Program-made: the position numbers and the translations under genes
The notes under the pieces: model-generated
The model's database searches: none
Told to the model about the DNA's origin: nothing
Seen by the model: only the letters and a program-made list of their open reading frames with translations
Shown: piece by piece, positions 1 through 64,000 of the stretch
How positions within the stretch are numbered: position 1 is the first letter of the stretch
Layout: each line of letters opens with the position of its first letter
Virus record (IMG/VR): IMGVR_UViG_3300015615_000629
Span: 432,711-496,710 of that record
Direction: 5' to 3' (one strand)
Length of the DNA stretch: 64,000 bases
Source: a virus
Taxonomy: Duplodnaviria; Heunggongvirae; Uroviricota; Caudoviricetes

Positions 1-660
1 ATCTTCATCGAAACTTTAATTAGGCCGGCATCTGCAATGTTTTTGTCATAAGTAGCGATTGGGTAAATGACTTTGTTTTTAATGACTTTGTTTTTAATGC
101 TTTTGTCCGAATTGATCCCCATTTCTAATAGTTCGGATTCATTAAATACCAAATGAACAAAAGCTTTATTTATTTGTTGATATAAATGTCCACCATGCCG
201 GCCACACCAAGGATGACATCTTAAATAAATTCTACCATTGTTCGCTAATAAAGATTTGGCATCTTTTAAAACCTGAACAGGGTCTTGCGAATGGTCTAAG
301 ACATCATACATTAAAATAATGTCATATGGCCCTCCATTTTTAATTGTCTCTAAACAAATTGACAAAAGAAAATTTTCTTGCTTTGTTTCCCAAACAAAAT
401 TTCGAGAATTCTGAATGTCGTATCCTGCGGAAAAAAGTGCTTGGGATGAAGCATATTTTGCCATATGCCCTTCACCACAACCAAAATCTAGGAATTTTTT
501 ATCTTTTAAAGAGCCATCTATAATAAAGTCGATTACTCCTTCTGCTCTTTCTGTTTTGTCTGCCTCGGAATTTTCATCGCAGATTTGGGAGTCCGAAATG
601 GCTTTAGGCCAATCTTCTGACTTCAACAGTCTCTTTAATTCATCAAATTCTGTAACCATG
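1..660 (-). CDS. Class I SAM-dependent methyltransferase; ATG at 660, runs off the window start
   Basis: The reverse complement of 415-660 translates to ...DKKFLDFGCGEGHMAKYA... (motif I), followed by an acidic motif II, ILMYDVLDH. It is antisense to the spurious + ORF 415..738. No stop is reached before position 1. Confidence 0.65.
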
Positions 661-670
661 TCCACCTCTA

Positions 671-1318
671 TTATAGTTTGGGGTATAAAATATCTGTTCT
701 CTCAAAAACTTCCAACTTTCCGCCAACCGTGGCATTAAAAACTTTTCTGTTGTGTGCCTTGTAATGTTCATCAATGTCTTTGTATATTTGGAACGGCTTT
801 CTCCAATCAAATCTAGGAAAATTGTCGGCTTGGCTGCCATCAAAATGATGCTGGCCCGAGTAATCGCAATCACATCCAACAAGATAAACCGTTTTGAACC
901 CCATATAAAAAGCCACTTCCAAGCAAAAAGTTATAATTGTTACGCCTGCGAAAGCCCCATTTTTTAAACTCCCCCATCCTGTGTGTTTGTTTTTATTGAA
1001 AAAATCAAGAGCTGGTATTTGTATCGCATCCGGATGGAATTCTAACCCATGTTTGAAAAACACTAAGTTGTTATCTTTAACGAACTTAAGTATGCCTTCT
1101 TTGTGGTTTCTCCAAACAATCGGGTCTGAAACACAAAAGTAGGTGCCCTTCAAGCCAAAATTATTCTTATACAAACCATTCGTTAGAAAACATATTTTGT
1201 CCTTCAAAAACTCAATATTCGTATTGTTCAAAGAAGGCCCTGTTCCTAGAATAAAGCAAGTTTCTCCGGAATGTAAATTTTTAAATTTTTTCAATTTTGG
1301 ACAAAAAGGAAACAACAT
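671..1318 (-). CDS. DUF115/Maf-like (MptE-like fold) putative nonulosonic-acid glycosyltransferase
   Basis: Motifs CFILGTGPSL...FLTNG...GVTIITFCLEVAFYMGFKTVYLVGCDCDY are typical of PF01973 motility-accessory-factor-type transferases. ATG at 1318-1316 was chosen; the track's longer ORF to 1600 would overlap the conserved N-terminus of the divergent gene. Confidence 0.55.
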   Translation of the reverse strand: MLFPFCPKLKKFKNLHSGETCFILGTGPSLNNTNIEFLKDKICFLTNGLYKNNFGLKGTYFCVSDPIVWRNHKEGILKFVKDNNLVFFKHGLEFHPDAIQIPALDFFNKNKHTGWGSLKNGAFAGVTIITFCLEVAFYMGFKTVYLVGCDCDYSGQHHFDGSQADNFPRFDWRKPFQIYKDIDEHYKAHNRKVFNATVGGKLEVFERTDILYPKL

Positions 1319-1976
1319 GATTATCGCAATAGTTCCAATGAAGGAAAATAACGAGCGATTGCCCAACAAAAATACCCTATTGTTAGGCGATAAACCCCTC
1401 TGTTGGTATCTATTAAACTCCCTAAACAACTCAAAAGTAGATAAAATTATTGTGGATGCAAATGGAGACTCAATCGTAAAAGCCGTCCAATCCTTAAATT
1501 TGTCGAAGATAGAGATTAGCGTTCGCCCTCCAGAATATTGCGATCCAAAGCTCGGCGGAAACGAACTTCTTAAAAGATTCGAGATGAAGCCCGAAAACAC
1601 TTACCTGCAATGCCATGTAACTTCGCCTTTTGTCGGTTCAGGTGTAATCAATGATGGATTGGAGGAAATGGACGAGTCTTTGTTTTCAGTAACAAAAATT
1701 CATCAAAGAGCGTGGAACCTATATAGGGAACCTTTAAACCATACTATTAATGGGCCTACCCAAAGAACTCAGGATATGGAGCCCATCTTTGTGGAAAATG
1801 GAGCTTTCTTCATGTTTACTGGAAAATTCTTTTTAGAGAATCAAAAACGCAATACAGAAAAGAGTCAACGTCTCGTACTTTCCTATCCGGAAACCATAGA
1901 AATTGATTATTTAGAAGATTTAGAAACAGCAAAAGCATACATAATGTATGCAGAATTTATGGCTTCAAAGAGATAA
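1317..1976 (+). CDS. Acylneuraminate cytidylyltransferase family (CMP-nonulosonic acid / CMP-sugar synthetase)
   Basis: MIIAIVPMKENNERLPNKNTLLLGDKPLCWYL and LQCHVTSPF match the NeuA/KdsB-type CTP_transf_3 N-terminus and its TSP motif. An AAAGGA SD sits upstream. The start ATG 1317-1319 shares the CATG tetranucleotide with the divergent gene's start. Confidence 0.75.
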   Translation: MIIAIVPMKENNERLPNKNTLLLGDKPLCWYLLNSLNNSKVDKIIVDANGDSIVKAVQSLNLSKIEISVRPPEYCDPKLGGNELLKRFEMKPENTYLQCHVTSPFVGSGVINDGLEEMDESLFSVTKIHQRAWNLYREPLNHTINGPTQRTQDMEPIFVENGAFFMFTGKFFLENQKRNTEKSQRLVLSYPETIEIDYLEDLETAKAYIMYAEFMASKR

Positions 1977-2394
1977 AGCAGAAAGCGTAAGAGACCTGTT
2001 TTTCTCACTATTACCATTCGAAGATGATGCAGAAGAAAGAGATTTTTCAGATTTAGGAATTGAGAAAAATCTTTATTTAAAAGGAATTCAGTTTTATTGC
2101 GATATAACAGCAGGATTTGACTTTGACACATTAATCTGTGGTGAAGATTTCCTTAATCTGTTGGAATTAACTGGATTGCTTACAAAACAAGATGATAGAT
2201 TCATAACCCATCCAGATAGTATTGACTATATCTCCTATCATGGAACCATAAACGAATCTATTACCGCCGACGTTTATACCGTTGATCCCTACAGTGAAAT
2301 TGTTCACCTGGGAAGTGTCGGAGACACTAAACCCAAATTCTGGTCGTATGTTCGTGTTTCCAATATTCCGGATGTATATCGAAGGAAAAATTAA
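1948..2394 (+). CDS. Hypothetical protein
   Basis: ATG-initiated ORF that overlaps the previous stop by 29 nt. No motif recognised. Confidence 0.4.
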   Translation: MQNLWLQRDKAESVRDLFFSLLPFEDDAEERDFSDLGIEKNLYLKGIQFYCDITAGFDFDTLICGEDFLNLLELTGLLTKQDDRFITHPDSIDYISYHGTINESITADVYTVDPYSEIVHLGSVGDTKPKFWSYVRVSNIPDVYRRKN

Positions 2395-2398
2395 TGAA

Positions 2399-2704
2399 AT
2401 GGATGTCAACAAATTCTTGGAAAGAATCTATCAATTAGTATATTTGGAAAAAATTGAAGCAGCCGTAGATACCATTTTTGACCAAATACAGTATCTAATG
2501 GATATCGGAAGAACCGATCTCTGCGATATCCTCTTAGGACACGCCGAACCAAATAAACTCCAAACCGACTCAATCGTGGCTTTTTTGACGACCACCAAGA
2601 CACTCAAAACAGAAAATCGACATATTTTTATAGAAAAAGCCAAAATTAGGATTGGAGAAATAAAAGGCAAAGAATATGCCGAAGAAATCCTGAAAAAATA
2701 CTAG
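2399..2704 (+). CDS. Hypothetical protein
   Basis: ATG at 2399 lies just after the upstream stop (TAA 2392-94). The track's ORF starts earlier, at 2282. Confidence 0.35.
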   Translation: MDVNKFLERIYQLVYLEKIEAAVDTIFDQIQYLMDIGRTDLCDILLGHAEPNKLQTDSIVAFLTTTKTLKTENRHIFIEKAKIRIGEIKGKEYAEEILKKY

Positions 2705-2712
2705 ATTAGTAC

Positions 2713-3048
2713 ATGCTTAAGAACACTTGGCTTCATGTCCGTATTGAATACGACTTTCAAGAAAATTACGAATGGCTCGATTCCTATGCCAAATTAAAGA
2801 GCACATATCTTTGTTTGGAGAAACCCTTTTTCCCTTCTCCTGAAGATTTTCATATTGCAAATACAGATAATGGGATGTATACAATACAATTACATGCTAG
2901 CGATCCAGAAAGCGGACGGATTGGTAATTTGGCATGGCCGCCATTAATTAACATTGATGGCAAACAAAAAACCTTCATGTTCTCCAACAAAAATAGAGAC
3001 ATTAAGGAAATGTTTGCCAAATTTGGAGAAACGCGGGTTTACTCATGA
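2713..3048 (+). CDS. Hypothetical protein
   Basis: ATG-initiated ORF, tightly packed in the same-strand gene array. Confidence 0.4.
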   Translation: MLKNTWLHVRIEYDFQENYEWLDSYAKLKSTYLCLEKPFFPSPEDFHIANTDNGMYTIQLHASDPESGRIGNLAWPPLINIDGKQKTFMFSNKNRDIKEMFAKFGETRVYS

Positions 3049-3260
3049 TTGCTATATCCTTTATAACGCTCTTTGCTTTGGTTGGAGTCCTTTCTTTTTG
3101 GGCGTTATTGGCACGGTCTATTATGATCAGCCTCCAAAGGCAAATCGATGAAGCTAACCAAGAAATCGACAGATTAAAGGAATCCGCTAACGACCCAAAA
3201 GTTAATTTAGATAAGATAAGAATAGCGTTGAATCATATGCACGAGAAAAATATGGAATAA
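3045..3260 (+). CDS. Small membrane-anchored coiled-coil protein
   Basis: ATGA overlap with the upstream stop. There is an N-terminal hydrophobic helix, IAISFITLFALVGVLSFWALLA, followed by a charged coiled-coil. Confidence 0.4.
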   Translation: MIAISFITLFALVGVLSFWALLARSIMISLQRQIDEANQEIDRLKESANDPKVNLDKIRIALNHMHEKNME

Positions 3261-3262
3261 TT

Positions 3263-3517
3263 ATGGAACATCAAAAGTTTAGAAACTATATGGCTGAAAA
3301 GGGTTATGAATTAAGGCCCGATGAAGCAAAAAATATTCTCAGTATTACAAAGAATTTTTGCAAATCTGTTTGCATGCTTAGCGAGGAATCCTTCTTGGAA
3401 ATGTTTGATGAAGATTCTGAAACCATTAAAAATCTTCGAGAAACAGGCTGTAACGAACAGCAAATCAGTGATTTTAGGAGGCTTTTAGTCACTGCGAGGG
3501 CTCAAAAACCCTACTAA
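3263..3517 (+). CDS. Hypothetical protein
   Basis: ATG-initiated ORF with no overlap. Confidence 0.4.
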   Translation: MEHQKFRNYMAEKGYELRPDEAKNILSITKNFCKSVCMLSEESFLEMFDEDSETIKNLRETGCNEQQISDFRRLLVTARAQKPY

Positions 3518-3572
3518 AAAATTGTAAGATCTAGCTGGATATATAAGGTGTCTAAAAAGGAATTTGACACCT

Positions 3573-4586
3573 ATGAAACCTAAAATTCTATTCATTTGCA
3601 AGAAAAGACTCAGCAGCTACGGAATTTCAGTCGGACTTTCAAATTCCGCTAAATTTGCTGCTAATTATTTAAATAAACACGGTATCGAAGCCAAAGTTGT
3701 CAACGTTGTCGATAACAACTGCATCGACCGTGAAGTAACCACCTATAACCCAACCCATGTAATTATTGAAGCTCTCTGGGTTGTGCCTCCTAAGTTTGAA
3801 ATCCTACTTCCTTTGCATAAAAATAGGAAGTGGTATGTCAGAATCCATAGTAAAGCCCCCTTCCTTGCCGGTGAAGGTATCGCTATGGATTGGATTAATG
3901 GTTATCGAGAAATTCACCAAAAACATAAGAACTTCCACATTTCCTGCAATAATTCAGAATTTAATGACGAATTAAACACCATTTTCCCAGACCTATGCAG
4001 CGTTTATCTGCCCAATGTCTACTGCGTCGAGGGAGAAGTTGAACAACATTGCCACCGCCATCACCACGATGTAAATATCGGTTGCTTCGGTGCTGTTAGA
4101 CCACTTAAAAACCAGTTAATTCAGGCTATGGCCGCTATCGCCTTCGCTGATGAAAATAACTTGAAACTTAAGTTTCACATGAACGGCGAAAGAATTGAAC
4201 ATGGTGAAAATATTATCAAAAATATTCGTGCTATGTTTGATGGAACCTGCCATAAATTAGTTGAACATCCTTGGATGCCGCATAATGAATTCCTTAAGTT
4301 GGTAGCCAAAATGGACTTAGGACTACAAGTAAGCCTTTCGGAAAGCTTTAATATTGTGAGTTCTGACTTTGTTCATTGTAACATCCCCCTTATTGTTTCA
4401 CCGGATATTTCTTGGATGCCTTGTATCTTCCAAGCCAATCCGAATTCAATGAAAAGTATTGTTTCAAAATTAAATTTCGCTTATTATACAAAAGACCTAT
4501 ATACCCACAAGGCAGCCAGCGTTGCCCTTTGGTGGTATAACCAAAAGGCCGGATTCGTCTGGCAAGATGTCCTTGGACTTTATTAA
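3573..4586 (+). CDS. Hypothetical protein; possible GT-B-like sugar-pathway enzyme
   Basis: The track begins at TTG 3564. The first ATG is at 3573, with AAAGGA upstream. N-terminal KILFICKK...YGISVG is reminiscent of a GT-B/PseG-like beta1-loop, but no decisive motif is present. Confidence 0.4.
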   Translation: MKPKILFICKKRLSSYGISVGLSNSAKFAANYLNKHGIEAKVVNVVDNNCIDREVTTYNPTHVIIEALWVVPPKFEILLPLHKNRKWYVRIHSKAPFLAGEGIAMDWINGYREIHQKHKNFHISCNNSEFNDELNTIFPDLCSVYLPNVYCVEGEVEQHCHRHHHDVNIGCFGAVRPLKNQLIQAMAAIAFADENNLKLKFHMNGERIEHGENIIKNIRAMFDGTCHKLVEHPWMPHNEFLKLVAKMDLGLQVSLSESFNIVSSDFVHCNIPLIVSPDISWMPCIFQANPNSMKSIVSKLNFAYYTKDLYTHKAASVALWWYNQKAGFVWQDVLGLY

Positions 4587-5200
4587 TGAGTTTCAGATTA
4601 TTTGTAGAGAAAACTTCTACATCCTATAGTTTTTCGTCGCTCCAATTCGACCTGCCGCAATTTCTGGCAGATAAAGTAATGGATTGGGGACAAAAACACA
4701 TCCCAGAAAAGAATGTCTTCACGGCCGAAAACAAATTTGGTCGTGAAGATAATATCCATCTTACCGTTCTCTACGGTATCCACGCCCAAGAACCACATAG
4801 AATTGTTAAGATTCTAAGAAGTTATCCTCAATTTAATATAAAGCTAGGCCCAATTTCACTTTTCACCACAGACGAACGTTTCGATGTTCTTAAAATCGAT
4901 GTCAAAAGTGAAGATTTAATGAAGTTAAATAAATTCATAAGAGACAGTATTCCGTACTCTACTAAGCATAAATCCTACCAACCACACATAACCATTGCCT
5001 ATATCAAAAAAGGCACCTGTAGGGATTTGGTAGGAAAACAGCCGTTCGATCAAGAGATAGAGGTTAAGAACCTTATCTTTAGTTCAAAGAACGGCTCAAA
5101 GAGCAAAATAAGGCTTACTAAGAGTAACTATTTACATGAAGCTTATATTGGCTATGGACTTAGTGAAAGACCAAATCAATGGTGTTTCAACTACAATTAA
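4586..5200 (+). CDS. 2H phosphoesterase superfamily protein (LigT / Acb1-like)
   Basis: Two H-x-T-x motifs, HLTVLYG and HITIAYI, lie about 90 aa apart, the hallmark of 2H cyclic phosphodiesterases. ATG at 4586. Confidence 0.6.
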   Translation: MSFRLFVEKTSTSYSFSSLQFDLPQFLADKVMDWGQKHIPEKNVFTAENKFGREDNIHLTVLYGIHAQEPHRIVKILRSYPQFNIKLGPISLFTTDERFDVLKIDVKSEDLMKLNKFIRDSIPYSTKHKSYQPHITIAYIKKGTCRDLVGKQPFDQEIEVKNLIFSSKNGSKSKIRLTKSNYLHEAYIGYGLSERPNQWCFNYN

Positions 5201-6137
5201 TGAACTAACTCCATACCTTAATGAACGTTTTGATGAAGTTAAAGTAATTTCCCCAAGCCTATTCAAAGTCTATAAGCCATATCTCTATCCGGAAGTCTCT
5301 CTGGCGTATGGTATTACAAATAGTAAACTTGCCGAAATAATTGGCCCAACTAAGTCCACCTGCATTCATATCTTTACGGAAGGCCCAATTGGACTTAAAG
5401 TTAGAAACTACTGCGTTAGAAATAAATTAAAATTTACAACTTCTTATCTCACACATTTTGCTGAACAGTTAAAGAACATTACGTACCTGCCAGAATGGCT
5501 CACATACGCCTATCTGCGTTGGTTTCATAGAGATTCCAACAAGATAATTGTGGCAACCAATACCATTAGAGACCATCTTAAAAGCAAGGGTTTCAAAAAT
5601 AAAATAGAACCATGTTCTAAAGGCGTAAACACCACGGTTTTTCATCCATATAAACGAGATAACACCACAAAGCCTTTAATCGCCTATGTGGGCAGGGTTT
5701 CTAAGGAAAAGAATATAGAAGCCTTCTTGGATTGTAAATTTGATTGTGATAAAGTAGTAATTGGCGATGGCCCATATAGAAAGACACTACAAAGCAACTA
5801 TCCGAATATTAAGTTCGTTGGTTATTTAAAAGGAAAGGATTTGGCTAAGGCATATTCCGATGCAGACGCAACTGTATTTCCTAGTTTAACTGATACCTTT
5901 GGTTTAACCATTATCGAATCGCTAGCATGCGGCACGCCCGTGGCGGCTTTTCCGGTAACTGGCCCTAAAGATATCTTAACTCCGGAAACCGGTGGTTTGG
6001 ATTGGGATATTGACGTAGCAATTTCCAAGGCTCTTAATTCCAATTCTCAGGATTGTATAGAATTGGCGGCTAAGTATTCATGGAGTGCTTGTGCAAATTG
6101 CTTCGTTAGAAACCTTATCATAACTAAAAATGGATGA
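5136..6137 (+). CDS. GT4-family (GT-B) glycosyltransferase
   Basis: VGRVSKEKN...VIGDGP...SDADATVFPSLTDTFGLTIIESLACGTPVAAF is the retaining GT-B E-X7-E region. ATG at 5136. Confidence 0.75.
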   Translation: MKLILAMDLVKDQINGVSTTINELTPYLNERFDEVKVISPSLFKVYKPYLYPEVSLAYGITNSKLAEIIGPTKSTCIHIFTEGPIGLKVRNYCVRNKLKFTTSYLTHFAEQLKNITYLPEWLTYAYLRWFHRDSNKIIVATNTIRDHLKSKGFKNKIEPCSKGVNTTVFHPYKRDNTTKPLIAYVGRVSKEKNIEAFLDCKFDCDKVVIGDGPYRKTLQSNYPNIKFVGYLKGKDLAKAYSDADATVFPSLTDTFGLTIIESLACGTPVAAFPVTGPKDILTPETGGLDWDIDVAISKALNSNSQDCIELAAKYSWSACANCFVRNLIITKNG

Positions 6138-6885
6138 TATAAGAAGTGTTTTTATCAGCGATGTACATCTTGGTTCATCTTATGCAAAACCTGATATTTT
6201 ACTTGAATTTCTAAAATCTGTTAAAAAACAAAAACCACTTTTTTTATACATTGTGGGTGACTTCATAGACGGCTGGAAAATGGGTCGTGGCTGGTGCTGG
6301 ACAAACACATCCACTCTTTTGATTAAAGAAATTTTAGATTTTGTCAATAATGGCACCCAAATTCTTGTCACCCCAGGAAATCACGACGAATTTATGCGTG
6401 ATTTTCTAGATACCTTCAAATCCCTTAATTTCGGAAATATAGAAATTAAAGAAGAATTCATCCACGTTTCCGCCACTGGCGAAAAACTTCTCGTTATGCA
6501 CGGCGACAGCTTCGATTTCGTAACTCGTTATGCTCCTTGGCTTTGCAAACTAGGCGATATTGGCTATGAAACCCTAATTATGTTAAACCATTTGATTGAC
6601 AAGATTAGGCGTGTATTTGGTAGAACCACCTATTATTCCATGAGTAAAGCCATTAAATCCAAGGTCAAACAAGCTGTCAATTATGTTGGCGACTTTGAAG
6701 CCTTCCTTGTAAAGTATGCAGAAGAGAAAGATTGTACCGGTGTAATTGCTGGACATATTCATACTGCTAACCTTAAGGAAATAAACGGGTTAAAGTATAT
6801 GAATTGTGGGGATTGGGTGGAAAGTTATACGGCAATTATCGAGAAGAATGACGGAACCTTTGAATTGTTTGATTACTACTCATAA
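6130..6885 (+). CDS. LpxH-like calcineurin-type metallophosphoesterase
   Basis: The full ordered motif set is present: ISDVHLG, GDFIDGW, GNHD, MHGD, GHIHT and NCGDW. It aligns with UDP-2,3-diacylglucosamine hydrolase family members. ATGGATGA overlap with the upstream stop. Confidence 0.7.
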   Translation: MDDIRSVFISDVHLGSSYAKPDILLEFLKSVKKQKPLFLYIVGDFIDGWKMGRGWCWTNTSTLLIKEILDFVNNGTQILVTPGNHDEFMRDFLDTFKSLNFGNIEIKEEFIHVSATGEKLLVMHGDSFDFVTRYAPWLCKLGDIGYETLIMLNHLIDKIRRVFGRTTYYSMSKAIKSKVKQAVNYVGDFEAFLVKYAEEKDCTGVIAGHIHTANLKEINGLKYMNCGDWVESYTAIIEKNDGTFELFDYYS

Positions 6886-6910
6886 ATAATAGTGAACATG
6901 GAGGTTCACT

Positions 6911-7543
6911 ATGAGTAAAAAGCGTTTAATCATTATTGTTGTAGTGTTTGTATTGGCTTGTTTTTGTGCCAAGACCTATGTCTTCGACCACAAAACACAG
7001 CCAATTCCTTCTATTCCTCATCATGAGAAATACGAACAATATGAGGAAGGCCCATCTTCTCCTTATGAATTACAGAAGATTGATCCTGTAATTGAGGAGT
7101 TGTTGGACGCCCATAATGCTGAAAGAAAGCGTCAAGGCAAATTAGAGTTAGCTGACGATCTTTGCGAAGCGGCTCAACAACACGCCGAATGGATGGCAAA
7201 ACACAACAATATGACCCATAAAGGATTTCAGCAAAGAATACCTTCTGGGTATTCTGGAGCAGGTGAAAATATTGCTATGGGACAGGATAGTGTTGAAGAA
7301 GTCGTAAATGCTTGGATGCATTCTTCAGGACACAGGGCTAATATACTAAATAGTAGCTTTAATTGTGTTGGATTTGGCGTAGCAGAATCAAATAACGGCA
7401 CTAAATATTGGTGTACAATGTTGGGGAACAAACAATGGACTTTAATGGATTCCTTGCAGAATCATCCTATAATCAATTATTTCAAAGAACTGTGGAATCA
7501 TTTCCTCAAACGACAGCCCGACAACACGCAACCCAGCAAATAA
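6911..7543 (+). CDS. CAP/SCP/PR-1 (YkwD-like) domain protein, signal-anchored
   Basis: GGAGG SD upstream. There is an N-terminal TM/signal, IIIVVVFVLACFCA, then LDAHNAERK, GENIAMG and AWMHSSGHRANILN motifs. Confidence 0.65.
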   Translation: MSKKRLIIIVVVFVLACFCAKTYVFDHKTQPIPSIPHHEKYEQYEEGPSSPYELQKIDPVIEELLDAHNAERKRQGKLELADDLCEAAQQHAEWMAKHNNMTHKGFQQRIPSGYSGAGENIAMGQDSVEEVVNAWMHSSGHRANILNSSFNCVGFGVAESNNGTKYWCTMLGNKQWTLMDSLQNHPIINYFKELWNHFLKRQPDNTQPSK

Positions 7544-7953
7544 AGACTTCTGGATTAGTAATTACACCGTTTTTGGGATTAAAGACGCTTTTCGTTAAAG
7601 CAATAGCACAAAATGAGAATCGTGAGAACACTGCTATCATTCTGTTTAAAAATATTGCTTACGACGGCAGCGGCCATAATCTGGTTCAATTTGTTGCTAG
7701 CGATGGTCATGATTACGTATTGGAGAGAATTTCGTTAGCAGAAAACGATGTTAATGTCCGTTGTACTTGTAAAGACTTCCAATGGAGATTCAATTATTTT
7801 GACCATCTAGACCATTCTCTATATGGCAAGAAGCGTAAGAAATATGAAGCCATTCATCGCCCTGGATCGGCAAACCCCAACGAAGCCGCTGGGGTTTGCA
7901 AACACATTATGGCTTTAGTCGAGCATCTGAAGGAATCGGGGTTGATTGGTTAA
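7435..7953 (+). CDS. SWIM zinc-finger protein
   Basis: CTCKDFQWRF...GVCKHIMALVEHL is a CxC...CxH SWIM signature. The track start is TTG 7408 and the first ATG is 7435. Either start overlaps the CAP-protein tail, so the start is uncertain. Confidence 0.45.
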   Translation: MDFNGFLAESSYNQLFQRTVESFPQTTARQHATQQIKTSGLVITPFLGLKTLFVKAIAQNENRENTAIILFKNIAYDGSGHNLVQFVASDGHDYVLERISLAENDVNVRCTCKDFQWRFNYFDHLDHSLYGKKRKKYEAIHRPGSANPNEAAGVCKHIMALVEHLKESGLIG

Positions 7954-9364
7954 AAACCATTTTAACGCCTAAAGAATTCGATTCTGATTGATTAAAGATT
8001 ATTTTTTCGCACTGTGAAACGGATAAGTTAGATTTTATTCGGTTACAATTGTTACATTTTAAATCATAATCGGAGGCTCCATATTTACTCTTAGGTTGTT
8101 TGTGATCAATTTGACAATTTTCTTCGTTTAATTTAATTCCACACATGGTACAGCGGCCATCTGATTCTAATTTGGCAATTGTTTTACTAATGCTTGGTAT
8201 GTCACGATTCTTTTTACTTAAATCAAAATTAGAAGCCAGTAATTCCTCCAATATTGTAAATCTATCTTCTATTGTTCCTGTATTGTCTTGATTTGATTTT
8301 AAATTTTGTTTATCTATACGCTTATAGAATTCTAGAATTACACTGTACATTTTATCCATGTTTTCTCTTATTTGAGAAATGGTTAAAACTTCTTCTTGTT
8401 GTTTTTTAACTAAAAATGCCAAAATATCTTTTAATGTATTTTGTTCAAGGATTTTGCCTATCTCATGTTTAAAGTCTAAAACATCCGAGACAACGTGACA
8501 CGTTCTCTTTAGAGTCTCAATGTTCTTCTTAATTTTAAGATCGTCAAGCATTATTTCTGTCACAAAACTTTTTTGATCATCTGTAATTTTTGAATTTTTT
8601 TCCAAATATTGCAGAATTTTATTGTCCAATTCTTTTATTGCTTCTTCTGCGACGATCTTTCTATAGCCGAATTTATCAGTAAAGGTAGGACCAAAACACA
8701 TATAACATACTGTATTGCACCACCTATATCCAGAGTATCTTCTGTTGTTGCTTAATTCTGCTCTTAAATGTTTTTTAAGAGGATTAAAGCAATAATTCCA
8801 AATATAATCCATTAAATTTTTTGTAAAAAAGTTATTGCAATATAAAGATTCATTCTTTTTCAGATTTTGCATAGCATTTATTCTTTCAAACAATGCACGT
8901 TGTTTCAACAAAGGCATTGGCTCCCATTGGACAACATTAACACCATAATTTACAAAAGGCAAATAATATTTTGTTTTAGCAATATCTCCGAATTTCATAA
9001 GTTTGTTTTCAATTTTTATTGCGAAAATATTATTGTAGAAATCTCGTATACATTGAAGCCTCTGTTTGCCATCCAATACATTGAATATAGTCGCTTCGGG
9101 AACTTCAATGTGTATGTTTTCACGAACTGTGGTTCGTGTTTGTGTAGTGCTTTGCTTGACCAAATGGCAGGTGCCGATAGGAATTCTATATAATATTGAT
9201 TCAATCAAATTAACTTTCATTGGTTTACTCCAGACATCATTTCCGCGTTGGTATGGAGTATCAAACTCACACAATGGGAACATTCCATGTAAGGTTGTAA
9301 TTGGAATTAGGCTTTGTTCTTGCTTTGATAAGTCTTCTGCTGTTAATAAATCGTCGATATTCAT
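7907..9364 (-). CDS. DUF262 (ParB/Srx-like, DGQQR) plus C-terminal HNH nuclease, GmrSD-like fusion
   Basis: VLDGKQRL is the DGQQR-type motif, and CTMCGIKLNEENCQIDHKQP...CNNCNRIKSN is an HNH motif near the C-terminus. ATG at 9364. It is the only minus-strand gene within a plus-strand block. Confidence 0.65.
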   Translation of the reverse strand: MNIDDLLTAEDLSKQEQSLIPITTLHGMFPLCEFDTPYQRGNDVWSKPMKVNLIESILYRIPIGTCHLVKQSTTQTRTTVRENIHIEVPEATIFNVLDGKQRLQCIRDFYNNIFAIKIENKLMKFGDIAKTKYYLPFVNYGVNVVQWEPMPLLKQRALFERINAMQNLKKNESLYCNNFFTKNLMDYIWNYCFNPLKKHLRAELSNNRRYSGYRWCNTVCYMCFGPTFTDKFGYRKIVAEEAIKELDNKILQYLEKNSKITDDQKSFVTEIMLDDLKIKKNIETLKRTCHVVSDVLDFKHEIGKILEQNTLKDILAFLVKKQQEEVLTISQIRENMDKMYSVILEFYKRIDKQNLKSNQDNTGTIEDRFTILEELLASNFDLSKKNRDIPSISKTIAKLESDGRCTMCGIKLNEENCQIDHKQPKSKYGASDYDLKCNNCNRIKSNLSVSQCEKIIFNQSESNSLGVKMVFNQSTPIPSDARLKP

Positions 9365-9426
9365 ATTTATTTTCTTCTCCTGTGTCTTATATTAGCACAC
9401 CTAAATTAAAAATCAACACATTTTTT

Positions 9427-9470
9427 ATAAAATTGTGTAAAATTCTATAAAATTGTATAAAATTTTACGA
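9427..9470. repeat. Imperfect 20-bp direct repeat, TATAAAATTGTGTAAAATTC / TATAAAATTGTATAAAATTT
   Basis: Read directly from the sequence. It gives four TATAAAAT (-10/late-promoter-like) cores in 44 bp, between divergent transcription units. Confidence 0.6.
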
Positions 9471-9523
9471 AAACCAGCACCAGTTCCCAGAAATCTTTAT
9501 TTATTTTAAGATGCTTAAATAAA

Positions 9524-9548
9524 ACTGGCACGCATAGTCCGCGTGCCA
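9524..9548 (+). promoter_or_regulatory. Perfect 9-bp stem / 7-nt loop hairpin (CTGGCACGC-atagtcc-GCGTGCCAG) directly abutting an AAAGGAG SD
   Basis: Read directly from the sequence. It is GC-rich within AT-rich DNA and ends 1 nt before the SD of the 23-aa ORF. Confidence 0.5.
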
Positions 9549-9561
9549 GAAAGGAGTTCAA

Positions 9562-9633
9562 ATGAACACAAAAGTTTATACTCTGGTTCTACTTGGTATA
9601 GTTTTTGCGATCTTGGCTTTAGCCATTTTGTAA
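9562..9633 (+). CDS. 23-aa hydrophobic peptide (MNTKVYTLVLLGIVFAILALAIL)
   Basis: Strong AAAGGAG SD 6 nt upstream of ATG. A single TM-length helix is followed by tandem terminators. The ORF is below the track's size cut-off. Confidence 0.4.
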   Translation: MNTKVYTLVLLGIVFAILALAIL

Positions 9634-9643
9634 GAATTAGGCT

Positions 9644-9700
9644 AAAACCGGCCTCCTATTTGAATAAGAAAAAATAGGGGGCCGGTTTACGGCCCCCTTA
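9644..9700. terminator. Two overlapping GC-rich hairpins (AAACCGGCCTCCTATTT..AAATAGGGGGCCGGTTT and GGGGGCCG-gttta-CGGCCCCC); bidirectional terminator between convergent genes
   Basis: Read directly from the sequence. It is flanked by A/T runs and lies between the + peptide ORF and the - gene 9749..10102. Confidence 0.55.
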
Positions 9701-9748
9701 GCACTTCTAAAAATCCACTTAGAAAGGAAAGGTCAAGTGCTAGATGTA

Positions 9749-10102
9749 TTAGAGCGAGCCCTTTGTAAAGATCGCGTAATCAATTACGTCAGTACCGTTG
9801 CCAGTAATAACGAACGAAACCCATGTGCCAGCACTGTCTGTGCGGGTCGTCACACGCGGCAAAGTCGTAGTAGCAGAAACGGCAGTCAACATAATCGTGT
9901 AGTGAGCATACCCACCAGGAAGAGCAGTCGTAAACGTAACAGTCTTCGTGCCACCCGAAAGGGTAACTTCATCAGTCATCACCAAATGCGGTGTAGTAAG
10001 AGGGGCTGTGGCCGGGGCGTAAATGTTACGTCCGTTGCCAGGACCAGTCTGCCCAGGATAAGCAGCACCCTTACCTTTGCCTGTTGCACTAGTTGCACTC
10101 AT
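9749..10102 (-). CDS. Small Thr/Gly-rich beta-rich protein with GC-rich codon usage
   Basis: GGAGATAAAAAT-ATG SD. The sequence is coherent (TKTVTFTTALPGGYAHYTIMLTAVSATTTL). The antisense + ORF 9737..10207 is R/S/C-rich junk. Third-position GC is clearly higher than in neighbouring genes. Confidence 0.5.
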   Translation of the reverse strand: MSATSATGKGKGAAYPGQTGPGNGRNIYAPATAPLTTPHLVMTDEVTLSGGTKTVTFTTALPGGYAHYTIMLTAVSATTTLPRVTTRTDSAGTWVSFVITGNGTDVIDYAIFTKGSL

Positions 10103-10196
10103 ATTTTTATCTCCTTGGGAATATCCCTTTGTGTTAACTTATCTAAACCACCCAAATATAAATTCTGGAATAATTTAATCCACACTACTATAGTGT

Positions 10197-10763
10197 ATGC
10201 ACGATAAAAATCCAGATTTTACAAAACGTCAATTACAAGTTATTCGAGGAACCATTTTAGGAGGTTCCTCTATAGTAAAACCCAAAGCAGGAACCAACTG
10301 TTATCTGTCCATACGCTCTAAAAACAAGACTTGGTTTGAATTTAAAATAGCAGAATTAGAGAATTTTTCAAGACAACATTCAATTCATTCGGATGTTACT
10401 TATCGCTGGCAATCTACCTGTTATCCTATCTTTAATGAATTTAGGGAAGAATTTTATCAAGAAAATGCCAGGAATTTAAAAATTGACAGTCTAAATGTAC
10501 TTACCGACGTTGCTATGGGGATTTGGGTAACAGATTCCGCCAAACTACTTAAAAACTCTCTAATACTTAAAACTAACATCTGGGGTAAAGATGGCACGGA
10601 AGTTATCAATGAATATTTTGGATTAATTGGATATAACTCTAAAGTTATACTGGAAAAAGGTTTATATCGAGTCCAACTCGATGAAGAATCAAGTGAAAAA
10701 GTTAAAAAACTAGTTTCTCCGCATTTAGCAATATTTTGGAGTAGATTACATGTCACCAGATGA
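10197..10763 (+). CDS. LAGLIDADG-family homing endonuclease (two-motif, single chain)
   Basis: VIRGTILGGSSI and LTDVAMGIWVTDSAKL resemble the two LAGLIDADG helices (LxGxxxGDGS / WxxDDG-type). ATG at 10197. Confidence 0.5.
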   Translation: MHDKNPDFTKRQLQVIRGTILGGSSIVKPKAGTNCYLSIRSKNKTWFEFKIAELENFSRQHSIHSDVTYRWQSTCYPIFNEFREEFYQENARNLKIDSLNVLTDVAMGIWVTDSAKLLKNSLILKTNIWGKDGTEVINEYFGLIGYNSKVILEKGLYRVQLDEESSEKVKKLVSPHLAIFWSRLHVTR

Positions 10764-12006
10764 AATAGTAAAGACTCTCAAAAAGAATGTCCTAATTCCA
10801 GAACAACCTTTTGTAGTGGATACTGACAAATCTATAGGCTCTTGGATATTTGATTCTGTAACAGCCAAATTTTATCTAGATTGCTTTTCTCAATATGGTT
10901 CCCAACCAATTGGTTGGAATCATCCTTTACTCCTAGCCAGAAAAGACGAAATAGCGGACGCTGCTATTCATAAAGTTGCCAATTCCGATATGCTCACTAA
11001 AGTTTATGCTCAGTTCATGAGTAGATTTTCTAAGATTACCAAAGATTTTAAAAACCACTTTTTCATTTGTGGTGGAGCTTTGGCAGTTGAAAACAGCCTA
11101 AAAGCAGCATTTGATTACAAGGCTCAAAAACTGAACCTATCAGAAAAACAAGTAAACAATTTAGATGTTGTTCATTTGAGAGATGCTTTTCATGGAAGAT
11201 CCGGTTATACATTGTCGCTAACAAACAACAGTAAAACTACCCTTAAAACAAAAAGATTTCCTAAATTCAATTGGACTACAGTTACAAATCCAAAAATTAC
11301 ATTTCCAATCGATGAAAATAAAGTTAAGAACCTGGAAACATCTAGTTTACTTGAAATCGAACACGCCCTTAAGAAAGGAAATGTAGCAGCCCTAATTGTG
11401 GAATTGATCCAATCTGAGGGAGGAGATCACCATTTCAGAAAAGAATACATTAAGGAGTTAAGGAAAATTACAAAAGACTATGATGTTATGTTTATAGTCG
11501 ATGAAGTTCAAACAGGGATGGGAATGACAGGTAAGTTATGGGCTTATCAACACTTTGACATTGTGCCTGATATGCTTGTATTTGGCAAAAAGACTCAAGT
11601 TTGTGGGTTCTGCTCTACAAATAAGATTAATGAGATAGAAGACAATGTCTTCAAAACAAGATATAGGATTAATTCTACATGGGGTGGCAATTCAACAGAT
11701 TTTGCTCGATCTACTATCTACATGGACATCATTGAATCCGAAGGATTAGTTGAAAATGCTAGAAGAAAAGGCGATCTGCTAAGAAAATTGCTGGCGAATT
11801 TTGAAGTTTCAAATATAAGGGGCAGAGGACTAATCTTAGCATTTGATCTAGAGAATGAAGAAGAAAGAGACAAATTCTTTAAGAAAATCAAGAAAAAGAT
11901 GCTTGTTCTGCCTTGTGGGGAGAAATCAATCCGCTTTAGACCACATCTAGACATCACTGAAGCAAATATCTTAAAAGCTGCCCAATTCGTTTCAGAATGT
12001 CTTTAA
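10750..12006 (+). CDS. Class-III PLP-dependent aminotransferase (lysine 6-aminotransferase-like)
   Basis: FIVDEVQTGMGMTGKLWAYQHFDIVPDMLVFGKKTQVCG contains the DEVQTG...GK signature and a PLP-lysine region. GGAG SD upstream. Confidence 0.75.
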   Translation: MSPDEIVKTLKKNVLIPEQPFVVDTDKSIGSWIFDSVTAKFYLDCFSQYGSQPIGWNHPLLLARKDEIADAAIHKVANSDMLTKVYAQFMSRFSKITKDFKNHFFICGGALAVENSLKAAFDYKAQKLNLSEKQVNNLDVVHLRDAFHGRSGYTLSLTNNSKTTLKTKRFPKFNWTTVTNPKITFPIDENKVKNLETSSLLEIEHALKKGNVAALIVELIQSEGGDHHFRKEYIKELRKITKDYDVMFIVDEVQTGMGMTGKLWAYQHFDIVPDMLVFGKKTQVCGFCSTNKINEIEDNVFKTRYRINSTWGGNSTDFARSTIYMDIIESEGLVENARRKGDLLRKLLANFEVSNIRGRGLILAFDLENEEERDKFFKKIKKKMLVLPCGEKSIRFRPHLDITEANILKAAQFVSECL

Positions 12007-12647
12007 TGAACTGGAGGTGCTCCAGGCATTTGCTGTGTTCCTGGCAATGACGGGGGTGTTGCTCCTGTTGGCTGTTGAAAATTAGCCTGTGTCATGGGCG
12101 TATGCGGCTGTTTCCAACCAGTTGAAGCATTTTGAGTAGTTTGAGCAGGGATGGCAGTTTGGCTCTGCATTAAAGTATTTTTTATTCCAAAAAGCCATTT
12201 TGTTAATAATTCTTTACCATCTGCTGTCCTCATTTGAGACATTTGTGGATCTTTCGATATGGTTTGAGATAGGCCATCTATTGCCTTTACAGCAGCAGAA
12301 AACCGTGCTTGGGGTCCGGTAAAATAATTCATAAACTGTTTGCCCATTGTTCCTAGAGCCGAGCCGGCCGTGTTTGCCATGTTTCCCATAGTTTGCCCGA
12401 AGCCTGGAGATGTTGGCATTTGAGGTTGCGAGGCCATTTGAGCCATTTGAGGAGCCAATTCATGAAAACGTCTCATTCCTTCGATTTGATCTTGAATAAG
12501 TGCGTCTTGTAAATTTTGATCTACATCGCCAGCCCAGTTAATTAACCATTCTTGAGGGTTTAATTCTTGTTCTACCATCATGGTGGCGATTTCATGAATT
12601 AAAGATTGCAGCGGACGAGATGATAAATAGGTATTGAAACTCTTCAT
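12003..12647 (-). CDS. Gln/Met-rich low-complexity protein
   Basis: No competing + ORF. The track start is TTG 12677 and the first ATG is 12647. It is divergent from 12678 (+). Confidence 0.35.
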   Translation of the reverse strand: MKSFNTYLSSRPLQSLIHEIATMMVEQELNPQEWLINWAGDVDQNLQDALIQDQIEGMRRFHELAPQMAQMASQPQMPTSPGFGQTMGNMANTAGSALGTMGKQFMNYFTGPQARFSAAVKAIDGLSQTISKDPQMSQMRTADGKELLTKWLFGIKNTLMQSQTAIPAQTTQNASTGWKQPHTPMTQANFQQPTGATPPSLPGTQQMPGAPPVH

Positions 12648-12677
12648 AGATTTATATATATAATTAGGGGAATTCAA

Positions 12678-13232
12678 ATGGACGATAAACTACAAAAATT
12701 TTTACCTTTTATAGTAGCTGGCTTGGCAGCTTTACTTATCTATGTTGCCATAGATAAAAATAAAACCAAGCCTATTTTAAAGAATTTGCCTGGACAACAT
12801 CATGAATGGAGTCCACAAGAATCTTGGGATTCAAAGCAGCAACCGGCTCCTGAAGAAGAACTTCCACCCGAAGAAACTTTACCTCCTGGTAAAGTTGTCA
12901 ACGATTACGAGGAAGCTTTAGCGGCTGCCAAAGAGAATAATCAACTAATTTTTCTTATTTTCCATACCAACACCTGTCCAAATTGCAGGACAATGGAAGA
13001 AACCCTAAATAACGACAATGTAAAAGCAGCAATGAAAAATGTAATCATTTGCTCTGTTGATGCAAATGCTGAGAAAAGATTATCAAGAAAATACAAGATT
13101 CAAGTAGTTCCAGCCTATTTTATGGTTGATGGAAACGAAACTATTCTAAACCACGGCACCGGAGCAGTATCGGAACAAGTCTTTGTAGATTGGTTAAATA
13201 GAAAATGGAGCGGCCACCACAGTTGGCGTTAA
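12678..13232 (+). CDS. Membrane-anchored thioredoxin-fold protein (CPNC active site)
   Basis: N-terminal TM helix, LPFIVAGLAALLIYVAI, then QLIFLIFHTNTCPNCRTMEETL (a Cys-x-x-Cys motif preceded by a beta-strand) and VVPAYFMVDG. Confidence 0.6.
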   Translation: MDDKLQKFLPFIVAGLAALLIYVAIDKNKTKPILKNLPGQHHEWSPQESWDSKQQPAPEEELPPEETLPPGKVVNDYEEALAAAKENNQLIFLIFHTNTCPNCRTMEETLNNDNVKAAMKNVIICSVDANAEKRLSRKYKIQVVPAYFMVDGNETILNHGTGAVSEQVFVDWLNRKWSGHHSWR

Positions 13233-13235
13233 TTT

Positions 13236-13418
13236 ATGATTTCAAGACAGTTGTTTAATTGGACAAAGAAAAAGAGAATTCGAAACTATACTCTTGAAGA
13301 AGTCGAGAACTTAATCGTCGAAATCAAGAAGTTCAATGCTGGCGTTATTGACAAATATCTAGACGCCCACGTAGACGAAGCCTTCGAAGAATGGCGTCGT
13401 AAACTCGAAAATTGTTAG
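13236..13418 (+). CDS. Hypothetical small protein
   Basis: ATG-initiated 60-aa ORF. Confidence 0.3.
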   Translation: MISRQLFNWTKKKRIRNYTLEEVENLIVEIKKFNAGVIDKYLDAHVDEAFEEWRRKLENC

Positions 13419-13473
13419 AAAAAAATATTCTCGCGTCACTAATCTAAGGTGATTTCTTTTAGTCGAGGATATT

Positions 13474-13662
13474 ATGTCTCAAAAAACCGTTAGAGAATTA
13501 GCTGTTCAAATAGCTAATTCTTTAAATTCCTATTGTTTATTTGACGGTGCCGCAGATACGTCACCAACCTCCTGGGCTATAAAAGAAAGTTCTAGAATAA
13601 TCGAGGAACACATTAAGGAATATCTTGAGCAAAATCAGACCCATCTTCAAAATCCAAGGTAG
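13474..13662 (+). CDS. Hypothetical small protein
   Basis: GAGGA SD 5 nt upstream of ATG. Confidence 0.4.
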   Translation: MSQKTVRELAVQIANSLNSYCLFDGAADTSPTSWAIKESSRIIEEHIKEYLEQNQTHLQNPR

Positions 13663-14398
13663 TAAACATTTGTTGGCTAGCTGGATAATTGACCATTTTC
13701 CTGAAAATTACGAAAATTTAAATTATTTGGAACCTTTCTGCGGCTCAGCAGGGGTGTTTTTTCATAAAACCCCCACCACAGAAGGGTTTACAGAGAATCT
13801 AAACGATGCAGATTCAGGGATAATTCAAATTTTTAGAGCCCTACGCGATGAACCTAAACTATTTACAAGTAGGATTAAAAGGATTCATTATACTGAACAA
13901 ACGTTCAAGCGAGCTAAAAACAGGGGTGAAGAATTTGAAGATTATATAGATTATGCGGTAAATGAGTTTGTTTTACGAAGGATGAGCCGCAATGGAGCAA
14001 AACAGAACTTTGCTTGGACGGAACGCCAGAGGGGTGGACAACCAAGTGATGTAAATGCCTGGGAAAGCATAACAGAGTACCTGCCAGAAGCCGCTCAACG
14101 TGTTAAAAGTATATTTCTTCTCAATAAAAATGCCATTAAAGTTATCCAAGCGTTCAATAGTGAAAATAGTTTAATCTATGTTGATCCACCCACGGACCCA
14201 ACTATTTCTAAAGAGCCATCTGAAATGGATTTAGATGCACATACGTTATTGGCTAAAATATTAAATCAAAGTAAAGCCAAAGTCTTGATTAGTGGATATG
14301 ACACGACATTTTATAAAAGGCTTTACAAAGAATGGAAGTGTTCTAAGAAAAGCAAGGACAAAAAGGTTAAAGCAGAATGTCTTTGGCGTAATTTCTAA
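13625..14398 (+). CDS. Dam-like DNA N6-adenine methyltransferase (D12 class) with atypical DPPT motif IV
   Basis: PIFKIQGSKHLL, EPFCGSAGVFF (motif I) and YVDPPT (motif IV, Y to T). The only in-frame start that includes the conserved N-terminus is TTG 13625, which overlaps the upstream ORF. Confidence 0.6.
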   Translation: MSKIRPIFKIQGSKHLLASWIIDHFPENYENLNYLEPFCGSAGVFFHKTPTTEGFTENLNDADSGIIQIFRALRDEPKLFTSRIKRIHYTEQTFKRAKNRGEEFEDYIDYAVNEFVLRRMSRNGAKQNFAWTERQRGGQPSDVNAWESITEYLPEAAQRVKSIFLLNKNAIKVIQAFNSENSLIYVDPPTDPTISKEPSEMDLDAHTLLAKILNQSKAKVLISGYDTTFYKRLYKEWKCSKKSKDKKVKAECLWRNF

Positions 14399-14409
14399 CT
14401 ATATAAAGA

Positions 14410-14580
14410 ATGGATTTCAGACAATGGTTAGAGAATGCTTGTGAGGTAAAATCTGCTCGTCTTTCTAATACGGCACAGGATTTAGATTTCTCCTTTTTAA
14501 AGAGCAAGTATCAATCTGGTACAAAAAAAGACCATCGTCGTCTTAATCCTGAGAAAACTTTTGGCAAACCGAATAAATAA
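14410..14580 (+). CDS. Unlisted 56-aa ORF in a 200-bp gap
   Basis: ATG...TAA reading MDFRQWLENACEVKSARLSN...; weak SD. Below the track cut-off. Confidence 0.2.
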   Translation: MDFRQWLENACEVKSARLSNTAQDLDFSFLKSKYQSGTKKDHRRLNPEKTFGKPNK

Positions 14581-14594
14581 TCTAAAGGAGAAAC

Positions 14595-14933
14595 ATGTCA
14601 CAAACTAATGATAGTCAACCGAACAATCCAGTAATTGTCTTCTCGGTTAATCTCACGCCTGTTACTGAAACTACGATTGGGCCGCTTACAAATAGTCGTA
14701 CAACGGGTATTTTATCGCCAGATCGTTTCCAATCCAGCCCAGATCAAGCCTTTATTGATATGGCCACTAGAGATAACTATATCTCAACTTGGCTTCCTGG
14801 CTTACTTGATGGAGAAAATAGAAAGCTCAAGGCAGGAGATACGTTTACTGTAAAAGGTGAAAAGGCTTACTATATTAAGCAACGATATACCACAGGCACG
14901 AATCCGATACTATCCGTTGTTTCGGAGTCCTAA
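14595..14933 (+). CDS. Hypothetical protein
   Basis: AAAGGAGAAAC-ATG, a strong SD. Confidence 0.5.
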   Translation: MSQTNDSQPNNPVIVFSVNLTPVTETTIGPLTNSRTTGILSPDRFQSSPDQAFIDMATRDNYISTWLPGLLDGENRKLKAGDTFTVKGEKAYYIKQRYTTGTNPILSVVSES

Positions 14934-15193
14934 TGAGCTTTTTAAAAGCCCTTGAATTAGCAGAGAACCAGGATCCGGCCATTGTGGCAATTCAAAAAGG
15001 AATTGACATTAGGCATCCTGGTTCTCCTGATTTTTGGGATGATTTTACAAGAATCTGTGCAAATCCTGAAGCCTTGGCTGCTCTATTAGACGTATCCAGG
15101 GACAAAGTTGCCAGCTGGCCGCAAAAAATTAAAACAATGAGGGCAAATCTCCCCAATAATGGGGATTACAATAAAATGATCAATACTGGTTAG
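14933..15193 (+). CDS. Hypothetical protein
   Basis: TAATG stop-start coupling. Confidence 0.4.
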   Translation: MSFLKALELAENQDPAIVAIQKGIDIRHPGSPDFWDDFTRICANPEALAALLDVSRDKVASWPQKIKTMRANLPNNGDYNKMINTG

Positions 15194-15196
15194 ATT

Positions 15197-16951
15197 ATGA
15201 ATAAAAAGAAAGTCGTAATAACTAAGAACACCAGGAAGTCAATAGCAGAACAAAATCATCAAAGGATTCAGGACGCACTAAAAGCAAAAAATACTCCTAA
15301 GAATTTTGTTGTTAAAAAAACAAACTTAGTCGGGGTTGGTGCAATGACACGACATAAAAAACTTCCCTTAACCGGAAATACAAAAAAGCCTGAAAAAGTT
15401 GATTTTGAGTCCCAACAAAGAGCTATTAACTGTGTCGAAATTGCTACTCCTAACTGGTTTCGTAATGACGGTCCTGTCGATGTTTCTATCATCGTTCCCA
15501 TGTTTCGAAGCCATGAGGTCATCAAAGACCAAATCAAATCTTGGCAATTAAATGATAATATCTCAAAAGAGATTATCTACGTAGACGATAATTGCCCGTT
15601 TAAATCGTTCCAGAGCGTTTTAGACACATGGGAGAAGCGTTTAGGGGACTTTGAGACACCTATCGGCAAAATAATTAAAAATAATCAAAATGGGGGCTTC
15701 GCCGAAGCCTGCAACGCAGGAGCTAAATACGCTTCTGGACAATATCTCGTCTTCCTTAATGCTGATTGCACCGTTACCGAAAATTGGCTACAACCCCTTT
15801 TAAATGCATTTAATTTAGGGGATGTGGGAATCGTAGGCAATATCCAGTTAAGACCTGATGGAGTTGTTTTATCTGCTGGTTCCGAATGGTTTCATGGTTA
15901 TTTTGCACATGTTGGCTTTGAAGTCTATAAAAGACAAAAATTGGTTAAGCCCCTTACGATGGAGAACTTGCCCAATGATCTTAAGGAGCTTAGAGAAGTC
16001 GAAATGACTACTGGCTGTTGTTTTGCCATTGAAAAGAAACTCTTTAATGCAGTTGGTGGTTTTGATACAAATTATAAAATTGGTTATTGGGAAGATACCG
16101 ATTTGAACATGAAGGTTCAAATGAGGGGCAAAAAAGTCTATGTCCAACCGGAATCAATTATTTATCATAAAATAGGACATTCTGGAGCTGGTGGACATGG
16201 CTATCTTACAAGAAACCGTGATAGATTTTACGAAAAGTGGGTTGACACCAAAGCCATCGAAATGTTTGTCAACAACAAAAACTCAAAAATAGACCAAACT
16301 AAAACAGTTGTTTATACTTCTATTTGTGGCGAATACGATGACCTTTCCGATAAACAAATCCAAGATGGAACCCAATTTATCGCTTTTATGGATAATGGAG
16401 TAGAATCCAAAATATGGGATATTTTACCAGTCCATAAAGAATTCAAGGACGCTAATCGTAATGCTAAGATACATAAGGTTTTAAGTCATAAATACTTCCC
16501 AGATAAAGAATATAGTTTATGGATTGATGGAAGTGTTGAACTACTTGCTCCATCATTTAAGATTATAGAGACTTTTATAAAAGATTATGATATTGTAGTT
16601 TTTAAACATCCACAACGTAAATGCATCTATGATGAAGCCGCCGTTTGCATAGAACGAAAATTAGATTTTAAAGATGTTATTGAAAAACAAATTAGAAGAT
16701 ATCAACACGAAAACTATCCTGCTAAAAATGGGCTAGTTGAAGCAACTATCCTTTTAAGAAGGCATAATTCAAGGGTGGCAGAATTTAATGAAATGTGGTG
16801 GAGAGAAATTTGTAAAGGCTCTAAAAGAGATCAAATAAGTTTCAATTATGTAGCAAGCAAAATGGGCGTTAAAATAGGCTACTTTCATGGAAGTTTAAGA
16901 AAGACGCAGAACGCTTTATTCCATAAAAGAGAACATAATAGAACGCGATGA
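15197..16951 (+). CDS. Two-domain glycosyltransferase (N-terminal GT2/GT-A plus a C-terminal second nucleotide-sugar-transferase-like domain)
   Basis: VSIIVPMF, YVDDNC and GGFAEACNAGAKYASGQYLVFLNADC form the GT-A motif set, with DxD read as NAD/DDN. The C-terminal 250 aa (TVVYTSICGEYDDL...SLWIDGSVEL) looks like a second transferase domain. Confidence 0.7.
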   Translation: MNKKKVVITKNTRKSIAEQNHQRIQDALKAKNTPKNFVVKKTNLVGVGAMTRHKKLPLTGNTKKPEKVDFESQQRAINCVEIATPNWFRNDGPVDVSIIVPMFRSHEVIKDQIKSWQLNDNISKEIIYVDDNCPFKSFQSVLDTWEKRLGDFETPIGKIIKNNQNGGFAEACNAGAKYASGQYLVFLNADCTVTENWLQPLLNAFNLGDVGIVGNIQLRPDGVVLSAGSEWFHGYFAHVGFEVYKRQKLVKPLTMENLPNDLKELREVEMTTGCCFAIEKKLFNAVGGFDTNYKIGYWEDTDLNMKVQMRGKKVYVQPESIIYHKIGHSGAGGHGYLTRNRDRFYEKWVDTKAIEMFVNNKNSKIDQTKTVVYTSICGEYDDLSDKQIQDGTQFIAFMDNGVESKIWDILPVHKEFKDANRNAKIHKVLSHKYFPDKEYSLWIDGSVELLAPSFKIIETFIKDYDIVVFKHPQRKCIYDEAAVCIERKLDFKDVIEKQIRRYQHENYPAKNGLVEATILLRRHNSRVAEFNEMWWREICKGSKRDQISFNYVASKMGVKIGYFHGSLRKTQNALFHKREHNRTR

Positions 16952-17883
16952 ACGTATTTTTTGGTCCGGTAAGAAATTATCCTTCTTGGAGTTGGGTCGG
17001 GGAAGATACAGTTAAAGAATTATCAAAATACATAGATATTCACACCTATCGAAACGAACATGTTCCCCCAAAATCCAAAGTAATTGTCGTAATAAAACAA
17101 CTTCCGAGCAAGAAATACTTTGATTTAGCAGATAGTTTTAAATCAAAAATAATCTACTGCCCAATTGATTATTTTCTAAGCGAAAAACACCTAAGAGGTT
17201 GTGGAGAACTCTTAAAAAGATGCTCTCTTGTCCTTTCTCATAGCGAACGCCTTTTGGAATATCTGAGAGATTATTGTAAAGCACAATATATCGACCATCA
17301 TGGGAAGTTTTTTCTAGAGCAACCTTCCTCTTATAAAGAAGAAGGATATGTGTTATGGGTCGGTGGACTACAATACACCCCATATTTGATAAATTGGCTA
17401 AACAGATTTCCTATAAAAGCACCAATTAAACTATTAACCGATTTAAGTAACGAAAGAGCAGAAGCCGCAGGAAATTCCATTTGTAAAAGATTCGACTTTA
17501 AACTTTCTATACAAAATGGTAAACTAAACGGCTACGAAGCAGAAGAATGGTCTGAATCTATTCAAACTAAGGCTTTAAAGGAAGCTAAAGCCGCAATTGA
17601 CATAAAAGGAACTGATTTTAACCAAGCACACAAACCACCTACAAAAGCACAAAAATATGTCTGCTCCGGCTTGCCTTTGGCAATGAACGAAGGCGAATCA
17701 GTAGAATATTTTAGAAATCGTGGATTTTATATCACTTCTCCAAGAAACCAAGCCGAATGGTTCTCTAGAGAATATTGGGAAAAAACTCAAGAAATAGGCA
17801 CAATACTAAAGCCCAAACTGGCGGTTGAGGCTATTGCACAAGAATTCTTAAAACATATTAATGGAATTTTACATGGGTCGTAA
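16948..17883 (+). CDS. Conserved hypothetical protein, paralog of 26456..27460
   Basis: Shares FGPVxNxPSWxWVG, KIIYxPxDYF, LTxLSN, SEAKAAIxIKxxDF, HKPPTKAQ and YWEKTQE blocks, in the same order, with the other copy. Confidence 0.5.
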   Translation: MNVFFGPVRNYPSWSWVGEDTVKELSKYIDIHTYRNEHVPPKSKVIVVIKQLPSKKYFDLADSFKSKIIYCPIDYFLSEKHLRGCGELLKRCSLVLSHSERLLEYLRDYCKAQYIDHHGKFFLEQPSSYKEEGYVLWVGGLQYTPYLINWLNRFPIKAPIKLLTDLSNERAEAAGNSICKRFDFKLSIQNGKLNGYEAEEWSESIQTKALKEAKAAIDIKGTDFNQAHKPPTKAQKYVCSGLPLAMNEGESVEYFRNRGFYITSPRNQAEWFSREYWEKTQEIGTILKPKLAVEAIAQEFLKHINGILHGS

Positions 17884-18547
17884 TAGAACAATTTGCACAA
17901 AAGCCTCCGTCATTATGCCGTGCTGTAATCGTTACGAAATTCTGGCAGAAAATCTAGAAATGGTTAGGGAACAAGCATATCCAGATATGGAAATGCTTGT
18001 CTGTGATGATAGCCATCCTTCTTATCTTAAAGAAAATCGCGGCGTATTGGAAAAGATACAGGCAATTCCAAGATTAAAATATTTCTATACGGCTAAATTT
18101 GATATAGAAGGAACTAAAACCTATGGTTTGGCAACCGCTAGAAATCATGGCGTAGTTAATGCTACAGGTTCTATTCTTGTCTTTTTGGACGAAAGAATCT
18201 GTCCTGCCAACAAAATGCTTGTTAGTATTTTTGCCGAAGAAATCCTTAAAGATGTAAAAAGGAAGATTTGGTTGTTCGGAGATAAAGGGGCACAAAAAAC
18301 CTCTTTTGTTGAGAATTGTTCGGCTATCTGGCGACAACATCTTATCGATGGAGGAATGTTCAACGAACAGATAAATAAGTACGGAGCCATGACTAGAGAA
18401 CTTTATACTAGATTCACCAGACAAGGCTTTGAATTTCTTTACTTGCCTGCCGCAAAAGCAACACCACTTGCTAAAAGCAGAGACAGAGAACGTAAAGAAA
18501 AAGAGATCGACGAATCAAGAGACTTTTTGAAGAGGATAGGTTACTAA
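17861..18547 (+). CDS. GT2-family (GT-A) glycosyltransferase
   Basis: ASVIMPCCNR, VCDDSH and YGLATARNHGVVNATGSILVFLDE. An alternative ATG lies at 17873. Confidence 0.6.
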   Translation: MEFYMGRNRTICTKASVIMPCCNRYEILAENLEMVREQAYPDMEMLVCDDSHPSYLKENRGVLEKIQAIPRLKYFYTAKFDIEGTKTYGLATARNHGVVNATGSILVFLDERICPANKMLVSIFAEEILKDVKRKIWLFGDKGAQKTSFVENCSAIWRQHLIDGGMFNEQINKYGAMTRELYTRFTRQGFEFLYLPAAKATPLAKSRDRERKEKEIDESRDFLKRIGY

Positions 18548-19233
18548 TGAATCATTTAGTTTTAGGACTCGGTGAAATCGGAACCGCTATGAAAACGGTT
18601 CTATCTGAAAAATATTCTTGTTCTGGAAGAGATATTCAAAGCGATTTAACCGGAAAATTCGACGTTTTACATGTCTGTTTCCCTTATTTCGTCAATTTCG
18701 TTGAAGTTGTCGAAATGTATAAAAAAGAATATGCGGCTGATAACGCTTTGGTAATCATCCATTCAACCGTTCCTATTGGGGTTTCTTCCCAATGTGCCGC
18801 CGTTCATTCACCAGTAAGAGGCATTCATCCGCATCTCGTTGATGGAATCAAGACATTCATTAAGTTCTTCGGTGGAGAAAGAGCCAAAGATGCCGCTAAA
18901 TTATTCCAAGACCTGGGAATTGGCACCATTACCACACCCAAATCCGAAACCACTGAAGCACTTAAATTGTGGGAAACTACCATTTACGCTTGGAATATTA
19001 TCTTGGAAAAAGAAATTTACCGTTATTGTCAAGAAAAAGAGATAGATTTTGACGTTGTTTACACAGATGCCAATAAGACCTATAATGAAGGTTATGAAGC
19101 ATTGGGACGACCAGAGTATAAGAAGTTTATTCTTAAGCATGTAGATGGCCCAATTGGCGGACATTGCTTAATTCCTAATGCTAAACTCTTAAGAAGCTGG
19201 GTGTGTGATACTATTTTAGAGAAAAACAAGTGA
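18547..19233 (+). CDS. Truncated UDP-glucose/GDP-mannose dehydrogenase-family protein (NAD-binding and central domains only)
   Basis: VLGLGEIGTAM Rossmann motif, the KLWETTIYAWNIILEKEIYRYCQEKEIDFDVV central helix, and the catalytic Cys region GGHCLIPN. It ends about 120 aa short of full-length enzymes. Confidence 0.55.
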   Translation: MNHLVLGLGEIGTAMKTVLSEKYSCSGRDIQSDLTGKFDVLHVCFPYFVNFVEVVEMYKKEYAADNALVIIHSTVPIGVSSQCAAVHSPVRGIHPHLVDGIKTFIKFFGGERAKDAAKLFQDLGIGTITTPKSETTEALKLWETTIYAWNIILEKEIYRYCQEKEIDFDVVYTDANKTYNEGYEALGRPEYKKFILKHVDGPIGGHCLIPNAKLLRSWVCDTILEKNK

Positions 19234-20042
19234 AAATATCATCTTATTTCATAGTTACCGAACCCGATAAAATGGGGTTCCCTTATCTGGAATGTGTCAA
19301 AGCCGCACTTTCTTTCTGTGATGAGGCTGTTGTAGTTTGCGGACGTAAAGAACAATCCAGCGAAGACAAACTCCTCAAACTAAGCAAAAATGTAAAAGTA
19401 ATCAACACTTACGGTTGGCCAGTTAAATGGAATTATGACCATATGCGGGATCATCTCCAAATAGGATTAAATAATTGTACAGGTGATTTTTGTCTCAAAA
19501 TTGATGCCGATTGTGTATTCAGAAACGAAAGAGCAAAAGACTATCGAGATTTATTTGAAGAAAACAAAGATATTCATAGAATCGATTTTGGCAGAGTTAA
19601 TTTCTTTTGCAAGAACATATTCTTCTTCAACAGAAAGAATCACGACATTTTCGCTCTAAACAAGACTCTTCTTAAGAAGGATGGAATTGATTACTTCATT
19701 GGAAATCGCAATCCCGACGGAAGTATCAACAGCACTCAGCCAGAGTTTAGCAAAGATATCACTACGATTCAAGTTTCTGATGGCGGTTTGTGGCCGATTA
19801 ATTATGACAATACATTTATGGATAAGGAACAAGTCATAGTAAAATGGATAAACTGGCATAAAGCAATTGGAAATGATGAGCAATCAAGAAATGATTGGGA
19901 AGCAGCCTATACGTCTTATATGGATAAAAAGAGAACTAAATCGAAGGCTGAAGCGAATTACCTCCATCCGGAAGTAATGACTGAAAGGATTAAGAATCTA
20001 AAACCCGAACATTGGGGATATAATAATTTTGGAGCGGTATGA
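19230..20042 (+). CDS. Hypothetical protein (possible GT-A-like fold)
   Basis: GTG start overlaps the upstream TGA (GTGA). An alternative ATG lies at 19272. No decisive motif. Confidence 0.35.
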   Translation: MKISSYFIVTEPDKMGFPYLECVKAALSFCDEAVVVCGRKEQSSEDKLLKLSKNVKVINTYGWPVKWNYDHMRDHLQIGLNNCTGDFCLKIDADCVFRNERAKDYRDLFEENKDIHRIDFGRVNFFCKNIFFFNRKNHDIFALNKTLLKKDGIDYFIGNRNPDGSINSTQPEFSKDITTIQVSDGGLWPINYDNTFMDKEQVIVKWINWHKAIGNDEQSRNDWEAAYTSYMDKKRTKSKAEANYLHPEVMTERIKNLKPEHWGYNNFGAV

Positions 20043-20560
20043 AAACTTTTGTAGTATTAGGATTTCCAAGAAGTGCTACTTCATTGATAGCCAAGGGATT
20101 ATTTAATGAAATTTATATGGGAGAAGACTTTCTGGAACCTAATGAATGGAACGTACACGGCTATTTTGAGAACAAAAAATTTCTCGATTTAAACAATAAA
20201 ATTCTAAAAGCAGCCGGTGGAGGTTGGAGAGACGTTCCTTCTGAAGCGGCAATTCTTGAAAAAGGTGCTAAATTCTCTAATGAAATTCAAGATTTAATCA
20301 AATCTGAGTCTGCTGGAAAAGACCATTGGGGCTGGAAAGAACCCAGAACCACTCTGACAATTAGACTTTATTTGCCTTATCTTGAAAATCCACATTTTAT
20401 TTTCTGTTTAAGAGACCCAAAAGAAGCCGCTTTGTCTTTAAATAAGTTTAAACATGTTCCCTTGGAAGAAGGGCTTAAATTAGCCGCTACTTACAACGAC
20501 CGTGCTCTTAATTTTTTAAGGGATTTCTCGAATGAAGAACATTTACATAGAAAACATTAG
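20039..20560 (+). CDS. Sulfotransferase-fold protein
   Basis: VVLGFPRSATSL is a PAPS 5'-phosphosulfate-binding loop (GxPRSGTT-like). FCLRDPKEAALS is a 3'-phosphate-binding RDP motif. Confidence 0.55.
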   Translation: MKTFVVLGFPRSATSLIAKGLFNEIYMGEDFLEPNEWNVHGYFENKKFLDLNNKILKAAGGGWRDVPSEAAILEKGAKFSNEIQDLIKSESAGKDHWGWKEPRTTLTIRLYLPYLENPHFIFCLRDPKEAALSLNKFKHVPLEEGLKLAATYNDRALNFLRDFSNEEHLHRKH

Positions 20561-21407
20561 TAAACAAACCCTTGGCGGTGGCTTTATCTTTCTTTCTAAC
20601 TTCAAAAAAGGTTCAGAAGGTAAAGCAGAGTTTGTCAAAAGTTGGCAAGAATCCCATTGCGTCTTCGTTGGAAGCGTTACAATGGCAAATAGAGACGAAT
20701 TAAGTACAGCCAAATCAAAAGGTAAAAGAATTCTACTTAGAATAGATAACATGCCTAAAGATAGCAGGAATCGCGGTACTGCATTCAGCCGTATGCGTGA
20801 TATTGCTAAAATGGCAGATGTTATTGTGTTTCAGAGCAAATGGGCCAAAGAATATGTAGGGACTTGGCTGGCAGACAAGCACGGCGTTGATTTAAGTAAA
20901 AGTAAAGTTATTTACAACGGCGTAGACCCTGAATTCTTCTATTGTAACAATAAGCCCACTTCTAGAGGGGAAACTTACCTGTTTTGCACTTACAATCGAG
21001 ATGAAAACAAACGTTTTCCCGAAGCGGCTTATGACTTTCATAAAAGACATGTCCAAGCCAGAAAAGAAGGCAGACAACCGCCTAAACTAAAGATAGTTGG
21101 CAACTTTTCTCCAGAAAATATGCAATATAACTTTGACTTTTTCGATGACGAAGTCATAGAACATATGGTTCCTATTGATAGCAGAAAACAAATGGGAAAT
21201 CTTTACCGTTCTTGTCAATATCTGTATTTCCCAGCCTTTGCAGATGCATCGCCTAACACCGTTTCAGAAGCACTAGCCTGTGGTTGTAAGATTTTACTGG
21301 CAAATGATATAGGTGGAACTAAAGAAGTAATCGAAGTATTTTCTAAAAGCACGATTACCATTCAAGAAATGGCCGACCAATACTTGGAGTTAGCCTTTGG
21401 AGATTAA
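20532..21407 (+). CDS. GT-B glycosyltransferase (GT4-like)
   Basis: C-terminal FPAFADASPNTVSEALACGCKILLANDIGG is a GT-B nucleotide-sugar binding region. Confidence 0.55.
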   Translation: MKNIYIENISKQTLGGGFIFLSNFKKGSEGKAEFVKSWQESHCVFVGSVTMANRDELSTAKSKGKRILLRIDNMPKDSRNRGTAFSRMRDIAKMADVIVFQSKWAKEYVGTWLADKHGVDLSKSKVIYNGVDPEFFYCNNKPTSRGETYLFCTYNRDENKRFPEAAYDFHKRHVQARKEGRQPPKLKIVGNFSPENMQYNFDFFDDEVIEHMVPIDSRKQMGNLYRSCQYLYFPAFADASPNTVSEALACGCKILLANDIGGTKEVIEVFSKSTITIQEMADQYLELAFGD

Positions 21408-22014
21408 ATCAAGTTGGGATGATGGAGCCAAAGAAGATATAAAACTGGCCGAATTACTCAAAAAATATAACATCAAATCCACTTTCTTTTGGACTGTGGC
21501 TATGAAACATTCCCTTCATATGGGTAAAGTTAAGGAATTCCTTGATGAGAAAGACCTAGAAACTATTGCCAAAGACTTTGAAATAGGTTCTCATGGCTGG
21601 AATCATTCCAGATTAACAGAAGTAGCAGACCACGACTTAAAGCGTGAAATAGTCCATTCAAGACAATATTGGCAGGATAAAGTCAAACAGCCTATCAATG
21701 AATTCTGTTATTCCAGGGGAAGAGCAAACGATAAAATAAAGAAGATGGTTAAAGATGCTGGATACACTTCTGCCCGCTCTACCGTAGTTGGTAATGTAAA
21801 GCAGTCTTTAGACCCATTTTGGATTGAAACTGCGGTCCATGTAGGAATTGATCGTCCCCAATATGATGGTATCCCTTGGCGGGAATTTGGAATAAAAATG
21901 TTTAAACAGGCTAAAGAAACTGATGGTGTTTTCCATTTCTTTGGGCATAGTTGGGAAATAGAGCAAAACAACCAGTGGAAAGCCCTTGAGGGCTTCTTAA
22001 AGGATATATCATGA
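21397..22014 (+). CDS. Polysaccharide deacetylase (NodB / CE4 family)
   Basis: SWDDG is CE4 motif 1 (TFDDG) and GSHGWNH is motif 2. A TTG start is needed to include motif 1. Confidence 0.55.
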   Translation: MEIKSSWDDGAKEDIKLAELLKKYNIKSTFFWTVAMKHSLHMGKVKEFLDEKDLETIAKDFEIGSHGWNHSRLTEVADHDLKREIVHSRQYWQDKVKQPINEFCYSRGRANDKIKKMVKDAGYTSARSTVVGNVKQSLDPFWIETAVHVGIDRPQYDGIPWREFGIKMFKQAKETDGVFHFFGHSWEIEQNNQWKALEGFLKDIS

Positions 22015-22535
22015 GCTTTTACAGAGAACAACTAGAGAAGTATCTATCTGAATTAAATATTAATGCAGAAACCGTCCTAGACGTTGGAGGAAGGCATAAA
22101 TCGGTGCAGGGAAGGACTAAATCTTGGAATGTAAAGAATTATTATGTTTTAGACCTTCCGGAGTACGATTTGGATGAAGAAATCAAGTTTGAACATAAGG
22201 GCGACCTTATCTTCTGTTTAGAAGTATTTGAATACCTAATTAATCCGCTTCAAGGGATGAGGAATATAGCAAGTTTGTTGAAAAAGGACGGCAAGGCTAT
22301 TATTAGTTTTCCTTTGGTCTACCCAGTTCACAATGAAGTTGAAAAGGATAGTTTAAGATTTACAGAAAGTGGAATTAGACGATTGGCGACCAAGGCTGGT
22401 TTGAACGTTTCAAAAGTTAATTACAGAAAGACGAAAAGTAATACATTGGTTCAGTATTTTCACGAAGATGGCATGAGAATGGCTAAAGGGGTCAATCATC
22501 ATGTAACTGGTTATATTTGCGAGATTAAGCACTAA
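22011..22535 (+). CDS. SAM-dependent methyltransferase (Methyltransf_11/23-like)
   Basis: VLDVGG motif I and DLIFCLEVFEYL motif II. ATGA coupling with the upstream stop. Confidence 0.45.
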   Translation: MSFYREQLEKYLSELNINAETVLDVGGRHKSVQGRTKSWNVKNYYVLDLPEYDLDEEIKFEHKGDLIFCLEVFEYLINPLQGMRNIASLLKKDGKAIISFPLVYPVHNEVEKDSLRFTESGIRRLATKAGLNVSKVNYRKTKSNTLVQYFHEDGMRMAKGVNHHVTGYICEIKH

Positions 22536-22542
22536 ATAAGAC

Positions 22543-22881
22543 ATGCTTACATTTGAAGATTGGCTAAAAGAACAACCTCAACATGAGGGATGGGTGAAAA
22601 ATTTAGCAATGACTGGAGCCTTAATGGGTTCTGCATTGGGCGGATACAAATATGCCAACACTAACAACAATCCCAGTAATATACAAAATCAATCTTATAC
22701 GAGTCCGGATGCCGCTGATTACCTTAGCGGTGTTTCTTTAGACGAGCCACAAACCAAACAATCTACAGGTCCATTTGCAGCGGCAAAGAGAAATCGAGAT
22801 GAATTAAGAAACAAAGCCAAGCAATTAAAATCTGCTGGTCGTAAAAGTGGGACATTTGTTCATGGGGAATTACAACCTTGA
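22543..22881 (+). CDS. Hypothetical protein
   Basis: ATG-initiated ORF at the end of the plus-strand block. Confidence 0.4.
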   Translation: MLTFEDWLKEQPQHEGWVKNLAMTGALMGSALGGYKYANTNNNPSNIQNQSYTSPDAADYLSGVSLDEPQTKQSTGPFAAAKRNRDELRNKAKQLKSAGRKSGTFVHGELQP

Positions 22882-22901
22882 CCAATTTCGTGGAGTTTGG
22901 A

Positions 22902-23564
22902 TTAAAGTAACTGGTCGAATTCTGGCCGAAAATATTTACCAATATTTTGCCGTGTTTCTTTTTCCCACTCTTCTGTGGCAAATTTAGGATGTTCTTTATA
23001 ATTGGCGTAAAACACTTTAAATTTATTATCTCCTACCCACGCTTCATGAAGTAATTTGTCGAACCAATCATTTGGTTTATTTCTGGTAGAAAGGATTGTT
23101 ACGTTTTTGGCGTAAGAACATGCCGGTAACAATGCCTTCCAATGTGTATCCATATCTTGTGCGAAAGACATTTCATCTAAAAACAAATAATCCATCGAAC
23201 GACCGCAACAAGATATTGGCGTGCCGAAGTATATTGTAGATCCATTATCAAATTCTACTTGATGATGGTTTGTGCTAACATCGCCCCTTTTTAAAGTCCA
23301 GCGAGCCGCCATACACATTCTATCTGTTTTTGTAACAAACATTGCCTTGGTGTTTGGAGTGCTCAAACAATTCCAATATAACCAATTGCTCATTGTTGTG
23401 GTGAAGCCGCCTTGTCTGAATTTACTGCCAACTACAAACCTGTTTTTACTACATGTTTCAATCAATCTCTTCTGGAAATCGAACAATTCAAATGGAACTT
23501 CTTTAGGGTAGTCTAACGTTACCTCATTCTTGCAATACTCAAAAAATTCTTCGTAATCATTCAT
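22902..23564 (-). CDS. Terminase-large-subunit ATPase-domain paralog (ATPase only, no nuclease domain)
   Basis: FQKRLIETCSKNRFVVGSKFRQGGFTTT (Walker A) and DYLFLDEMSF (Walker B) align block-by-block with the bona fide terminase at 47885..49690 (YQRKVIKDYQKYRFNIISKFRQGGLTTV...FLIIDEAAF...THWK). Confidence 0.6.
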   Translation of the reverse strand: MNDYEEFFEYCKNEVTLDYPKEVPFELFDFQKRLIETCSKNRFVVGSKFRQGGFTTTMSNWLYWNCLSTPNTKAMFVTKTDRMCMAARWTLKRGDVSTNHHQVEFDNGSTIYFGTPISCCGRSMDYLFLDEMSFAQDMDTHWKALLPACSYAKNVTILSTRNKPNDWFDKLLHEAWVGDNKFKVFYANYKEHPKFATEEWEKETRQNIGKYFRPEFDQLL

Positions 23565-24543
23565 TTTTATTCTCCAACATAATTTTAACTAATTCTTCAA
23601 AACTTGTTTTAGGTTCCCAGCCTAGTTTCTCTTTTGCCTTTTTTGAACATCCACGTAAAAATGGCACTTCATTAGGCCGCATAAACTTTTCAGATTCAAC
23701 TACGAAATCCTTCCAATTCAAATCATAATGCCCAAATGCAACCTCAAGGAAACGCTCGACTGTATTAGTCTCCCCAGTAGCTATTACGTAATCATCGCCC
23801 TTGTCTTGTGCCAACATCAATCGCATTGCTTCCACATAATCCTTGGCATATCCCCAATCTCTAGATGCATTTAAATTGCCGAGTTCAAGTTTGGGGTAAT
23901 TAGCAGGATCTAAACAACAACGATATCCCTGAATATAATTAACTATCTTTTGCGTTACAAAATTAGCCCCTCTTCTGGGACTTTCGTGGTTAAACAGTAT
24001 TCCTACACTAGCATGTAATTTATATGTATCTCGATACATCTTCACCATTTGATGAGCCGCTACTTTGGCTACCGCATAAGGAGATACAGGCTCAAACGGA
24101 GTAAGTTCATACTGGTAGTCTACTATCTCGCGGGCGAGATTTGTCCACGCTTTACCGAATTGTTCCGAAGAACCAGCTTGGTAAAAGCGTGCTTCGGGAC
24201 AAATATTGCGATACGCCTCAAGTAGATTAACACAGCCGGTAGCAGTTACTTCAAAGGTATATTTGGGATTCTCATAAGAGATGCCTACATGGGACTGAGC
24301 AGCCAGATTATAAATTTCATCTGGCTTGTACTTAGACAACAAGGCACATAAACAATTAGAATCCGTTACGTCACCATGTTCAAGAGTAAGTTTGGGATGA
24401 TTAACTACACTACTTAATCTCCACAATCCACCCGATGTGCTATGACGACGAATTAAACCAATGACTTCATGACCATCAGCCAAAAGAGATTCGGCTAGAT
24501 AAGAGCCATCCTGACCATTAATCCCTGTGCAAAGGACTTTCAT
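23557..24543 (-). CDS. gmd: GDP-mannose 4,6-dehydratase
   Basis: CTGINGQDGSYLAESLLADGHEV, LAAQSHV, SPYAVAKVAAHQM and FNHESPRRG are canonical Gmd (SDR-extended) motifs. Confidence 0.85.
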   Translation of the reverse strand: MKVLCTGINGQDGSYLAESLLADGHEVIGLIRRHSTSGGLWRLSSVVNHPKLTLEHGDVTDSNCLCALLSKYKPDEIYNLAAQSHVGISYENPKYTFEVTATGCVNLLEAYRNICPEARFYQAGSSEQFGKAWTNLAREIVDYQYELTPFEPVSPYAVAKVAAHQMVKMYRDTYKLHASVGILFNHESPRRGANFVTQKIVNYIQGYRCCLDPANYPKLELGNLNASRDWGYAKDYVEAMRLMLAQDKGDDYVIATGETNTVERFLEVAFGHYDLNWKDFVVESEKFMRPNEVPFLRGCSKKAKEKLGWEPKTSFEELVKIMLENKNE

Positions 24544-24920
24544 TTAACCTCTTGTCGCCCATGTGTTAAAGTTTTAAAGACACCCTTAACGTTTTCCATC
24601 CATGTGTTTGCCCAAGGTCCACGAAATGTTAAAACATAAGTTCTGCCAACACTGTTTACCTTATGAAAAGTATCACGTTTGGTAATAATAGGGAAAAGAG
24701 AAGGCTTATGTTCCTCTACCTCTCCGTCAAAGTGTTGTTCAACCAATTTGCCTGAAAATATCCAACTCACACAGTTGAAAGCATGGCTGTGATATGCTTC
24801 ACGTGTGCCATTTTCAAACCTGAGCAAGGCTATGCTAAATAAGGACTTAATTTCAACCAACCAAAAGCCCCAAACATACGATTCAGGGCCACCATCTTTA
24901 CCACGAGATAGTATTTTCAT
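24540..24920 (-). CDS. Hypothetical protein (possible small cupin / sugar ketoisomerase-like)
   Basis: HSHAFNCVSWIFSG resembles a cupin HxH...G metal site. It is adjacent to gmd. Confidence 0.3.
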   Translation of the reverse strand: MKILSRGKDGGPESYVWGFWLVEIKSLFSIALLRFENGTREAYHSHAFNCVSWIFSGKLVEQHFDGEVEEHKPSLFPIITKRDTFHKVNSVGRTYVLTFRGPWANTWMENVKGVFKTLTHGRQEVK

Positions 24921-25104
24921 TTTTTGTTCTCCATTTTAGACATTCAAGACTATAATCAAAAGTGTGATAAATAATAGTTGCCAATATAAAAAATGGCATA
25001 TCTCTCCATCCTAAATTATTAAATGTCCCACCACAATACAAAACCGCTACTATTACCAAAAAATTAAGCAAAAGGCTTCTTAGCAGGTTAATGAAGAATA
25101 TCAT
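24898..25104 (-). CDS. Small 2-TM membrane protein, paralog of 28777..28974
   Basis: Shares (A/T)V(L)YCGG.(F/I)N and LE(C/Y)(L/I)KW(R/T)K blocks with the other copy. Confidence 0.4.
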   Translation of the reverse strand: MIFFINLLRSLLLNFLVIVAVLYCGGTFNNLGWRDMPFFILATIIYHTFDYSLECLKWRTKNENTISW

Positions 25105-26033
25105 AAACTCTCATAAACCTTTCTATAAGACGCCGCACGTTCCTTACTAGAATGATCTTGAACCGTTCTAAACGCCTGATCTCGAATGGAATTCAGTCTA
25201 TCCCAATTGGCCAACGATTCTGTAATTCTAGTCTTAATTAACTCGACATCCTCATTGCTTCCCCTAATTAACTCCATGTTTTTGCCATTATACAAATCAG
25301 GTACATGCCCTACAAGACGAGATAATACAGGAATTCCACATGACATCGCTTCCAAAATAGGCATTGTGCCAGACTCAAAATTATCCACAGAATTACATAC
25401 ATGCAAAGTGGATTGGTGATAGTATTTAAGCAAATCCTTTTCTAAAACATCCTGATGAAAATCAACACTTCCCGTCTTTAAGACGCTGTTCATATAACCA
25501 CTATCAGAAATCCTTCCGACCAAACATAATCTTAAACCCAATTCCTTACACGCCTGTGCTACTTCCAAGACTCCCTTCTTCCCCTCAATTCTACTAACAG
25601 TCATGTTGATGATGTTACTGTTGGATAAATATGGCACCTTCTTGAAAGCCTCTAAATCAATACCCAAAGGGATGATTTCAGCACTAGGCAGTTCACTCTT
25701 TTGATAAGAATTTACTACAAAAACACGAAGATACTCCTCCCAAAGTTCTTCCTTGAGATTATAGGGATTGTAATGAGTTAAAATCTTCTTTTTGTTATCT
25801 GCCCAAAGTTCTGGAAATAGACTTTTAATCTTCGAAGCAGATTTCCAATACTGAGCATCGACAATATCTGCCCATTTTAGACCCTCCCGAGCCGCTTTCA
25901 TTTGGGCATCATCGGGCTTCTTAGGGTGAAAATAAAGAAGTTTGAAGTCTAAATCTTTATTGTATTTCTGAATGTCCAATGCAAGGGTAGTAATGGCCGT
26001 CTTGGGAGCGGGAACAATTTGTAATATTTTCAT
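25101..26033 (-). CDS. GT4-family (GT-B) glycosyltransferase
   Basis: NFESGTMPILEAMSCGIPVLS is the E-X7-E region. Confidence 0.7.
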   Translation of the reverse strand: MKILQIVPAPKTAITTLALDIQKYNKDLDFKLLYFHPKKPDDAQMKAAREGLKWADIVDAQYWKSASKIKSLFPELWADNKKKILTHYNPYNLKEELWEEYLRVFVVNSYQKSELPSAEIIPLGIDLEAFKKVPYLSNSNIINMTVSRIEGKKGVLEVAQACKELGLRLCLVGRISDSGYMNSVLKTGSVDFHQDVLEKDLLKYYHQSTLHVCNSVDNFESGTMPILEAMSCGIPVLSRLVGHVPDLYNGKNMELIRGSNEDVELIKTRITESLANWDRLNSIRDQAFRTVQDHSSKERAASYRKVYESL

Positions 26034-26086
26034 GAATTAATATAGTGTTTTCTGGTGACGTATAACAAATGTTTTGGTATTCTGCT

Positions 26087-26404
26087 TCATAATTTCTCAA
26101 CACGATAATACCTTTCAGTGATTAGTGCGTTTCTAACATACTCAGCAGCTTCGGCCATAGTGGGAAAAATCCTTTCAGGGCGGTCACTCATAGTTACTAC
26201 GACAGGCAGGGTATTTTGAACACGATAATCCGGAAGTAATGGCTTTCCGCGCAATAATCTAGACAGATGGCGTGGATAAACTCCATCTGCTTGTCTTATT
26301 GTTTCTATTTCTACTTTGTTCAGATCGGCAACCTTTACGTACTCCCTAGCATAATCTGTTTCCACAACATAATAGCAAAAGCATTCTGAAATACTATAAT
26401 TCAT
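26087..26404 (-). CDS. Hypothetical protein
   Basis: ATG-initiated ORF, divergent from 26456. Confidence 0.4.
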   Translation of the reverse strand: MNYSISECFCYYVVETDYAREYVKVADLNKVEIETIRQADGVYPRHLSRLLRGKPLLPDYRVQNTLPVVVTMSDRPERIFPTMAEAAEYVRNALITERYYRVEKL

Positions 26405-26455
26405 AAAATTTCTCCCTCTAATAAATAGTCTAGCAGTTCAATAGATAAAATCCAG

Positions 26456-27460
26456 ATGAAAAAAGTATTATTCGGCCCGGTTTCAAACGCACCTTCCTGG
26501 GAATGGGTAGGTAAAGATATTGCAGAATCCCTAAAAACACACTACGAGGTAGAATTTTTTACGGATAAAATCACCCCAGCAGATGCTATTTTTGTAATAA
26601 AAAAGCCTCTTAACGCCGGACAACTAAGAGACACCCACGGCTCTAAAATCATCTACATTCCAGTGGATTATTTCACCAGCCACGGACACATCTACTCACA
26701 CCGCAAATTCCTGCAAAGTTGCTCCATAATAGGCGTACATTGCGATAAACTTAAATCTCATTTAGGCAAATTCGCTCTTACCCATAACGTAGAACATTAC
26801 CTAAAATACCCAATAAACCCTACCCCTTACAAAGAAAATGGCTTTGTCCTTTGGATCGGCGTCTATGAAACCTTACCTTTCTTCATAAAATACCTTCAAA
26901 CCAATCCAATTGCAAATGATATCAAAATTCTTACCAATCTCTCCAATAAAAGTGCCGTAGGAAGATCGCACAAATTCCAAGCCCATTACAACATAGACCT
27001 GAATAATATACCATTCAAACTTTATGACTGGACGCCTGAATTACAAGCCCAAATGATGTCCGAAGCCAAAGCGGCTATCGAAATCAAAGATGGGGACTTT
27101 ATAGGCTCTCATAAACCACCTACTAAAGCCCAACAATTCATTGCAAATGGCATCCCATTAGCCTGTAAGGGTTATTACGCAACTAATTATTTTAAAAAAT
27201 ATGGTTTTTCAATTCCGGAACCTAACGACTATTGGCTTTCCAAAAAATATTGGGAGAAAACCCAAGAAATGGCCAAAGTCTTAAGGAGAGACCTGTCTTT
27301 AGAAAATGTAAGAAATAAATATATTCAATTTATAGAAGCAAACGAGCCGCAAATTAAGACTACAACGGTTATAACTAAGGATTCAAAGATTAAAAAGAAC
27401 GCACTTACAATGGAACAATGGAAAAGGATTCGGCGATCTTTGAAGCAACGTGGCGGTTAA
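26456..27460 (+). CDS. Conserved hypothetical protein, paralog of 16948..17883
   Basis: See the paralog for the shared blocks. ATG at 26456. Confidence 0.5.
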   Translation: MKKVLFGPVSNAPSWEWVGKDIAESLKTHYEVEFFTDKITPADAIFVIKKPLNAGQLRDTHGSKIIYIPVDYFTSHGHIYSHRKFLQSCSIIGVHCDKLKSHLGKFALTHNVEHYLKYPINPTPYKENGFVLWIGVYETLPFFIKYLQTNPIANDIKILTNLSNKSAVGRSHKFQAHYNIDLNNIPFKLYDWTPELQAQMMSEAKAAIEIKDGDFIGSHKPPTKAQQFIANGIPLACKGYYATNYFKKYGFSIPEPNDYWLSKKYWEKTQEMAKVLRRDLSLENVRNKYIQFIEANEPQIKTTTVITKDSKIKKNALTMEQWKRIRRSLKQRGG

Positions 27461-28250
27461 GCATATGCCCAGTTCGATAACCAGTTATTTTTCCTTCTAA
27501 TCTACAGCCCAACAACCCAAAATCTCCAATCATATCCAATACTTTATGTCTGGCAATTTCATTATCAGTCTTCATTTCTACCAAAAACTTATCCGTGTAA
27601 ATGATATAAGGGCTTTTCGAACAGTTTTTAGGCAATAATTTAAATTCCTTACGTTTCTTCTCCCACAATTTTCCTTCTTCGTCTAAAGGATAATGCAAAC
27701 AAGTCCTGCTCCAAGAGATTTCTTTCCTGTAAATCAATGGATCAATGGTAAAACCTGCAACTTGTGTCCCTAAAGCATTATCATAATCCATTACAGCAGA
27801 CATGGTTATACCGGAAACTGGAGAAGGCTCTACTTCAATATGTTTGTCATTTAAGTAAAACTTCTTTCTCTCCGAAATTCTTATTAAATTAACTGGTTTT
27901 TGAATTTCTAAAAAACCAGTTTTAGAAATTATTCGTGTAAAAATATCAGAACTAGCACAGAAGGGAACTTCCTCTTGATCTAATTCGATTAAAATATTAT
28001 CCAATCCAAGGCCGTATATGGCAGATAACAGGTGTTCAGTCATAATAACGCGAACACCATCTTTTTTAAGCGTTGTAGTCAAACCTACTTCTTCATGATC
28101 TATAAACTCCAACAAGGCTGGAATAAAGGTATCTTTTACCTTAAAAACAACGCCATTGTCATGAGGATGACAATGCATGGCTATTTTCTTCCCGCTTCTT
28201 AAGGCTCGTCCTTTAAGAGTAAACGAAGAAGATAGTGTGGTTTGTTTCAT
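27405..28250 (-). CDS. LpxC-family zinc deacetylase (UDP-3-O-acyl-GlcNAc deacetylase-like)
   Basis: MKQTTL...GRALRSGKKIAMHCHP...VRVIMTEHLLSAIYGLGLDNILIELDQEEVPF...HKVLDMIGDFGLLG...GYRTGHMLNRHV. This aligns along its whole length with E. coli LpxC, including the HKxLD and GH.LN motifs. Confidence 0.75.
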   Translation of the reverse strand: MKQTTLSSSFTLKGRALRSGKKIAMHCHPHDNGVVFKVKDTFIPALLEFIDHEEVGLTTTLKKDGVRVIMTEHLLSAIYGLGLDNILIELDQEEVPFCASSDIFTRIISKTGFLEIQKPVNLIRISERKKFYLNDKHIEVEPSPVSGITMSAVMDYDNALGTQVAGFTIDPLIYRKEISWSRTCLHYPLDEEGKLWEKKRKEFKLLPKNCSKSPYIIYTDKFLVEMKTDNEIARHKVLDMIGDFGLLGCRLEGKITGYRTGHMLNRHVASKIAESFSIVPL

Positions 28251-28756
28251 TTGGCAAAAATTCCCATCTTATTCTTGCCAGCAAATACGTTTAACTCCCA
28301 AGGATAAAGACTAGAGAATTCTTCATAAGTCCAACCGGAAATATGTTGTTCATTAATGTTGTCATAATGAATTTTTGCTGGACGGATTTCGCCGGAATTT
28401 TCACTTAAAGGGACAGATACAACCACATGATTATATCTGTTTAAGGCTTTAGAAAGAATTTCTTCGGCATCTTGTTTAGGAAGATGCTCAAGAATATCGC
28501 CGAAGATTATGCAGTCAGCAGTAGGTAATTCGACGAAACGAATGTCGCCGATAATGATTCTCTCGTAATACTGCTTTAGATTAAACTGCTCTACGTAAGG
28601 CTCCCAGATTTCAATAGCTATATAATGATATTCTGGGCCTAACAGGCGTGGATAGGTAGCAGAACCAGCCCCAACATCAACAATATACTTAATATCTGGC
28701 TGCTTCTGTAACCACTCTTTAATCTCTTGTTTACCTTGAACTACACTTCCTGGCAT
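28247..28756 (-). CDS. Class I SAM-dependent methyltransferase
   Basis: IVDVGAGSA motif I and IIFGDILEHL motif II/III. Confidence 0.6.
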   Translation of the reverse strand: MPGSVVQGKQEIKEWLQKQPDIKYIVDVGAGSATYPRLLGPEYHYIAIEIWEPYVEQFNLKQYYERIIIGDIRFVELPTADCIIFGDILEHLPKQDAEEILSKALNRYNHVVVSVPLSENSGEIRPAKIHYDNINEQHISGWTYEEFSSLYPWELNVFAGKNKMGIFAK

Positions 28757-28776
28757 GGAAGTATATATAACTATTT

Positions 28777-28974
28777 TTACTCCAATTTAGTCCATTTAAT
28801 ATATTCAAGCGTTAAATCTATGACAATGAAAGTAAAAATAACGGGAAAGAAAAACAGCCAAAACCTAAAGTTTATAGCATTTATGCCGCCGCAATAAACA
28901 GCAGTTGACATTACCAGCATCGAAAGAACGAACCCTCTTATAAATTCAATTTTGTTTCTTGTCATAATTGTCAA
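28777..28974 (-). CDS. Small 2-TM membrane protein, paralog of 24898..25104
   Basis: Hydrophobic. The first of three overlapping small TM ORFs. Confidence 0.35.
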   Translation of the reverse strand: MTIMTRNKIEFIRGFVLSMLVMSTAVYCGGINAINFRFWLFFFPVIFTFIVIDLTLEYIKWTKLE

Positions 28975-29188
28975 TTTTAAATAAAACCCAAGAAAGGAAA
29001 AGATACATTATACAACAAATTACGCACGATATAACTAGTTTTAAAGATACACTGCCCTCGGAAAAATAGGTAATCGCCAACGCAAATATCAAAAGCATCT
29101 CAAAACGAATTACCAGAGACATTATCGAATTTATATTAAAAAGAGATTCTGGTGCTTCTCCAAAATATTGATAAGGATTATCTTCCAT
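28946..29188 (-). CDS. Small 2-TM membrane protein
   Basis: Overlaps its neighbours by 29 nt and 11 nt. Confidence 0.3.
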   Translation of the reverse strand: MEDNPYQYFGEAPESLFNINSIMSLVIRFEMLLIFALAITYFSEGSVSLKLVISCVICCIMYLFLSWVLFKIDNYDKKQN

Positions 29189-29381
29189 CTGATCGTTTAA
29201 GAAATCTTAAATCCAAGGTAAGGAAAAAAGCGAACAAGAGCAATTGTAACATAAATGTTGACAAATTCGAGCCGAGTATAAAGAATGAAAAGATCATTCC
29301 TATAACACAGCCAATAGCAAAGGGAAATTTCAGCCAAATATCGAAAAGGTATTTCATTTTAAACCTTTCTTTTAAAAACAA
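29178..29381 (-). CDS. Small 2-TM membrane protein
   Basis: Hydrophobic ORF. Confidence 0.3.
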   Translation of the reverse strand: MFLKERFKMKYLFDIWLKFPFAIGCVIGMIFSFFILGSNLSTFMLQLLLFAFFLTLDLRFLKRSDGR

Positions 29382-29587
29382 TGACCGCTATCTATCGCTT
29401 CATAGAATCTATCGAGAAATTGAATCGGACTTACTCGCGAAGGATAAACGTAATAAATATCACTCGGCGAAGGCGGCTTAACCCATTTAGGGGAAATGGA
29501 ATCAACTTTTGTTGTTCCACTTCGCAATAATAACGATGCAGGTAACATCGATATTAAACCAGATATAAATGAACGTCTTGTGAGCAT
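29372..29587 (-). CDS. Small protein with a Tat-like N-terminus (TRRSFISG)
   Basis: AAGAAGG SD before ATG 29587. An S/T-R-R-x-F-L-like motif is followed by a hydrophobic stretch and ASLL. Confidence 0.35.
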   Translation of the reverse strand: MLTRRSFISGLISMLPASLLLRSGTTKVDSISPKWVKPPSPSDIYYVYPSRVSPIQFLDRFYEAIDSGHCF

Positions 29588-29639
29588 TTTACCTTCTTAA
29601 GATATTTATACATTAAATTAGAAGTCTCCATATACCTCC

Positions 29640-30635
29640 TTATATTTCCTTTACATAATTAATCACACCAAACATTTTACTTCCTTCACGTAATAGCTTC
29701 CTAATCATACATGTCCTCGACGGCAAATCCACCATGAAAGGTGAGAAAACATATCCATTGAGATAGTAATCAGATTTGGGCTTTGCTACAATTAATACCT
29801 TGTCTTTTGGCATATATGTCGAAGTGTATTCTAAAGAATCCGTCGAACCGCCAGATAAAACAAACTTATCCTCATGGAGTAGCACCTTGATTAAACAATC
29901 ATGATTGTCAGGATGCGTTAAAATACTAAAAGATAATTCTTCCTTATCAATATTGGTTTTTTCTAATATCTTCGCTTTTACAGAGTCAATCATGTTGCGA
30001 AGAGATGCATTACGAGTTATATGAAATTCTGTATCGAAAAGACTGTTCTCAGGACATGTATAATGATAAACCGTCCCACTCCAATTGATTAAATCTTCAA
30101 TCAAAAGCTTGTTTAACTCATCTATACCAGCGTCATATATGCCACAACAATAATTTTCACTCTCAAAAACCCATTTGTCACCTCTGTCCCTCTTGTAAAA
30201 AATAAGACCATTTTGATCAACAAGCGGAGTACAACCTAAAAGGTATGGACTGATTATTTGCGACAATTTAGATTTAATCCTGTCTATATCAAAATCCGTC
30301 TCAAGAAATTCGCTAAAACTCTTTTGATTCTCCAATATTATTGCCACACATTGCTCAGTCCAAATTCCACAGGATAAATCTGCTTTATCTTTCCACTTGC
30401 TATGAATCGCCTCTACTTCTCGCTCTGCCAAATATTTGTAATAATCTATCGGCCAGTAAAAAACAGATCTCTCATACTTCTCATTATTCATGAAATCAAA
30501 AATTACTTTTTGATTATACCTCCGATGCCCACCCTCCGTCTTAATTACCTTTAACTTGTCATCCCACTTCCTCAATGTCTGAGGTGAAACTTGCAATAAA
30601 GTTGCAACGTCCTTTAATGTCAATAATTGCTCCAT
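29640..30635 (-). CDS. MerR/excisionase-type HTH DNA-binding protein with a large C-terminal domain
   Basis: LTLKDVATLLQVSPQTLRKWDDKLKVIKTEGGHRRY is an HTH_17/MerR N-terminal signature. Confidence 0.55.
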   Translation of the reverse strand: MEQLLTLKDVATLLQVSPQTLRKWDDKLKVIKTEGGHRRYNQKVIFDFMNNEKYERSVFYWPIDYYKYLAEREVEAIHSKWKDKADLSCGIWTEQCVAIILENQKSFSEFLETDFDIDRIKSKLSQIISPYLLGCTPLVDQNGLIFYKRDRGDKWVFESENYCCGIYDAGIDELNKLLIEDLINWSGTVYHYTCPENSLFDTEFHITRNASLRNMIDSVKAKILEKTNIDKEELSFSILTHPDNHDCLIKVLLHEDKFVLSGGSTDSLEYTSTYMPKDKVLIVAKPKSDYYLNGYVFSPFMVDLPSRTCMIRKLLREGSKMFGVINYVKEI

Positions 30636-30682
30636 AAATCTCCTAAAAATTGATAAAACCTACTAAAATGTTATAGTAAGAT

Positions 30683-31093
30683 TTATTTAAATTTTGGCAA
30701 AATTTCTTTTTCAATATAATCGGCAATTTCTGCAAAAGATTTACCATCATTGTCATTTAGAATAGCGAGCCTAACTTGATAAGACTCTTTCAGTCCTGAA
30801 GCCTCAAAATCTTCCCTAAGAAAGTCTATGCCGATTGGGTATTGAGCAACATCATTGTAGTATTTTACGTCAACGGGAGCCCCATTTGGTTCTCCTAAAA
30901 AATGACCTATACTAGACTGTTTAATCTCTTCTTTTAAATTACCATAAATCTCCTGCCACAACTCACAAGCTACCCCCAAACAACAATATTTCCATTCTTC
31001 GCCATCTTTACAAGCCAACGCTTTCCGTCCCTGCACATACTTGCCAGAACGTAATGCCTCTATCCACTTTATGATAAACTCTCTATCTGTCAT
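30683..31093 (-). CDS. Hypothetical protein
   Basis: ATG-initiated ORF, tightly spaced in the minus-strand operon. Confidence 0.4.
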   Translation of the reverse strand: MTDREFIIKWIEALRSGKYVQGRKALACKDGEEWKYCCLGVACELWQEIYGNLKEEIKQSSIGHFLGEPNGAPVDVKYYNDVAQYPIGIDFLREDFEASGLKESYQVRLAILNDNDGKSFAEIADYIEKEILPKFK

Positions 31094-31094
31094 A

Positions 31095-31559
31095 TTACTT
31101 TTTCTTTTTAATGTTTGCTATCGTTGTTTTGTTGGCACTTTTTGGAACAAATCTGAAATAAACTGAATCGAACTTAATTTCTTCCGCCACCGCAGAACTA
31201 AAACGAGTCTGCCAGAAACGAGAAACAACCTCCTCACACAAATCTACCGGACTCTTAAAAGGAATTTCATCAATAAAAGAAGCCCCACCACCCAAACAAA
31301 CATATCCACAATCTGTATTCGGAAGCCGTGGCGTAAAACCATCAGATTTCCTTTCTATATGCAATTCATAGAAAAATAATCGCCCTTCATATTTTGAAAA
31401 ATATACATAGAAATACATTTCTGGAAGTTCGACATGTTTTTGCCCACGCTTGCCAAACAATGTCCGCCCACTAGCAGGGATCGTCACCCTTCCAAAAAAA
31501 CTATCCCTGCCATGCTTAAAGAATTCAATTTTCAGTTTTTTCTTTTTCATGACCTTCAT
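31095..31559 (-). CDS. Hypothetical protein
   Basis: ATG-initiated ORF. Confidence 0.4.
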   Translation of the reverse strand: MKVMKKKKLKIEFFKHGRDSFFGRVTIPASGRTLFGKRGQKHVELPEMYFYVYFSKYEGRLFFYELHIERKSDGFTPRLPNTDCGYVCLGGGASFIDEIPFKSPVDLCEEVVSRFWQTRFSSAVAEEIKFDSVYFRFVPKSANKTTIANIKKKK

Positions 31560-31571
31560 ATAAAATATTCC

Positions 31572-32417
31572 TTATTTCTCTATTTGAACAGGAGCCTTCT
31601 GAACAGGTACAGTAACCAACGGCATTATTCCACCACTTCCCACAAACTGTGGCGAAATTCCATTCCACTTTTGAACCATGCCATATTGAATCAACTCGGG
31701 CGTTATACTCTCAGCCAATATCTTGTTAGCCTTAGCCTGTGCCTCCGCTACCATCAATATCGACTGTGCTTCACCTTCCGCTTCCGCAATTTGCTGCCGT
31801 GCTTCAGCCTCTGATTGCTTCACCTTGTTCTCAGCCTTAATCGCCAACTGTGAAGCCTCAATTGTCGCATTAATAGAAGCTTCTACGGACTGATCCACAC
31901 GTAATTTGCCCACAATCGCTATCGTATCAAATACAAATCCATCCTTCTCTAACTTAATCTGTAAATCAGACTTGATCTGCTCCAACAAGTCCTGCCGCAT
32001 TACCCCAAAAATATCCATCACCTTCATCTTGCTGGCATGAATCGTAAACGCATCCCTCACCTGCTGCCGCAAATATTGATGAGATACGTACTCTATATCC
32101 TTACGTAAATCTACAAAAATATGAGCAACCTTATCTTCCCGAATCCGGTAACTAACACTCACATCACACTCAACACGAGTACCTTCTACCGAGTTAAATG
32201 TAATAGCCTCTTCCCCAACCCAATTTACCATATTTAAAAATGTAGGGAATTTATACACTTCAGTCGTGAAAGGATTATACCAAACCCGTCCCGTCTTTAA
32301 GGGGAAATCTTCAACACCCTTTTGATTGCCATATTGATTTACCTTGATACCTACATATCCAGGCTCAACCTTCGCACAACCAGCCAACACCAAAACACCA
32401 ATCAACAAATAACGCAT
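31572..32417 (-). CDS. SPFH/Band-7 (stomatin/prohibitin/HflC-like) lipoprotein
   Basis: Lipobox LVLAGC. VEPGYVGIKV...LKTGRVWYNPF...VECDVSVSYRI is an SPFH-domain N-terminal pattern. A C-terminal A/E/Q-rich coiled-coil follows. Confidence 0.65.
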   Translation of the reverse strand: MRYLLIGVLVLAGCAKVEPGYVGIKVNQYGNQKGVEDFPLKTGRVWYNPFTTEVYKFPTFLNMVNWVGEEAITFNSVEGTRVECDVSVSYRIREDKVAHIFVDLRKDIEYVSHQYLRQQVRDAFTIHASKMKVMDIFGVMRQDLLEQIKSDLQIKLEKDGFVFDTIAIVGKLRVDQSVEASINATIEASQLAIKAENKVKQSEAEARQQIAEAEGEAQSILMVAEAQAKANKILAESITPELIQYGMVQKWNGISPQFVGSGGIMPLVTVPVQKAPVQIEK

Positions 32418-32614
32418 TACTTTCCTTTATAGAAAAATTTTGAACTCTTTATACAAATCAAAACACTAACAAAAAACCAACCCACCAAAACTACTAAACC
32501 GTAAATCACCGATTCAGTATTCGGTTCAGTTATCAAATCAAGGCTGTTAGTTAGGACTGGCATTGTAACTAAAAACCATATTATCGCAATAGTAACCAAA
32601 ATAAGGTATTTCAT
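32417..32614 (-). CDS. Small 2-TM membrane protein immediately upstream of the SPFH gene (NfeD-position partner)
   Basis: Hydrophobic. Its stop overlaps the SPFH start. Confidence 0.4.
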   Translation of the reverse strand: MKYLILVTIAIIWFLVTMPVLTNSLDLITEPNTESVIYGLVVLVGWFFVSVLICIKSSKFFYKGK

Positions 32615-32642
32615 TTTTTCTCCTCCACACTATAATGATTTC

Positions 32643-33500
32643 ATGATTATTGAAACAGATTTAGGCCACGATCCAGATGACTTCTTTACTATCTGCTATC
32701 TCGCCGCCGTCAACGTAGAAATAGAGTCTATCCTAATTACTCCAGGCGATCCAGATCAAATTGCCATCGCTAAATTCCTCTGTAAAGAATTAGGACTAAA
32801 TATCCCAATCGGTGTCTCTCGCCCAGATAGAAATAAATCTTCCTGCCGTGGCATTCATACTGATGTTCTTAACAAATACAAGTTCCCACTAACCGCAAAA
32901 CCCGATGGATTGGGAATTGACATTCTTAAAGAGATCGTAAACGAAAAAACCGAATTTTTAATTATTGGACCCGTTGAGAGTATAGGTAAATATCTGGCGG
33001 AAAATCCAGATAAAACCATTAAAAAAGCCACCATGCAAGGCGGCTTCCTCGGATACAATTTACACAATTACGATTGTGTTAAAATAGATAAATTTGAAAA
33101 TACTATCTGGCAGCCAACTTTTAATCTAAACGGCAACAGAAAAGCAGGTGTTGACTTTTTAAACGCAAATATAAAAGAACGTAGAATGGTAGGTAAGAAT
33201 GTTTGTCATACTATTGTGTATGATAAAGATGTTTTAAGTAATACAAATCCACCCCCAAATAGAGCCGCAGAAATATTCTATGAAACTATGTCCATGTATC
33301 TAGAAAAACATGAACACAAGAAGTTTCATGATCCAACCGCTGCGATCTGTCACCTAAACCCAGAAATAGGCCAATGGGTTCGTGGTAAAACAGTTAAAAT
33401 GGAATCCGGTTGGGGAACCGTCTTAGATGATAATGGAGATTATATATTGGCAAACATTGACCAAAATACTCTATGGGAACACATTACACAATGGAAATAA
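32643..33500 (+). CDS. Inosine-uridine-preferring nucleoside hydrolase (IUNH) family-like protein
   Basis: N-terminal IIETDLGHDPDDFFTICYL matches the DxDxGxDD aspartate cluster of nucleoside hydrolases. A C-terminal His-containing region is present. Confidence 0.5.
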   Translation: MIIETDLGHDPDDFFTICYLAAVNVEIESILITPGDPDQIAIAKFLCKELGLNIPIGVSRPDRNKSSCRGIHTDVLNKYKFPLTAKPDGLGIDILKEIVNEKTEFLIIGPVESIGKYLAENPDKTIKKATMQGGFLGYNLHNYDCVKIDKFENTIWQPTFNLNGNRKAGVDFLNANIKERRMVGKNVCHTIVYDKDVLSNTNPPPNRAAEIFYETMSMYLEKHEHKKFHDPTAAICHLNPEIGQWVRGKTVKMESGWGTVLDDNGDYILANIDQNTLWEHITQWK

Positions 33501-33501
33501 A

Positions 33502-33672
33502 TTAGCACTTTTCTCTCAAATCTTTTAATATCTCGTTGTTAATCTCTTTCCGGACTTCTAATTTGATAAGTTCATCAAGTTCTTCTGCTAGCGGATCCAA
33601 TTCTGGATTCAACTCGGAAATTACTAAATCATCCTGCCATTTATCAAAAAGGTCATCTTGGGATAAATTCAT
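33502..33672 (-). CDS. Hypothetical small acidic protein
   Basis: The track start is TTG 33732. The first ATG is 33672. Confidence 0.3.
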   Translation of the reverse strand: MNLSQDDLFDKWQDDLVISELNPELDPLAEELDELIKLEVRKEINNEILKDLREKC

Positions 33673-33854
33673 TTTATTCTTCGCTAATTTGTATAGCTTT
33701 CCATAAATTACGGTGATATTCAACTTCTTCAACTAATTCCTTGACAAAGTATGCCAAACGAGATTCACGCTTCTCTTGCCAACGATCATTGTGAGTTTCT
33801 TCTGCTAGCCTTTTGACCTCTTCAATCTGTTCATTTGTTAGCATATATAATGAT

Positions 33855-34079
33855 ATGAATAAAACTGTTTTGTGGATTGTAATTGTGGTTTTAGCAGGTT
33901 TTGGATTTTATATCTACTCAGATAAAATACTTGACCGAGTTATCGATAAAGCCATCGACCGTATGGACCACGAAAAAATAGTCGATAAAGTTTATGATAA
34001 ATTCAAAGAAGAATACCCAAACTTCCACCGCATTTCTAAAGATTTGGATCAAAGGTTCTATAGAAACGAACGACCTTAA
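33855..34079 (+). CDS. Small signal-anchored protein
   Basis: The track start is TTG 33813. ATG 33855 gives MNKTVLWIVIVVLAGFGFYIY (a TM helix), then a charged tail. Confidence 0.35.
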   Translation: MNKTVLWIVIVVLAGFGFYIYSDKILDRVIDKAIDRMDHEKIVDKVYDKFKEEYPNFHRISKDLDQRFYRNERP

Positions 34080-34360
34080 CGTCTTTCCACCAATTCAAGA
34101 TATTTTTGATTCGCAAGTTTTATCTCGTCTCCCCTTTGAATGTATACTTGATCGAACTCGTCGAAAGAAATAACTTTCCAAGGGGGCTGCCCTTTACCGC
34201 TAAATTTGTAATGCCCTGTTATGGTATCTCCTACTCGCAGCCATACACGATTATTGTCGGCTGTCCAAGCAGCACACGCAAATAAACTGAATTCTCTAAC
34301 TGCCGCAAAGAAAGCAGAAATAAATACAAAAAGCAATAGCAATTCTTTTAGAGAGCACAT
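34076..34360 (-). CDS. Small secreted protein
   Basis: N-terminal signal-like LLLLFVFISAFFAAV. Confidence 0.4.
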   Translation of the reverse strand: MCSLKELLLLFVFISAFFAAVREFSLFACAAWTADNNRVWLRVGDTITGHYKFSGKGQPPWKVISFDEFDQVYIQRGDEIKLANQKYLELVERR

Positions 34361-34708
34361 TTAAATCAGGCTTTTTATTAATTGATCTGTAGTATTTAGC
34401 ACTTCATCCATTTCTTCCGTTCGATCCGTCACCAAAGTCAATTCTCCCTCGCGAGCAATTACATAAACCATATTTCCTACAGCGGTTTCATCTTCCCATT
34501 CTTTTAGGGCTCTTGCATCTTTGTATACAAATAACTCTTGTACCTGCCCAAATGGTACTGCCTCGTAGGTTGTGTAGATTTCTGCGGTTTCAGTATTTTC
34601 AATTACACAATTTGGCCAACGCTCCCTAAGAAACCGCACTACTGCTGCTAATGCGGTTTCTGGCTTAGCTGTTATTTCCCAAATGGTATCTCTTCCGCCA
34701 ATTTCCAT
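34361..34708 (-). CDS. Hypothetical protein
   Basis: ATG-initiated ORF. Confidence 0.4.
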   Translation of the reverse strand: MEIGGRDTIWEITAKPETALAAVVRFLRERWPNCVIENTETAEIYTTYEAVPFGQVQELFVYKDARALKEWEDETAVGNMVYVIAREGELTLVTDRTEEMDEVLNTTDQLIKSLI

Positions 34709-34929
34709 AATAGTATTGTAGCAAATCTAAAAATATAGTAAAGTGAAAATGTCTCTAGATAGTATCTCCCCGCAAGAGAGATTATAGATAAGGATAGGAT
34801 TAATTTATGGTTTTGTACTACGCTTATCCGATTATTTGCAAAATTATTGGCTGGATTAGTGTATTTTTTGCTATTAGCAGTTATCGGGGTTATGATGTAT
34901 TTTCACGAACCATACGACGATGAGGGGTA

Positions 34930-36345
34930 CTAAATTGTTTTTATATATCTCAAATGCCCTGCATCCCAAATTCTATCATAGCCATTTAACTTCATAATCT
35001 CATATTCCGGCAAGTCGGTAGAATACCCCTCCATTTTAACCAGTTTATGCTTTTGAAACTTCATCCTGTTAAAAAATTGTTTGTTCTTTATATTGTAATA
35101 CCCATATCCAGGTGAAGTTATCCCATCTAATTTAAATCCAATCTTTTCATACAAACCACCAATAGAATACCTTCGATCAGCATAAGACATAATGCTCTTT
35201 ACATCAAAACACTTCAACAATTTGCTAGCACCTCCAACAATATTCACTCCAAGTCTAGAACAATATCTTTTTAATTCATATCCATATTGTTTGTTCGGTA
35301 CAAGAGTCATGCAGGCGACTAATTCTCCATCGTGATACAAACCATATGCTAACTTAGAGTTGTCACTGCCTTGTAAGTGATTGATATTTAGAAAATTATT
35401 CTTTTCTTCAAACGACAACTCCTTTGACACCGTCTGGCGAGCATAAATTACAGCATTTGTTCTTAAATAGCCAGACAAACGGGATTTAACAATATCTTGT
35501 TTGTTTTCCCATTCATTCTCATATATCTGAATCAGGCGTATACCTAATTTGTCTGCAATTTCGGCTTTTTGAAAATGTAGTTTTTTACCAACTACAGACT
35601 CGGTGTGCCAATACATTCCATGATATTCTACCCCAAGTTTTAGTTCTGGAAGATAAATATCTATTTCTTTATAGTCTAACAAACGCTGATTAGTCTGTAT
35701 TTCACCGGAATGTTTAGTTTTAATGAAATCAGCAATCTCACGTTCACCTCTAGATTGGGACATCTCCCCAACACAACCGGGGCAGGCCAAATCAGACTTA
35801 AGATGTGTATAAGCAGCCTGTTCAAAGTCGCCATGTTTTTTACAAGTTATCTTAATTTTATCATGGGCTTTTGTGTAGTCGCCGTGATAAGTGAATTTGC
35901 CGCCATGCGTTTCAGTTGCTAGTTTCTCGAATGTTTGAACATTATAAGCCACGCCACCTTTACATTTCGGACAACCATTTTTAATGTTTATATGATTTGT
36001 TGCCGATTGGATAAATTCTCCATGATTAGGACAAATTATGGTTACTTTAGTGTAGATTCCATTAACGAGATCAACTTTAGAATAGTCATAAAAATCTCCA
36101 TGAACTTCTCTGGCACGTTTGATAAAAGTTTCTTTGGTGTGCTTGCCTACACCTCTACCAGCACAATGAGGGCAGCCACATTTTAAATGTCGATATGGAT
36201 ACTGTTCTACATCACCATGCCTTGGGCATTTGTAGAGAATCTTGGTAACTTTGTTGACATAAACGGTTTCTGAATAATCGTATTTGTCGCCATGTTTGGC
36301 GGTGGCTTTAACAAAAAACTTGGCTGGACTGGCTTTGCTAGACAT
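34930..36345 (-). CDS. Composite homing-endonuclease-like protein: three tandem Cys/His zinc-ribbon modules, a DUF559/Vsr-like PD-(D/E)xK nuclease and a GNAT-like tail
   Basis: Three repeats of HGDKYDYS..V......CP.HG.F.Q.......GCP.C. GVEYHGMYWHTE...IRLIQIYENEW is a DUF559-type motif. The C-terminal VGGASKLL...LYEKIGFKL resembles acyltransferase motifs A/B. Confidence 0.5.
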   Translation of the reverse strand: MSSKASPAKFFVKATAKHGDKYDYSETVYVNKVTKILYKCPRHGDVEQYPYRHLKCGCPHCAGRGVGKHTKETFIKRAREVHGDFYDYSKVDLVNGIYTKVTIICPNHGEFIQSATNHINIKNGCPKCKGGVAYNVQTFEKLATETHGGKFTYHGDYTKAHDKIKITCKKHGDFEQAAYTHLKSDLACPGCVGEMSQSRGEREIADFIKTKHSGEIQTNQRLLDYKEIDIYLPELKLGVEYHGMYWHTESVVGKKLHFQKAEIADKLGIRLIQIYENEWENKQDIVKSRLSGYLRTNAVIYARQTVSKELSFEEKNNFLNINHLQGSDNSKLAYGLYHDGELVACMTLVPNKQYGYELKRYCSRLGVNIVGGASKLLKCFDVKSIMSYADRRYSIGGLYEKIGFKLDGITSPGYGYYNIKNKQFFNRMKFQKHKLVKMEGYSTDLPEYEIMKLNGYDRIWDAGHLRYIKTI

Positions 36346-36382
36346 GGTGCTATTATAGCAGAAAATTTGATATTGACAAACA

Positions 36383-36422
36383 AAAAAACCTCGCGTGGAC
36401 TCAAATCCACGCGAGGTTTTTA
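36383..36422 (-). terminator. Rho-independent terminator just downstream of the major capsid gene (11-bp perfect stem CCTCGCGTGGA / TCCACGCGAGG, 6-nt loop, U-tract)
   Basis: Read directly from the sequence. A-run on one side and T-run on the other, so it may work in both directions. Confidence 0.7.
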
Positions 36423-36441
36423 TTCAATTTTCATTCTTCCG

Positions 36442-37884
36442 TTAGATTACAAAGTTAGCAATCGAGAGACGGGCATAGAACTTAGCACCTTCACGCAAGA
36501 GCTTTTTACCATATCGGGTAATTAAACCTTTACGAGGACAGAATCCATCTGGGTCTAATACAACCGGAGTTTGTGTAAGCGGCACATACGGGCAGAAGAA
36601 GTAACCCGAATCCATATAAGAATCACCTTTATAACCTAATAACATTTGGTTAGTTGGGAACAAAGGATCCTTATACAAACGCCAACGGGTATTAACCGTT
36701 CCCACGTACTGAACACCAAGCGAGCTGGTGAAGGTTTCAGACGGGGCTGGGGCGAAACCAGCGGTAGCGGTTTCAAACATCGAGGCAACTTCCGGAGAAG
36801 TTACGATCCAGTTAGCACCACCACGCAAGGTCTTACGGTGAACTTGGTTCGAAATTTCAACAGTCTTTACGAACAAAGATTCATACTTTTCTTTAATCGT
36901 GTCACCGAGGGCCGTGTTGAAATCCCAAGACGAAACAGTACCAGCACTGGTACGCAAGTCACTGAGAACTTCACGGTCGATTTCAAGATTAACTTCCTGA
37001 GCCAAAACAGCGGTCAATTCTTGTTCGGCATCAAGGTTATGCTGCGAACGAATATCTTGCTGGGCTTCGTAGCTCCAAACGGCTTTCAACTTACGGCTCT
37101 TAGCGACAATTTCTTCGCTTTCGATAACCATGTTGATTTCCGGGAGGTCTTGATTACACTCCATATTGTATTCATAGGATACAATTGCATAATTCGTGCT
37201 AGGAGTACCACCAGTCCAAGCAATGGTCAATTCACCCGTGGTGACGTTAACCGTGCTACCGGCCTGAAGACCCTTAACAGTCGGAGTTCCGATATCGACA
37301 AACGTAACTGTGCCACCTTCAGAAACGCTGAAAGTTTGAACAGCCGTAGCCGATTCATACAACGTTCCCGTAATGGTTCCGGCAAAAACCGGCGTGTGCT
37401 TGAACGGTTCGAAGACCGTGGTCGAGGCACCACCTGCATCGCTAGCCAAGGTTTCGTTCTGGACGAACGAGCTTGAGTAATAGATGTCAAGGTTTGCATC
37501 ACCAGAAGCGGTCTGCATCAAGCTTCTTGAATCATCACCTGGGAATCCGGAATTGCTTGCACCGAGGGTAGCACCCTTGTCGCTTCCGTAACGGAAACGG
37601 AGGTAGTACACCAAGCCGGTCGGGCCGAGCAACGGCTGAACCGACACAACTTTATTGGCAATCAACTGCGGATAAATACGACGAACAAGCGGAATACTAA
37701 TACGCTTGAAGTTTGCTACGTCAGAACTATCAGTAGCGGTTTCATTCATTAATCTCTGGTTTTCGAGAAGGACAGCTGCGCATGATCGGGTAAAGCGATC
37801 ATTGATGCCTTCCAGCAAACCAGTCGGTGCCCAGAGTGATTCACACTCTTTGGCTTCATTTAAGAATCTAGAATTTCCTTCCAT
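36442..37884 (-). CDS. Major capsid protein, T4 gp23-like
   Basis: LLENQ...ISIPLVRRIYPQLIANKVVSVQPLLGPTGLVYYLRFRY is a conserved gp23-family N-terminal region. The gp21/gp22 neighbours agree, as do the GC-richer codon usage and the terminator. Confidence 0.75.
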   Translation of the reverse strand: MEGNSRFLNEAKECESLWAPTGLLEGINDRFTRSCAAVLLENQRLMNETATDSSDVANFKRISIPLVRRIYPQLIANKVVSVQPLLGPTGLVYYLRFRYGSDKGATLGASNSGFPGDDSRSLMQTASGDANLDIYYSSSFVQNETLASDAGGASTTVFEPFKHTPVFAGTITGTLYESATAVQTFSVSEGGTVTFVDIGTPTVKGLQAGSTVNVTTGELTIAWTGGTPSTNYAIVSYEYNMECNQDLPEINMVIESEEIVAKSRKLKAVWSYEAQQDIRSQHNLDAEQELTAVLAQEVNLEIDREVLSDLRTSAGTVSSWDFNTALGDTIKEKYESLFVKTVEISNQVHRKTLRGGANWIVTSPEVASMFETATAGFAPAPSETFTSSLGVQYVGTVNTRWRLYKDPLFPTNQMLLGYKGDSYMDSGYFFCPYVPLTQTPVVLDPDGFCPRKGLITRYGKKLLREGAKFYARLSIANFVI

Positions 37885-37909
37885 ATCTTCCTCTATTTAA
37901 ATTTGCTGG

Positions 37910-38845
37910 TTATTCAGACTTTGTTACGCCCGAAAGAATTCTCATATTCTTCAATTCTTCTGGGCTGATTGCTTCCACCAACGTGGTGTTAGCAGCGGCT
38001 ACTTCTTTAACTTCTGCCTTCGGCTTATCAACCGTTTCAGCAATAAGTTCTTTATTAGTAACCTTACGGCCTTTACCCTCTACATGCTGTGCTTTCTCTT
38101 CACGCAATTCTCTCTTCTCTTCAACCTTTTGAGTCTTTTGTTCAGTCAAAAGATTGTGTGATTTCTTAACCTCTTCGTTAAGTTTCTGATTGTCCATAGC
38201 CAAACGAATGTTCTTGGCTTCAACAATCTTCAAACGTCCGCTGAGGTCTTCAATATGCTTATTGGATTCTTCCAATTTCTTGCTTGTAGCAAGGCTATAT
38301 TCTTCGTCAGAAATGTAATTGGCAACCGTATCAACAATGTGATCCAAGGCAACCTTGTGTTCAGCCATTGTTGGGTCGTTAAGAACATCACGACGGGCTT
38401 GTTCGTAATAGGTGCGTCCCTTGAGCTTCAAGAACTGATCCAATTTATCAATCATGTTCTCTTCAAGTTCGGCATACTTCTTGTCATATTCTTCATAAAG
38501 ACGAGTTTCTAAATCGCCACTCTTGGATTGTTCGTCTTCGAGCATCTTGGCAGCAATGCTATACTGTTCATTCTGGAAACTTTCAAACTCATTACGTTGG
38601 GTTTCCAAACGATTACGAAGTTCTTCGATAATCGTGGCGGCTTGCTCGTAGCCTTTAGTAGCGGTTGCTTCAGCTTCCTTAAGTTGGCCAGCGAAACCTT
38701 CATAAGCTTCATCCAATTTTTCCTGATATTCAGCTTCGAGTTCAGTCTTTGCTTCATTCAAAGCTTCATCTACAGCAGAAGTGACTTCCTTAAGAGTATC
38801 TTCAGGGAGAATAGAACTTAATGCTTCGACAATTTTATTAGGCAT
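37910..38845 (-). CDS. Prohead scaffold protein, gp22-like
   Basis: Highly charged, E/K-rich and helical (coiled-coil). It sits between the protease and the MCP. Confidence 0.6.
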   Translation of the reverse strand: MPNKIVEALSSILPEDTLKEVTSAVDEALNEAKTELEAEYQEKLDEAYEGFAGQLKEAEATATKGYEQAATIIEELRNRLETQRNEFESFQNEQYSIAAKMLEDEQSKSGDLETRLYEEYDKKYAELEENMIDKLDQFLKLKGRTYYEQARRDVLNDPTMAEHKVALDHIVDTVANYISDEEYSLATSKKLEESNKHIEDLSGRLKIVEAKNIRLAMDNQKLNEEVKKSHNLLTEQKTQKVEEKRELREEKAQHVEGKGRKVTNKELIAETVDKPKAEVKEVAAANTTLVEAISPEELKNMRILSGVTKSE

Positions 38846-38853
38846 TTCTTTAT

Positions 38854-39570
38854 TTACCTCGTTTTAATCTTTCGTGTTTGCTCTGAAACAATCCCGCTTA
38901 AGCAAGCCTTTAATAGTTGCTTGTTTTTATATATGCTGGACGGTTCATTTTTTACGGATAAATTTTCGTTATATCCTGGTGTGATAACGCTTTCACGCTT
39001 TGGACTAACGACTTTTTCTTGAAAAGCAGCATACGTGCTTGGATCGGCAACGGCATCAAACGTAATAAGTTTGTAACCTTCACCAATTACCAAAACACCT
39101 TCTTCATTCACGCTTCCATTACCAACGCCACGGCTACTAATTCCAACTCTAACGCCGGAATCAATAAGTCCTTTAAGAATTTTTCCATAAGGGGTTGGAA
39201 GAATTTCTCCTTCGCCCATTAAGGATTTACCTTCCCACCACAATTTGGTAATTTTGTGGGAAACGTTAGCAAAGTGAACAATAGAATCTGTTGGATGATC
39301 AAGTTCTCCGACCAAGCCCCCAGACTTAATAGCTTCTTGTAATTTCTTTACATTTCCATCAAGAATACCGAATGGATAACTTCTTTTATTTTTGTTAATC
39401 GCATCGGCTTCTTGAAATTTGCCACGGAACCTAACGAGTTTATAACCGGTATCCGTGGTGGATTCGGAGATAACCATTTCGTTTAAAACGGCTCCGCATT
39501 CCCCATAGATTAGGTACTGTTCCCCGTAGGTAATTCCGTTGGAAATTAAATCTTCAGTTAGTAATCGCAT
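38854..39570 (-). CDS. Prohead core protease, T4 gp21-like
   Basis: AAAGGAG SD upstream. GKFQEADAINKNKRSYP...VGELDHP...SHKI resemble the gp21 His/Ser regions. Synteny with the scaffold and MCP. Confidence 0.65.
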   Translation of the reverse strand: MRLLTEDLISNGITYGEQYLIYGECGAVLNEMVISESTTDTGYKLVRFRGKFQEADAINKNKRSYPFGILDGNVKKLQEAIKSGGLVGELDHPTDSIVHFANVSHKITKLWWEGKSLMGEGEILPTPYGKILKGLIDSGVRVGISSRGVGNGSVNEEGVLVIGEGYKLITFDAVADPSTYAAFQEKVVSPKRESVITPGYNENLSVKNEPSSIYKNKQLLKACLSGIVSEQTRKIKTR

Positions 39571-39578
39571 TTTCTCCT

Positions 39579-41396
39579 TTAGAGATTCGCTACTGCGTCT
39601 GCTTCTTTGCCCTTGTTAAGTTGCGGTACAACAGACTTAGGAACGTAAGGATTCTGCAATGTTGGCCAAGTATCTCCCTGATCCGTGGCCAATTGATCTG
39701 AATCGGAATCGATATCCTTTTCACCTTTAATCTTAAATTCGCCGGCCTTTGGAACGTAAGGGTTACTTAAACTTGGATAGGCGTCTTCGCCACCAATATT
39801 TCCCCAACTGTTTCCACGCATTTCATCGGCTAAGCCACCTTTGTAGCTCTTACCATCGCTAACCGGTGCTGGGTCGCCCCAATCGCCACTTCCATCGGCG
39901 GCTGGGCTATAACCCTTTTTGGCAAGTTCGGCCATCTTTGGATGGTCGCCATTAAGCGTAGTGTGAACACTACCGCTTGGGTTCCAATCACTTGTTTCCA
40001 AATTAGTTTCAACTAATTCTGTCAGCCAATCGACAGCAGATTCAACTACTGTAACTTCTGGCTCGACATGGCCACGAATAATAGAAGCCAATTCATTTAA
40101 ATGATTAGCGGCTTCGGTGGCTACTAAAGTGTTATCATCTGCCTGAGCGGCTTCATAAACTTCTCTAATAGCAGAATATAAATCAACAAATACTTGCATT
40201 TCCAACTTGTGAGTTTCATCCAGTGTCGGATAGAAAACATCAACCATTTCGGCAAAGCCAAGATAAGCATCATCTCCTTCTGGTGTTTTATTACCAGAAA
40301 GTCTGACAACACGATTAACTTTGTCCGTATAAGTGTTGTGAGCAAGTCTTAAAATTCCTTCTGCCATGAATTCGCAAGTTTGGTCATCGAAATGAACCGC
40401 ACCAGCAGTTTCCAGGCAGGATTTAATGCTCTTGGCCAATTCGCTCTGAGTGAGATAAATTACTTCTGGCCAACGACTTACGATTTCTTCGCAAGCCTCT
40501 TCCATAGCATTATTATCAGAAAAACCATTCTGACGCTTGAAGTCGGCTATTTTCTTAATGAAATCGGTATCTTCGTTAAGTTTCTTAGCGTTTCCACGAA
40601 GAACTTTAACGTCTGTATTAAGAGTTTTCCAATTAAAAGTAAGAATCTTGGCTTCGTTACGGGCATGATAGGTAGGCAATTTCAAGAATACGACATTGCC
40701 TTCGTTATCGTGTCTGGCGACGGATTCTTTAATAACGTTTCCGTGTTCGAGAATTCCAAGATAATCATTAACGGTTTCGCAAAGATTAGCCCATTCACCA
40801 ATTTGACGAGTGATACGTTGTCTCTTAAGTCTCAAAAGATTCTTCTGACTAGGAGAACGCTTTCTGAAATTAATCTTTTTGGCACGCATACGACGAGCGG
40901 TAACGGCTGGAGATTCGCGGTGTCTCGGCGTGGTTTGCCAGCGAACCTTTTTGTAGCCAACAATCTTGCCATTTTTACGGATAGGAGCAGAACGTAATTT
41001 CTTTTCTTCAAAGAAAACTCTCTTAACCGACGGAAGATTCAAATATTCTTCGAAGCAAACATCGGCTTGCTTATCATTTCCTTCTAGGACAGATTCGAGC
41101 ATTTTACGTAAAACGCCACGTGATTTTTCTCCTTCACTTGTTTCATCAATCACAAGTTGTTCAATATTTTCAAAAGCGACAGCACCTTCTTTAATTACGT
41201 AATTGACATGAACATAAGTTCCGTCATTACATTCATAAAGTGCATTTTCGCCACCATAACAACTTAATTGAAGGCTTTCCAAGCCCAAGGCTCTCGCAAG
41301 AATGGGAGCCGATTCAGTTAATTCTAATTCCGAATTTGAAAGAGATTCGCTTTGAAGTTTTTCAAAAGCATCAAACTTAATGAGCTTTCTTTTCAT
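39579..41396 (-). CDS. Large prohead-core / internal virion protein with a C-terminal tandem repeat
   Basis: Position upstream of gp21-22-23. The acidic C-terminus carries two (Y/W)P(S/T)L(S/Q)NPYVPK repeats. Confidence 0.45.
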   Translation of the reverse strand: MKRKLIKFDAFEKLQSESLSNSELELTESAPILARALGLESLQLSCYGGENALYECNDGTYVHVNYVIKEGAVAFENIEQLVIDETSEGEKSRGVLRKMLESVLEGNDKQADVCFEEYLNLPSVKRVFFEEKKLRSAPIRKNGKIVGYKKVRWQTTPRHRESPAVTARRMRAKKINFRKRSPSQKNLLRLKRQRITRQIGEWANLCETVNDYLGILEHGNVIKESVARHDNEGNVVFLKLPTYHARNEAKILTFNWKTLNTDVKVLRGNAKKLNEDTDFIKKIADFKRQNGFSDNNAMEEACEEIVSRWPEVIYLTQSELAKSIKSCLETAGAVHFDDQTCEFMAEGILRLAHNTYTDKVNRVVRLSGNKTPEGDDAYLGFAEMVDVFYPTLDETHKLEMQVFVDLYSAIREVYEAAQADDNTLVATEAANHLNELASIIRGHVEPEVTVVESAVDWLTELVETNLETSDWNPSGSVHTTLNGDHPKMAELAKKGYSPAADGSGDWGDPAPVSDGKSYKGGLADEMRGNSWGNIGGEDAYPSLSNPYVPKAGEFKIKGEKDIDSDSDQLATDQGDTWPTLQNPYVPKSVVPQLNKGKEADAVANL

Positions 41397-41495
41397 AATA
41401 TTTTTTGACTCCTCTTTAAACTATATAAAGCCGTACCGACACTTTCGGTTAACATATAGATATGCATGAGTTTATAGTTTTTATCGGAGTTTATT

Positions 41496-41834
41496 ATGAA
41501 AACCTTTGTTGACTATCAAAAACTACGTGAAATGAGTGCTTTAGACGTAGGGAAAAGTGCAGTTGGAGGCACTGCATTAAGCAACGATGAAGAGGGAGAA
41601 ATGGGTTCTTTGTTTAAAGTAGCCAGATTGGGCTGGGACAGATACCGAGGAGAAATGGTATCGTTTTTGCAAAAGTTGGCTCACAAAGACCCAGATATCC
41701 AAGAAGAATTTAGCAAGATTAAAGACTCTGGATTTGGCAAATTATCAAGTGCTGTTAGGAGAATCAAACCCGAACCTGACATAGTAGGTCGTCCACAATC
41801 AGATTTTGGTGCAAGTGATCTTGACCAAGAATAA
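41496..41834 (+). CDS. Hypothetical protein
   Basis: GGAG SD, ATG. Confidence 0.4.
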   Translation: MKTFVDYQKLREMSALDVGKSAVGGTALSNDEEGEMGSLFKVARLGWDRYRGEMVSFLQKLAHKDPDIQEEFSKIKDSGFGKLSSAVRRIKPEPDIVGRPQSDFGASDLDQE

Positions 41835-41856
41835 AAACTTTGTTAAATAACTCCTT

Positions 41857-42447
41857 ATGAGTTTTATAACATTTTTCTCTAACAACAAGAATGAAGTAGC
41901 ATCAATTATCTTTAGAGCCGATGTTACTACACCGCAACTACTTAGGACTGCTGAGAATAGATTTGCTACTGACAAGCCTGTTCGTCAAATGCTTTGTAGG
42001 CTTTTGCCTGAGTTCTTTTCTATCCTAGATAGTTGTCGCTCAGACCTCTTATTTCGTCCTTATCAAGAAGGGATTTCCCTTAAACGTATGGATGAAATTT
42101 TTCCTAGACCTAAATTAGTTGGTCGTGGCAAAACTTGTACTCGGCCGATAGTTATTATCAATAGTTTAGGCAAATCTACTTCTATGTCCTTTGATGCGGA
42201 CTATTTATTAGCTTATCAGCCGGCGTCAAGAGTACAGAGATTCTCTGTCGGAATAATGCATGGCTCTAAAGTTACTAAATTGTGTCAGAAAATTGGCGAT
42301 CAATGGAAAATGAGTCATAAACTTTCTGATTGGGATTTTTTTCACGAATTCCCTTTTACCCTGTCTTTTTCGAATAAAGATAAGGTTAATGACATCTGGA
42401 CTTTGGGCATAGCAAAGATTATAGACGAATGTTATGCTTGTTTTTAA
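41857..42447 (+). CDS. Hypothetical protein
   Basis: ATG-initiated ORF. Confidence 0.4.
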   Translation: MSFITFFSNNKNEVASIIFRADVTTPQLLRTAENRFATDKPVRQMLCRLLPEFFSILDSCRSDLLFRPYQEGISLKRMDEIFPRPKLVGRGKTCTRPIVIINSLGKSTSMSFDADYLLAYQPASRVQRFSVGIMHGSKVTKLCQKIGDQWKMSHKLSDWDFFHEFPFTLSFSNKDKVNDIWTLGIAKIIDECYACF

Positions 42448-43402
42448 TTCAGATTGTATTACTCAAAATTATCTACCCGATGCTTCGGTAGACCTGCTAA
42501 TCTGCGATCCCCCTTTTGGCATTGATGAAACCACGTTTCATAAGCATTACAAAAGGGATGAATCGTATGTAATTAATGGCTACGTTGAAGCTCCCTCGGA
42601 TTATTATCAATTTTCACTTGATTGGTTGACTCAAGCAAAGAGAGTCATGAAAAAAGACGCAACTCTTTACATTATATCGGGTTGGACAAATTTAAGGCAT
42701 ATATTAAATGCAGTTGAAAAAACCGGTTTTTCAACAATTAATCATTTAATTTGGAAATTTAATTTTGGCGTGGCAACCAAGAACAAGTATGTAAGTTCTC
42801 ATTATCACATACTTTATGTCACAACAGGCAAGCCAAAATTTAATACGTATTGCAGATTTGGTTCGCAAGAGAAGGCATTGGGTAAGTCCTTATTGTATCA
42901 GGACTTAGAAGATGTATTTGTGATAAACAAGGAATACATGCCAGGGAGCGTAAAGAATAAGAACAAGTTACCTGATGCTTTGGTGGAGAAGTTGGTACTT
43001 TATTCATCGTCTGTGGGGGATGTGGTTGGGGATTTCTTTTTAGGGAGTTTTACAACGGCATTCGTAGCTAAAAAGTTAGGGCGTATTCCTGTAGGATTTG
43101 AGGTTAACCCTGAGAGTTTCAATCATTACTTAGCAGAATTGGATGCTTTAGAATTAGGAAGTGGGTTAGATTCATTAAAGAAGGTTGTGAATACTATTCC
43201 TGTAAACCAGGGGAAGAGGATTAGTATTGCGGAAAGGGAAGCGATATTGACTGATTATCAGACTGGGATTGGTACGAAGAAGGAGATTATTGCTTATTTG
43301 TGTGATAAGTATGGAAGAGGACGTTTTGCGATAAAGAACATCTTGGATGAAAGTCTTAATTCTGATAATGCTGATCACAATAATATTGGAACTTCTATTT
43401 AG
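42434..43402 (+). CDS. DNA N6-adenine / N4-cytosine methyltransferase (beta class, N6_N4_Mtase)
   Basis: FNSDCITQNYLPDASVDLLICDPPFG (motif IV, DPPF) precedes GDVVGDFFLGSFTTAFVAKKLGR (motif I). The IV-before-I order marks beta-class amino-MTases. Confidence 0.7.
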   Translation: MLVFNSDCITQNYLPDASVDLLICDPPFGIDETTFHKHYKRDESYVINGYVEAPSDYYQFSLDWLTQAKRVMKKDATLYIISGWTNLRHILNAVEKTGFSTINHLIWKFNFGVATKNKYVSSHYHILYVTTGKPKFNTYCRFGSQEKALGKSLLYQDLEDVFVINKEYMPGSVKNKNKLPDALVEKLVLYSSSVGDVVGDFFLGSFTTAFVAKKLGRIPVGFEVNPESFNHYLAELDALELGSGLDSLKKVVNTIPVNQGKRISIAEREAILTDYQTGIGTKKEIIAYLCDKYGRGRFAIKNILDESLNSDNADHNNIGTSI

Positions 43403-43425
43403 GTCGATATGGCATAAATAGGTTT

Positions 43426-43695
43426 GTGAGTAATCTTTATCAATATGGTCCTGATTTAGTTGCGTTATTGCGAGACAATGGCAATAAAGCATTAGTTAAA
43501 GTATTAAAAAGCAACAGGTATAAGTCTGGTGCTTTGTTTGATGTTTCTTGGAATGACTTAAGAAAACAGAAAGAAAAAAGAATTATTCCACGATTTGAAG
43601 ACCCATGTCCGACTTGTGGAACTGGCGGACATATGAGTGGCATAGAATGTCCAGGATGTGGATTTAAAGAATGGTATTCTCTATATTCTTTATGA
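43426..43695 (+). CDS. Small zinc-ribbon protein
   Basis: CPTCGTGGH...CPGCG. GTG start; no ATG available. Confidence 0.35.
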   Translation: MSNLYQYGPDLVALLRDNGNKALVKVLKSNRYKSGALFDVSWNDLRKQKEKRIIPRFEDPCPTCGTGGHMSGIECPGCGFKEWYSLYSL

Positions 43696-43758
43696 TATTT
43701 TTAACCATCTATACGTTGGCAATGGCTGGAATATTGTGGTTTTTATTTGTCACAATTC

Positions 43759-44223
43759 CTAGATGGTTCCGCAAAGATTAACTAAATGATCGACTTCTGC
43801 GTAATTAATGGTGACTTCTCCATCTTTAAACTCTAGATGGCTCAATATAATTCCCTTTGGGAAATCTTCTAAAATCCCCTCACAAAGTTCTTCTGAGAGA
43901 ATAACTGTAAAATCGCATTCTTTATCTAGCCGGCTGCTTGCTAATGGCAGTTGTTCGTATGACCTAACCTTATATGTTTTATAATTACTTAATGTTTTGC
44001 CTGAAGTAATTATAAGCATTTCATCCTGTAAACGGTTATAAATTCTTGTCAGCAAAGGAATGCTTATTCTATTGAAAAGAGGGTCGTCTCCCCAGCAGAA
44101 AATGGTATTATAATCTACCTGAGATTGTAACAATACTGCCAATGCTGTTTTATCACCAGCCGCTTCTAAGAGTCCTGTTTGTTCCCAATTTTCTCTTATT
44201 TCCCAATTTTTGTCTAATTCCAT
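43759..44223 (-). CDS. Hypothetical protein downstream of the portal
   Basis: ATG-initiated ORF. Confidence 0.45.
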   Translation of the reverse strand: MELDKNWEIRENWEQTGLLEAAGDKTALAVLLQSQVDYNTIFCWGDDPLFNRISIPLLTRIYNRLQDEMLIITSGKTLSNYKTYKVRSYEQLPLASSRLDKECDFTVILSEELCEGILEDFPKGIILSHLEFKDGEVTINYAEVDHLVNLCGTI

Positions 44224-44226
44224 AAT

Positions 44227-46767
44227 TTATCCTAAATCTGAATAATCAATTTCTTCTTGATCTTGTTGCTTGCTGTAAGATTGTATTTCAAGATCGTATT
44301 TCTTAATTTCTTCTTTAGAAGGTTCTGCCAATTCTGGCGAGTTTCTTTGTTGCGGTTGGTTTTGATCTTGCGGCTGTCCTTGAGGTTGTCCAATTTGGTC
44401 TTGTGGAATTCCCTCTTCCGGAGGTTGTTCGGGAGTTGGTTGGTTTTGGTTTTGATCAGGAGCGAGCATGGGGTTAGGGCCACCTGCTTCTGAGCCGATT
44501 TCTGTTTCACCTTGACCAGGAGTACCGAAGCCGAGGATGCCTGGATTGCTAGCGATAATTTGCATTCTAAGTTGTTCATATTGTTGCAATTTATTCCTAG
44601 AAATCTTAAGTTCCGCTTCTTTTTCTGGGATTCTTAGGAAATCTATCATGAGATCGAAATCCGAGAAGATGCCAGCGGATTTAAGAGCGGTAGCGTTTTG
44701 AATTCTATTATTCGTAACCTCTTGCATGCTAAGTTCTTGCCACCAAGAGGGAATTGTCATCTTGATGTTGAGGTCGCGGTATAATTGTTTTGGATAACCA
44801 AGCAACGTTAAATGACGTTCTGCTATGGCGTACAATCCATCTTCAACAGAGAGTTGAATTCTACGGATCATTTTGGCGAACTTAACGTCTCTGACTGAGA
44901 GGGTTATTCTCGTTGCATTAGGGTCTGTATTGGAGAAATAATCGTTAGGAAAGTTGAGTGCGGTATAAAGTTTATTTCGGAAATATAACGCATCGTCGAT
45001 TTCGCTCATATTCTGAGCCCCTGGCAAAGTATCAATTCTTGTTTGAGAATTTGCCCGTGTTGGCACCCAAATATCTTCATCGGCAGACGGAGCGAACCAA
45101 CGTTCTTCGGTAGCACTTGCTCCCTGCCCTGTTCCCCTCATAGTAGGAACCTTCTTCTTGCGATACAGCGATTTAATTCTTTCTAAATATGCTTCCGCTT
45201 TACCAGGAGGAAGATTTCCTACATCGATATAGAAAACACGGCGTTCAGGAGCCCTAACCAAACGCATAACAAGCATAGAGTCTTCCATCAATCTCAACTG
45301 ATGGGCTGGCCCTCTAGCTGGCTCGATTAAACTCTGTCCGTAAGGATAGAAAGTATTCCTATCATCGCCGATTCTAAAGTGAATAATTTGATTGGGGGCA
45401 AAGCGAATAGCCGAACTTTGATTCAATTCTTCTTCAGTGGCTTTAGTAACATCTGCTTTAGACAATGCCTGATAATCTGGGCCTTCGGGACTTTGTTGAA
45501 ATTCAACCAGTTTACCTTTGGTGGTTTCAATACGATAAACGCTTTCAGTAGCCAAATCGGCCAACTTAAAGATTCCTGCTTTTGGTTCATTTGGATCAAT
45601 AACTATTTCTAGGAATTTATCGCCATTAATGCAGAGTTGCTTTGTCCATTTCCACAAATTTCTATCAATGTTGAGACGGTCGCGAGCGAAGAAGAAATCT
45701 TCCAATTCTTTTGTCACTTCATCATTTTTACATTTTATTGTAAATAAATGGTCGTTTTCACCGGATTGGCAATTGTGTAAAATAAGGGATTTGGTGGCGA
45801 AGCACTTTAGTTTATCTACAGAAAGGTCATAAACTCTTATTTTTGAATTTTTACGGACGCCAACAACTTTTCGATAATCTTTCTTTTTAGCCAACCAGAA
45901 CATTTCGTCGGTGTGGTAGCCTTTGGTTTTTAGATGGTATCTGATTCCTTCCCATCCTCTGTCGAGCATTTGTTCAATTTGTTTTGTGGTTAAGCCTGCT
46001 TTGAGGCTTTTCATTACTTTGGCGACAAGTTCATCCTCTGGCTTCTTGGTTTCGTCTCTCCATTGGTTGATAAATGTTCTTTCAGATATCCAACTGTCCT
46101 CGAATGTAAAGATTCTTGGAAAAACGTTCTTTCTCAAAGGATTTAGGAGTGTATTTGGTTCCAATCTATAGAAAGGCATTAGGTGATCGCCAACTTTAAG
46201 ATCGCCACCTGCTCTCCAGGTTTCGTCACGCATTAGAACTAAATGGTCTTCTGTAATTACTTCGAAGCTGCCATCGTCTAATGATATTTTTATGGTTTCT
46301 TCGTCTTTAACATATCTTGGATTTTTGGCCCAACCAATGGAATAATCATGTTTTTCGTGGTCATAACCATAGACTAGGAAAGGCTCATCTTTCTTATTTT
46401 CTGCAAGCCATTCGATAGATTTATGTCCAAAATAGACTGTTTGAACGGGTGTATTAGCAGCAAAACATGCTTCATCGGCAATAACCGTCATTACATTTTC
46501 AATTTCAGGAACATTTCTTAATCTTTCATATTCCTTCATTCTGGATTGACGATTGGTAATACTGCTTAGATCAATAAAGTCGCTGCTATCTCTAAGGCGG
46601 ATGGTGCCTTGGGTGCCGCCGAAGGTTCCATCTTGACGGATATCCCGTATAACGTCGGGTCTTAGAACTCCAGCACCTGTCAAATCTTGAGATTTTTGAC
46701 GTTTGGAGATGGGATCATCTTCAGCAGCGTATGTGAATAACTTAAATAAATCAGCCCAGAATGGCAT
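44227..46767 (-). CDS. Portal protein, T4 gp20-like, interrupted by a mini-intein
   Basis: MSEIDDALYFRNKLYTALNFP, SLIEPA and other gp20-like blocks, at about 846 aa against about 520-580 aa expected. An insert with intein blocks A, B, F and G is present. The QNQ/PE-rich C-terminal tail is low-complexity. Confidence 0.75.
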   Translation of the reverse strand: MPFWADLFKLFTYAAEDDPISKRQKSQDLTGAGVLRPDVIRDIRQDGTFGGTQGTIRLRDSSDFIDLSSITNRQSRMKEYERLRNVPEIENVMTVIADEACFAANTPVQTVYFGHKSIEWLAENKKDEPFLVYGYDHEKHDYSIGWAKNPRYVKDEETIKISLDDGSFEVITEDHLVLMRDETWRAGGDLKVGDHLMPFYRLEPNTLLNPLRKNVFPRIFTFEDSWISERTFINQWRDETKKPEDELVAKVMKSLKAGLTTKQIEQMLDRGWEGIRYHLKTKGYHTDEMFWLAKKKDYRKVVGVRKNSKIRVYDLSVDKLKCFATKSLILHNCQSGENDHLFTIKCKNDEVTKELEDFFFARDRLNIDRNLWKWTKQLCINGDKFLEIVIDPNEPKAGIFKLADLATESVYRIETTKGKLVEFQQSPEGPDYQALSKADVTKATEEELNQSSAIRFAPNQIIHFRIGDDRNTFYPYGQSLIEPARGPAHQLRLMEDSMLVMRLVRAPERRVFYIDVGNLPPGKAEAYLERIKSLYRKKKVPTMRGTGQGASATEERWFAPSADEDIWVPTRANSQTRIDTLPGAQNMSEIDDALYFRNKLYTALNFPNDYFSNTDPNATRITLSVRDVKFAKMIRRIQLSVEDGLYAIAERHLTLLGYPKQLYRDLNIKMTIPSWWQELSMQEVTNNRIQNATALKSAGIFSDFDLMIDFLRIPEKEAELKISRNKLQQYEQLRMQIIASNPGILGFGTPGQGETEIGSEAGGPNPMLAPDQNQNQPTPEQPPEEGIPQDQIGQPQGQPQDQNQPQQRNSPELAEPSKEEIKKYDLEIQSYSKQQDQEEIDYSDLG
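45772..46467 (-). other. Hint-domain mini-intein (232 aa) within the portal gene
   Basis: Intein residue 1 is Cys in CFAANTPVQTV (block A). Block B is TxxH, in SFEVITEDHLVLM. The C-terminus is KIRVYDLSVDKLKCFATKSLILHN followed by +1 Cys (HNC). No LAGLIDADG/HNH endonuclease domain fits in the middle. Confidence 0.6.
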
Positions 46768-46822
46768 CGTAACCTTTTAACCTTTCTCAACTTATCTATT
46801 GCTAACGTAACTATTTTATTAT

Positions 46823-47365
46823 ATGAGAAACACAGTATTTGTCATAAGTCACGTAGGAGCAGACGCCGAAACGTTTGTTTCAATACTAAATGAGAACAGC
46901 CGTATAAAAATAGAAAAAAGAAATATAGTTTATAAACATCCTGAAGATTTACAAAATCTCTGGGAAACCAAACATAAAAACGCCAGTTCGTTAGCCGTCT
47001 ATGGAGATTTGATACTTTACAACCAACAATTCCTTTGTAAGAAAATTTATAATTTAGCCAAATTCATTTATCTGGTTAGGGAACCAGCCGGAACGTTAGG
47101 AAACATTTCAATGGCGACCCCAGAACTCTACTACAGATTTAGATTAAGACGCATGTGCGAGATGGCCAAAGAAACTCCCAATGCGTTGTTAATCACACAT
47201 CAGGACTTAGTTCTAGGGAAAGATTTAGGCTTGAGAAATTTCCTAAACCTAAGAGAGGAAATAACTTACGAATTTAAACCTTCCGAGAATTCGGTAAAAG
47301 TAGACAAATCTTGCGAGGAGTGTTACGAGAGATATTTGTATTATTTGAAGGAATATATAAAATGA
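46823..47365 (+). CDS. Hypothetical protein (weak sulfotransferase-fold resemblance)
   Basis: The VFVISHVGADAETF P-loop-like stretch and LVREP are the only hints. Confidence 0.35.
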   Translation: MRNTVFVISHVGADAETFVSILNENSRIKIEKRNIVYKHPEDLQNLWETKHKNASSLAVYGDLILYNQQFLCKKIYNLAKFIYLVREPAGTLGNISMATPELYYRFRLRRMCEMAKETPNALLITHQDLVLGKDLGLRNFLNLREEITYEFKPSENSVKVDKSCEECYERYLYYLKEYIK

Positions 47366-47586
47366 AATTAAAATGGGAAATTATTGCAGACGGGTGGACC
47401 TCGATTAGAACATTATGTTTGTTAAACAAAAGAGGCTTGGTGATTTGGCGATCTAAAGATCATTTACATCAGATTAATCAAGAACAATTTGATAATGATT
47501 TCAAGTTTCTTGTGGGAAGATACGGAATAAACGAAAGTTCTAAATTCGACATCGAAGAAAGCGTAATTAACGGTAGAGTAACATGA
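47362..47586 (+). CDS. Hypothetical protein
   Basis: ATGA coupling at 47362. The track starts earlier, at a non-ATG codon. Confidence 0.35.
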   Translation: MKLKWEIIADGWTSIRTLCLLNKRGLVIWRSKDHLHQINQEQFDNDFKFLVGRYGINESSKFDIEESVINGRVT

Positions 47587-47590
47587 TATG

Positions 47591-47881
47591 TTAATCGTTT
47601 AACTGAGTATCTGTTGGTTGGGTTAGAGAGTTTATCTTATCTCTCTCTTCTTTAATCATTTTTTCAAGCATCTCTAATGACTTATGTGGATTAATACTAG
47701 CCATGATTTGAAGTTGTGGGTCGGCAATTTTTTGTTTTGGCTGTGGTTTTTCTACATTTTCTTTTGTAATTTCGAAAAGAGCCCTTTGGATATGGATGCG
47801 GATGCTGGATAAGGAAACATTGTAAGGTAATTTCCTAAGAGCCATTTCCAGTAATTTTTTAGATTCATCTAGTTTATTCAT
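47591..47881 (-). CDS. Hypothetical protein downstream of the terminase
   Basis: ATG-initiated ORF. Confidence 0.4.
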   Translation of the reverse strand: MNKLDESKKLLEMALRKLPYNVSLSSIRIHIQRALFEITKENVEKPQPKQKIADPQLQIMASINPHKSLEMLEKMIKEERDKINSLTQPTDTQLND

Positions 47882-47884
47882 TTT

Positions 47885-49690
47885 TTACCAGTTAAATTCT
47901 CTTAGTAATTTATCATATTTTCTTCTAAATTGGAACTCCGGTGGAAGATTTTCATCATAAGAATCCAATTTTGGGTCAAATACAGGTTCTTCAACAACTT
48001 CAGGCAATCCTTCTCTAATTGCTGCGTGGATTTCGGCCATTAAATCTGGTGTAATTTGTGGTTTTAGAACTTCATGAGAAATATTTGCTCCAACCGGAAG
48101 ATTTCTATAATTCGTATTTATAGCATACATGGACATTGCCATAGCCATAATAGCATCGTCGTGCTTCCCTTTTTGAGCTTGGGCTTTCTTGGTTCTGGCA
48201 TTAAACAAGAAACTTCTTAGTTCTTCTGTAAATCTGTAACTTCTAATTAATAGCGATTTATTGAGAAGTCTAGACTGAAGTGCTTCTAGGAAAACAGGTC
48301 TGTTTGCCGATGAGGTTTTTACGCCAGGAGCGACTTTTTTACTTTTATTTTCATCATAGAAAATAGATTCATATTGAAGATCATGTTCTAAGTAACTTAA
48401 AACAGCGGCACCATAAGAACTTTGTTCAACAATAACTAGGGCTGTGTTGTAGTAAAGTCCCATGCTTCTTAGGTTTATGGCAAATTCTCTGGATGGAATT
48501 GTGTTGCTATAAAATTCTGCCACTTGTTCCATTTTGTTAATATCGATAATTTGATAGCAACTATTATCGGCAGGGCCACCAGTTCCTTCGGCACAGTCTG
48601 CTCCAATAACGTATTCATGTCCTTCTATTGGCTCTTTCCAAATCCACAAGGCTCCTATATCCCATTCATGTTTTTGGGCTGTGGCGTTACGCCATTCTTT
48701 CATAAGAATTCTAGCGGGTATAATTTCAGATACTTCCCTTGATAGTTGAACGATTAGGTCGGATGGAAAGAAGGTAGAACCGGAACCGATAAAACTTCTA
48801 AGAATTTCTTGTTTCCAGCCTTGTTCACCAAGCATTGCCTTGGTGTCGTTTACCCATTTTTTATCTGAATATTGCGGGTGTTCCCAGTAATCTAAATCAA
48901 TTACATGGAACGGACCTTGGCCTGATTCTGCTTTATGATAGGTTTCTTCATACCAGTTACCTACGCCATTAACCGTGGAAACAACGATACATTTACCACC
49001 GGTAGCGATAGTAGGATAAAGTGATTTCCAATGGGTTTCCATATCAGCGACGAATGCAGCTTCGTCGATGATTAGAAAGGTCATAGATTTACCACGAGCG
49101 GCTTCAGGAGTATAAAACTGAAGTCTGGAGCTGGTTTCTTTGAATAATTTTTCGTGTTTTGTGGGCGGTTCAACTTTCTTGTCATACATCCAAAGAGGGA
49201 GATGTTCTAACATTCTGTCAACAATTTCACCGGCTGACATGGCTTCACGGTCGGTTTTAGAAGCAACAAGCAGCTGTTGGTCTTTTTTGTACATACATCG
49301 CCACGCACCCCAAATAACGGTAACAGTGGTTAATCCACCTTGACGGAATTTGCTGATTATATTAAACCTATACTTTTGGTAGTCCTTGATTACCTTGCGT
49401 TGATATTTATAAGGGATAAAGGGAACCATACCGAAAGCTGGATGCATGATTTTTACGTAACGGTGACAGAAGTAGGGGAAACTTTTTACACATTTCTCTA
49501 TTTCTTGATATTGTCGTTCGGCTGAGAATTTTTCTGGATTTTCGTTCCAATCAATTTCTAGCTCGTATTTGTCAAATTCGTAAAATTTAGAATAGGCTTC
49601 CCATTCCGGAGTACGAACAATATCTTTAACCCTTGTGAATTTTCTGTAAAATTCTTCAAACGGTTCTGGTAAACTTTCTAAGTGGTCCAT
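47885..49690 (-). CDS. Terminase large subunit, T4 gp17-like
   Basis: Walker A is ISKFRQGGLTT, Walker B is FLIIDEAAF, and a C-terminal RNaseH-like nuclease region is present (DCAEG...D). Confidence 0.85.
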   Translation of the reverse strand: MDHLESLPEPFEEFYRKFTRVKDIVRTPEWEAYSKFYEFDKYELEIDWNENPEKFSAERQYQEIEKCVKSFPYFCHRYVKIMHPAFGMVPFIPYKYQRKVIKDYQKYRFNIISKFRQGGLTTVTVIWGAWRCMYKKDQQLLVASKTDREAMSAGEIVDRMLEHLPLWMYDKKVEPPTKHEKLFKETSSRLQFYTPEAARGKSMTFLIIDEAAFVADMETHWKSLYPTIATGGKCIVVSTVNGVGNWYEETYHKAESGQGPFHVIDLDYWEHPQYSDKKWVNDTKAMLGEQGWKQEILRSFIGSGSTFFPSDLIVQLSREVSEIIPARILMKEWRNATAQKHEWDIGALWIWKEPIEGHEYVIGADCAEGTGGPADNSCYQIIDINKMEQVAEFYSNTIPSREFAINLRSMGLYYNTALVIVEQSSYGAAVLSYLEHDLQYESIFYDENKSKKVAPGVKTSSANRPVFLEALQSRLLNKSLLIRSYRFTEELRSFLFNARTKKAQAQKGKHDDAIMAMAMSMYAINTNYRNLPVGANISHEVLKPQITPDLMAEIHAAIREGLPEVVEEPVFDPKLDSYDENLPPEFQFRRKYDKLLREFNW

Positions 49691-49703
49691 CTCTATTATC
49701 TAT

Positions 49704-49856
49704 ATGCCGCAGAAACGCAAATTTTACGATCCAATAGTTATTGCTGGTGTTTTAACTGTAAGTTTTACGATTTTAAAAGAAGTTGGAAAAGCCATTGTTA
49801 GCTTTGTAACATATACATTGCTCAAAAAGTGGTGGGAGAAAAGAGATAAAAAATGA
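49704..49856 (+). CDS. 50-aa membrane peptide
   Basis: ATG...TGA overlapping the start of the M28 peptidase gene (ATGA). Central TM helix IVIAGVLTVSFTIL. Confidence 0.3.
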   Translation: MPQKRKFYDPIVIAGVLTVSFTILKEVGKAIVSFVTYTLLKKWWEKRDKK

Positions 49857-51028
49857 ATGATAAAAGACTTATTTTAGTTGTTATCTGTTTGTCGTTAGTT
49901 GGTGGATTTATTGTTTACAATAAATTTTATGAAAAACCACATTTTTCAAATTTACCTGAAGATGCCCCTTCAACGCCTTTCTCTCTACCAGACAAAGAAG
50001 AAGATCCGCTAGAATCCATTAAAGAGTCTGAACTTACAGAGATGCTTAATTATTTGGCTTCTGATGAATTAGAAGGGCGAATGAGCGGCAAAAAGGGGAA
50101 TGTGGTAGCGGCTGAGTTTATAAAGAAGAAATTCGAAGAATTTGGTTTGCCAACGGAATATGACAAATTTAGGATTAGTAGAGAAAATCCAGGCCCTAAA
50201 AATGAGACTGGGGATGACTTTACTCAAAACATTTACGCTTGGATAGAAGGTAACGACCCGAATCTAAAAGATGAAGTTGTAATCATAGGGGCTCATATGG
50301 ATCATATTGGGTATGGCCCTTCTATGAGTAGAGCCCCAAATCGTCGAGAAGTACATAATGGTGCTGACGATAATGGGAGCGGGACGGTTGCACTAATTGA
50401 AATTGCAGAAGCATTTTCATGTGTTAAAGATAAGGTTAAGAGAACTGTAGTGTTTCAGGCATATTCTGCGGAAGAGATGGGTTTGATTGGTTCTCGTCAT
50501 TATTGCGATAATCCTAAGTTTCCGAGAGATAAGCCTGATATTAAGAAGACAGTCATGATGTGCAACCTCGATATGGTTGGATATTTGAATAAAGGTGTTT
50601 ATTCTCTAGCTTGGGGTGCTGGGGATAGTTCTTTGGACATTAGCCGAATAATTGAAGAGTTAAATGAGAAATACACTTTTGCTAGAAAAGTGACTAGTAG
50701 GGGAAGTGGCGGTAGTGATCATGCTAGTTTTTACAACAAAAGGGTTCCGGTGGCTTTCCTTCATACTGGATTACACCCTTACTACCACACACCAGATGAT
50801 GATGTAGATAAGATTAATTTTCAGGGCATGGAACAAATAGCCAAATATGCTTTTGAATTGGCGTGGAAAGTGTGCCAAGGTGAAACGCCGCCAAAATTCA
50901 ATCTTGCTACTTTTAAGGAAATGGAATATACCCATGACCACGGACATCCTGATGTAGAATCTGAAATTCATAGCTATCATAAGCATGAACATGAACACGG
51001 GCACAATCATTCACACGAGGAAAAGTAA
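49853..51028 (+). CDS. M28-family zinc aminopeptidase, membrane-anchored, with a His-rich C-terminal tail
   Basis: All five metal-ligand blocks are present: GAHMDHIG, GADDNGSG, EEMGLIGS, CNLDMVGY and GGSDHASF. N-terminal TM helix. The tail is HDHGHPDVESEIHSYHKHEHEHGHNHSHEEK. Confidence 0.7.
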   Translation: MNDKRLILVVICLSLVGGFIVYNKFYEKPHFSNLPEDAPSTPFSLPDKEEDPLESIKESELTEMLNYLASDELEGRMSGKKGNVVAAEFIKKKFEEFGLPTEYDKFRISRENPGPKNETGDDFTQNIYAWIEGNDPNLKDEVVIIGAHMDHIGYGPSMSRAPNRREVHNGADDNGSGTVALIEIAEAFSCVKDKVKRTVVFQAYSAEEMGLIGSRHYCDNPKFPRDKPDIKKTVMMCNLDMVGYLNKGVYSLAWGAGDSSLDISRIIEELNEKYTFARKVTSRGSGGSDHASFYNKRVPVAFLHTGLHPYYHTPDDDVDKINFQGMEQIAKYAFELAWKVCQGETPPKFNLATFKEMEYTHDHGHPDVESEIHSYHKHEHEHGHNHSHEEK

Positions 51029-51471
51029 TGGATTTAAACAAACTAGTTGAGAAATTGAACGAAGATTTGAACCGTGAATACATGCATATGCATTTTTATT
51101 TGCATGCTGCATCGACTATTTCCGGTACGGATCGGGAAGAATACCGAGAATTTCTATTAGATGCAGCTAAAAGCGAGCTGAATCATATCCATGAATTTAC
51201 CGATATGATTATCGGTCTTGGATATATTCCAACTCCCGAAACCCTGAGTTACCCCACCAACTTAACTAGGGTTAGGGAAATTCTTGAGTATGCCTTACAA
51301 ATAGAAGACGAGGTAGTTGAAAGATATGTCCAACGGATGGATGATGCCGAAGAATTAGAGAAAGAGGGTGGATTGAATAAAGTTCATGGAAGGTTTATTC
51401 ATATTTTTCTAGAAAACCAAATTATGGATTCACGTACCGACGCAGACAATATTCGAAGAATGTTGAGGTGA
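51028..51471 (+). CDS. Ferritin-like (Dps/bacterioferritin-like four-helix-bundle) protein
   Basis: LNEDLNREYMHMHFYLHAA and AKSELNHIHEFTDMI (E..H pairs) fit a ferritin-like di-metal site. Confidence 0.45.
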   Translation: MDLNKLVEKLNEDLNREYMHMHFYLHAASTISGTDREEYREFLLDAAKSELNHIHEFTDMIIGLGYIPTPETLSYPTNLTRVREILEYALQIEDEVVERYVQRMDDAEELEKEGGLNKVHGRFIHIFLENQIMDSRTDADNIRRMLR

Positions 51472-51474
51472 GCC

Positions 51475-52056
51475 ATTCCCACAGAAAATGAATTTAAATA
51501 TGTTCTAGACATAAAAACCGAACATATTTTTGCCAATTTAGTAGGAACACATCATTATCTTATCAAACAAGGTTATCTTGCTTCTAAAAAAGGCTTAACC
51601 TTACGCATTAGGCAATCTTGTTGTATTAGTGGCAAACATACAAAACAGATTTTATGTTTTAAGCAGAAAACCAATGGAAGGGTTATAGAAATAGAAAAAA
51701 ATATAGATAAAAGGGATTTTAGAGATTTATGGAAAATCTGTAAAAGTAAAGTTTATAAAGTAAGGCACGAGTTAGTATTTAAGGCGGATGGCATTTGGGA
51801 AGTTGATTTTTTCAAGAAAGTGGGGAATAAAAAGGCAATATTAGAAGGGGAAACGTACTTTGCAATGGCAGAACACGAAGCCCCAGAAGGTAAAACAAAG
51901 CCAGATTTTGTACCTGAATTAATTTCTCAAAATTCAATTTATATTCCTTCTCAGGATGACGATAGATTTAGTAGTAAAAAATTATCGAATATTTATTATG
52001 CAACTGATCTTTACAAAGAATTAGAAAAAGATATATTAGCGGTAACAGAAAGGTAA
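51475..52056 (+). CDS. CYTH-like (triphosphate tunnel metalloenzyme) domain protein with no ATG/GTG/TTG start
   Basis: The ORF is open from the codon after the ferritin-like gene's TGA, and in the same frame. ENEFKYVL is the ExExK beta-strand 1 of CYTH, followed by LRIR, GRVIEIEKNI and WEVDFFKKVGNKKAILEGE. The only candidate starts are ATT 51475 (GAGGTG SD 4 nt upstream) or TGA readthrough. The track's GTG 51820 would cut the domain in half. Confidence 0.4.
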   Translation: MPTENEFKYVLDIKTEHIFANLVGTHHYLIKQGYLASKKGLTLRIRQSCCISGKHTKQILCFKQKTNGRVIEIEKNIDKRDFRDLWKICKSKVYKVRHELVFKADGIWEVDFFKKVGNKKAILEGETYFAMAEHEAPEGKTKPDFVPELISQNSIYIPSQDDDRFSSKKLSNIYYATDLYKELEKDILAVTER

Positions 52057-52061
52057 TTAAA

Positions 52062-52364
52062 ATGACTTATTCAATTACAAAAAACCTACCAGTTGCTCGT
52101 TTCTATTACAAGGGAAACCATTCTCATCCGGTTAAGAGAACGATTTTAATCATTGAGTCTAATGAGAAATGGCTAAGGGGCTATGAATTACGAGAAGGAA
52201 GTGAAACTCGCTCATTTTCGGCCGCCCCTATTAAGACATATTCCCGTTGCAAAGTTGCCAGGATGGTAAATTGTCGCTTCAAGAAAGAAGTTAAAAAGAA
52301 GGAACTTAATAAGAGCACCCTTAAAAGGACAACTTTAATTGATTTAATTACAAATGGAATCTAA
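52062..52364 (+). CDS. Hypothetical basic protein
   Basis: AAAGG SD, ATG. Confidence 0.4.
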   Translation: MTYSITKNLPVARFYYKGNHSHPVKRTILIIESNEKWLRGYELREGSETRSFSAAPIKTYSRCKVARMVNCRFKKEVKKKELNKSTLKRTTLIDLITNGI

Positions 52365-52962
52365 ATTAGAAACAGGGGGCAAAATTGATATTGGCACTAG
52401 AGTTATCGGTATTTTGCTAATTTTAATACTGATAGCTGTGGTTAGTTGGATGGCTTACGAAAAACATGTCAACAACCAAATTCTCTGGATAACGCCCGAA
52501 GACAGGCAAAAAGAGGTAGATCGTTCTTACAACAGGGAAGTTGGGGCAATTTCGGAAAAATATAATGAACTAAAGACTTCTGTAGATGGTTTAAAGGATT
52601 TATCCAACGCCCTTAGTGAACTGAATGGAAAATTCACTAAATTAGAAGATATCCTAAAATTGATGAACATGGAGGAATATGCAAAAAAATTAGGCGAAAT
52701 GTCTGGAGAATTGGCGTCAACTAAAAAGCAATGGGAGCATATATTCCAGACTTCTACGGGAGAATTTGTAAGAAAAGGCGAGATTGGCTTTAGCAAGTGG
52801 GAAATAGAGGTAATGCAAGTTAACCTTAAAAATGCCGAATCTAGAATCAAGGATTTAGAACATCAATTTGAAGAAGTTAATAAAAGGTTGTTAGAATTAG
52901 GGGCAGAACCAATTCAAATTCCAGAAGAAGACACTCCTGAAGAAGAAAAAGTACCACTCTAG
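52354..52962 (+). CDS. Membrane-anchored coiled-coil protein
   Basis: TM helix VIGILLILILIAVVSWMAY, then a heptad-rich stretch. Confidence 0.45.
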   Translation: MESKLETGGKIDIGTRVIGILLILILIAVVSWMAYEKHVNNQILWITPEDRQKEVDRSYNREVGAISEKYNELKTSVDGLKDLSNALSELNGKFTKLEDILKLMNMEEYAKKLGEMSGELASTKKQWEHIFQTSTGEFVRKGEIGFSKWEIEVMQVNLKNAESRIKDLEHQFEEVNKRLLELGAEPIQIPEEDTPEEEKVPL

Positions 52963-52977
52963 ACCCTAAATAAACTC

Positions 52978-54033
52978 ATGTTCTTTCAAAATCCATTCAA
53001 AGAAGACTTCAAAGGTAATTGGGTACTAGGAGATCGCCAGCAAAGTATTACTTTCACATGTCCAGCCAATAAGGGGCGTGGCGACGAGCATATGTGTACC
53101 TGGGCGGTTGGTCCGTATGATCTTAGCGGAAACGATGACGATGGCGTCTCTGAAGCTAATCTAACTCTTTATTACGCCTATGACCCAAACTATAAGTTCT
53201 TTACACCTATTACAATTGACGTAAGTGCCGGTGCCGCTTCAACTTCAGCCGTTACCGTTAGGGAAATTATTGCGGCATTAAATGCCAATACAACATTTTT
53301 CTCTTTATTTGAAGCATCGTTAATGAACGATGTAAAAGTGCTTATTAGGCATAAACGTGCGAGTATGAAGTCCTATGTTTCTAATAACGGTGCGGAAACT
53401 AAATTAAAGTTTAATGGTCGTGCTGGTGTTGCCGAATTGCCTATATATTTCTTGAGACACACCATCGGCAATAGATTTACCTATACGGATTGCACCGCCT
53501 CTTTAGTCCCATTAAACCATTTGATTACAGCGATTTCACAGGCTAGTCCTGCTGCTGTTACATCGGCTGGTCATGGTTTGACAACTGGACAGCAAATAAT
53601 TATCACTGGCACGAATTCAGATGCTGTCATTGATGGCACTAGAACGATTACGTCCACAGGCACGGACACGTTCACAGCGGCAGCAAATGCGGCTACGGCT
53701 GCGGGTAACCGAGGTCGTTATTCTACCTTGGTAGAGGCTGCAATTATTAACAATGCCGTTGATAAGGATGGTAATACTTTAGGCTATAGTGCTTCTAGCG
53801 TCAAAGACGACTGGACACTGCTTGATGGTCGTTCTGGATTGTTTCTTTTCAAGAAAAATACCATAGATGGCAGTAGTCGAGTTACTGTTTCTATTCAATA
53901 TCCGGCAGGTGCTGGGGTTGGAGATTTGGCTAAAATGATTAAGAATACCTACACTGGTGCCGCAACTGAACCGACAAACAGCACCGAATTTCCCTATGTT
54001 TTGACAAGCGGAGATTTGATAACTCCATTTTAA
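52978..54033 (+). CDS. Putative virion structural protein (Thr/Ala/Gly-rich beta protein)
   Basis: GC-richer codon usage like the capsid genes. No motif recognised. Confidence 0.4.
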   Translation: MFFQNPFKEDFKGNWVLGDRQQSITFTCPANKGRGDEHMCTWAVGPYDLSGNDDDGVSEANLTLYYAYDPNYKFFTPITIDVSAGAASTSAVTVREIIAALNANTTFFSLFEASLMNDVKVLIRHKRASMKSYVSNNGAETKLKFNGRAGVAELPIYFLRHTIGNRFTYTDCTASLVPLNHLITAISQASPAAVTSAGHGLTTGQQIIITGTNSDAVIDGTRTITSTGTDTFTAAANAATAAGNRGRYSTLVEAAIINNAVDKDGNTLGYSASSVKDDWTLLDGRSGLFLFKKNTIDGSSRVTVSIQYPAGAGVGDLAKMIKNTYTGAATEPTNSTEFPYVLTSGDLITPF

Positions 54034-54056
54034 TGAATTAATCACTATATAATGAT

Positions 54057-54563
54057 ATGGAAGACTTCAAAGTAGAATCTATTATTCTTGATGATGGTCG
54101 TCGCGGCGAGAAACGTGTCAAAGACAGCGAAAACGAACACGTTGTTGAAATTCACATCGAGCCGGAACGCCCGAAATATCTTGGCAAACGTATTGTGGAA
54201 ACAAAGCGTCCTTGTGTTGTTCGCCGTCAAGTTGAAACTTTCAACGAAAAAGGTGAAGTTGTTGACACCAAGGTCGAAGCCTTAAACTCAGAAGAAAAGT
54301 TTTACAATGTAACTCCACAACCTTCTCCAGAATATGTAACAAAAGCAGATCTGAATGAATTTGCTGAAAAAGTACGTGCTGGGATTGTGGCTGCTGTAAC
54401 CACTTCCCAAGAACCAGTTAAATCTATGTCACCGAAGAAATCGCCTTATAATTTGGCGGCTCCGGTAGATGTTCCTGCTGATAAACCAAAAAGCAATAAA
54501 ATGTTCTGGATACTGCTTATTGTTGGACAGTTGGCCGCCTTATGGTATCTGTGGCAGATGTAA
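54057..54563 (+). CDS. C-terminally TM-anchored protein
   Basis: C-terminal MFWILLIVGQLAALWYLW helix. Confidence 0.4.
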   Translation: MEDFKVESIILDDGRRGEKRVKDSENEHVVEIHIEPERPKYLGKRIVETKRPCVVRRQVETFNEKGEVVDTKVEALNSEEKFYNVTPQPSPEYVTKADLNEFAEKVRAGIVAAVTTSQEPVKSMSPKKSPYNLAAPVDVPADKPKSNKMFWILLIVGQLAALWYLWQM

Positions 54564-54698
54564 ATTGGAATTTTGTTTTACATAATTCAATCGGTTGTGA
54601 AATTCTGGTTAAAGTTCCTATAAAGGAAACAATTATAAAACCAGATTTTAGAAGATTACAGGAACCGATTGAGAAGTATGCTGAGTTTTACGAGTTGT

Positions 54699-55295
54699 TT
54701 AAATTCCCCAAAGGCGTTTAAAGTCGGCTAACCATCCCTTACGTTCTTTTTCTTGAATGGTTCTGTTTTCATCGGTTCTGGCTTTGCTTTTTATCTTTGT
54801 TTTTTCAAGGGCGGTTGGATATAAGCGTTCTATCCATAATTCCCATTCATTATTTGGAACATAAGATTCTAGTTCAGTTCTCAGTTCTCTATAGACTTGA
54901 TATCCTTTTGCTAAAACTTTAATTTCTAGAGGGTCTGGATAGAGATAAATTTCTAGATGCATGCCGCGATTTAATCCATCAAAATGGTAGCAATGTAAGG
55001 TTTTAGATACCTCTTGTATATTTGGTCTCTCATCGCCCCATTCTGGGTATCCTGCTAAATCTGGATATGCTTCTTCGTCTATGTTTTTGGTAGGAATTAG
55101 TTCTTCTTCGGCGAAATAATCATCTAGAAACCTTTGGTCTACAAAAGAGCCGCCATCATACTGTTCATAAACAGGCTGTCCCATACCTCGAACGATGATG
55201 GCAATCTTGCCATTTAGCCCCATAAAGTTCTTTTTAGTTGCTTCTATTGTTCTTTGATCTCGGATTCTTTTTTGGAAGTCGTCTAGGTTTGCCAT
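54699..55295 (-). CDS. Hypothetical protein
   Basis: ATG at 55295 overlaps the MscL gene's end by 62 nt. An alternative ATG lies at 55223. Confidence 0.4.
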   Translation of the reverse strand: MANLDDFQKRIRDQRTIEATKKNFMGLNGKIAIIVRGMGQPVYEQYDGGSFVDQRFLDDYFAEEELIPTKNIDEEAYPDLAGYPEWGDERPNIQEVSKTLHCYHFDGLNRGMHLEIYLYPDPLEIKVLAKGYQVYRELRTELESYVPNNEWELWIERLYPTALEKTKIKSKARTDENRTIQEKERKGWLADFKRLWGI

Positions 55296-55725
55296 TTATC
55301 ACTCTTTCACCACAGTAGCAACATTTTTTACTTAACCAATAGATATCTTTATAACAAGATTCACAAATTCTCGTATCGAGACATTCAATTTTCGGTTTTT
55401 GAAAAGTTCCGAATATCTTTTTGTATATTATGTACAAGACTAGAGAGATTATTATAAAATCTATAAAAGAGCCAACCAGATAGCCAACTTCTAGATTTAA
55501 GCCTTGAATTGGCGAGTAATTGATATTACGCCAGTTATTTCCAGTTGTGCCAATAATATAATTAAGAATTGGCATAAAGAGATTGCTTGTCAAAGCGGTT
55601 ACTACTTTTTGAAAAGCAGAGCCGATAATAAAGGCTATGGCCACATCGACCATTCTATTTTTGAAAGCAAACTCTTTATATTGATGAAATTCTCGTTCTA
55701 GAGCATATTTTCCGTGGAGGTGCAT
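55234..55725 (-). CDS. MscL-family large-conductance mechanosensitive channel with a C-terminal Cys-rich zinc-ribbon extension
   Basis: FHQYKEFAFKNRMVDVAIAFIIGSAFQKVVTALTSNLFMPIL matches the MscL N-terminal amphipathic helix and TM1 (KEFxxRGNVVDLAVGVIIGAAF...IMP). A second TM follows. The tail is CESCYKD...CCYCG. The track start is TTG 55782; ATG 55725 was chosen. Confidence 0.6.
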   Translation of the reverse strand: MHLHGKYALEREFHQYKEFAFKNRMVDVAIAFIIGSAFQKVVTALTSNLFMPILNYIIGTTGNNWRNINYSPIQGLNLEVGYLVGSFIDFIIISLVLYIIYKKIFGTFQKPKIECLDTRICESCYKDIYWLSKKCCYCGERVINGKPRRLPKKNPRSKNNRSN

Positions 55726-55846
55726 TAAATAGTATAGTAACAGAAAGGCTTTAATGTTTTTATTGGTTAAAAGTTTATTCAACAGGTTGATAGGTTATGC
55801 CGGAGCCGAAAAACAAGATTTTTTGCATCTTACCGGCAACATTAGC

Positions 55847-57256
55847 ATGCAGCTAAATGACCCGACCACGCCGGATTTAAGGGTTCAGGTTTCATTGCCT
55901 TCTATGAGCAAATATCTGGGCTTTGCTGTAGCAGGATTTACTGGAGATTTAACCCCAGGAACCGCCTCTGCACAGGCTGCTAATTGCTATTACACTTTGG
56001 CCAAATCTATTGAATTTACCCAAAGCTCCATTGGAAAATTTAAAGAACCTTTGAAAAAATGGTCAGCAGTTGACAAATTGGCTATTTTCCCCCGTGCTGG
56101 TAAAGATTTTAATGCCTATTACGACAGGCAAGCCTTAAGGTTCTTCTATGAGAAAGACCCTTCTACCAGTAGAACCATCTATACTGCGGACAGCATGGAC
56201 ATTGTTGCTCATGAATTGGGACACGGCTTACTTGATACCATGCGTCCTGATTTCTGGAATGTCCAGGCTTTAGAAATTTGGGCGTTTCATGAATCTTTTG
56301 GTGATATCAATGCCATGATTACGCTTATGCACTTCGATAAGGTAATTGAAAAAGCCCTTGCTGAAACTAATGGCGATTTAAGAAAATCCAATACAATTTC
56401 CAGATTAGCTGAAGAATTGGGTTCTGCTATTTACCATTTAACCGGTGGTCGAGATGGCAGCAAGCCAGATGCGTTACGAAATGCGGTAAACGACTTCACT
56501 TATGTAAAACCTGAAACATTGCCTGAAATTGCTCCTAACGATCAATTGGCTGGGGAACCACATAGTTTTAGTAGGGTGTTTACGGGTACGTGGTATGACA
56601 TGTTCGTTAGGATTTACGAGAAAAATGTCAGTAGCGGGATTAATCCTGTAGATTCTGTTAAGAATGCCAGGGATGTATCTGGTTTGTATATTTTACAGGC
56701 TATCTCTCAATGTCCGAGAACGGCACGTTTAATGGACGCTTTGGCCAGAAACATGCTTTTAATTGACAAAAATTCTGGTGGTGTGCATCAAGAAATTTTA
56801 CACGATGTTTTCAAGGCCAGAAAAATCCTTTCTCCATCTAACAAATTAATGGGTAACGAATTAACCCTAGAACAAATGAAAAGCACAATGGGGGGAACCG
56901 ACGAAATCGTTCATAGCAGGGGCTTAACAGCAGTCATTAAGAGGGACGCTCAAACAATTAAGTTATCAGAAGGGATGCGTTCATTAAATGCAATTTCTGC
57001 CAACGGTTTTGACTTAAACACCTTAGAATTAGAAATCCCAACAGACTCATATTACGAGTTCAACGATGCTGGAAAAATGGTTTATTCTCTTGTGGCTCAA
57101 GAAGATGAAGCGATTGAAGCCGCCAAGGCATGTGCTAATGTCATTTATATTACCGAGGATATCGGTGCAGACAATAAAACCAGTTGGGATGCCATTGATG
57201 GCAAACTAATTAGGAGCAGTATCGGGGGCTGCTTTGGCTTTCACTCTGCCGGTTGA
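55847..57256 (+). CDS. Gluzincin metalloprotease, thermolysin (M4)-like HEXXH+ExxxD
   Basis: VAHELGHGLLD, then 22 residues, then HESFGD (E-x-x-x-D). An alternative upstream ATG lies at 55754. Confidence 0.6.
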   Translation: MQLNDPTTPDLRVQVSLPSMSKYLGFAVAGFTGDLTPGTASAQAANCYYTLAKSIEFTQSSIGKFKEPLKKWSAVDKLAIFPRAGKDFNAYYDRQALRFFYEKDPSTSRTIYTADSMDIVAHELGHGLLDTMRPDFWNVQALEIWAFHESFGDINAMITLMHFDKVIEKALAETNGDLRKSNTISRLAEELGSAIYHLTGGRDGSKPDALRNAVNDFTYVKPETLPEIAPNDQLAGEPHSFSRVFTGTWYDMFVRIYEKNVSSGINPVDSVKNARDVSGLYILQAISQCPRTARLMDALARNMLLIDKNSGGVHQEILHDVFKARKILSPSNKLMGNELTLEQMKSTMGGTDEIVHSRGLTAVIKRDAQTIKLSEGMRSLNAISANGFDLNTLELEIPTDSYYEFNDAGKMVYSLVAQEDEAIEAAKACANVIYITEDIGADNKTSWDAIDGKLIRSSIGGCFGFHSAG

Positions 57257-57646
57257 GTCGAATTCAATCGTATTGACATTGATATCGATTTGTTTGTAGA
57301 CTAGCTCCGCATAAGGCTTATCTCCCATTATGTCCACTCGAATGTCAACTCGGGATATGTTTTCTTCTATTTGTTTTATTTCAATAGCTAGCTTTTTATT
57401 CGACTTCACGGTGGTGATTTTGTAGGTATTGTTTTTTTCGTGTTTTTCTTGTAAAATCTTTAAATCTAGCTCTTTTAGGGCGTGTTTGGTGGACAAATAA
57501 ACATGTTTGGCTTGAAATGGGTAATATTTTTGTGCTTCCCCGTCTTTCCACATAATAATTCCATTAACTAGTGGAGTAACTAAGACATCGGCTGTGGAAC
57601 AGCCGATAAATGCTAAAGACATGAGCAAAAGTATAAATTTACGCAT
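57206..57646 (-). CDS. Lipoprotein (lipobox LAFIGCS)
   Basis: Signal peptide plus Cys. Convergent 51-nt overlap with the metalloprotease gene. Confidence 0.45.
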   Translation of the reverse strand: MRKFILLLMSLAFIGCSTADVLVTPLVNGIIMWKDGEAQKYYPFQAKHVYLSTKHALKELDLKILQEKHEKNNTYKITTVKSNKKLAIEIKQIEENISRVDIRVDIMGDKPYAELVYKQIDINVNTIEFDSTGRVKAKAAPDTAPN

Positions 57647-57655
57647 AATTTATTT

Positions 57656-57910
57656 ATGAGGTTAAAAATGTTAATTAGTGATTTTCCCAATGAATTTATG
57701 GTTGCTATTTCTGACTTCCTTGCCAGAAATCAACTCATTATGTCCGATGATGAAGATTTAGATGACTTGGAAGAAGACGACGATGATGATACTGACGAAG
57801 ATTGGGAAGATGAAGATTTAGACGATGACGATTACGACGATTTTGATGAAGACGAAGACGACGAAGATGATGATTGGGATATAGATATCGACGAAGAGGA
57901 CGATGAATAA
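57656..57910 (+). CDS. Hyper-acidic small protein (D/E-rich C-terminal two-thirds)
   Basis: DDEDLDDLEEDDDDDTDEDWEDEDLDDDDYDDFDEDEDDEDDDWDIDIDEEDDE. Its stop is TAATG-coupled to the next gene. The antisense ORF is R/H/L-rich junk. Confidence 0.5.
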   Translation: MRLKMLISDFPNEFMVAISDFLARNQLIMSDDEDLDDLEEDDDDDTDEDWEDEDLDDDDYDDFDEDEDDEDDDWDIDIDEEDDE

Positions 57911-58287
57911 TGGGAGTTGGCATTTGTTTTGGTGAAACTTTTTCTGGAATGTCGAATGCATGGGGACATACCTATGGCTCACGGCAAGTTGTTCAAAAGG
58001 AGAATAAAAAAGAACCGCCTCCTCCTAATCCAAACCCTTCAAAATATAAGATTTTAAAAAAGAAAATAGTAGGAAAATTCCTAGTAGTTGAGATTGCTTA
58101 TGACGGTTGCACGAACTACGAGGGCAAGAAGATATTAGTATTTAAAGACGTTTCGTATCAAAAGTTAATGGAACAACAATCAATAGACCCGCATTTTTCT
58201 GAAAATAAAGATTTAATTTCTCCAATTGCTCGCTTTGAGCCCACCAAACGTGGTTGGAAATTGGCTATTAGTTTTGCATCTATTTAA
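57910..58287 (+). CDS. Hypothetical protein
   Basis: TAATG coupling. Confidence 0.4.
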   Translation: MGVGICFGETFSGMSNAWGHTYGSRQVVQKENKKEPPPPNPNPSKYKILKKKIVGKFLVVEIAYDGCTNYEGKKILVFKDVSYQKLMEQQSIDPHFSENKDLISPIARFEPTKRGWKLAISFASI

Positions 58288-59053
58288 ACAACAATCTTCT
58301 ATGTATTGGTAATTTCTTGATGCTTGTCTTAACCTTAAAAGGTGAAGGCATAGGAATTTTAGGATCACGCCTTAAGTTGTGATCGATAATCGGCAATTTG
58401 TACGGAGCCTTGCTGGTCTTTGCCGGAATAATGTCGTTGTCGGCGTAAATAACACAGGCCCAGGAATCCCATCGCTTTTTGAATCTTTCCACGTTCATGG
58501 TCTGAACTTTAAGGCTGTAGTCGCTATTATCCACCCATTTAACAACATCCTTTTCTTCATCAAAGTGGACAAGTACCATAGCATGCCCTGGCACGCCGAA
58601 TAAGCAACCTCTGCCTTCTTCCATTGCCCTACGGATTAATTCTAATCCTTGCTCTCTGTCTTGATAGCTTTGTTCAAACTTGACTTCTAATTTAGTTAAA
58701 ACACTTTTTACCAACGACGGAGAAGAATATGTAGAACATTCTTTTCGGCTGGTAAGTGGTGGCTCAGTTAATTTTGGTTCTTCAGCCCAACGACCGAGCA
58801 TTTCAATAGAAGACCAAACACATTGGGTTCCTGTGTGATTTTTTACTCTATCTTTCTCAGGAATAGGGCATTGAATATCGCTGGGCGCGGTTTCGCCGCC
58901 CATTGAAATGTACGGAGCAGTATAGTCTGTCGTATAATTTGATGGATCGCGTTCAAGAGGCGACAGTTGTTCTTCTGGGGATTTGAAGTGCTTGTAAAGA
59001 AAAACAAATCCGGCGAACAACAAGAAACTTAGTAGGAATCCTTTCCAGTGCAT
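58280..59053 (-). CDS. Membrane-anchored papain-fold cysteine peptidase (C39/transglutaminase-like)
   Basis: N-terminal TM helix. HTGTQCVWSSIEMLG places a Cys at a helix N-terminus, and GHAMVLVHFDEE supplies the His. Confidence 0.45.
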   Translation of the reverse strand: MHWKGFLLSFLLFAGFVFLYKHFKSPEEQLSPLERDPSNYTTDYTAPYISMGGETAPSDIQCPIPEKDRVKNHTGTQCVWSSIEMLGRWAEEPKLTEPPLTSRKECSTYSSPSLVKSVLTKLEVKFEQSYQDREQGLELIRRAMEEGRGCLFGVPGHAMVLVHFDEEKDVVKWVDNSDYSLKVQTMNVERFKKRWDSWACVIYADNDIIPAKTSKAPYKLPIIDHNLRRDPKIPMPSPFKVKTSIKKLPIHRRLLFK

Positions 59054-60423
59054 CTTTATCTGCTTTCTAAAACATTTTTAGTTCTTGCTTCGACCAATCG
59101 ACTTAATTAATCAAAAATATTAACCAGAGGCCAACTGTCCACAAGCGTAATTTCCCGAATAGCCTTCGGTAAGTATATTTTTTGCTGCGTTTATATCTCT
59201 ATCAATGCTAACGCTACACTGATCACAAACATAAACTCTTTCACTCAATGGCATTTTCTGTTTGTTTCCGCAATTACTACATAATTGACTACTTGGAAAA
59301 AAACGTCCTACTTTGTAGACTTCATTATTCCAAATGTCTTTTTTATAGTCTAATTGACGATAAAACTCTCCTAAACCTACATCTGCCAATGTGAAACTTA
59401 GCGAACGATTCTTAAGCATGCCTTTGACGTTTAAATCTTCAATACACATAATTTGGTTTTCATTACATAATTTTGAAGTAATTTTATGCCAAAAATCTTG
59501 TCTAATATTACTTAGTTTTAAGTGTGCTCTTTGCAATTTAATAATTTGCTTTTTGCTATTATTGCTTCCTTTTTGTTTTCTTGATAAACGTCTATAAAGT
59601 TTGGCAATTTTTTTCTTTTGTTGTTTGAAGGGCCGTGGCGGCTTTATTTGCAAACCATCACTAGTGGTAATTGCCTCGTTAATCCCTAAATCTACACCGA
59701 TAACACTCTCGCCAGATCGTTCTTTTGAATAATTATCAACGTCAACACGAACAGAAACGAACCATTGGCTAGCGCGGCAGCAGATAGTACCTGATATTAT
59801 TTTACCTTTTAATCTCAAATTTTCAGAAACTTTAATTCGCCCTATTTTTTGAATTTTTATTTGTTTATTTCCAAATACAAATCTATCATTAGAAACATAA
59901 AATGAGTCTTTTTTGCCTTTCTTTTTGAAAGTTGGATATTTGGATAATTTCTTGAAAAATCTTTGAAAAGCATTGTTTAGATTAACGAATGGTTGTTGGT
60001 TGGCATCTTTTGGGCTTTCGTAGACCCATTTAGGCTTTTCTTTATTCCATAATTTTTTCAACTCGTTTGCTGTAGGTTTTTGTCCTTGTTTATACAAGTC
60101 AGTCCATTTTGCCAATGCCCAGTTGTACGTAAATCTAGCCGTTCCACAAGCTTTTTTAAGCATAGTGGTTTGTTCTTTGTTTGGATAGATTTGTATTTTG
60201 TGGGTCAATATCAAAATTTATCTCCGTATTATTTTTTTCTTCCTTTTAACAGGCGGCAACTGATCAGATCCAGGTGTGTGAACATCATTCCAGGCACCTA
60301 TCGATTGCCCCTTGCCTGGATCGGGATCAACAGGATTTTGTTTTGGAGGTTCCAAACCTCCACCCAAAACCTGTGATTCCAACCAATTCTTAAAACCAAT
60401 ACCGTTCACAGAGTTATATATCG
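59054..60423 (-). mobile_element. IS200/IS605-family insertion (tnpB-only, IS1341-like), about 1.37 kb
   Basis: It contains tnpB. The upstream ~200 bp, 60215-60423, is GC-rich. It carries subterminal hairpins, CCAGGCA-16 nt-TGCCTGG and GGAGGTT-cca-AACCTCC, which are LE-like. The short 3' segment 59054-59119 would be the RE/omega-RNA region. Boundaries are approximate. Confidence 0.55.
59120..60214 (-). CDS. tnpB: TnpB (IS605 OrfB-family RuvC-like RNA-guided nuclease)
   Basis: N-terminal KIQIYPNKEQTTMLKKACGTARFTYNWAL. RuvC-I motif IGVDLGI. C-terminal zinc finger CSNCG...CDQC. RuvC-III DRDINAAKNI. TTG start. Confidence 0.8.
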   Translation of the reverse strand: MILTHKIQIYPNKEQTTMLKKACGTARFTYNWALAKWTDLYKQGQKPTANELKKLWNKEKPKWVYESPKDANQQPFVNLNNAFQRFFKKLSKYPTFKKKGKKDSFYVSNDRFVFGNKQIKIQKIGRIKVSENLRLKGKIISGTICCRASQWFVSVRVDVDNYSKERSGESVIGVDLGINEAITTSDGLQIKPPRPFKQQKKKIAKLYRRLSRKQKGSNNSKKQIIKLQRAHLKLSNIRQDFWHKITSKLCNENQIMCIEDLNVKGMLKNRSLSFTLADVGLGEFYRQLDYKKDIWNNEVYKVGRFFPSSQLCSNCGNKQKMPLSERVYVCDQCSVSIDRDINAAKNILTEGYSGNYACGQLASG

Positions 60424-60921
60424 TTAATTACAAAAGGAATCAGTCAGATCTTCCATTTTCTTAATTTCTAGATAATGTCTGATGGGATATGGATATTCAT
60501 CCCCTTCTTCGATGACATTCATTTTTAAGAATTCATTACCGCCATCTTTATAATCCAGAAGATTTGTGGCTGTAATGGGTCTTATGTTTGCCCGATACCA
60601 AATATCTTTTTGAAGTGGCGTCATTTTACGCCATGTATCATTAGAGAGATTATTTGGTTTATAACCATTTGGTTTTTGGGGCAGATTTATATGATATCCA
60701 TTTTCCAGACTGTGAATAAAACTATCAGAATTCCCGTTATTAACTAGGAAATATTTACAAAATACCTCTTCTCCTGGTTCAGAAGTTGTTCCTTTGAAAA
60801 ACCAGATTGGGATACTTACCCCGACAACTTCGATATCTTTACCTTCGTGTAAATCATATCTTTCTTGTTTGGTCAGGTAAACATTGTGACATACAGATAA
60901 TACTAAACTTTGAGGTGCCAT
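60424..60921 (-). CDS. Hypothetical protein
   Basis: The track start is TTG 60951. The first ATG is 60921. Confidence 0.4.
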   Translation of the reverse strand: MAPQSLVLSVCHNVYLTKQERYDLHEGKDIEVVGVSIPIWFFKGTTSEPGEEVFCKYFLVNNGNSDSFIHSLENGYHINLPQKPNGYKPNNLSNDTWRKMTPLQKDIWYRANIRPITATNLLDYKDGGNEFLKMNVIEEGDEYPYPIRHYLEIKKMEDLTDSFCN

Positions 60922-60953
60922 ACGGATATATAATATGAAGGGATTTGCCAATT

Positions 60954-61898
60954 ATGCACAAAACATGGAAGTCAATCAAGATCATAGCAGCAACAGTTGC
61001 AGTTCTTTTTTCTATATTTCTAGTATCTTACGAGCCTGTGCATGAGCCAATTATTCTTGTGCCTGCTCAGGGGCCTCTTCCAATGCCTTTGGTATTGGAT
61101 ACTAACCCCCTTACAGCAAACAAGTTATACGGCGACCCCAGACCACAAAGAGACGTAGAATACAGAGAATATTTGTGTGCTTCGTTGAAGATTTCTGTGA
61201 GTGGGGCAAGCGGCTCAGGAACTATTGTTTATTATGACCACGAAAAGAACGAAGCCTATGTGGCATCTTGTGGTCACTTGTGGAGCGGCAGCCGAGATGC
61301 CAAAGACATTAAATCTCCAGTAACTTGCAAAGTGATAACTTGGTATCATAATGACGAAAAGTTAAAAGAACCGAAATCATATCCGGCCGAAGTCCTTTTC
61401 TGGTCGAATAATAGCGGTTTCGATACCAGTTTACTTAAATTTAAGCCTGATTGGGTTCCTAATTACTTCCCAATTGCTCCGGAAGATTACAAGCTAGAAG
61501 AAGGAATGCATTTGCATTCTTGTGGCTGTGACCATGCCGAAGAGGTTGCTCATTATGACGTTGAGGTTGTTGGCTATGAAGGCAAAAACCTAGTTACTAA
61601 ACTCAACAGCCCTCGTCCTGGTCGTTCTGGTGGTGGTTTAATGAGCGATGATGGTTTTTATGTAGGAACTTGCTGGGGGACTAGCGATACTAGTGGTAAT
61701 GGCGTTGGTTATTTTACAACTTTGAAGGCAATTACTACTGTTTATACAAGAAATGACTATAAATGGCTTCTAGAAGTCGGCCCAAGTGGAGTTGCCAGAC
61801 AAATTCCTATGAGAAGATGGTCTAGAATTGAAGATTTTGATTCCAATAAAATTCCAATGCCTGGACGGGGGAGTTTGCCAGCACCGTTATCTCGCTAG
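60954..61898 (+). CDS. Membrane-anchored chymotrypsin-fold serine peptidase
   Basis: TM helix IIAATVAVLFSIFLV. GASGSGTIV and GRSGGGLM (a GDSGG-like catalytic Ser motif). The track start is TTG 60945; ATG 60954. Confidence 0.5.
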   Translation: MHKTWKSIKIIAATVAVLFSIFLVSYEPVHEPIILVPAQGPLPMPLVLDTNPLTANKLYGDPRPQRDVEYREYLCASLKISVSGASGSGTIVYYDHEKNEAYVASCGHLWSGSRDAKDIKSPVTCKVITWYHNDEKLKEPKSYPAEVLFWSNNSGFDTSLLKFKPDWVPNYFPIAPEDYKLEEGMHLHSCGCDHAEEVAHYDVEVVGYEGKNLVTKLNSPRPGRSGGGLMSDDGFYVGTCWGTSDTSGNGVGYFTTLKAITTVYTRNDYKWLLEVGPSGVARQIPMRRWSRIEDFDSNKIPMPGRGSLPAPLSR

Positions 61899-62657
61899 AT
61901 TGAAAGCACAAATGCTTTTATAATCACATCTGGAACAGTGTCGGCCAACATTACCTATTACTGTATCGGGGTTGGAACGCTCGATTTCCATATAGGCTTT
62001 TAAAAGAATCTGTTCTGCTTCTATGAGCGATTTTTCTGTGAATCTAACAGGAACAAGATTAGCTCCATCTAGGTAATACAAAGCACCCCTGATATCCGAT
62101 GGGTCTACATTAAATTCTTTTTGAATTACTCTCGCATAGCACCTAAGTTGCAAATCACCTACGATGGATATTTCATCTTTCCTCCAGGAGCCCTTCTTGG
62201 TGGTTTTATAGTCGATTAGGAAATACTTTCCATTCTTATTAATGATTCGGTCGATAAAACCTGTAACAAAACGGTTGTTGGGAGGGTCTAAATCATATGA
62301 GAACTTATATTCTACAATTCCTTCAAGTCCAACCTTTTCTGTCAGTAATTCCAACGCTTGAACATGTTCTGGGAGTTTTGCCTTGTAATCTTTGGGAATC
62401 GCAGGTACAAAGATATCCTGTCCTTCTGGAGTTTGTTCAATAGGGATACGTCCCAATAAAACATCAGCACACACCTCTTTTAATGGCTTTTTCGAAACAA
62501 CATAATGTTCAGCAATTTTGTGAACTATTTTCCCATAAGTGAAATAAAATGGGGTAGGTTCTGGAGACGGAACATTCAGGTGGTAGCGAAATTTATACTT
62601 TTGAGCACATTCGTCCCAGACCCCCTTGCGTGAAATAGAAATAGCATTTATATTCAT
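61887..62657 (-). CDS. PD-(D/E)xK nuclease, Cas4/RecB-like, with a C-terminal Cys cluster
   Basis: YFLIDYKTTKK (D-x-K). C-terminal CSRCDYKSIC plus an upstream Cys, a likely Fe-S cluster as in Cas4/AddB. Confidence 0.6.
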   Translation of the reverse strand: MNINAISISRKGVWDECAQKYKFRYHLNVPSPEPTPFYFTYGKIVHKIAEHYVVSKKPLKEVCADVLLGRIPIEQTPEGQDIFVPAIPKDYKAKLPEHVQALELLTEKVGLEGIVEYKFSYDLDPPNNRFVTGFIDRIINKNGKYFLIDYKTTKKGSWRKDEISIVGDLQLRCYARVIQKEFNVDPSDIRGALYYLDGANLVPVRFTEKSLIEAEQILLKAYMEIERSNPDTVIGNVGRHCSRCDYKSICAFNLAR

Positions 62658-62686
62658 TGCCTAGTTTATGTCCTTAAAATTAAGTT

Positions 62687-63694
62687 ATGTCAATATCATT
62701 TGATAAGTTTGTTTCTTGGGCCGAGTCAAGATTTGGCGACGTTATAATCCAAGATAATGAAGTAAAGTTAAACTCAATTTTCACGGAAGACTACAAACAT
62801 CATCTTTGGTGCAATCCTTCAGGAGGCATCAATGAACGAGAAAATGGAGTCTTTCATTGTTGGAAAACAGACAAAAATGGCACACTTACCACCTTAGTAA
62901 TGTTGGTAGACAAGTGTGGCTATGAAGAAGCCTTATCTAAATTGGGCGGCTCTGATTTTGAGTTGCAAAACATAGAAGAACAACTAGAAGAATTGTTCTA
63001 TAAACCAAAGCCAAGAGAAGCACTTAACGGGGTAGTGGTTAAGAACTTAGAGCTTCCTCCAAGCAGTTATTTAATATCGGATTTGAAGCCTGGAAACTAC
63101 CATCGGATGGCTGCTGAGACGTATCTTTCTCAAAGGCAAATTTCCATAAACAACCTGTATATCTGTACGGGAGGAGATTATAGAAATAGGATTGTTATTC
63201 CTTATTACGACAATCAGAAGAATTTGATTTATTTCAATGCAAGATATTTTGGTTCTAACAAGAACGTACCAAAATATTATGGGCCAAGTAAAACATCTGG
63301 AGTCGGAAAGGGCGATGTAGTTTACATGCCCGTATGGCCAGAAATTGGTTCAAGAATTAACTTCTGCGAGGGAGAATTTAACGCTTTGTCAATTGTGAGG
63401 GCTGGCCTCTTGGCTGGTGCCTTTGGTGGCAAGAATATGACCGACAAACAGGCCAACTTAATTGCAAAATACAAAATCACACTAGCCTTTGACAATGATA
63501 GTGCCGGCCGAGCAGCCACGTACAGAACAGCTAAACTATTGGAATCCAAAGGGGTTAGCGATATAAGATTTGTTCCGCCGCCGAACAGCGTTAATGACTG
63601 GAATGAATTTCTTGTTAAATATGGCCCTACAATTCTCAGAGAATACTTGAGAATCCAAGCAAAGCCGTTTGATGAAATCCAATTTAGTGTTTAA
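62687..63694 (+). CDS. DNA primase (CHC2 zinc finger plus Toprim), T4 gp61-like
   Basis: HHLWCNPSGGINERENGVFHCWKTDKNG is a CHC2 zinc finger. FCEGEFNALSI is the Toprim Glu and LAFDNDSAG the Toprim DxD. Confidence 0.7.
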   Translation: MSISFDKFVSWAESRFGDVIIQDNEVKLNSIFTEDYKHHLWCNPSGGINERENGVFHCWKTDKNGTLTTLVMLVDKCGYEEALSKLGGSDFELQNIEEQLEELFYKPKPREALNGVVVKNLELPPSSYLISDLKPGNYHRMAAETYLSQRQISINNLYICTGGDYRNRIVIPYYDNQKNLIYFNARYFGSNKNVPKYYGPSKTSGVGKGDVVYMPVWPEIGSRINFCEGEFNALSIVRAGLLAGAFGGKNMTDKQANLIAKYKITLAFDNDSAGRAATYRTAKLLESKGVSDIRFVPPPNSVNDWNEFLVKYGPTILREYLRIQAKPFDEIQFSV

Positions 63695-63710
63695 TTTACT
63701 CTGATAATTC

Positions 63711-64000
63711 ATGCTAGAATATTTTAAGAATAAGTTCTGTACGGTTTTCACAACACCCATAAACAGGAACTTTAAAGAAGAAAATCCTGGTACTTATCCA
63801 AAGCAGATATTTACCTATTTTGCAGGAATGGTAGAAGACGTATCTCCAGAAGGAATTATGTTAACCCAATTTAATACAGGGCTAAAGACATTTCTTTTTA
63901 AGAGCCATATTGTTGGGATTGCTGAAGAACAAATGTTGGATCCAGATGATCCTCAACATAAGGAAATTATAGAGAAATTCAAGCAGGAAAGTAATACAGC
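63711..64000 (+). CDS. Hypothetical protein (runs past the window end)
   Basis: ATG 63711, open to the end of the window. Confidence 0.3.
   Translation, partial: MLEYFKNKFCTVFTTPINRNFKEENPGTYPKQIFTYFAGMVEDVSPEGIMLTQFNTGLKTFLFKSHIVGIAEEQMLDPDDPQHKEIIEKFKQESNT

Follow-up and report, generated by a model that had tools for sequence, protein, structure and literature searches.

The acidic C-terminal tails of Escherichia coli SSB (...DDDIPF) and of T7 gp2.5 and gp4 consist of an acidic run with a terminal hydrophobic or aromatic residue, and they dock on basic pockets. In DSS1, acidic stretches are punctuated by Trp and Phe residues that anchor on OB-fold and helical surfaces. Ocr (T7 gp0.3) and ArdA, which belong to mobile elements, are small and strongly acidic and work through charge mimicry; they are rigid folded dimers with a defined, B-DNA-like array of carboxylates. 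DSS1 is itself a small acidic protein for which DNA mimicry has been described (PMC7641332, PMC11329725). Residues 56-122 of SPO1 Gp44, an RNA polymerase binder, are 57% Asp or Glu, disordered, and described as ssDNA-like (PMC8208478). T4 gp67 is a component of the head core. The prohead protease gp21 cleaves it after L/I-x-E, and a 3.9-kDa fragment is found in the mature head (PMC9026906, PMC9958956).

Almost all that is known of huge phages, with genomes above 500 kb, comes from metagenomes, and functions are unassigned for most of their genes. The DNA considered here, termed the window, is the whole 64,000-nucleotide stretch that was analysed from one IMG/VR record of a tailed phage. Its gene content includes a major capsid protein of gp23 type, a portal of gp20 type that carries an intein-like insert, and a prohead protease of gp21 type. 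The capsid protein shares 70% identity with that of the uncultured phage LR756511.1 (595 kb), and the exact sequence of a thermolysin-like protease encoded in the window is recorded on a 572,167-nt contig. These head genes, the capsid identity, and the size of that contig mark the source as a huge phage whose head is T4-like. The window contains the T4 late-promoter motif TATAAATA 3 times against 6.2 expected, which is no enrichment. Three features of the head region are used below:

38854-39570, minus strand: gp21-like prohead protease
43759-44223: ORF after the portal gene, non-acidic
44227-46767, minus strand: gp20-type portal protein

A short gene for an extremely acidic protein lies downstream of the thermolysin-like protease gene, and the initial annotation proposed its product as a possible DNA mimic. 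The gene and its surroundings are as follows:

55754-57256, plus strand: zinc metalloprotease of thermolysin/fungalysin fold, HExxH...E (weak Pfam M4 match, Foldseek, synteny)
57206-57646, minus strand: DUF3568 lipoprotein gene, between the protease and acidic genes (Pfam, 5e-14)
57658-57661, plus strand: Shine-Dalgarno-like GAGG, 6 nt 5' of the ATG at 57668
57668-57910, plus strand: hyper-acidic protein gene (80 aa, net charge -46), ending in the stop codon TAA at 57908-57910
57668-57745, plus strand: N-terminal module MLISDFPNEFMVAISDFLARNQLIMS, residues 1-26, with a predicted amphipathic helix at 6-20
57746-57907, plus strand: polyanionic tail, residues 27-80, 44 Asp or Glu in 54 residues and no Lys, Arg, or His, net charge about -44
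57910-58287, plus strand: 125-aa phrog_13501 gene (PHROGs), overlapping the acidic stop codon
58280-59053, minus strand: 257-aa membrane-anchored papain/C39-like protein, with Cys78, His157, and Asp175 invariant in the alignment

The frame from which the protein was first described, 57656-57910 on the plus strand (84 aa, stop included in the coordinates), is present in the list of open reading frames and translates as MRLKMLISDFPNEFMVAISDFLARNQLIMSDDEDLDDLEEDDDDDTDEDWEDEDLDDDDYDDFDEDEDDEDDDWDIDIDEEDDE. Its start at 57656 is probably unused. The true start is almost certainly the ATG at 57668, which yields 80 aa and leaves 57656 as an upstream in-frame ATG. This start is preferred because of the GAGG placed before it and because the homologue P0001 begins at that Met, on a contig where an in-frame TAA lies 12 nt upstream of the ATG. 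The first 15 codons point the same way, since they differ between the window and the homologous locus (L011) by six synonymous and only two conservative changes. Such a pattern shows purifying selection on the N-terminal codons. The start codon of the DUF3568 gene is 21 nt from that of the acidic gene.

The composition of the tail is close to what had been stated, with some corrections. Asp and Glu had been put at about 85% after a 28-aa segment. The protein is strongly acidic there, and the measured value is 44 of 56 residues (79%, residues 29-84 of the longer form), or 81% when counted from the first tail Asp onward. The last basic residue stands at position 24 or earlier in 84-aa numbering, with none after it. 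The remainder had been read as aromatic residues spaced 8-12 positions apart. Spaced aromatics are real, at steps of 10, 3, and 11, but Leu, Ile, and Thr are intermixed with them: the non-acidic tail residues in 84-aa numbering are L35, L38, T46, W50, L55, Y60, F63, W74, I76, and I78. In the 80-aa numbering used from here on, the hydrophobic and aromatic ones are L31, L34, W46, L51, Y56, F59, W70, I72, and I74, and the C-terminus reads ...DEEDDE. The content of Asp plus Glu makes the ORF a 9-SD outlier within the window's set of 340 stop-to-stop ORFs (50 aa or longer), where the runner-up, a gp22-like ORF in the scaffold slot, reaches 22%.

Sequence searches return very little for this protein. 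It has no match in Pfam, PHROGs, the PDB, a word-indexed search of 5.8 billion proteins, or a pattern scan of IMG/VR. The full Pfam-A scan gives no family at E <= 0.01, nor at E <= 1, and phmmer against the PDB gives a spurious match to pp71 alone (E 0.013). An exhaustive phmmer search of 1.84 billion representatives finds a single relative, the 49-aa P0001 (E 9.6e-4). The two proteins have the N-terminus MLI[ST]DFPNEF[MI]VAIS in common, with 70% identity across 23 residues of the N-terminal module, and the acidic tail of P0001 is the shorter. The 860-nt contig of P0001 carries the end of a metalloprotease gene (plus strand), a DUF3568 lipoprotein gene (minus strand), the acidic gene (plus strand), and, immediately after it, the end of a convergent 257-aa gene. 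No other ORF of the window or of the fetched loci has a similar N-terminus, and the N-terminal module is the sole part with ordinary sequence conservation, specific to a sub-lineage. Matches of the tail by blastn to Xanthomonas PhiXhv-12 and Erwinia phB78 were set aside as compositional only, being acidic tracts within larger unrelated proteins. Exact-sequence matches to window proteins lie on short contigs that do not extend over the acidic gene. Families defined by composition escape ordinary homology tools, as is evident from an exhaustive HMMER search over 1.8 billion proteins that yields one relative.

Related loci were gathered in two ways. The 257-aa protein, used as a query, gave 3 loci from IMG/VR and 23 from metagenomes. 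A second set of 80 IMG/VR loci was fetched by alignment of the protease, independent of the acidic gene, and the 71 of these that extend for 900 nt or more past the protease gene were counted. An ORF was scored as hyper-acidic when it contained at least 64% Asp or Glu over 25 residues and lay on the same strand, no more than 1.5 kb downstream of the protease. Such an ORF is present at 62 of the 71 IMG/VR loci. One further locus has a hyper-acidic ORF 1.8 kb downstream of the protease gene, and three have milder acidic ORFs (56-60% Asp or Glu), which brings the gene, in milder or displaced versions, to about 66 of the 71. Five loci keep the protease and lack the acidic gene. Elsewhere in the 628 kb retrieved, and leaving aside the 1.8-kb case, there is no comparable hyper-acidic ORF.

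The same arrangement is seen beyond this set. At each metagenome locus with the metalloprotease, one hyper-acidic ORF and no more follows closely on the same strand, and the published 595-kb genome LR756511.1 also contains one. The protease gene of the window ends at 57256 and the acidic gene begins at 57668, and L011-L037 and L040 likewise carry the gene in this slot. Where the intervening lipoprotein gene is absent, the gap between the protease and acidic genes is about 55-100 nt, which is consistent with co-transcription. The GC content of the IMG/VR loci ranges from 27 to 60%, and in nearly all of 17 family genes examined (GC 26-56%) AGGAG/GGAG-like motifs stand 5-10 nt before the start.

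The acidic gene is part of a conserved block. The 5' part of the block runs p351 - p168 - p198 - (MscL-like) - metalloprotease - (DUF3568, opposite strand) - acidic gene. The 3' part leads to the 257-aa C39-like gene, p175, a trypsin-like gene, a PD-(D/E)XK nuclease, and a Toprim primase. The DUF3568 lipoprotein gene is found in many lineages, not all, and the C39-like gene is a frequent neighbour. The block genes p198, p175, p168, p351, and p206 have no functional annotation from Pfam or NCBIfam. Near the acidic gene there is also a coding region for a small conserved peptide whose tail is basic.

The family proposed from these loci is defined by at least 56-64% Asp or Glu over 25 residues, almost no Lys, Arg, or His, and other tail residues that are mostly Leu, Trp, Tyr, or Phe, together with a gene position no more than about 1.5 kb past the protease gene on the same strand. 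The window protein has this composition and position, and 71 distinct members were obtained. Doubt could be raised as to whether the ORF is a gene at all, since a chance frame might run over a low-complexity tract rich in GAY and GAR codons. The tail DNA does show a tandem (triplet) periodicity, a weak one only, and the opposite strand across the tract is also open. Against this, slot and strand are conserved over more than 60 loci at GC contents of 27-60%, as is the Shine-Dalgarno motif in the genes examined, the N-terminal substitutions are mostly synonymous, the choice of interspersed residues is non-random, and Rfam has no match in 54000-62000. The chance-ORF explanation is effectively refuted. 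The purifying selection on the N-terminus, the conserved Shine-Dalgarno motif, and changes of tail length without loss of frame argue for a real gene. It can be held with high confidence that this gene encodes an 80-aa disordered polyanion and belongs to a fast-evolving, positionally conserved family of huge phages with T4-like heads, encoded just after a thermolysin-like protease on the same strand. What looked like an oddity of one genome becomes a defined gene family with more than 70 distinct members and a fixed partner, the protease.

The gene on the other side of the acidic ORF is not part of this arrangement. Translational coupling to it had been proposed, and a TAATG stop/start overlap is present in the window, but the overlap is not conserved in relatives. 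Neither the closest relative, L011, nor the other syntenic loci carry the 125-aa gene. Homologues of the 125-aa protein have an acidic gene upstream in none of the five loci with ORF lists (the published uncultured huge phages LR756501.1 and LR756511.1, and three IMG/VR viral contigs), and the annotated genes around the homologue in Caulobacter phage CcrSC show no acidic candidate. A conserved coupled pair was rejected, as relatives of each gene occur without the other. The 125-aa gene is, by these comparisons, a genome-specific insertion outside the conserved module, and the coupling is read as a local accident of that insertion because relatives lack the 125-aa gene and its homologues lack the acidic gene.

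What is conserved within the family is a pattern and not a sequence. The 71 distinct proteins have a median length of 108 aa (range 56-172) and a median net charge of -68. Their tails contain 1048 residues other than Asp and Glu, among which 212 are Trp, 197 Leu, 150 Tyr, and 93 Phe, together 62%, while Lys, Arg, and His make up 5%. Residues reached from Asp or Glu codons by one nucleotide change, namely Ala, Val, Gln, His, and Lys, account together for 9%. Trp, Leu, and Phe are at least two changes away from these codons, and Tyr is one change from Asp. The dominance of Trp, Leu, Tyr, and Phe therefore indicates selection for hydrophobic and aromatic residues within a polyanion, not the drift of repeats. 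The comparative data show that both the composition and the hydrophobic/aromatic pattern are under selection.

The details of the pattern vary by lineage. Preferred tail residues differ, as in (LDDEDD)n, (DDDDDF)n, and (DEDDW)n, and short aromatic motifs such as DDGWYY, P[DE]W[LM]EE, and ENPYY recur in the family. Members ending in Tyr, Trp, or Phe number 16 of the 71. The N-termini fall into many unrelated, lineage-specific sub-types, of which that of the window is rare. Close relatives differ in the length of the tail with the reading frame intact, and among relatives the tail spans about 20-130 residues.

The protein is predicted to be intrinsically disordered, on the basis of its composition and a weak single-sequence model. 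AlphaFold2 places one helix at residues 6-20 of the 80-aa protein and leaves the remainder as low-confidence coil (mean pLDDT 61.6, pTM 0.20). At about -0.58 net charge per residue, established polymer-physics classifications would make it a strong polyelectrolyte in the form of an expanded coil. The disorder is probably real, and it does not by itself refute mimicry.

A rigid body of the Ocr or ArdA kind is unsupported. The initial annotation had likened the charge pattern of the protein to Ocr or ArdA, which are folded mimics that block type I restriction-modification enzymes, and had suggested looking for a B-DNA-like distribution of charge in a predicted structure. The single-sequence AlphaFold2 model gives no evidence of a rigid distribution of this kind, its predicted fold being limited to the one 15-residue helix, and the likeness to Ocr or ArdA does not hold, with no match in Pfam, PHROGs, or the PDB. 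The window protein and eight other members match no Pfam family at all, Ocr and ArdA included, and the PDB offers no sequence relative. The protein is very negative, small, and phage-borne, as such mimics are, but at 81% Asp or Glu a hydrophobic core is impossible. An 80-aa chain with one predicted helix cannot accommodate the three domains of ArdA, and tails that run from about 20 residues in some relatives to 130 in others cannot be reconciled with a fixed B-DNA-like array of charges. An accessory anti-restriction gene was also implied, and unlike typical genes of that sort this one keeps to a single place in about 90% of a broad clade of huge phages, whose GC contents span 27-60%. A folded Ocr/ArdA-type mimic is thus very improbable. 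A flexible, single-strand-like polyanion that acts as mimic or decoy is plausible, by analogy with the acidic region of SPO1 Gp44 (PMC8208478) and with DSS1 (PMC7641332).

The best reading, held tentatively, is that the protein is a disordered polyanionic decoy for basic proteins that bind nucleic acids. The tail would serve as a flexible, nucleic-acid-like polyanion with carboxylates in place of phosphates, and the aromatic and aliphatic side chains spaced along it would take the part of bases or act as hydrophobic anchors. Aromatics spaced among carboxylates would be the design expected for imitating bases and phosphates. Multivalent binding could then engage basic surfaces such as those of SSB and other OB folds, nucleoid proteins, RNA polymerase, and nucleases, and the bound proteins would be sequestered, or DNA outcompeted, by the tail. 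Through its lineage-specific N-terminal motif the chain may attach to one particular partner, which could be the adjoining protease. Every binding partner and biological role named for the acidic protein is putative. The near-universal, fixed slot in a core-like block weighs against a decoy, being atypical for anti-defence genes and fitting an assembly-type housekeeping function at least equally well, and the constant neighbour is a protease rather than a gene of DNA metabolism. Ranked behind the decoy, on a level with each other and each rather unlikely, are a role as partner of the protease and a role in the head core like that of T4 gp67.

The protease is 500 aa long, with HExxH and a downstream Glu, matches Pfam M4 weakly, and probably starts near 55847 (Met32). 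Modelled by AlphaFold2 from an alignment of 63 sequences, it reaches a mean pLDDT of 91.8, and Foldseek relates this model to fungalysin (M36) and thermolysin (M4) structures at E values of 1e-6 to 5e-4. Inspection of the sequence reveals no signal peptide. More than 1358 homologues were found in the protease family, many of them on contigs of 0.5-0.63 Mb and several on contigs of 0.58-0.63 Mb. A tblastn search of 50,697 phage records with the protease matches only LR756511.1 and one fecal contig, with no cultured relative. Electrostatic pairing with a uniformly basic protease was considered and is unsupported, since net charge across the homologues runs from -14 to +10.

The acidic protein might be dedicated to this enzyme as a trans-acting inhibitor or pseudosubstrate, as an adaptor for basic substrates, or as a precursor cut at its hydrophobic residues. 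Nothing else in the locus is as conserved as the same-strand pair of protease gene and acidic gene, in that order, and the gap of merely about 55-100 nt in loci without the lipoprotein gene fits such a partnership. Enzymes of the M4/M36 fold prefer bulky hydrophobic residues at P1', and the tail is punctuated by residues of exactly that kind. Some tails consist of near-perfect tandem units, such as (LDDEDD)n, and the protein could be a polyprotein precursor that is cut at each Leu, Phe, or Trp into uniform oligo-Asp/Glu peptides. Classical thermolysin disfavours an acidic residue at P1, however, which may make the tail a poor substrate. No fusion of protease and acidic tail exists among the longer protease homologues inspected, and the five loci that retain the protease without the acidic gene also speak against a dedicated partner. 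If this fairly doubtful reading is correct, the two genes would constitute a new phage effector pair.

The decoy and protease-partner readings are compatible and not mutually exclusive. An improbable arrangement would make the two genes a host-takeover device, in which the disordered polyanion is a nucleic-acid-mimicking adaptor that strips the host's basic DNA- or RNA-binding proteins off nucleic acid and hands them to the protease. Its targets would be nucleoid proteins, SSB, ribosomal proteins, and nucleases, which the protease would destroy. Polyphosphate and Lon provide a parallel mechanism, of which this device would be the protein version. Were it true, the device would be conserved across the whole huge-phage lineage.

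Extreme carboxylate density also suits a bulk cation sink, by which an infected cell would have its Mg2+, Ca2+, polyamines, or cationic peptides buffered or sequestered. The neighbourhood includes mechanosensitive-channel-like and envelope-directed proteins, and the nearby small peptide with its basic tail could be counted in favour. A cation sink leaves the selection for spaced Leu, Trp, Tyr, and Phe and the lineage-specific N-terminal motifs unexplained, and a metal-binding motif is absent. It is considered quite unlikely.

The head-core reading, given as little credence as the protease partnership, supposes a small prohead-core protein like T4 gp67, whose acidic tail builds or sizes the scaffolding core and is perhaps trimmed by a protease, with a peptide retained. 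The resemblance in architecture is close. T4 gp67 is equally 80 aa long, with a helical N-terminus followed by a 34-residue Asp/Glu tail, and the window protein is likewise small, its N-terminus helical and its C-terminal tail hyper-acidic. Genes like those for gp20, gp21, and gp23 are present in the window phage, the ORF in its gp22 slot is the second most acidic in the window, and its head operon is without a gp67-like gene. Near-universal conservation would suit a morphogenetic protein. Nevertheless, Pfam GP67 (PF17634) is unmatched by the window protein and eight other members at E <= 1, whereas T4 gp67 itself scores 1.8e-48. About 11 kb separate the acidic gene from the portal gene, and it stands in a block outside the head operon and not between the portal and the gp21-like protease, and the tail of T4 gp67 contains Lys and is without spaced aromatics.

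Possible cleavage sites give mixed support to a head-core protein. The [LI]xE motif is slightly enriched in the N-terminal part of the family, with 35 occurrences against 25.1 +/- 4.6 in shuffles, but it is present there in just 28 of 60 proteins and is missing in the closest relative, L011. In the window protein the site is L34-E35-E36, within the acidic tail and not at the N-terminal junction. The family has no common N-terminus resembling a capsid-targeting sequence. A local 'NEFIV' match, examined as a likeness to the T4 capsid-targeting sequence or gp68, is not significant. T4-like cyanophages manage without both gp67 and gp68 (PMC1079782).

Hyper-acidic phage proteins as such are known, with gp67, the Gp44 region, and Ocr as examples, and by the tests run the window protein belongs to none of those families. 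A search of open-access papers for hyper-acidic phage proteins or a protease-acidic module returned nothing relevant, and the family and the gene pair are, as far as that literature extends, previously undescribed. If the protein is a flexible DNA mimic, as the favoured decoy reading has it, mimicry would no longer be confined to rigid folded proteins and would take in a disordered class that is widespread. A head-core component would instead be informative about the scaffolding of very large T4-like capsids.

Comparison with the described systems shows what is shared and what is particular to this family. The protein has the small size, strong acidity, and mobile-element setting of Ocr and ArdA, and possibly their charge mimicry, but where those are rigid folded dimers it is predicted to be a coil of variable length. 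T4 gp67 comes from a phage with the head-gene set that the window phage resembles, and its gene adjoins that of its processing protease. The adjoining enzyme is a serine prohead protease in T4 and a zinc thermolysin-like protease in the window phage, and the gp67 tail, with its Lys and Ser, has no spaced Leu, Trp, Tyr, or Phe. DSS1/Sem1 is of similar size, acidic, and tied to DNA mimicry in the literature. It is eukaryotic, far less acidic, conserved in sequence, and without linkage to a protease, and its profile (DSS1_SEM1) matches neither the window protein nor eight other members in the Pfam scan.

SPO1 Gp44 has in common with the window protein a phage-encoded, repeat-like, disordered segment without basic residues, 57% Asp or Glu in Gp44 and 81% in the window. 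Gp44 differs in being a 27-kDa protein of three parts, whose N-terminal domain is folded and binds DNA. It is encoded by an early host-takeover gene of a Bacillus phage, is unrelated in sequence, and has no linked protease. The tails of SSB and of the replisome proteins carry their acidic-hydrophobic motif at the end of the chain, and the family repeats such a motif internally many times, with no OB fold attached.

The MscL-like channel and the DUF3568 lipoprotein encoded by the phage, together with the membrane-anchored C39-like and trypsin-like proteins, make up a predicted envelope-directed gene set. The channel and the lipoprotein are each found again in many related huge-phage loci.

55234..55782, (-), MscL-like mechanosensitive channel protein
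57206..57646, (-), DUF3568 lipoprotein

The lipoprotein gene and the hyper-acidic gene are divergent, with start codons 21 nt apart (window 57646..57668). Given this gap, either at least one promoter must fall within coding sequence or the acidic gene is transcribed by read-through of the thermolysin-like protease gene, in which case the transcript would cross the antisense of the lipoprotein gene. The acidic-gene stop is abutted or overlapped in 33 of 110 related loci by a ~206-aa gene, which is without a family match and is not present in the window.

L012 (a related locus) 5618..6238, (-), ~206-aa gene, MN[LP]A[IF][EQ]YL.R..., recurring in 32 other loci

Peptidase-like genes number at least four in the window, the prohead protease not counted. 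Immediately upstream of the conserved block, the syntenic genes around the protease and acidic genes, is a peptidase paired with a ferritin-like gene.

49853..51471, (+), M28 peptidase gene and ferritin-like gene, side by side

Longer homologues of the thermolysin-like protease (P0064, P0078, P0087, P0097, and P0118) end in a conserved Cys-rich C-terminal module, C.C..NNACDPNAPEYGKPWKG.NNAGC...SRKVC, that the window protease (55754..57256) lacks.

Other genes are insertions, carry an intein-like insert or may be mobile.

34930..36345, (-), 471-aa ORF with DUF723 and CapR-like domains
44227..46767, (-), T4-type portal protein of 846 aa with an intein-like insert at residues 153-332
57910..58287, (+), 125-aa phrog_13501 protein, an insertion specific to the window genome
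59120..60214, (-), IS605-type TnpB gene (OrfB_IS605, Cas12f-like TNB and HTH domains)

The portal insert matches Intein_splicing at 2.9e-8, slightly under Pfam's cut-off. The 471-aa ORF adjoins the major capsid gene and may be a homing-endonuclease-type mobile gene. The phrog_13501 protein has a C-terminal domain (YDGCTNYEG..IDPHFS..ARFEPT..GW) common to phiCbK-like Caulobacter jumbo phages, Xanthomonas phage Xoo-sp13, and other huge phages. The TnpB gene, absent at the corresponding site from related loci, is inserted between the C39-like gene and the gene for a leader-like peptide.

60218..60409, (-), conserved leader-like peptide gene, ~60 aa
L012 4696..4884, L013 4648..4911, and L014 4681..4863, leader-like peptide in these related loci

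The peptide has F-K-x-W-L-E-x-x-x-x-G-G, followed by a Pro-rich stretch and after that a basic tail, KRKKKIIRR. Its gene is directly upstream of that for the 257-aa membrane-anchored protein (58280..59053, (-)), whose Cys, His, and Asp are invariant. The pair looks like a double-glycine-leader peptide with an adjoining C39-like processing peptidase, here in a huge phage.

Follow-up and report, generated by a model that had tools for sequence, protein, structure and literature searches.

The tnpB locus and its surroundings

The DNA analysed here, referred to as the window, is a stretch of 64,000 nucleotides of phage DNA, which encodes a portal protein, a large terminase, a major head protein, a primase and an exonuclease. 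The same proteins are found on a 572,167-bp JGI contig. In this window an HNH homing endonuclease gene adjoins the capsid gene. The locus under study carries a single-copy tnpB element on the minus strand, and its placement between two co-directional phage genes, described in a first-pass annotation made from the sequence alone, was borne out. Non-autonomous copies of tnpB are well known, and so are TnpB genes of phages, which are common and have an unsettled role. The features of the locus, all on the minus strand, are as follows.

60222-60226: CGGAG, putative TAM at the left junction, from the sequence and the borders of relatives
60218-60409: conserved phage gene of 63 amino acids, not part of the element; its homologs lie directly upstream of g257 homologs
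60217-60223: left copy of the 7-nt junction repeat AGATAAA, containing the stop codon of the 63-amino acid gene
59120-60214: tnpB coding sequence, 364 amino acids, TTG start and TAA stop, from the ORF list, Pfam and NCBIfam
59060-59197: omega-RNA scaffold, overlapping the last 78 nt of tnpB including its stop codon, from a covariance model and covariation
59169-59155: SL1 of the omega-RNA, a hairpin inside the ORF
59146-59141 with 59088-59084: long-range helix of the omega-RNA (GCUUGU with GCAAG), enclosing SL2
59123-59107: SL2, the second hairpin, free in sequence
59081-59067: SL3, the third hairpin, short and variable
59060-59068: right-end terminus AGAAAGCAG; similarity among related elements ends after G 59060
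59055-59061: right copy of the junction repeat AGATAAA, comprising the last 2 nt of the right end and 5 nt of flank
59040-59059: predicted guide and target ATAAAGATGCACTGGAAAGG, directly 3′ of the scaffold end
58280-59053: downstream phage gene g257 (257 amino acids), flank and not part of the element

The TnpB protein

The protein matches Pfam families PF12323 (HTH_OrfB_IS605), PF01385 (OrfB_IS605) and PF07282 (Cas12f1-like_TNB), all three above cut-off, and the NCBIfam model guided_TnpB with 287 bits against a cut-off of 100. The best-scoring specific NCBIfam model is IS200_TnpB, with 316 bits and thus below its cut-off of 425, and the score for IS607_TnpB likewise stays below cut-off. Alignment with the 12 closest homologs showed that the RuvC residues D175, E259 and D340 are invariant, as are the four cysteines of a CxxC..CxxC zinc finger (C312, C315, C330 and C333); all columns that are invariant among these 12 other proteins are also kept by the window copy. 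In a comparison with the ISDra2 TnpB structure (E 3e-57) the triad and the cysteines align, with D175, E259 and D340 falling on the ISDra2 motifs GVDVG, TEHL and DRDENAA. The ISDra2 triad presumably consists of D191, E278 and D361. The ORF is full length and contains neither frameshifts nor internal stops. The gene is an intact TnpB, and the earlier description of a full-length protein with RuvC motifs and a zinc finger holds.

The TTG start codon aligns to M1 in every homolog, and the HTH_OrfB_IS605 match begins at residue 1; the JGI gene call begins at M18. Because of the TTG start, this alternative call and an SL3 hairpin that is shorter than in relatives, nuclease activity is regarded here as predicted from the sequence rather than proven. 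The closest TnpB homologs show 52-69% identity, and those with 55-69% are all encoded on phage-like contigs; the neighbours of related tnpB loci include baseplate, tail, T4 gp13-like and DNA polymerase III genes. In the annotated phage collection the locus had no relative at the DNA level, and TnpB identity did not exceed 41%.

omega-RNA scaffold, right end and predicted guide

The 3′ end of tnpB carries a conserved structured RNA that runs to the right end of the element. RNAalifold analysis of nine sequences gave 23 base pairs, 17 of them with compensatory changes. The derived covariance model has a sole match in the window, which covers the full model with 143 bits, on a level with the other sequences of the seed alignment. 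Among approximately 170 related tnpB loci the model matches 76, always on the tnpB strand and at the 3′ end of the gene. In 48 distinct sequences, aligned by fitting to the model, 93.6% of the cells are paired as compared to 35-45% with slid partners, and each of the 23 pairs shows changes in both partners; the values observed in this model-fitted alignment are not attained by any shuffle. Rfam scans gave no match at E≤1 in this region, nor in 14 related loci, and the scaffold is therefore not RAGATH-18 or another curated family. A guide-RNA scaffold family with this membership and strong covariation is thus absent from Rfam.

The right end is defined by the sequences of related elements (9-15 aligned), which diverge immediately past ..AGAAAG(C/T)(A/G)G. 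It lies in the 66 nt between the tnpB stop codon and the ATG of the next gene, where the first-pass annotation had expected the right end and the 3′ region of the omega-RNA, and the covariation-supported scaffold indeed ends there. A search of IMG/VR with the right-end motif returned 21 matches that are due to chance; they are located in purine-rich coding or tRNA-gene regions and none is beside a tnpB gene.

According to the TnpB paradigm the guide is the DNA that follows the right end (PMC8612924, PMC11061315), and by analogy the 16-20 nt beyond the right end are the predicted guide of the window copy. The first 16 nt correspond to positions 59059-59044, so that the ATG of g257 (59053-59051) lies within the guide span. 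The predicted guide sequence is unique in the window.

Borders of the insertion

The segment upstream of tnpB (60215-60423) had been read as a GC-rich, hairpin-containing left end in an AT-rich host sequence. The hairpins themselves are real in the sense that the window sequence of this segment folds better than shuffled sequences (z = −3.6), but the segment is not an element end. Homologs of the 63-amino acid gene are found directly 5′ of the g257 homolog in at least ten relatives, with the family motifs FKxWLE..GGG.EPP..LPP and a K/R tail, and their stop codon overlaps or almost touches the next ATG. DNA alignment showed that conservation of the segment in relatives is codon-wise. The hairpins lie within the codons for GGGLEPP, and all that eight relatives share of them is a 5-bp GG/CC stem. 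The contrast in base composition also disappeared: with a GC content of 0.44 the segment 60218-60409 is ordinary for its phage neighbours (0.42 for g257, 0.38 for the window), and the AT-rich sequence is tnpB (0.33). Because the small gene is conserved in both sequence and position, the segment is host phage sequence and not a transposon end, and this fixes the left border of the insertion to a few bases around the stop codon of the small gene.

Homologs of g257 were found in 20 syntenic loci and as 300 proteins, many of them on contigs of 490-650 kb. The syntenic loci, retrieved via g257 from viral and metagenome collections, share the order primase, exonuclease, peptidase, 175-amino acid gene and 257-amino acid gene wherever the recovered flanking DNA sufficed to read it. 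None of the approximately 20 syntenic relatives has tnpB, and in at least ten of these loci the 63-amino acid gene abuts g257. The comparison with empty sites that the first-pass annotation proposed thus identifies a 1,162-bp lineage-specific insertion, from about 60221 to 59060 on the minus strand, which consists of tnpB and the omega-RNA/right end only.

The predicted empty junction is AATACGGAG joined to ATAAAGATGCACTGG. In the reconstructed empty site, in which AATACGGAG is followed by ATAAAGATGCAC, a GGAG is positioned six bases before the ATG of g257 and the TAA of the small gene two bases before it, as in the relatives. The CGGAG at the left junction is hence also the former Shine-Dalgarno sequence of g257. 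In the occupied site the captured GGAG precedes the tnpB start by 7 nt, and tnpB begins one codon after the stop of the small gene, whose frame it shares. The sequence between the putative TAM and the tnpB start is ATAAATT if the junction repeat (see below) is counted and otherwise TT only, i.e. a left end of about 2 nt. At the same position the related loci L006, L210 and L010 have 55-75 nt with a TGTAGTAAAA-like motif in common, and others have a whole tnpA. Short-word BLAST searches for remnants of a left end or tnpA upstream of tnpB were noisy in this AT-rich DNA.

Closer relatives were sought with the flanking proteins in IMG/VR and JGI contigs, with the exact junction 22-mer, and among 5.8 billion proteins, and none of these exceeded 68% amino acid identity in the flanking gene. 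At this distance of the best relative, neither the exact empty site nor the real guide target was seen.

Transposon family

The locus had been labelled as a tnpB-only IS200/IS605 insertion with a TTAC-like target, and both parts of this label had to be revised. A full serine TnpA gene overlaps the tnpB start in L004 (65% TnpB identity) and L215 (55%); the encoded proteins are of the MerR-HTH/resolvase type and score above the cut-off of the NCBIfam model transpos_IS607. A serine TnpA or a remnant of it occurs in 28 of the approximately 170 related loci, the remnant case being represented by L052. In the window itself tblastn detected no IS607 TnpA, and Pfam no Y1-type neighbour gene of tnpB. 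The genes called and annotated with Pfam in L004-L010 and L210-L215 include no member of the Y1 TnpA family (PF01797), and conserved subterminal hairpins were not found at the element ends.

The left border is CGGAG in the window, and AGGAG, TGGAG or AGGGG is located at the likely left border of nine relatives (L004, L005, L006, L010, L052, L210, L211, L214 and L215). A core dinucleotide AG can be placed at both junctions (..CGG-AG on the left, ..AGC-AG on the right), and the relatives are alike in this respect. The usual IS607 core is GG (PMC13565253), IS607 elements prefer G-rich targets (PMC10690162, PMC13565253), and for an IS607 TnpB the TAM AGGAG was determined experimentally, together with a staggered 16/22-nt cut (PMC11061315). 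The ISDra2 TAM, TTGAT, overlaps the tnpB start and was considered as a target sequence, but relatives lack it at that place; neither TTGAT nor TTAC is consistently placed in the relatives.

Whereas the genomic evidence points to an IS607 lineage, the protein is by sequence nearer to ISDra2 TnpB (IS605, TAM TTGAT) than to ISFba1 TnpB (IS607). At the positions presumed to read the TAM, the protein has some residues of the ISDra2 type and others of the ISFba1 type, and the putative TAM therefore rests on genomic context. With CGGAG it would have a C at the first position, versus AGGAG of ISFba1, which tolerates no change. Since TnpA is present in the relatives L004 and L215 and absent from the window, we assign the lineage to IS607 and regard the window copy as non-autonomous. 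IS607 TnpA requires a left end of about 40 bp (PMC10690162). With TnpA and nearly all of the left end missing, excision and transposition are impossible, even in trans, which leaves homing as the only route; the earlier description of an active-looking mobile element was too strong.

Landing site and junction repeat

An ORF starts 5-11 nt past the right end in 13 of 15 clade members, counting ORFs of at least 69 codons that are complete or run off the contig. In the clade, the left-border NGGAG is too distant from tnpA or tnpB to serve these genes for ribosome binding. Most simply read, the TAM and a Shine-Dalgarno sequence are one and the same, with insertion of the element between it and the start codon. 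Such a rule, with insertion 5-11 nt before a start codon, would aid the annotation of element borders in dense phage genomes.

The ATAAA that follows the left TAM recurs directly at the start of the right flank, and together with the shared AG this 5-nt identity gives the 7-nt repeat AGATAAA. Repeats of the same pattern are present in L005 (GCAATT) and L010 (TAGTTA), 6 nt each, and L052 has one of 4 nt that may be due to chance. The repeat is absent in the copies with intact tnpA (L004, L215) and in those with a long left part (L210, L214). Repeats of 5 nt or more following GGRG were counted in three loci as compared to 0.7 expected from permuted guides, a modest enrichment that is suggestive but not conclusive. 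IS607 chemistry involves a 2-bp core without target-site duplication and does not predict a 5-nt repeat. Three mechanisms were considered, namely the 2-bp core of the serine recombinase, fill-in of a 6-nt overhang produced by TnpB, and selection for the upstream stop codon, and none of these fits all cases. The left junctions may instead stem from imprecise joining that followed TnpB cleavage of an unoccupied site; the truncation of the left end seen in the window copy and in L005 would then have the same cause. This idea fits poorly with L010, in which the left end is apparently complete.

Proposed origin and function of the cassette

We consider it probable that the locus contains a cassette of tnpB and omega-RNA that descended from an IS607-type element, has no transposase and no left end, resides in a phage, and has RNA-guided homing as its sole remaining route of spread. 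Its ancestor would be a serine-transposase lineage dwelling in phage genomes. The cassette would have landed right after the stop codon of the small gene, between CGGAG, acting both as Shine-Dalgarno sequence and as TAM, and the ATG of g257, and tnpB would use the captured Shine-Dalgarno sequence and the TTG start. Processing of the tnpB transcript would produce an omega-RNA with a guide of 16-20 nt taken from beyond the right end. In the carrier the target is preceded by AGCAG, which differs from the GGAG of the TAM by a single G-to-C change, and the carrier should thus escape its own guide. In a related phage without the insertion the target would be next to CGGAG and be cut. The break would then either be repaired by recombination with the carrier, so that the cassette is copied into the relative, or leave the competitor damaged. 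A homing or exclusion nuclease is the most likely function because the ORF, the active site and the RNA are intact though transposition is lost. Homing is inferred, as no genome in the collections is close enough to carry the target.

A wider version of this scheme holds that a phage-resident IS607-derived tnpB/omega-RNA lineage spreads among huge phages as transposase-less homing genes, that its TAM is the Shine-Dalgarno sequence, and that the repeats and truncated left ends are scars of imprecise repair. The lineage would then always land between ribosome-binding site and start codon, and the right end of the element would replace the lost ribosome-binding site of the downstream gene. We regard this version as conceivable but rather doubtful; if true, the clade would be a natural record of transposase-independent, non-restorative homing in phages.

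Other explanations start from the same observations. The cassette might be an inert relic, i.e. a decaying IS607 copy with a functionless nuclease and RNA. The loss of TnpA and left end in a single copy agrees with this, as do the weak TTG start that was created at the junction, the shortened SL3, and a target genome that was not found in collections. Decay is hard to reconcile, however, with an undisrupted ORF that retains all invariant columns of its homologs and with an RNA that is on par with the seed members over the entire model. The Shine-Dalgarno sequence at 7 nt from an in-frame start looks selected, and the same minimal layout is found in other phages, such as L005 with 30 nt upstream and L212 and L214 with tight downstream genes, which makes a relic unlikely in our view. 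A domesticated phage function, either exclusion of competitors without homing or RNA-guided regulation of g257, appears improbable. It would suit a predicted guide that covers both the ATG of g257 and its ribosome-binding region, and there are precedents in phage-encoded RNA-guided repressors derived from TnpB (TldR; PMC10705468) and in homing endonucleases, which can play a part in competition between phages (10.1101/2023.09.30.560319). However, TnpB has kept the RuvC triad that TldR has lost, and its guide shows no retargeting, being just the flanking sequence that any transposon copy would use; moreover, the target in cis has AGCAG instead of a TAM, so that the carrier genome should not be bound.

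The original proposal of a Y1-type IS200/IS605 tnpB-only element, with the segment 60215-60423 and its two hairpins as left end and insertion 3′ of a TTAC-like target, is very improbable. It can claim the folding of this segment, IS200_TnpB as the best specific model (with its sub-threshold score), ISDra2 TnpB as the closest natural solved structure, and an omega-RNA that overlaps the 3′ end of the ORF, as in IS605 elements. The supposed left end is nevertheless a coding gene that is conserved in relatives without tnpB, with hairpins that are not conserved; serine TnpA is present among the related loci whereas the Pfam-annotated genes of the closest loci include no Y1 TnpA, and the left flanks are NGGAG and not AT-rich. 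The transposase-less IS607-derived cassette remains the preferred reading.

Comparison with known systems

Similar to the window protein, ISDra2 TnpB (PDB 8EXA, 8H1J; PMC8612924) possesses the D-E-D triad and zinc finger in the same domain order, and its RNA scaffold extends from within the 3′ part of the ORF to the right end, with flanking DNA as guide. The partner of ISDra2 TnpB is a Y1 HUH enzyme and the flank is TTGAT, whereas the clade of the window copy has a serine recombinase, NGGAG and no subterminal hairpin ends. A protein resembling ISDra2 TnpB is thus paired in this clade with a TAM that appears to be G-rich, a combination of interest for editing tools. ISFba1 TnpB (IS607; PDB 8IAZ; PMC11061315) shares the IS607 association and a G-rich, Shine-Dalgarno-like TAM, and is a similarly compact RuvC nuclease of about 380 amino acids. 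It is a weaker protein match (E 3e-43), and its TAM-contact residues are not conserved in the window TnpB. Its reRNA, derived from RAGATH-18, is located wholly outside the ORF, unlike the window scaffold, which overlaps the ORF and has no RAGATH-18 match. The CboIStron TnpAS-TnpB system, also IS607 (PMC10690162), has a core dinucleotide at both junctions and a G-rich TAM in common with the window element. It comprises TnpA, a 40-bp left end, a 60-bp right end and a group I intron, whereas the window copy has no TnpA, left end or intron. The CboIStron TAM is TGGG and the core GG; in the window the core would be AG, and a 5-nt repeat extends beyond it.

In E. coli, TnpB of both IS605 and IS607 elements homes into empty donor joints (PMC10690162, PMC13565253). 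Spread independent of TnpA has so far been supported by experiments in plasmids only, and non-restorative homing in co-infecting phages has only been proposed (PMC13565253). Since only the nuclease and the guide RNA are left, any spread of the window copy must be TnpA-independent. The locus is a clean natural case of these two components alone in a phage, and possibly a natural case of transposase-independent homing. TldR proteins differ in that catalytic residues are lost and the guide is directed at a host promoter, whereas the window TnpB has an intact triad and a predicted guide that equals its own flank. The T4 homing genes of the Seg/Mob type are likewise selfish nuclease genes located between conserved genes and absent from relatives, and spread by co-infection is expected for both. 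In the window system, recognition would rely on a guide RNA and TAM, and self would be distinguished from non-self by the presence of the insertion instead of by sequence polymorphism.

Gene content around the insertion

In all 11 relatives that cover the spot, the 175-aa gene and the 63-aa phage gene upstream of the insertion are separated by an oppositely oriented gene of ~170 amino acids; among the syntenic phage loci that lack tnpB this intervening gene is found at 5200-5715 in L002, 2051-2560 in L018 and 2105-2614 in L014. The window has only 14 nt at this position, and no homolog of the relatives' gene was found anywhere in the window. Within 1.5 kb, the window locus therefore shows two differences from the relatives: one loss, of this gene, and one gain, of the tnpB element. 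The coding DNA of the 63-aa gene folds into two long hairpins (z -3.6 for the DNA fold; equally stable shuffles 0/200), which are not conserved in the 8 relatives compared. The window features discussed here are:

60410-60423: the 14 nt at the position of the ~170-aa gene
60215-60423, minus strand: hairpins of the 63-aa gene
57656-57910, plus strand: 84-aa ORF
36442-37884, minus strand: major head protein gene
34930-36345, minus strand: HNH/homing endonuclease gene, 471 aa

The HNH/homing endonuclease gene (PHROG 559, E 4e-108; also PHROG 3339) is located directly 3' of the major head protein gene and is the window's second selfish nuclease besides TnpB. Runs of Asp and Glu make up nearly all of the 84-aa ORF, which has weak DNA matches to hypothetical genes in jumbo phages of Erwinia and Xanthomonas.

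Related TnpB loci and their contigs

Public records place homologs of the downstream 257-aa phage gene (proteins P0160 and P0168) and some TnpB/omega-RNA loci (L148, L149 and L155) in archaeal MAGs labelled Thorarchaeota, Crenarchaeota and Hermodarchaeota. Some of these entries are on contigs of ~546 kb, and the archaea-filed contigs may in fact belong to huge phages and have ended up in archaeal bins. The phage-like contig L004, a TnpA-bearing relative, also has genes for a DNA polymerase III alpha that bears an intein signature, for a protein like ribosomal protein S21 and for peptide deformylase (regions 1-2685 and 10553-11116).

Directly 5' of tnpB, locus L052 carries a serine tnpA remnant (1858-1977) of only the last ~40 codons, with 75% identity to the full serine tnpA of L215. 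L052 thus represents an intermediate step in the loss of the transposase within the clade to which the window tnpB belongs. Two related tnpB-only elements possess 8-nt direct repeats at both junctions, GGGCAATT in L005 (1432-1439 and 2656-2663) and AGTAGTTA in L010 (1509-1516 and 2729-2736). These repeats resemble a target-site duplication, which is not expected from IS607.
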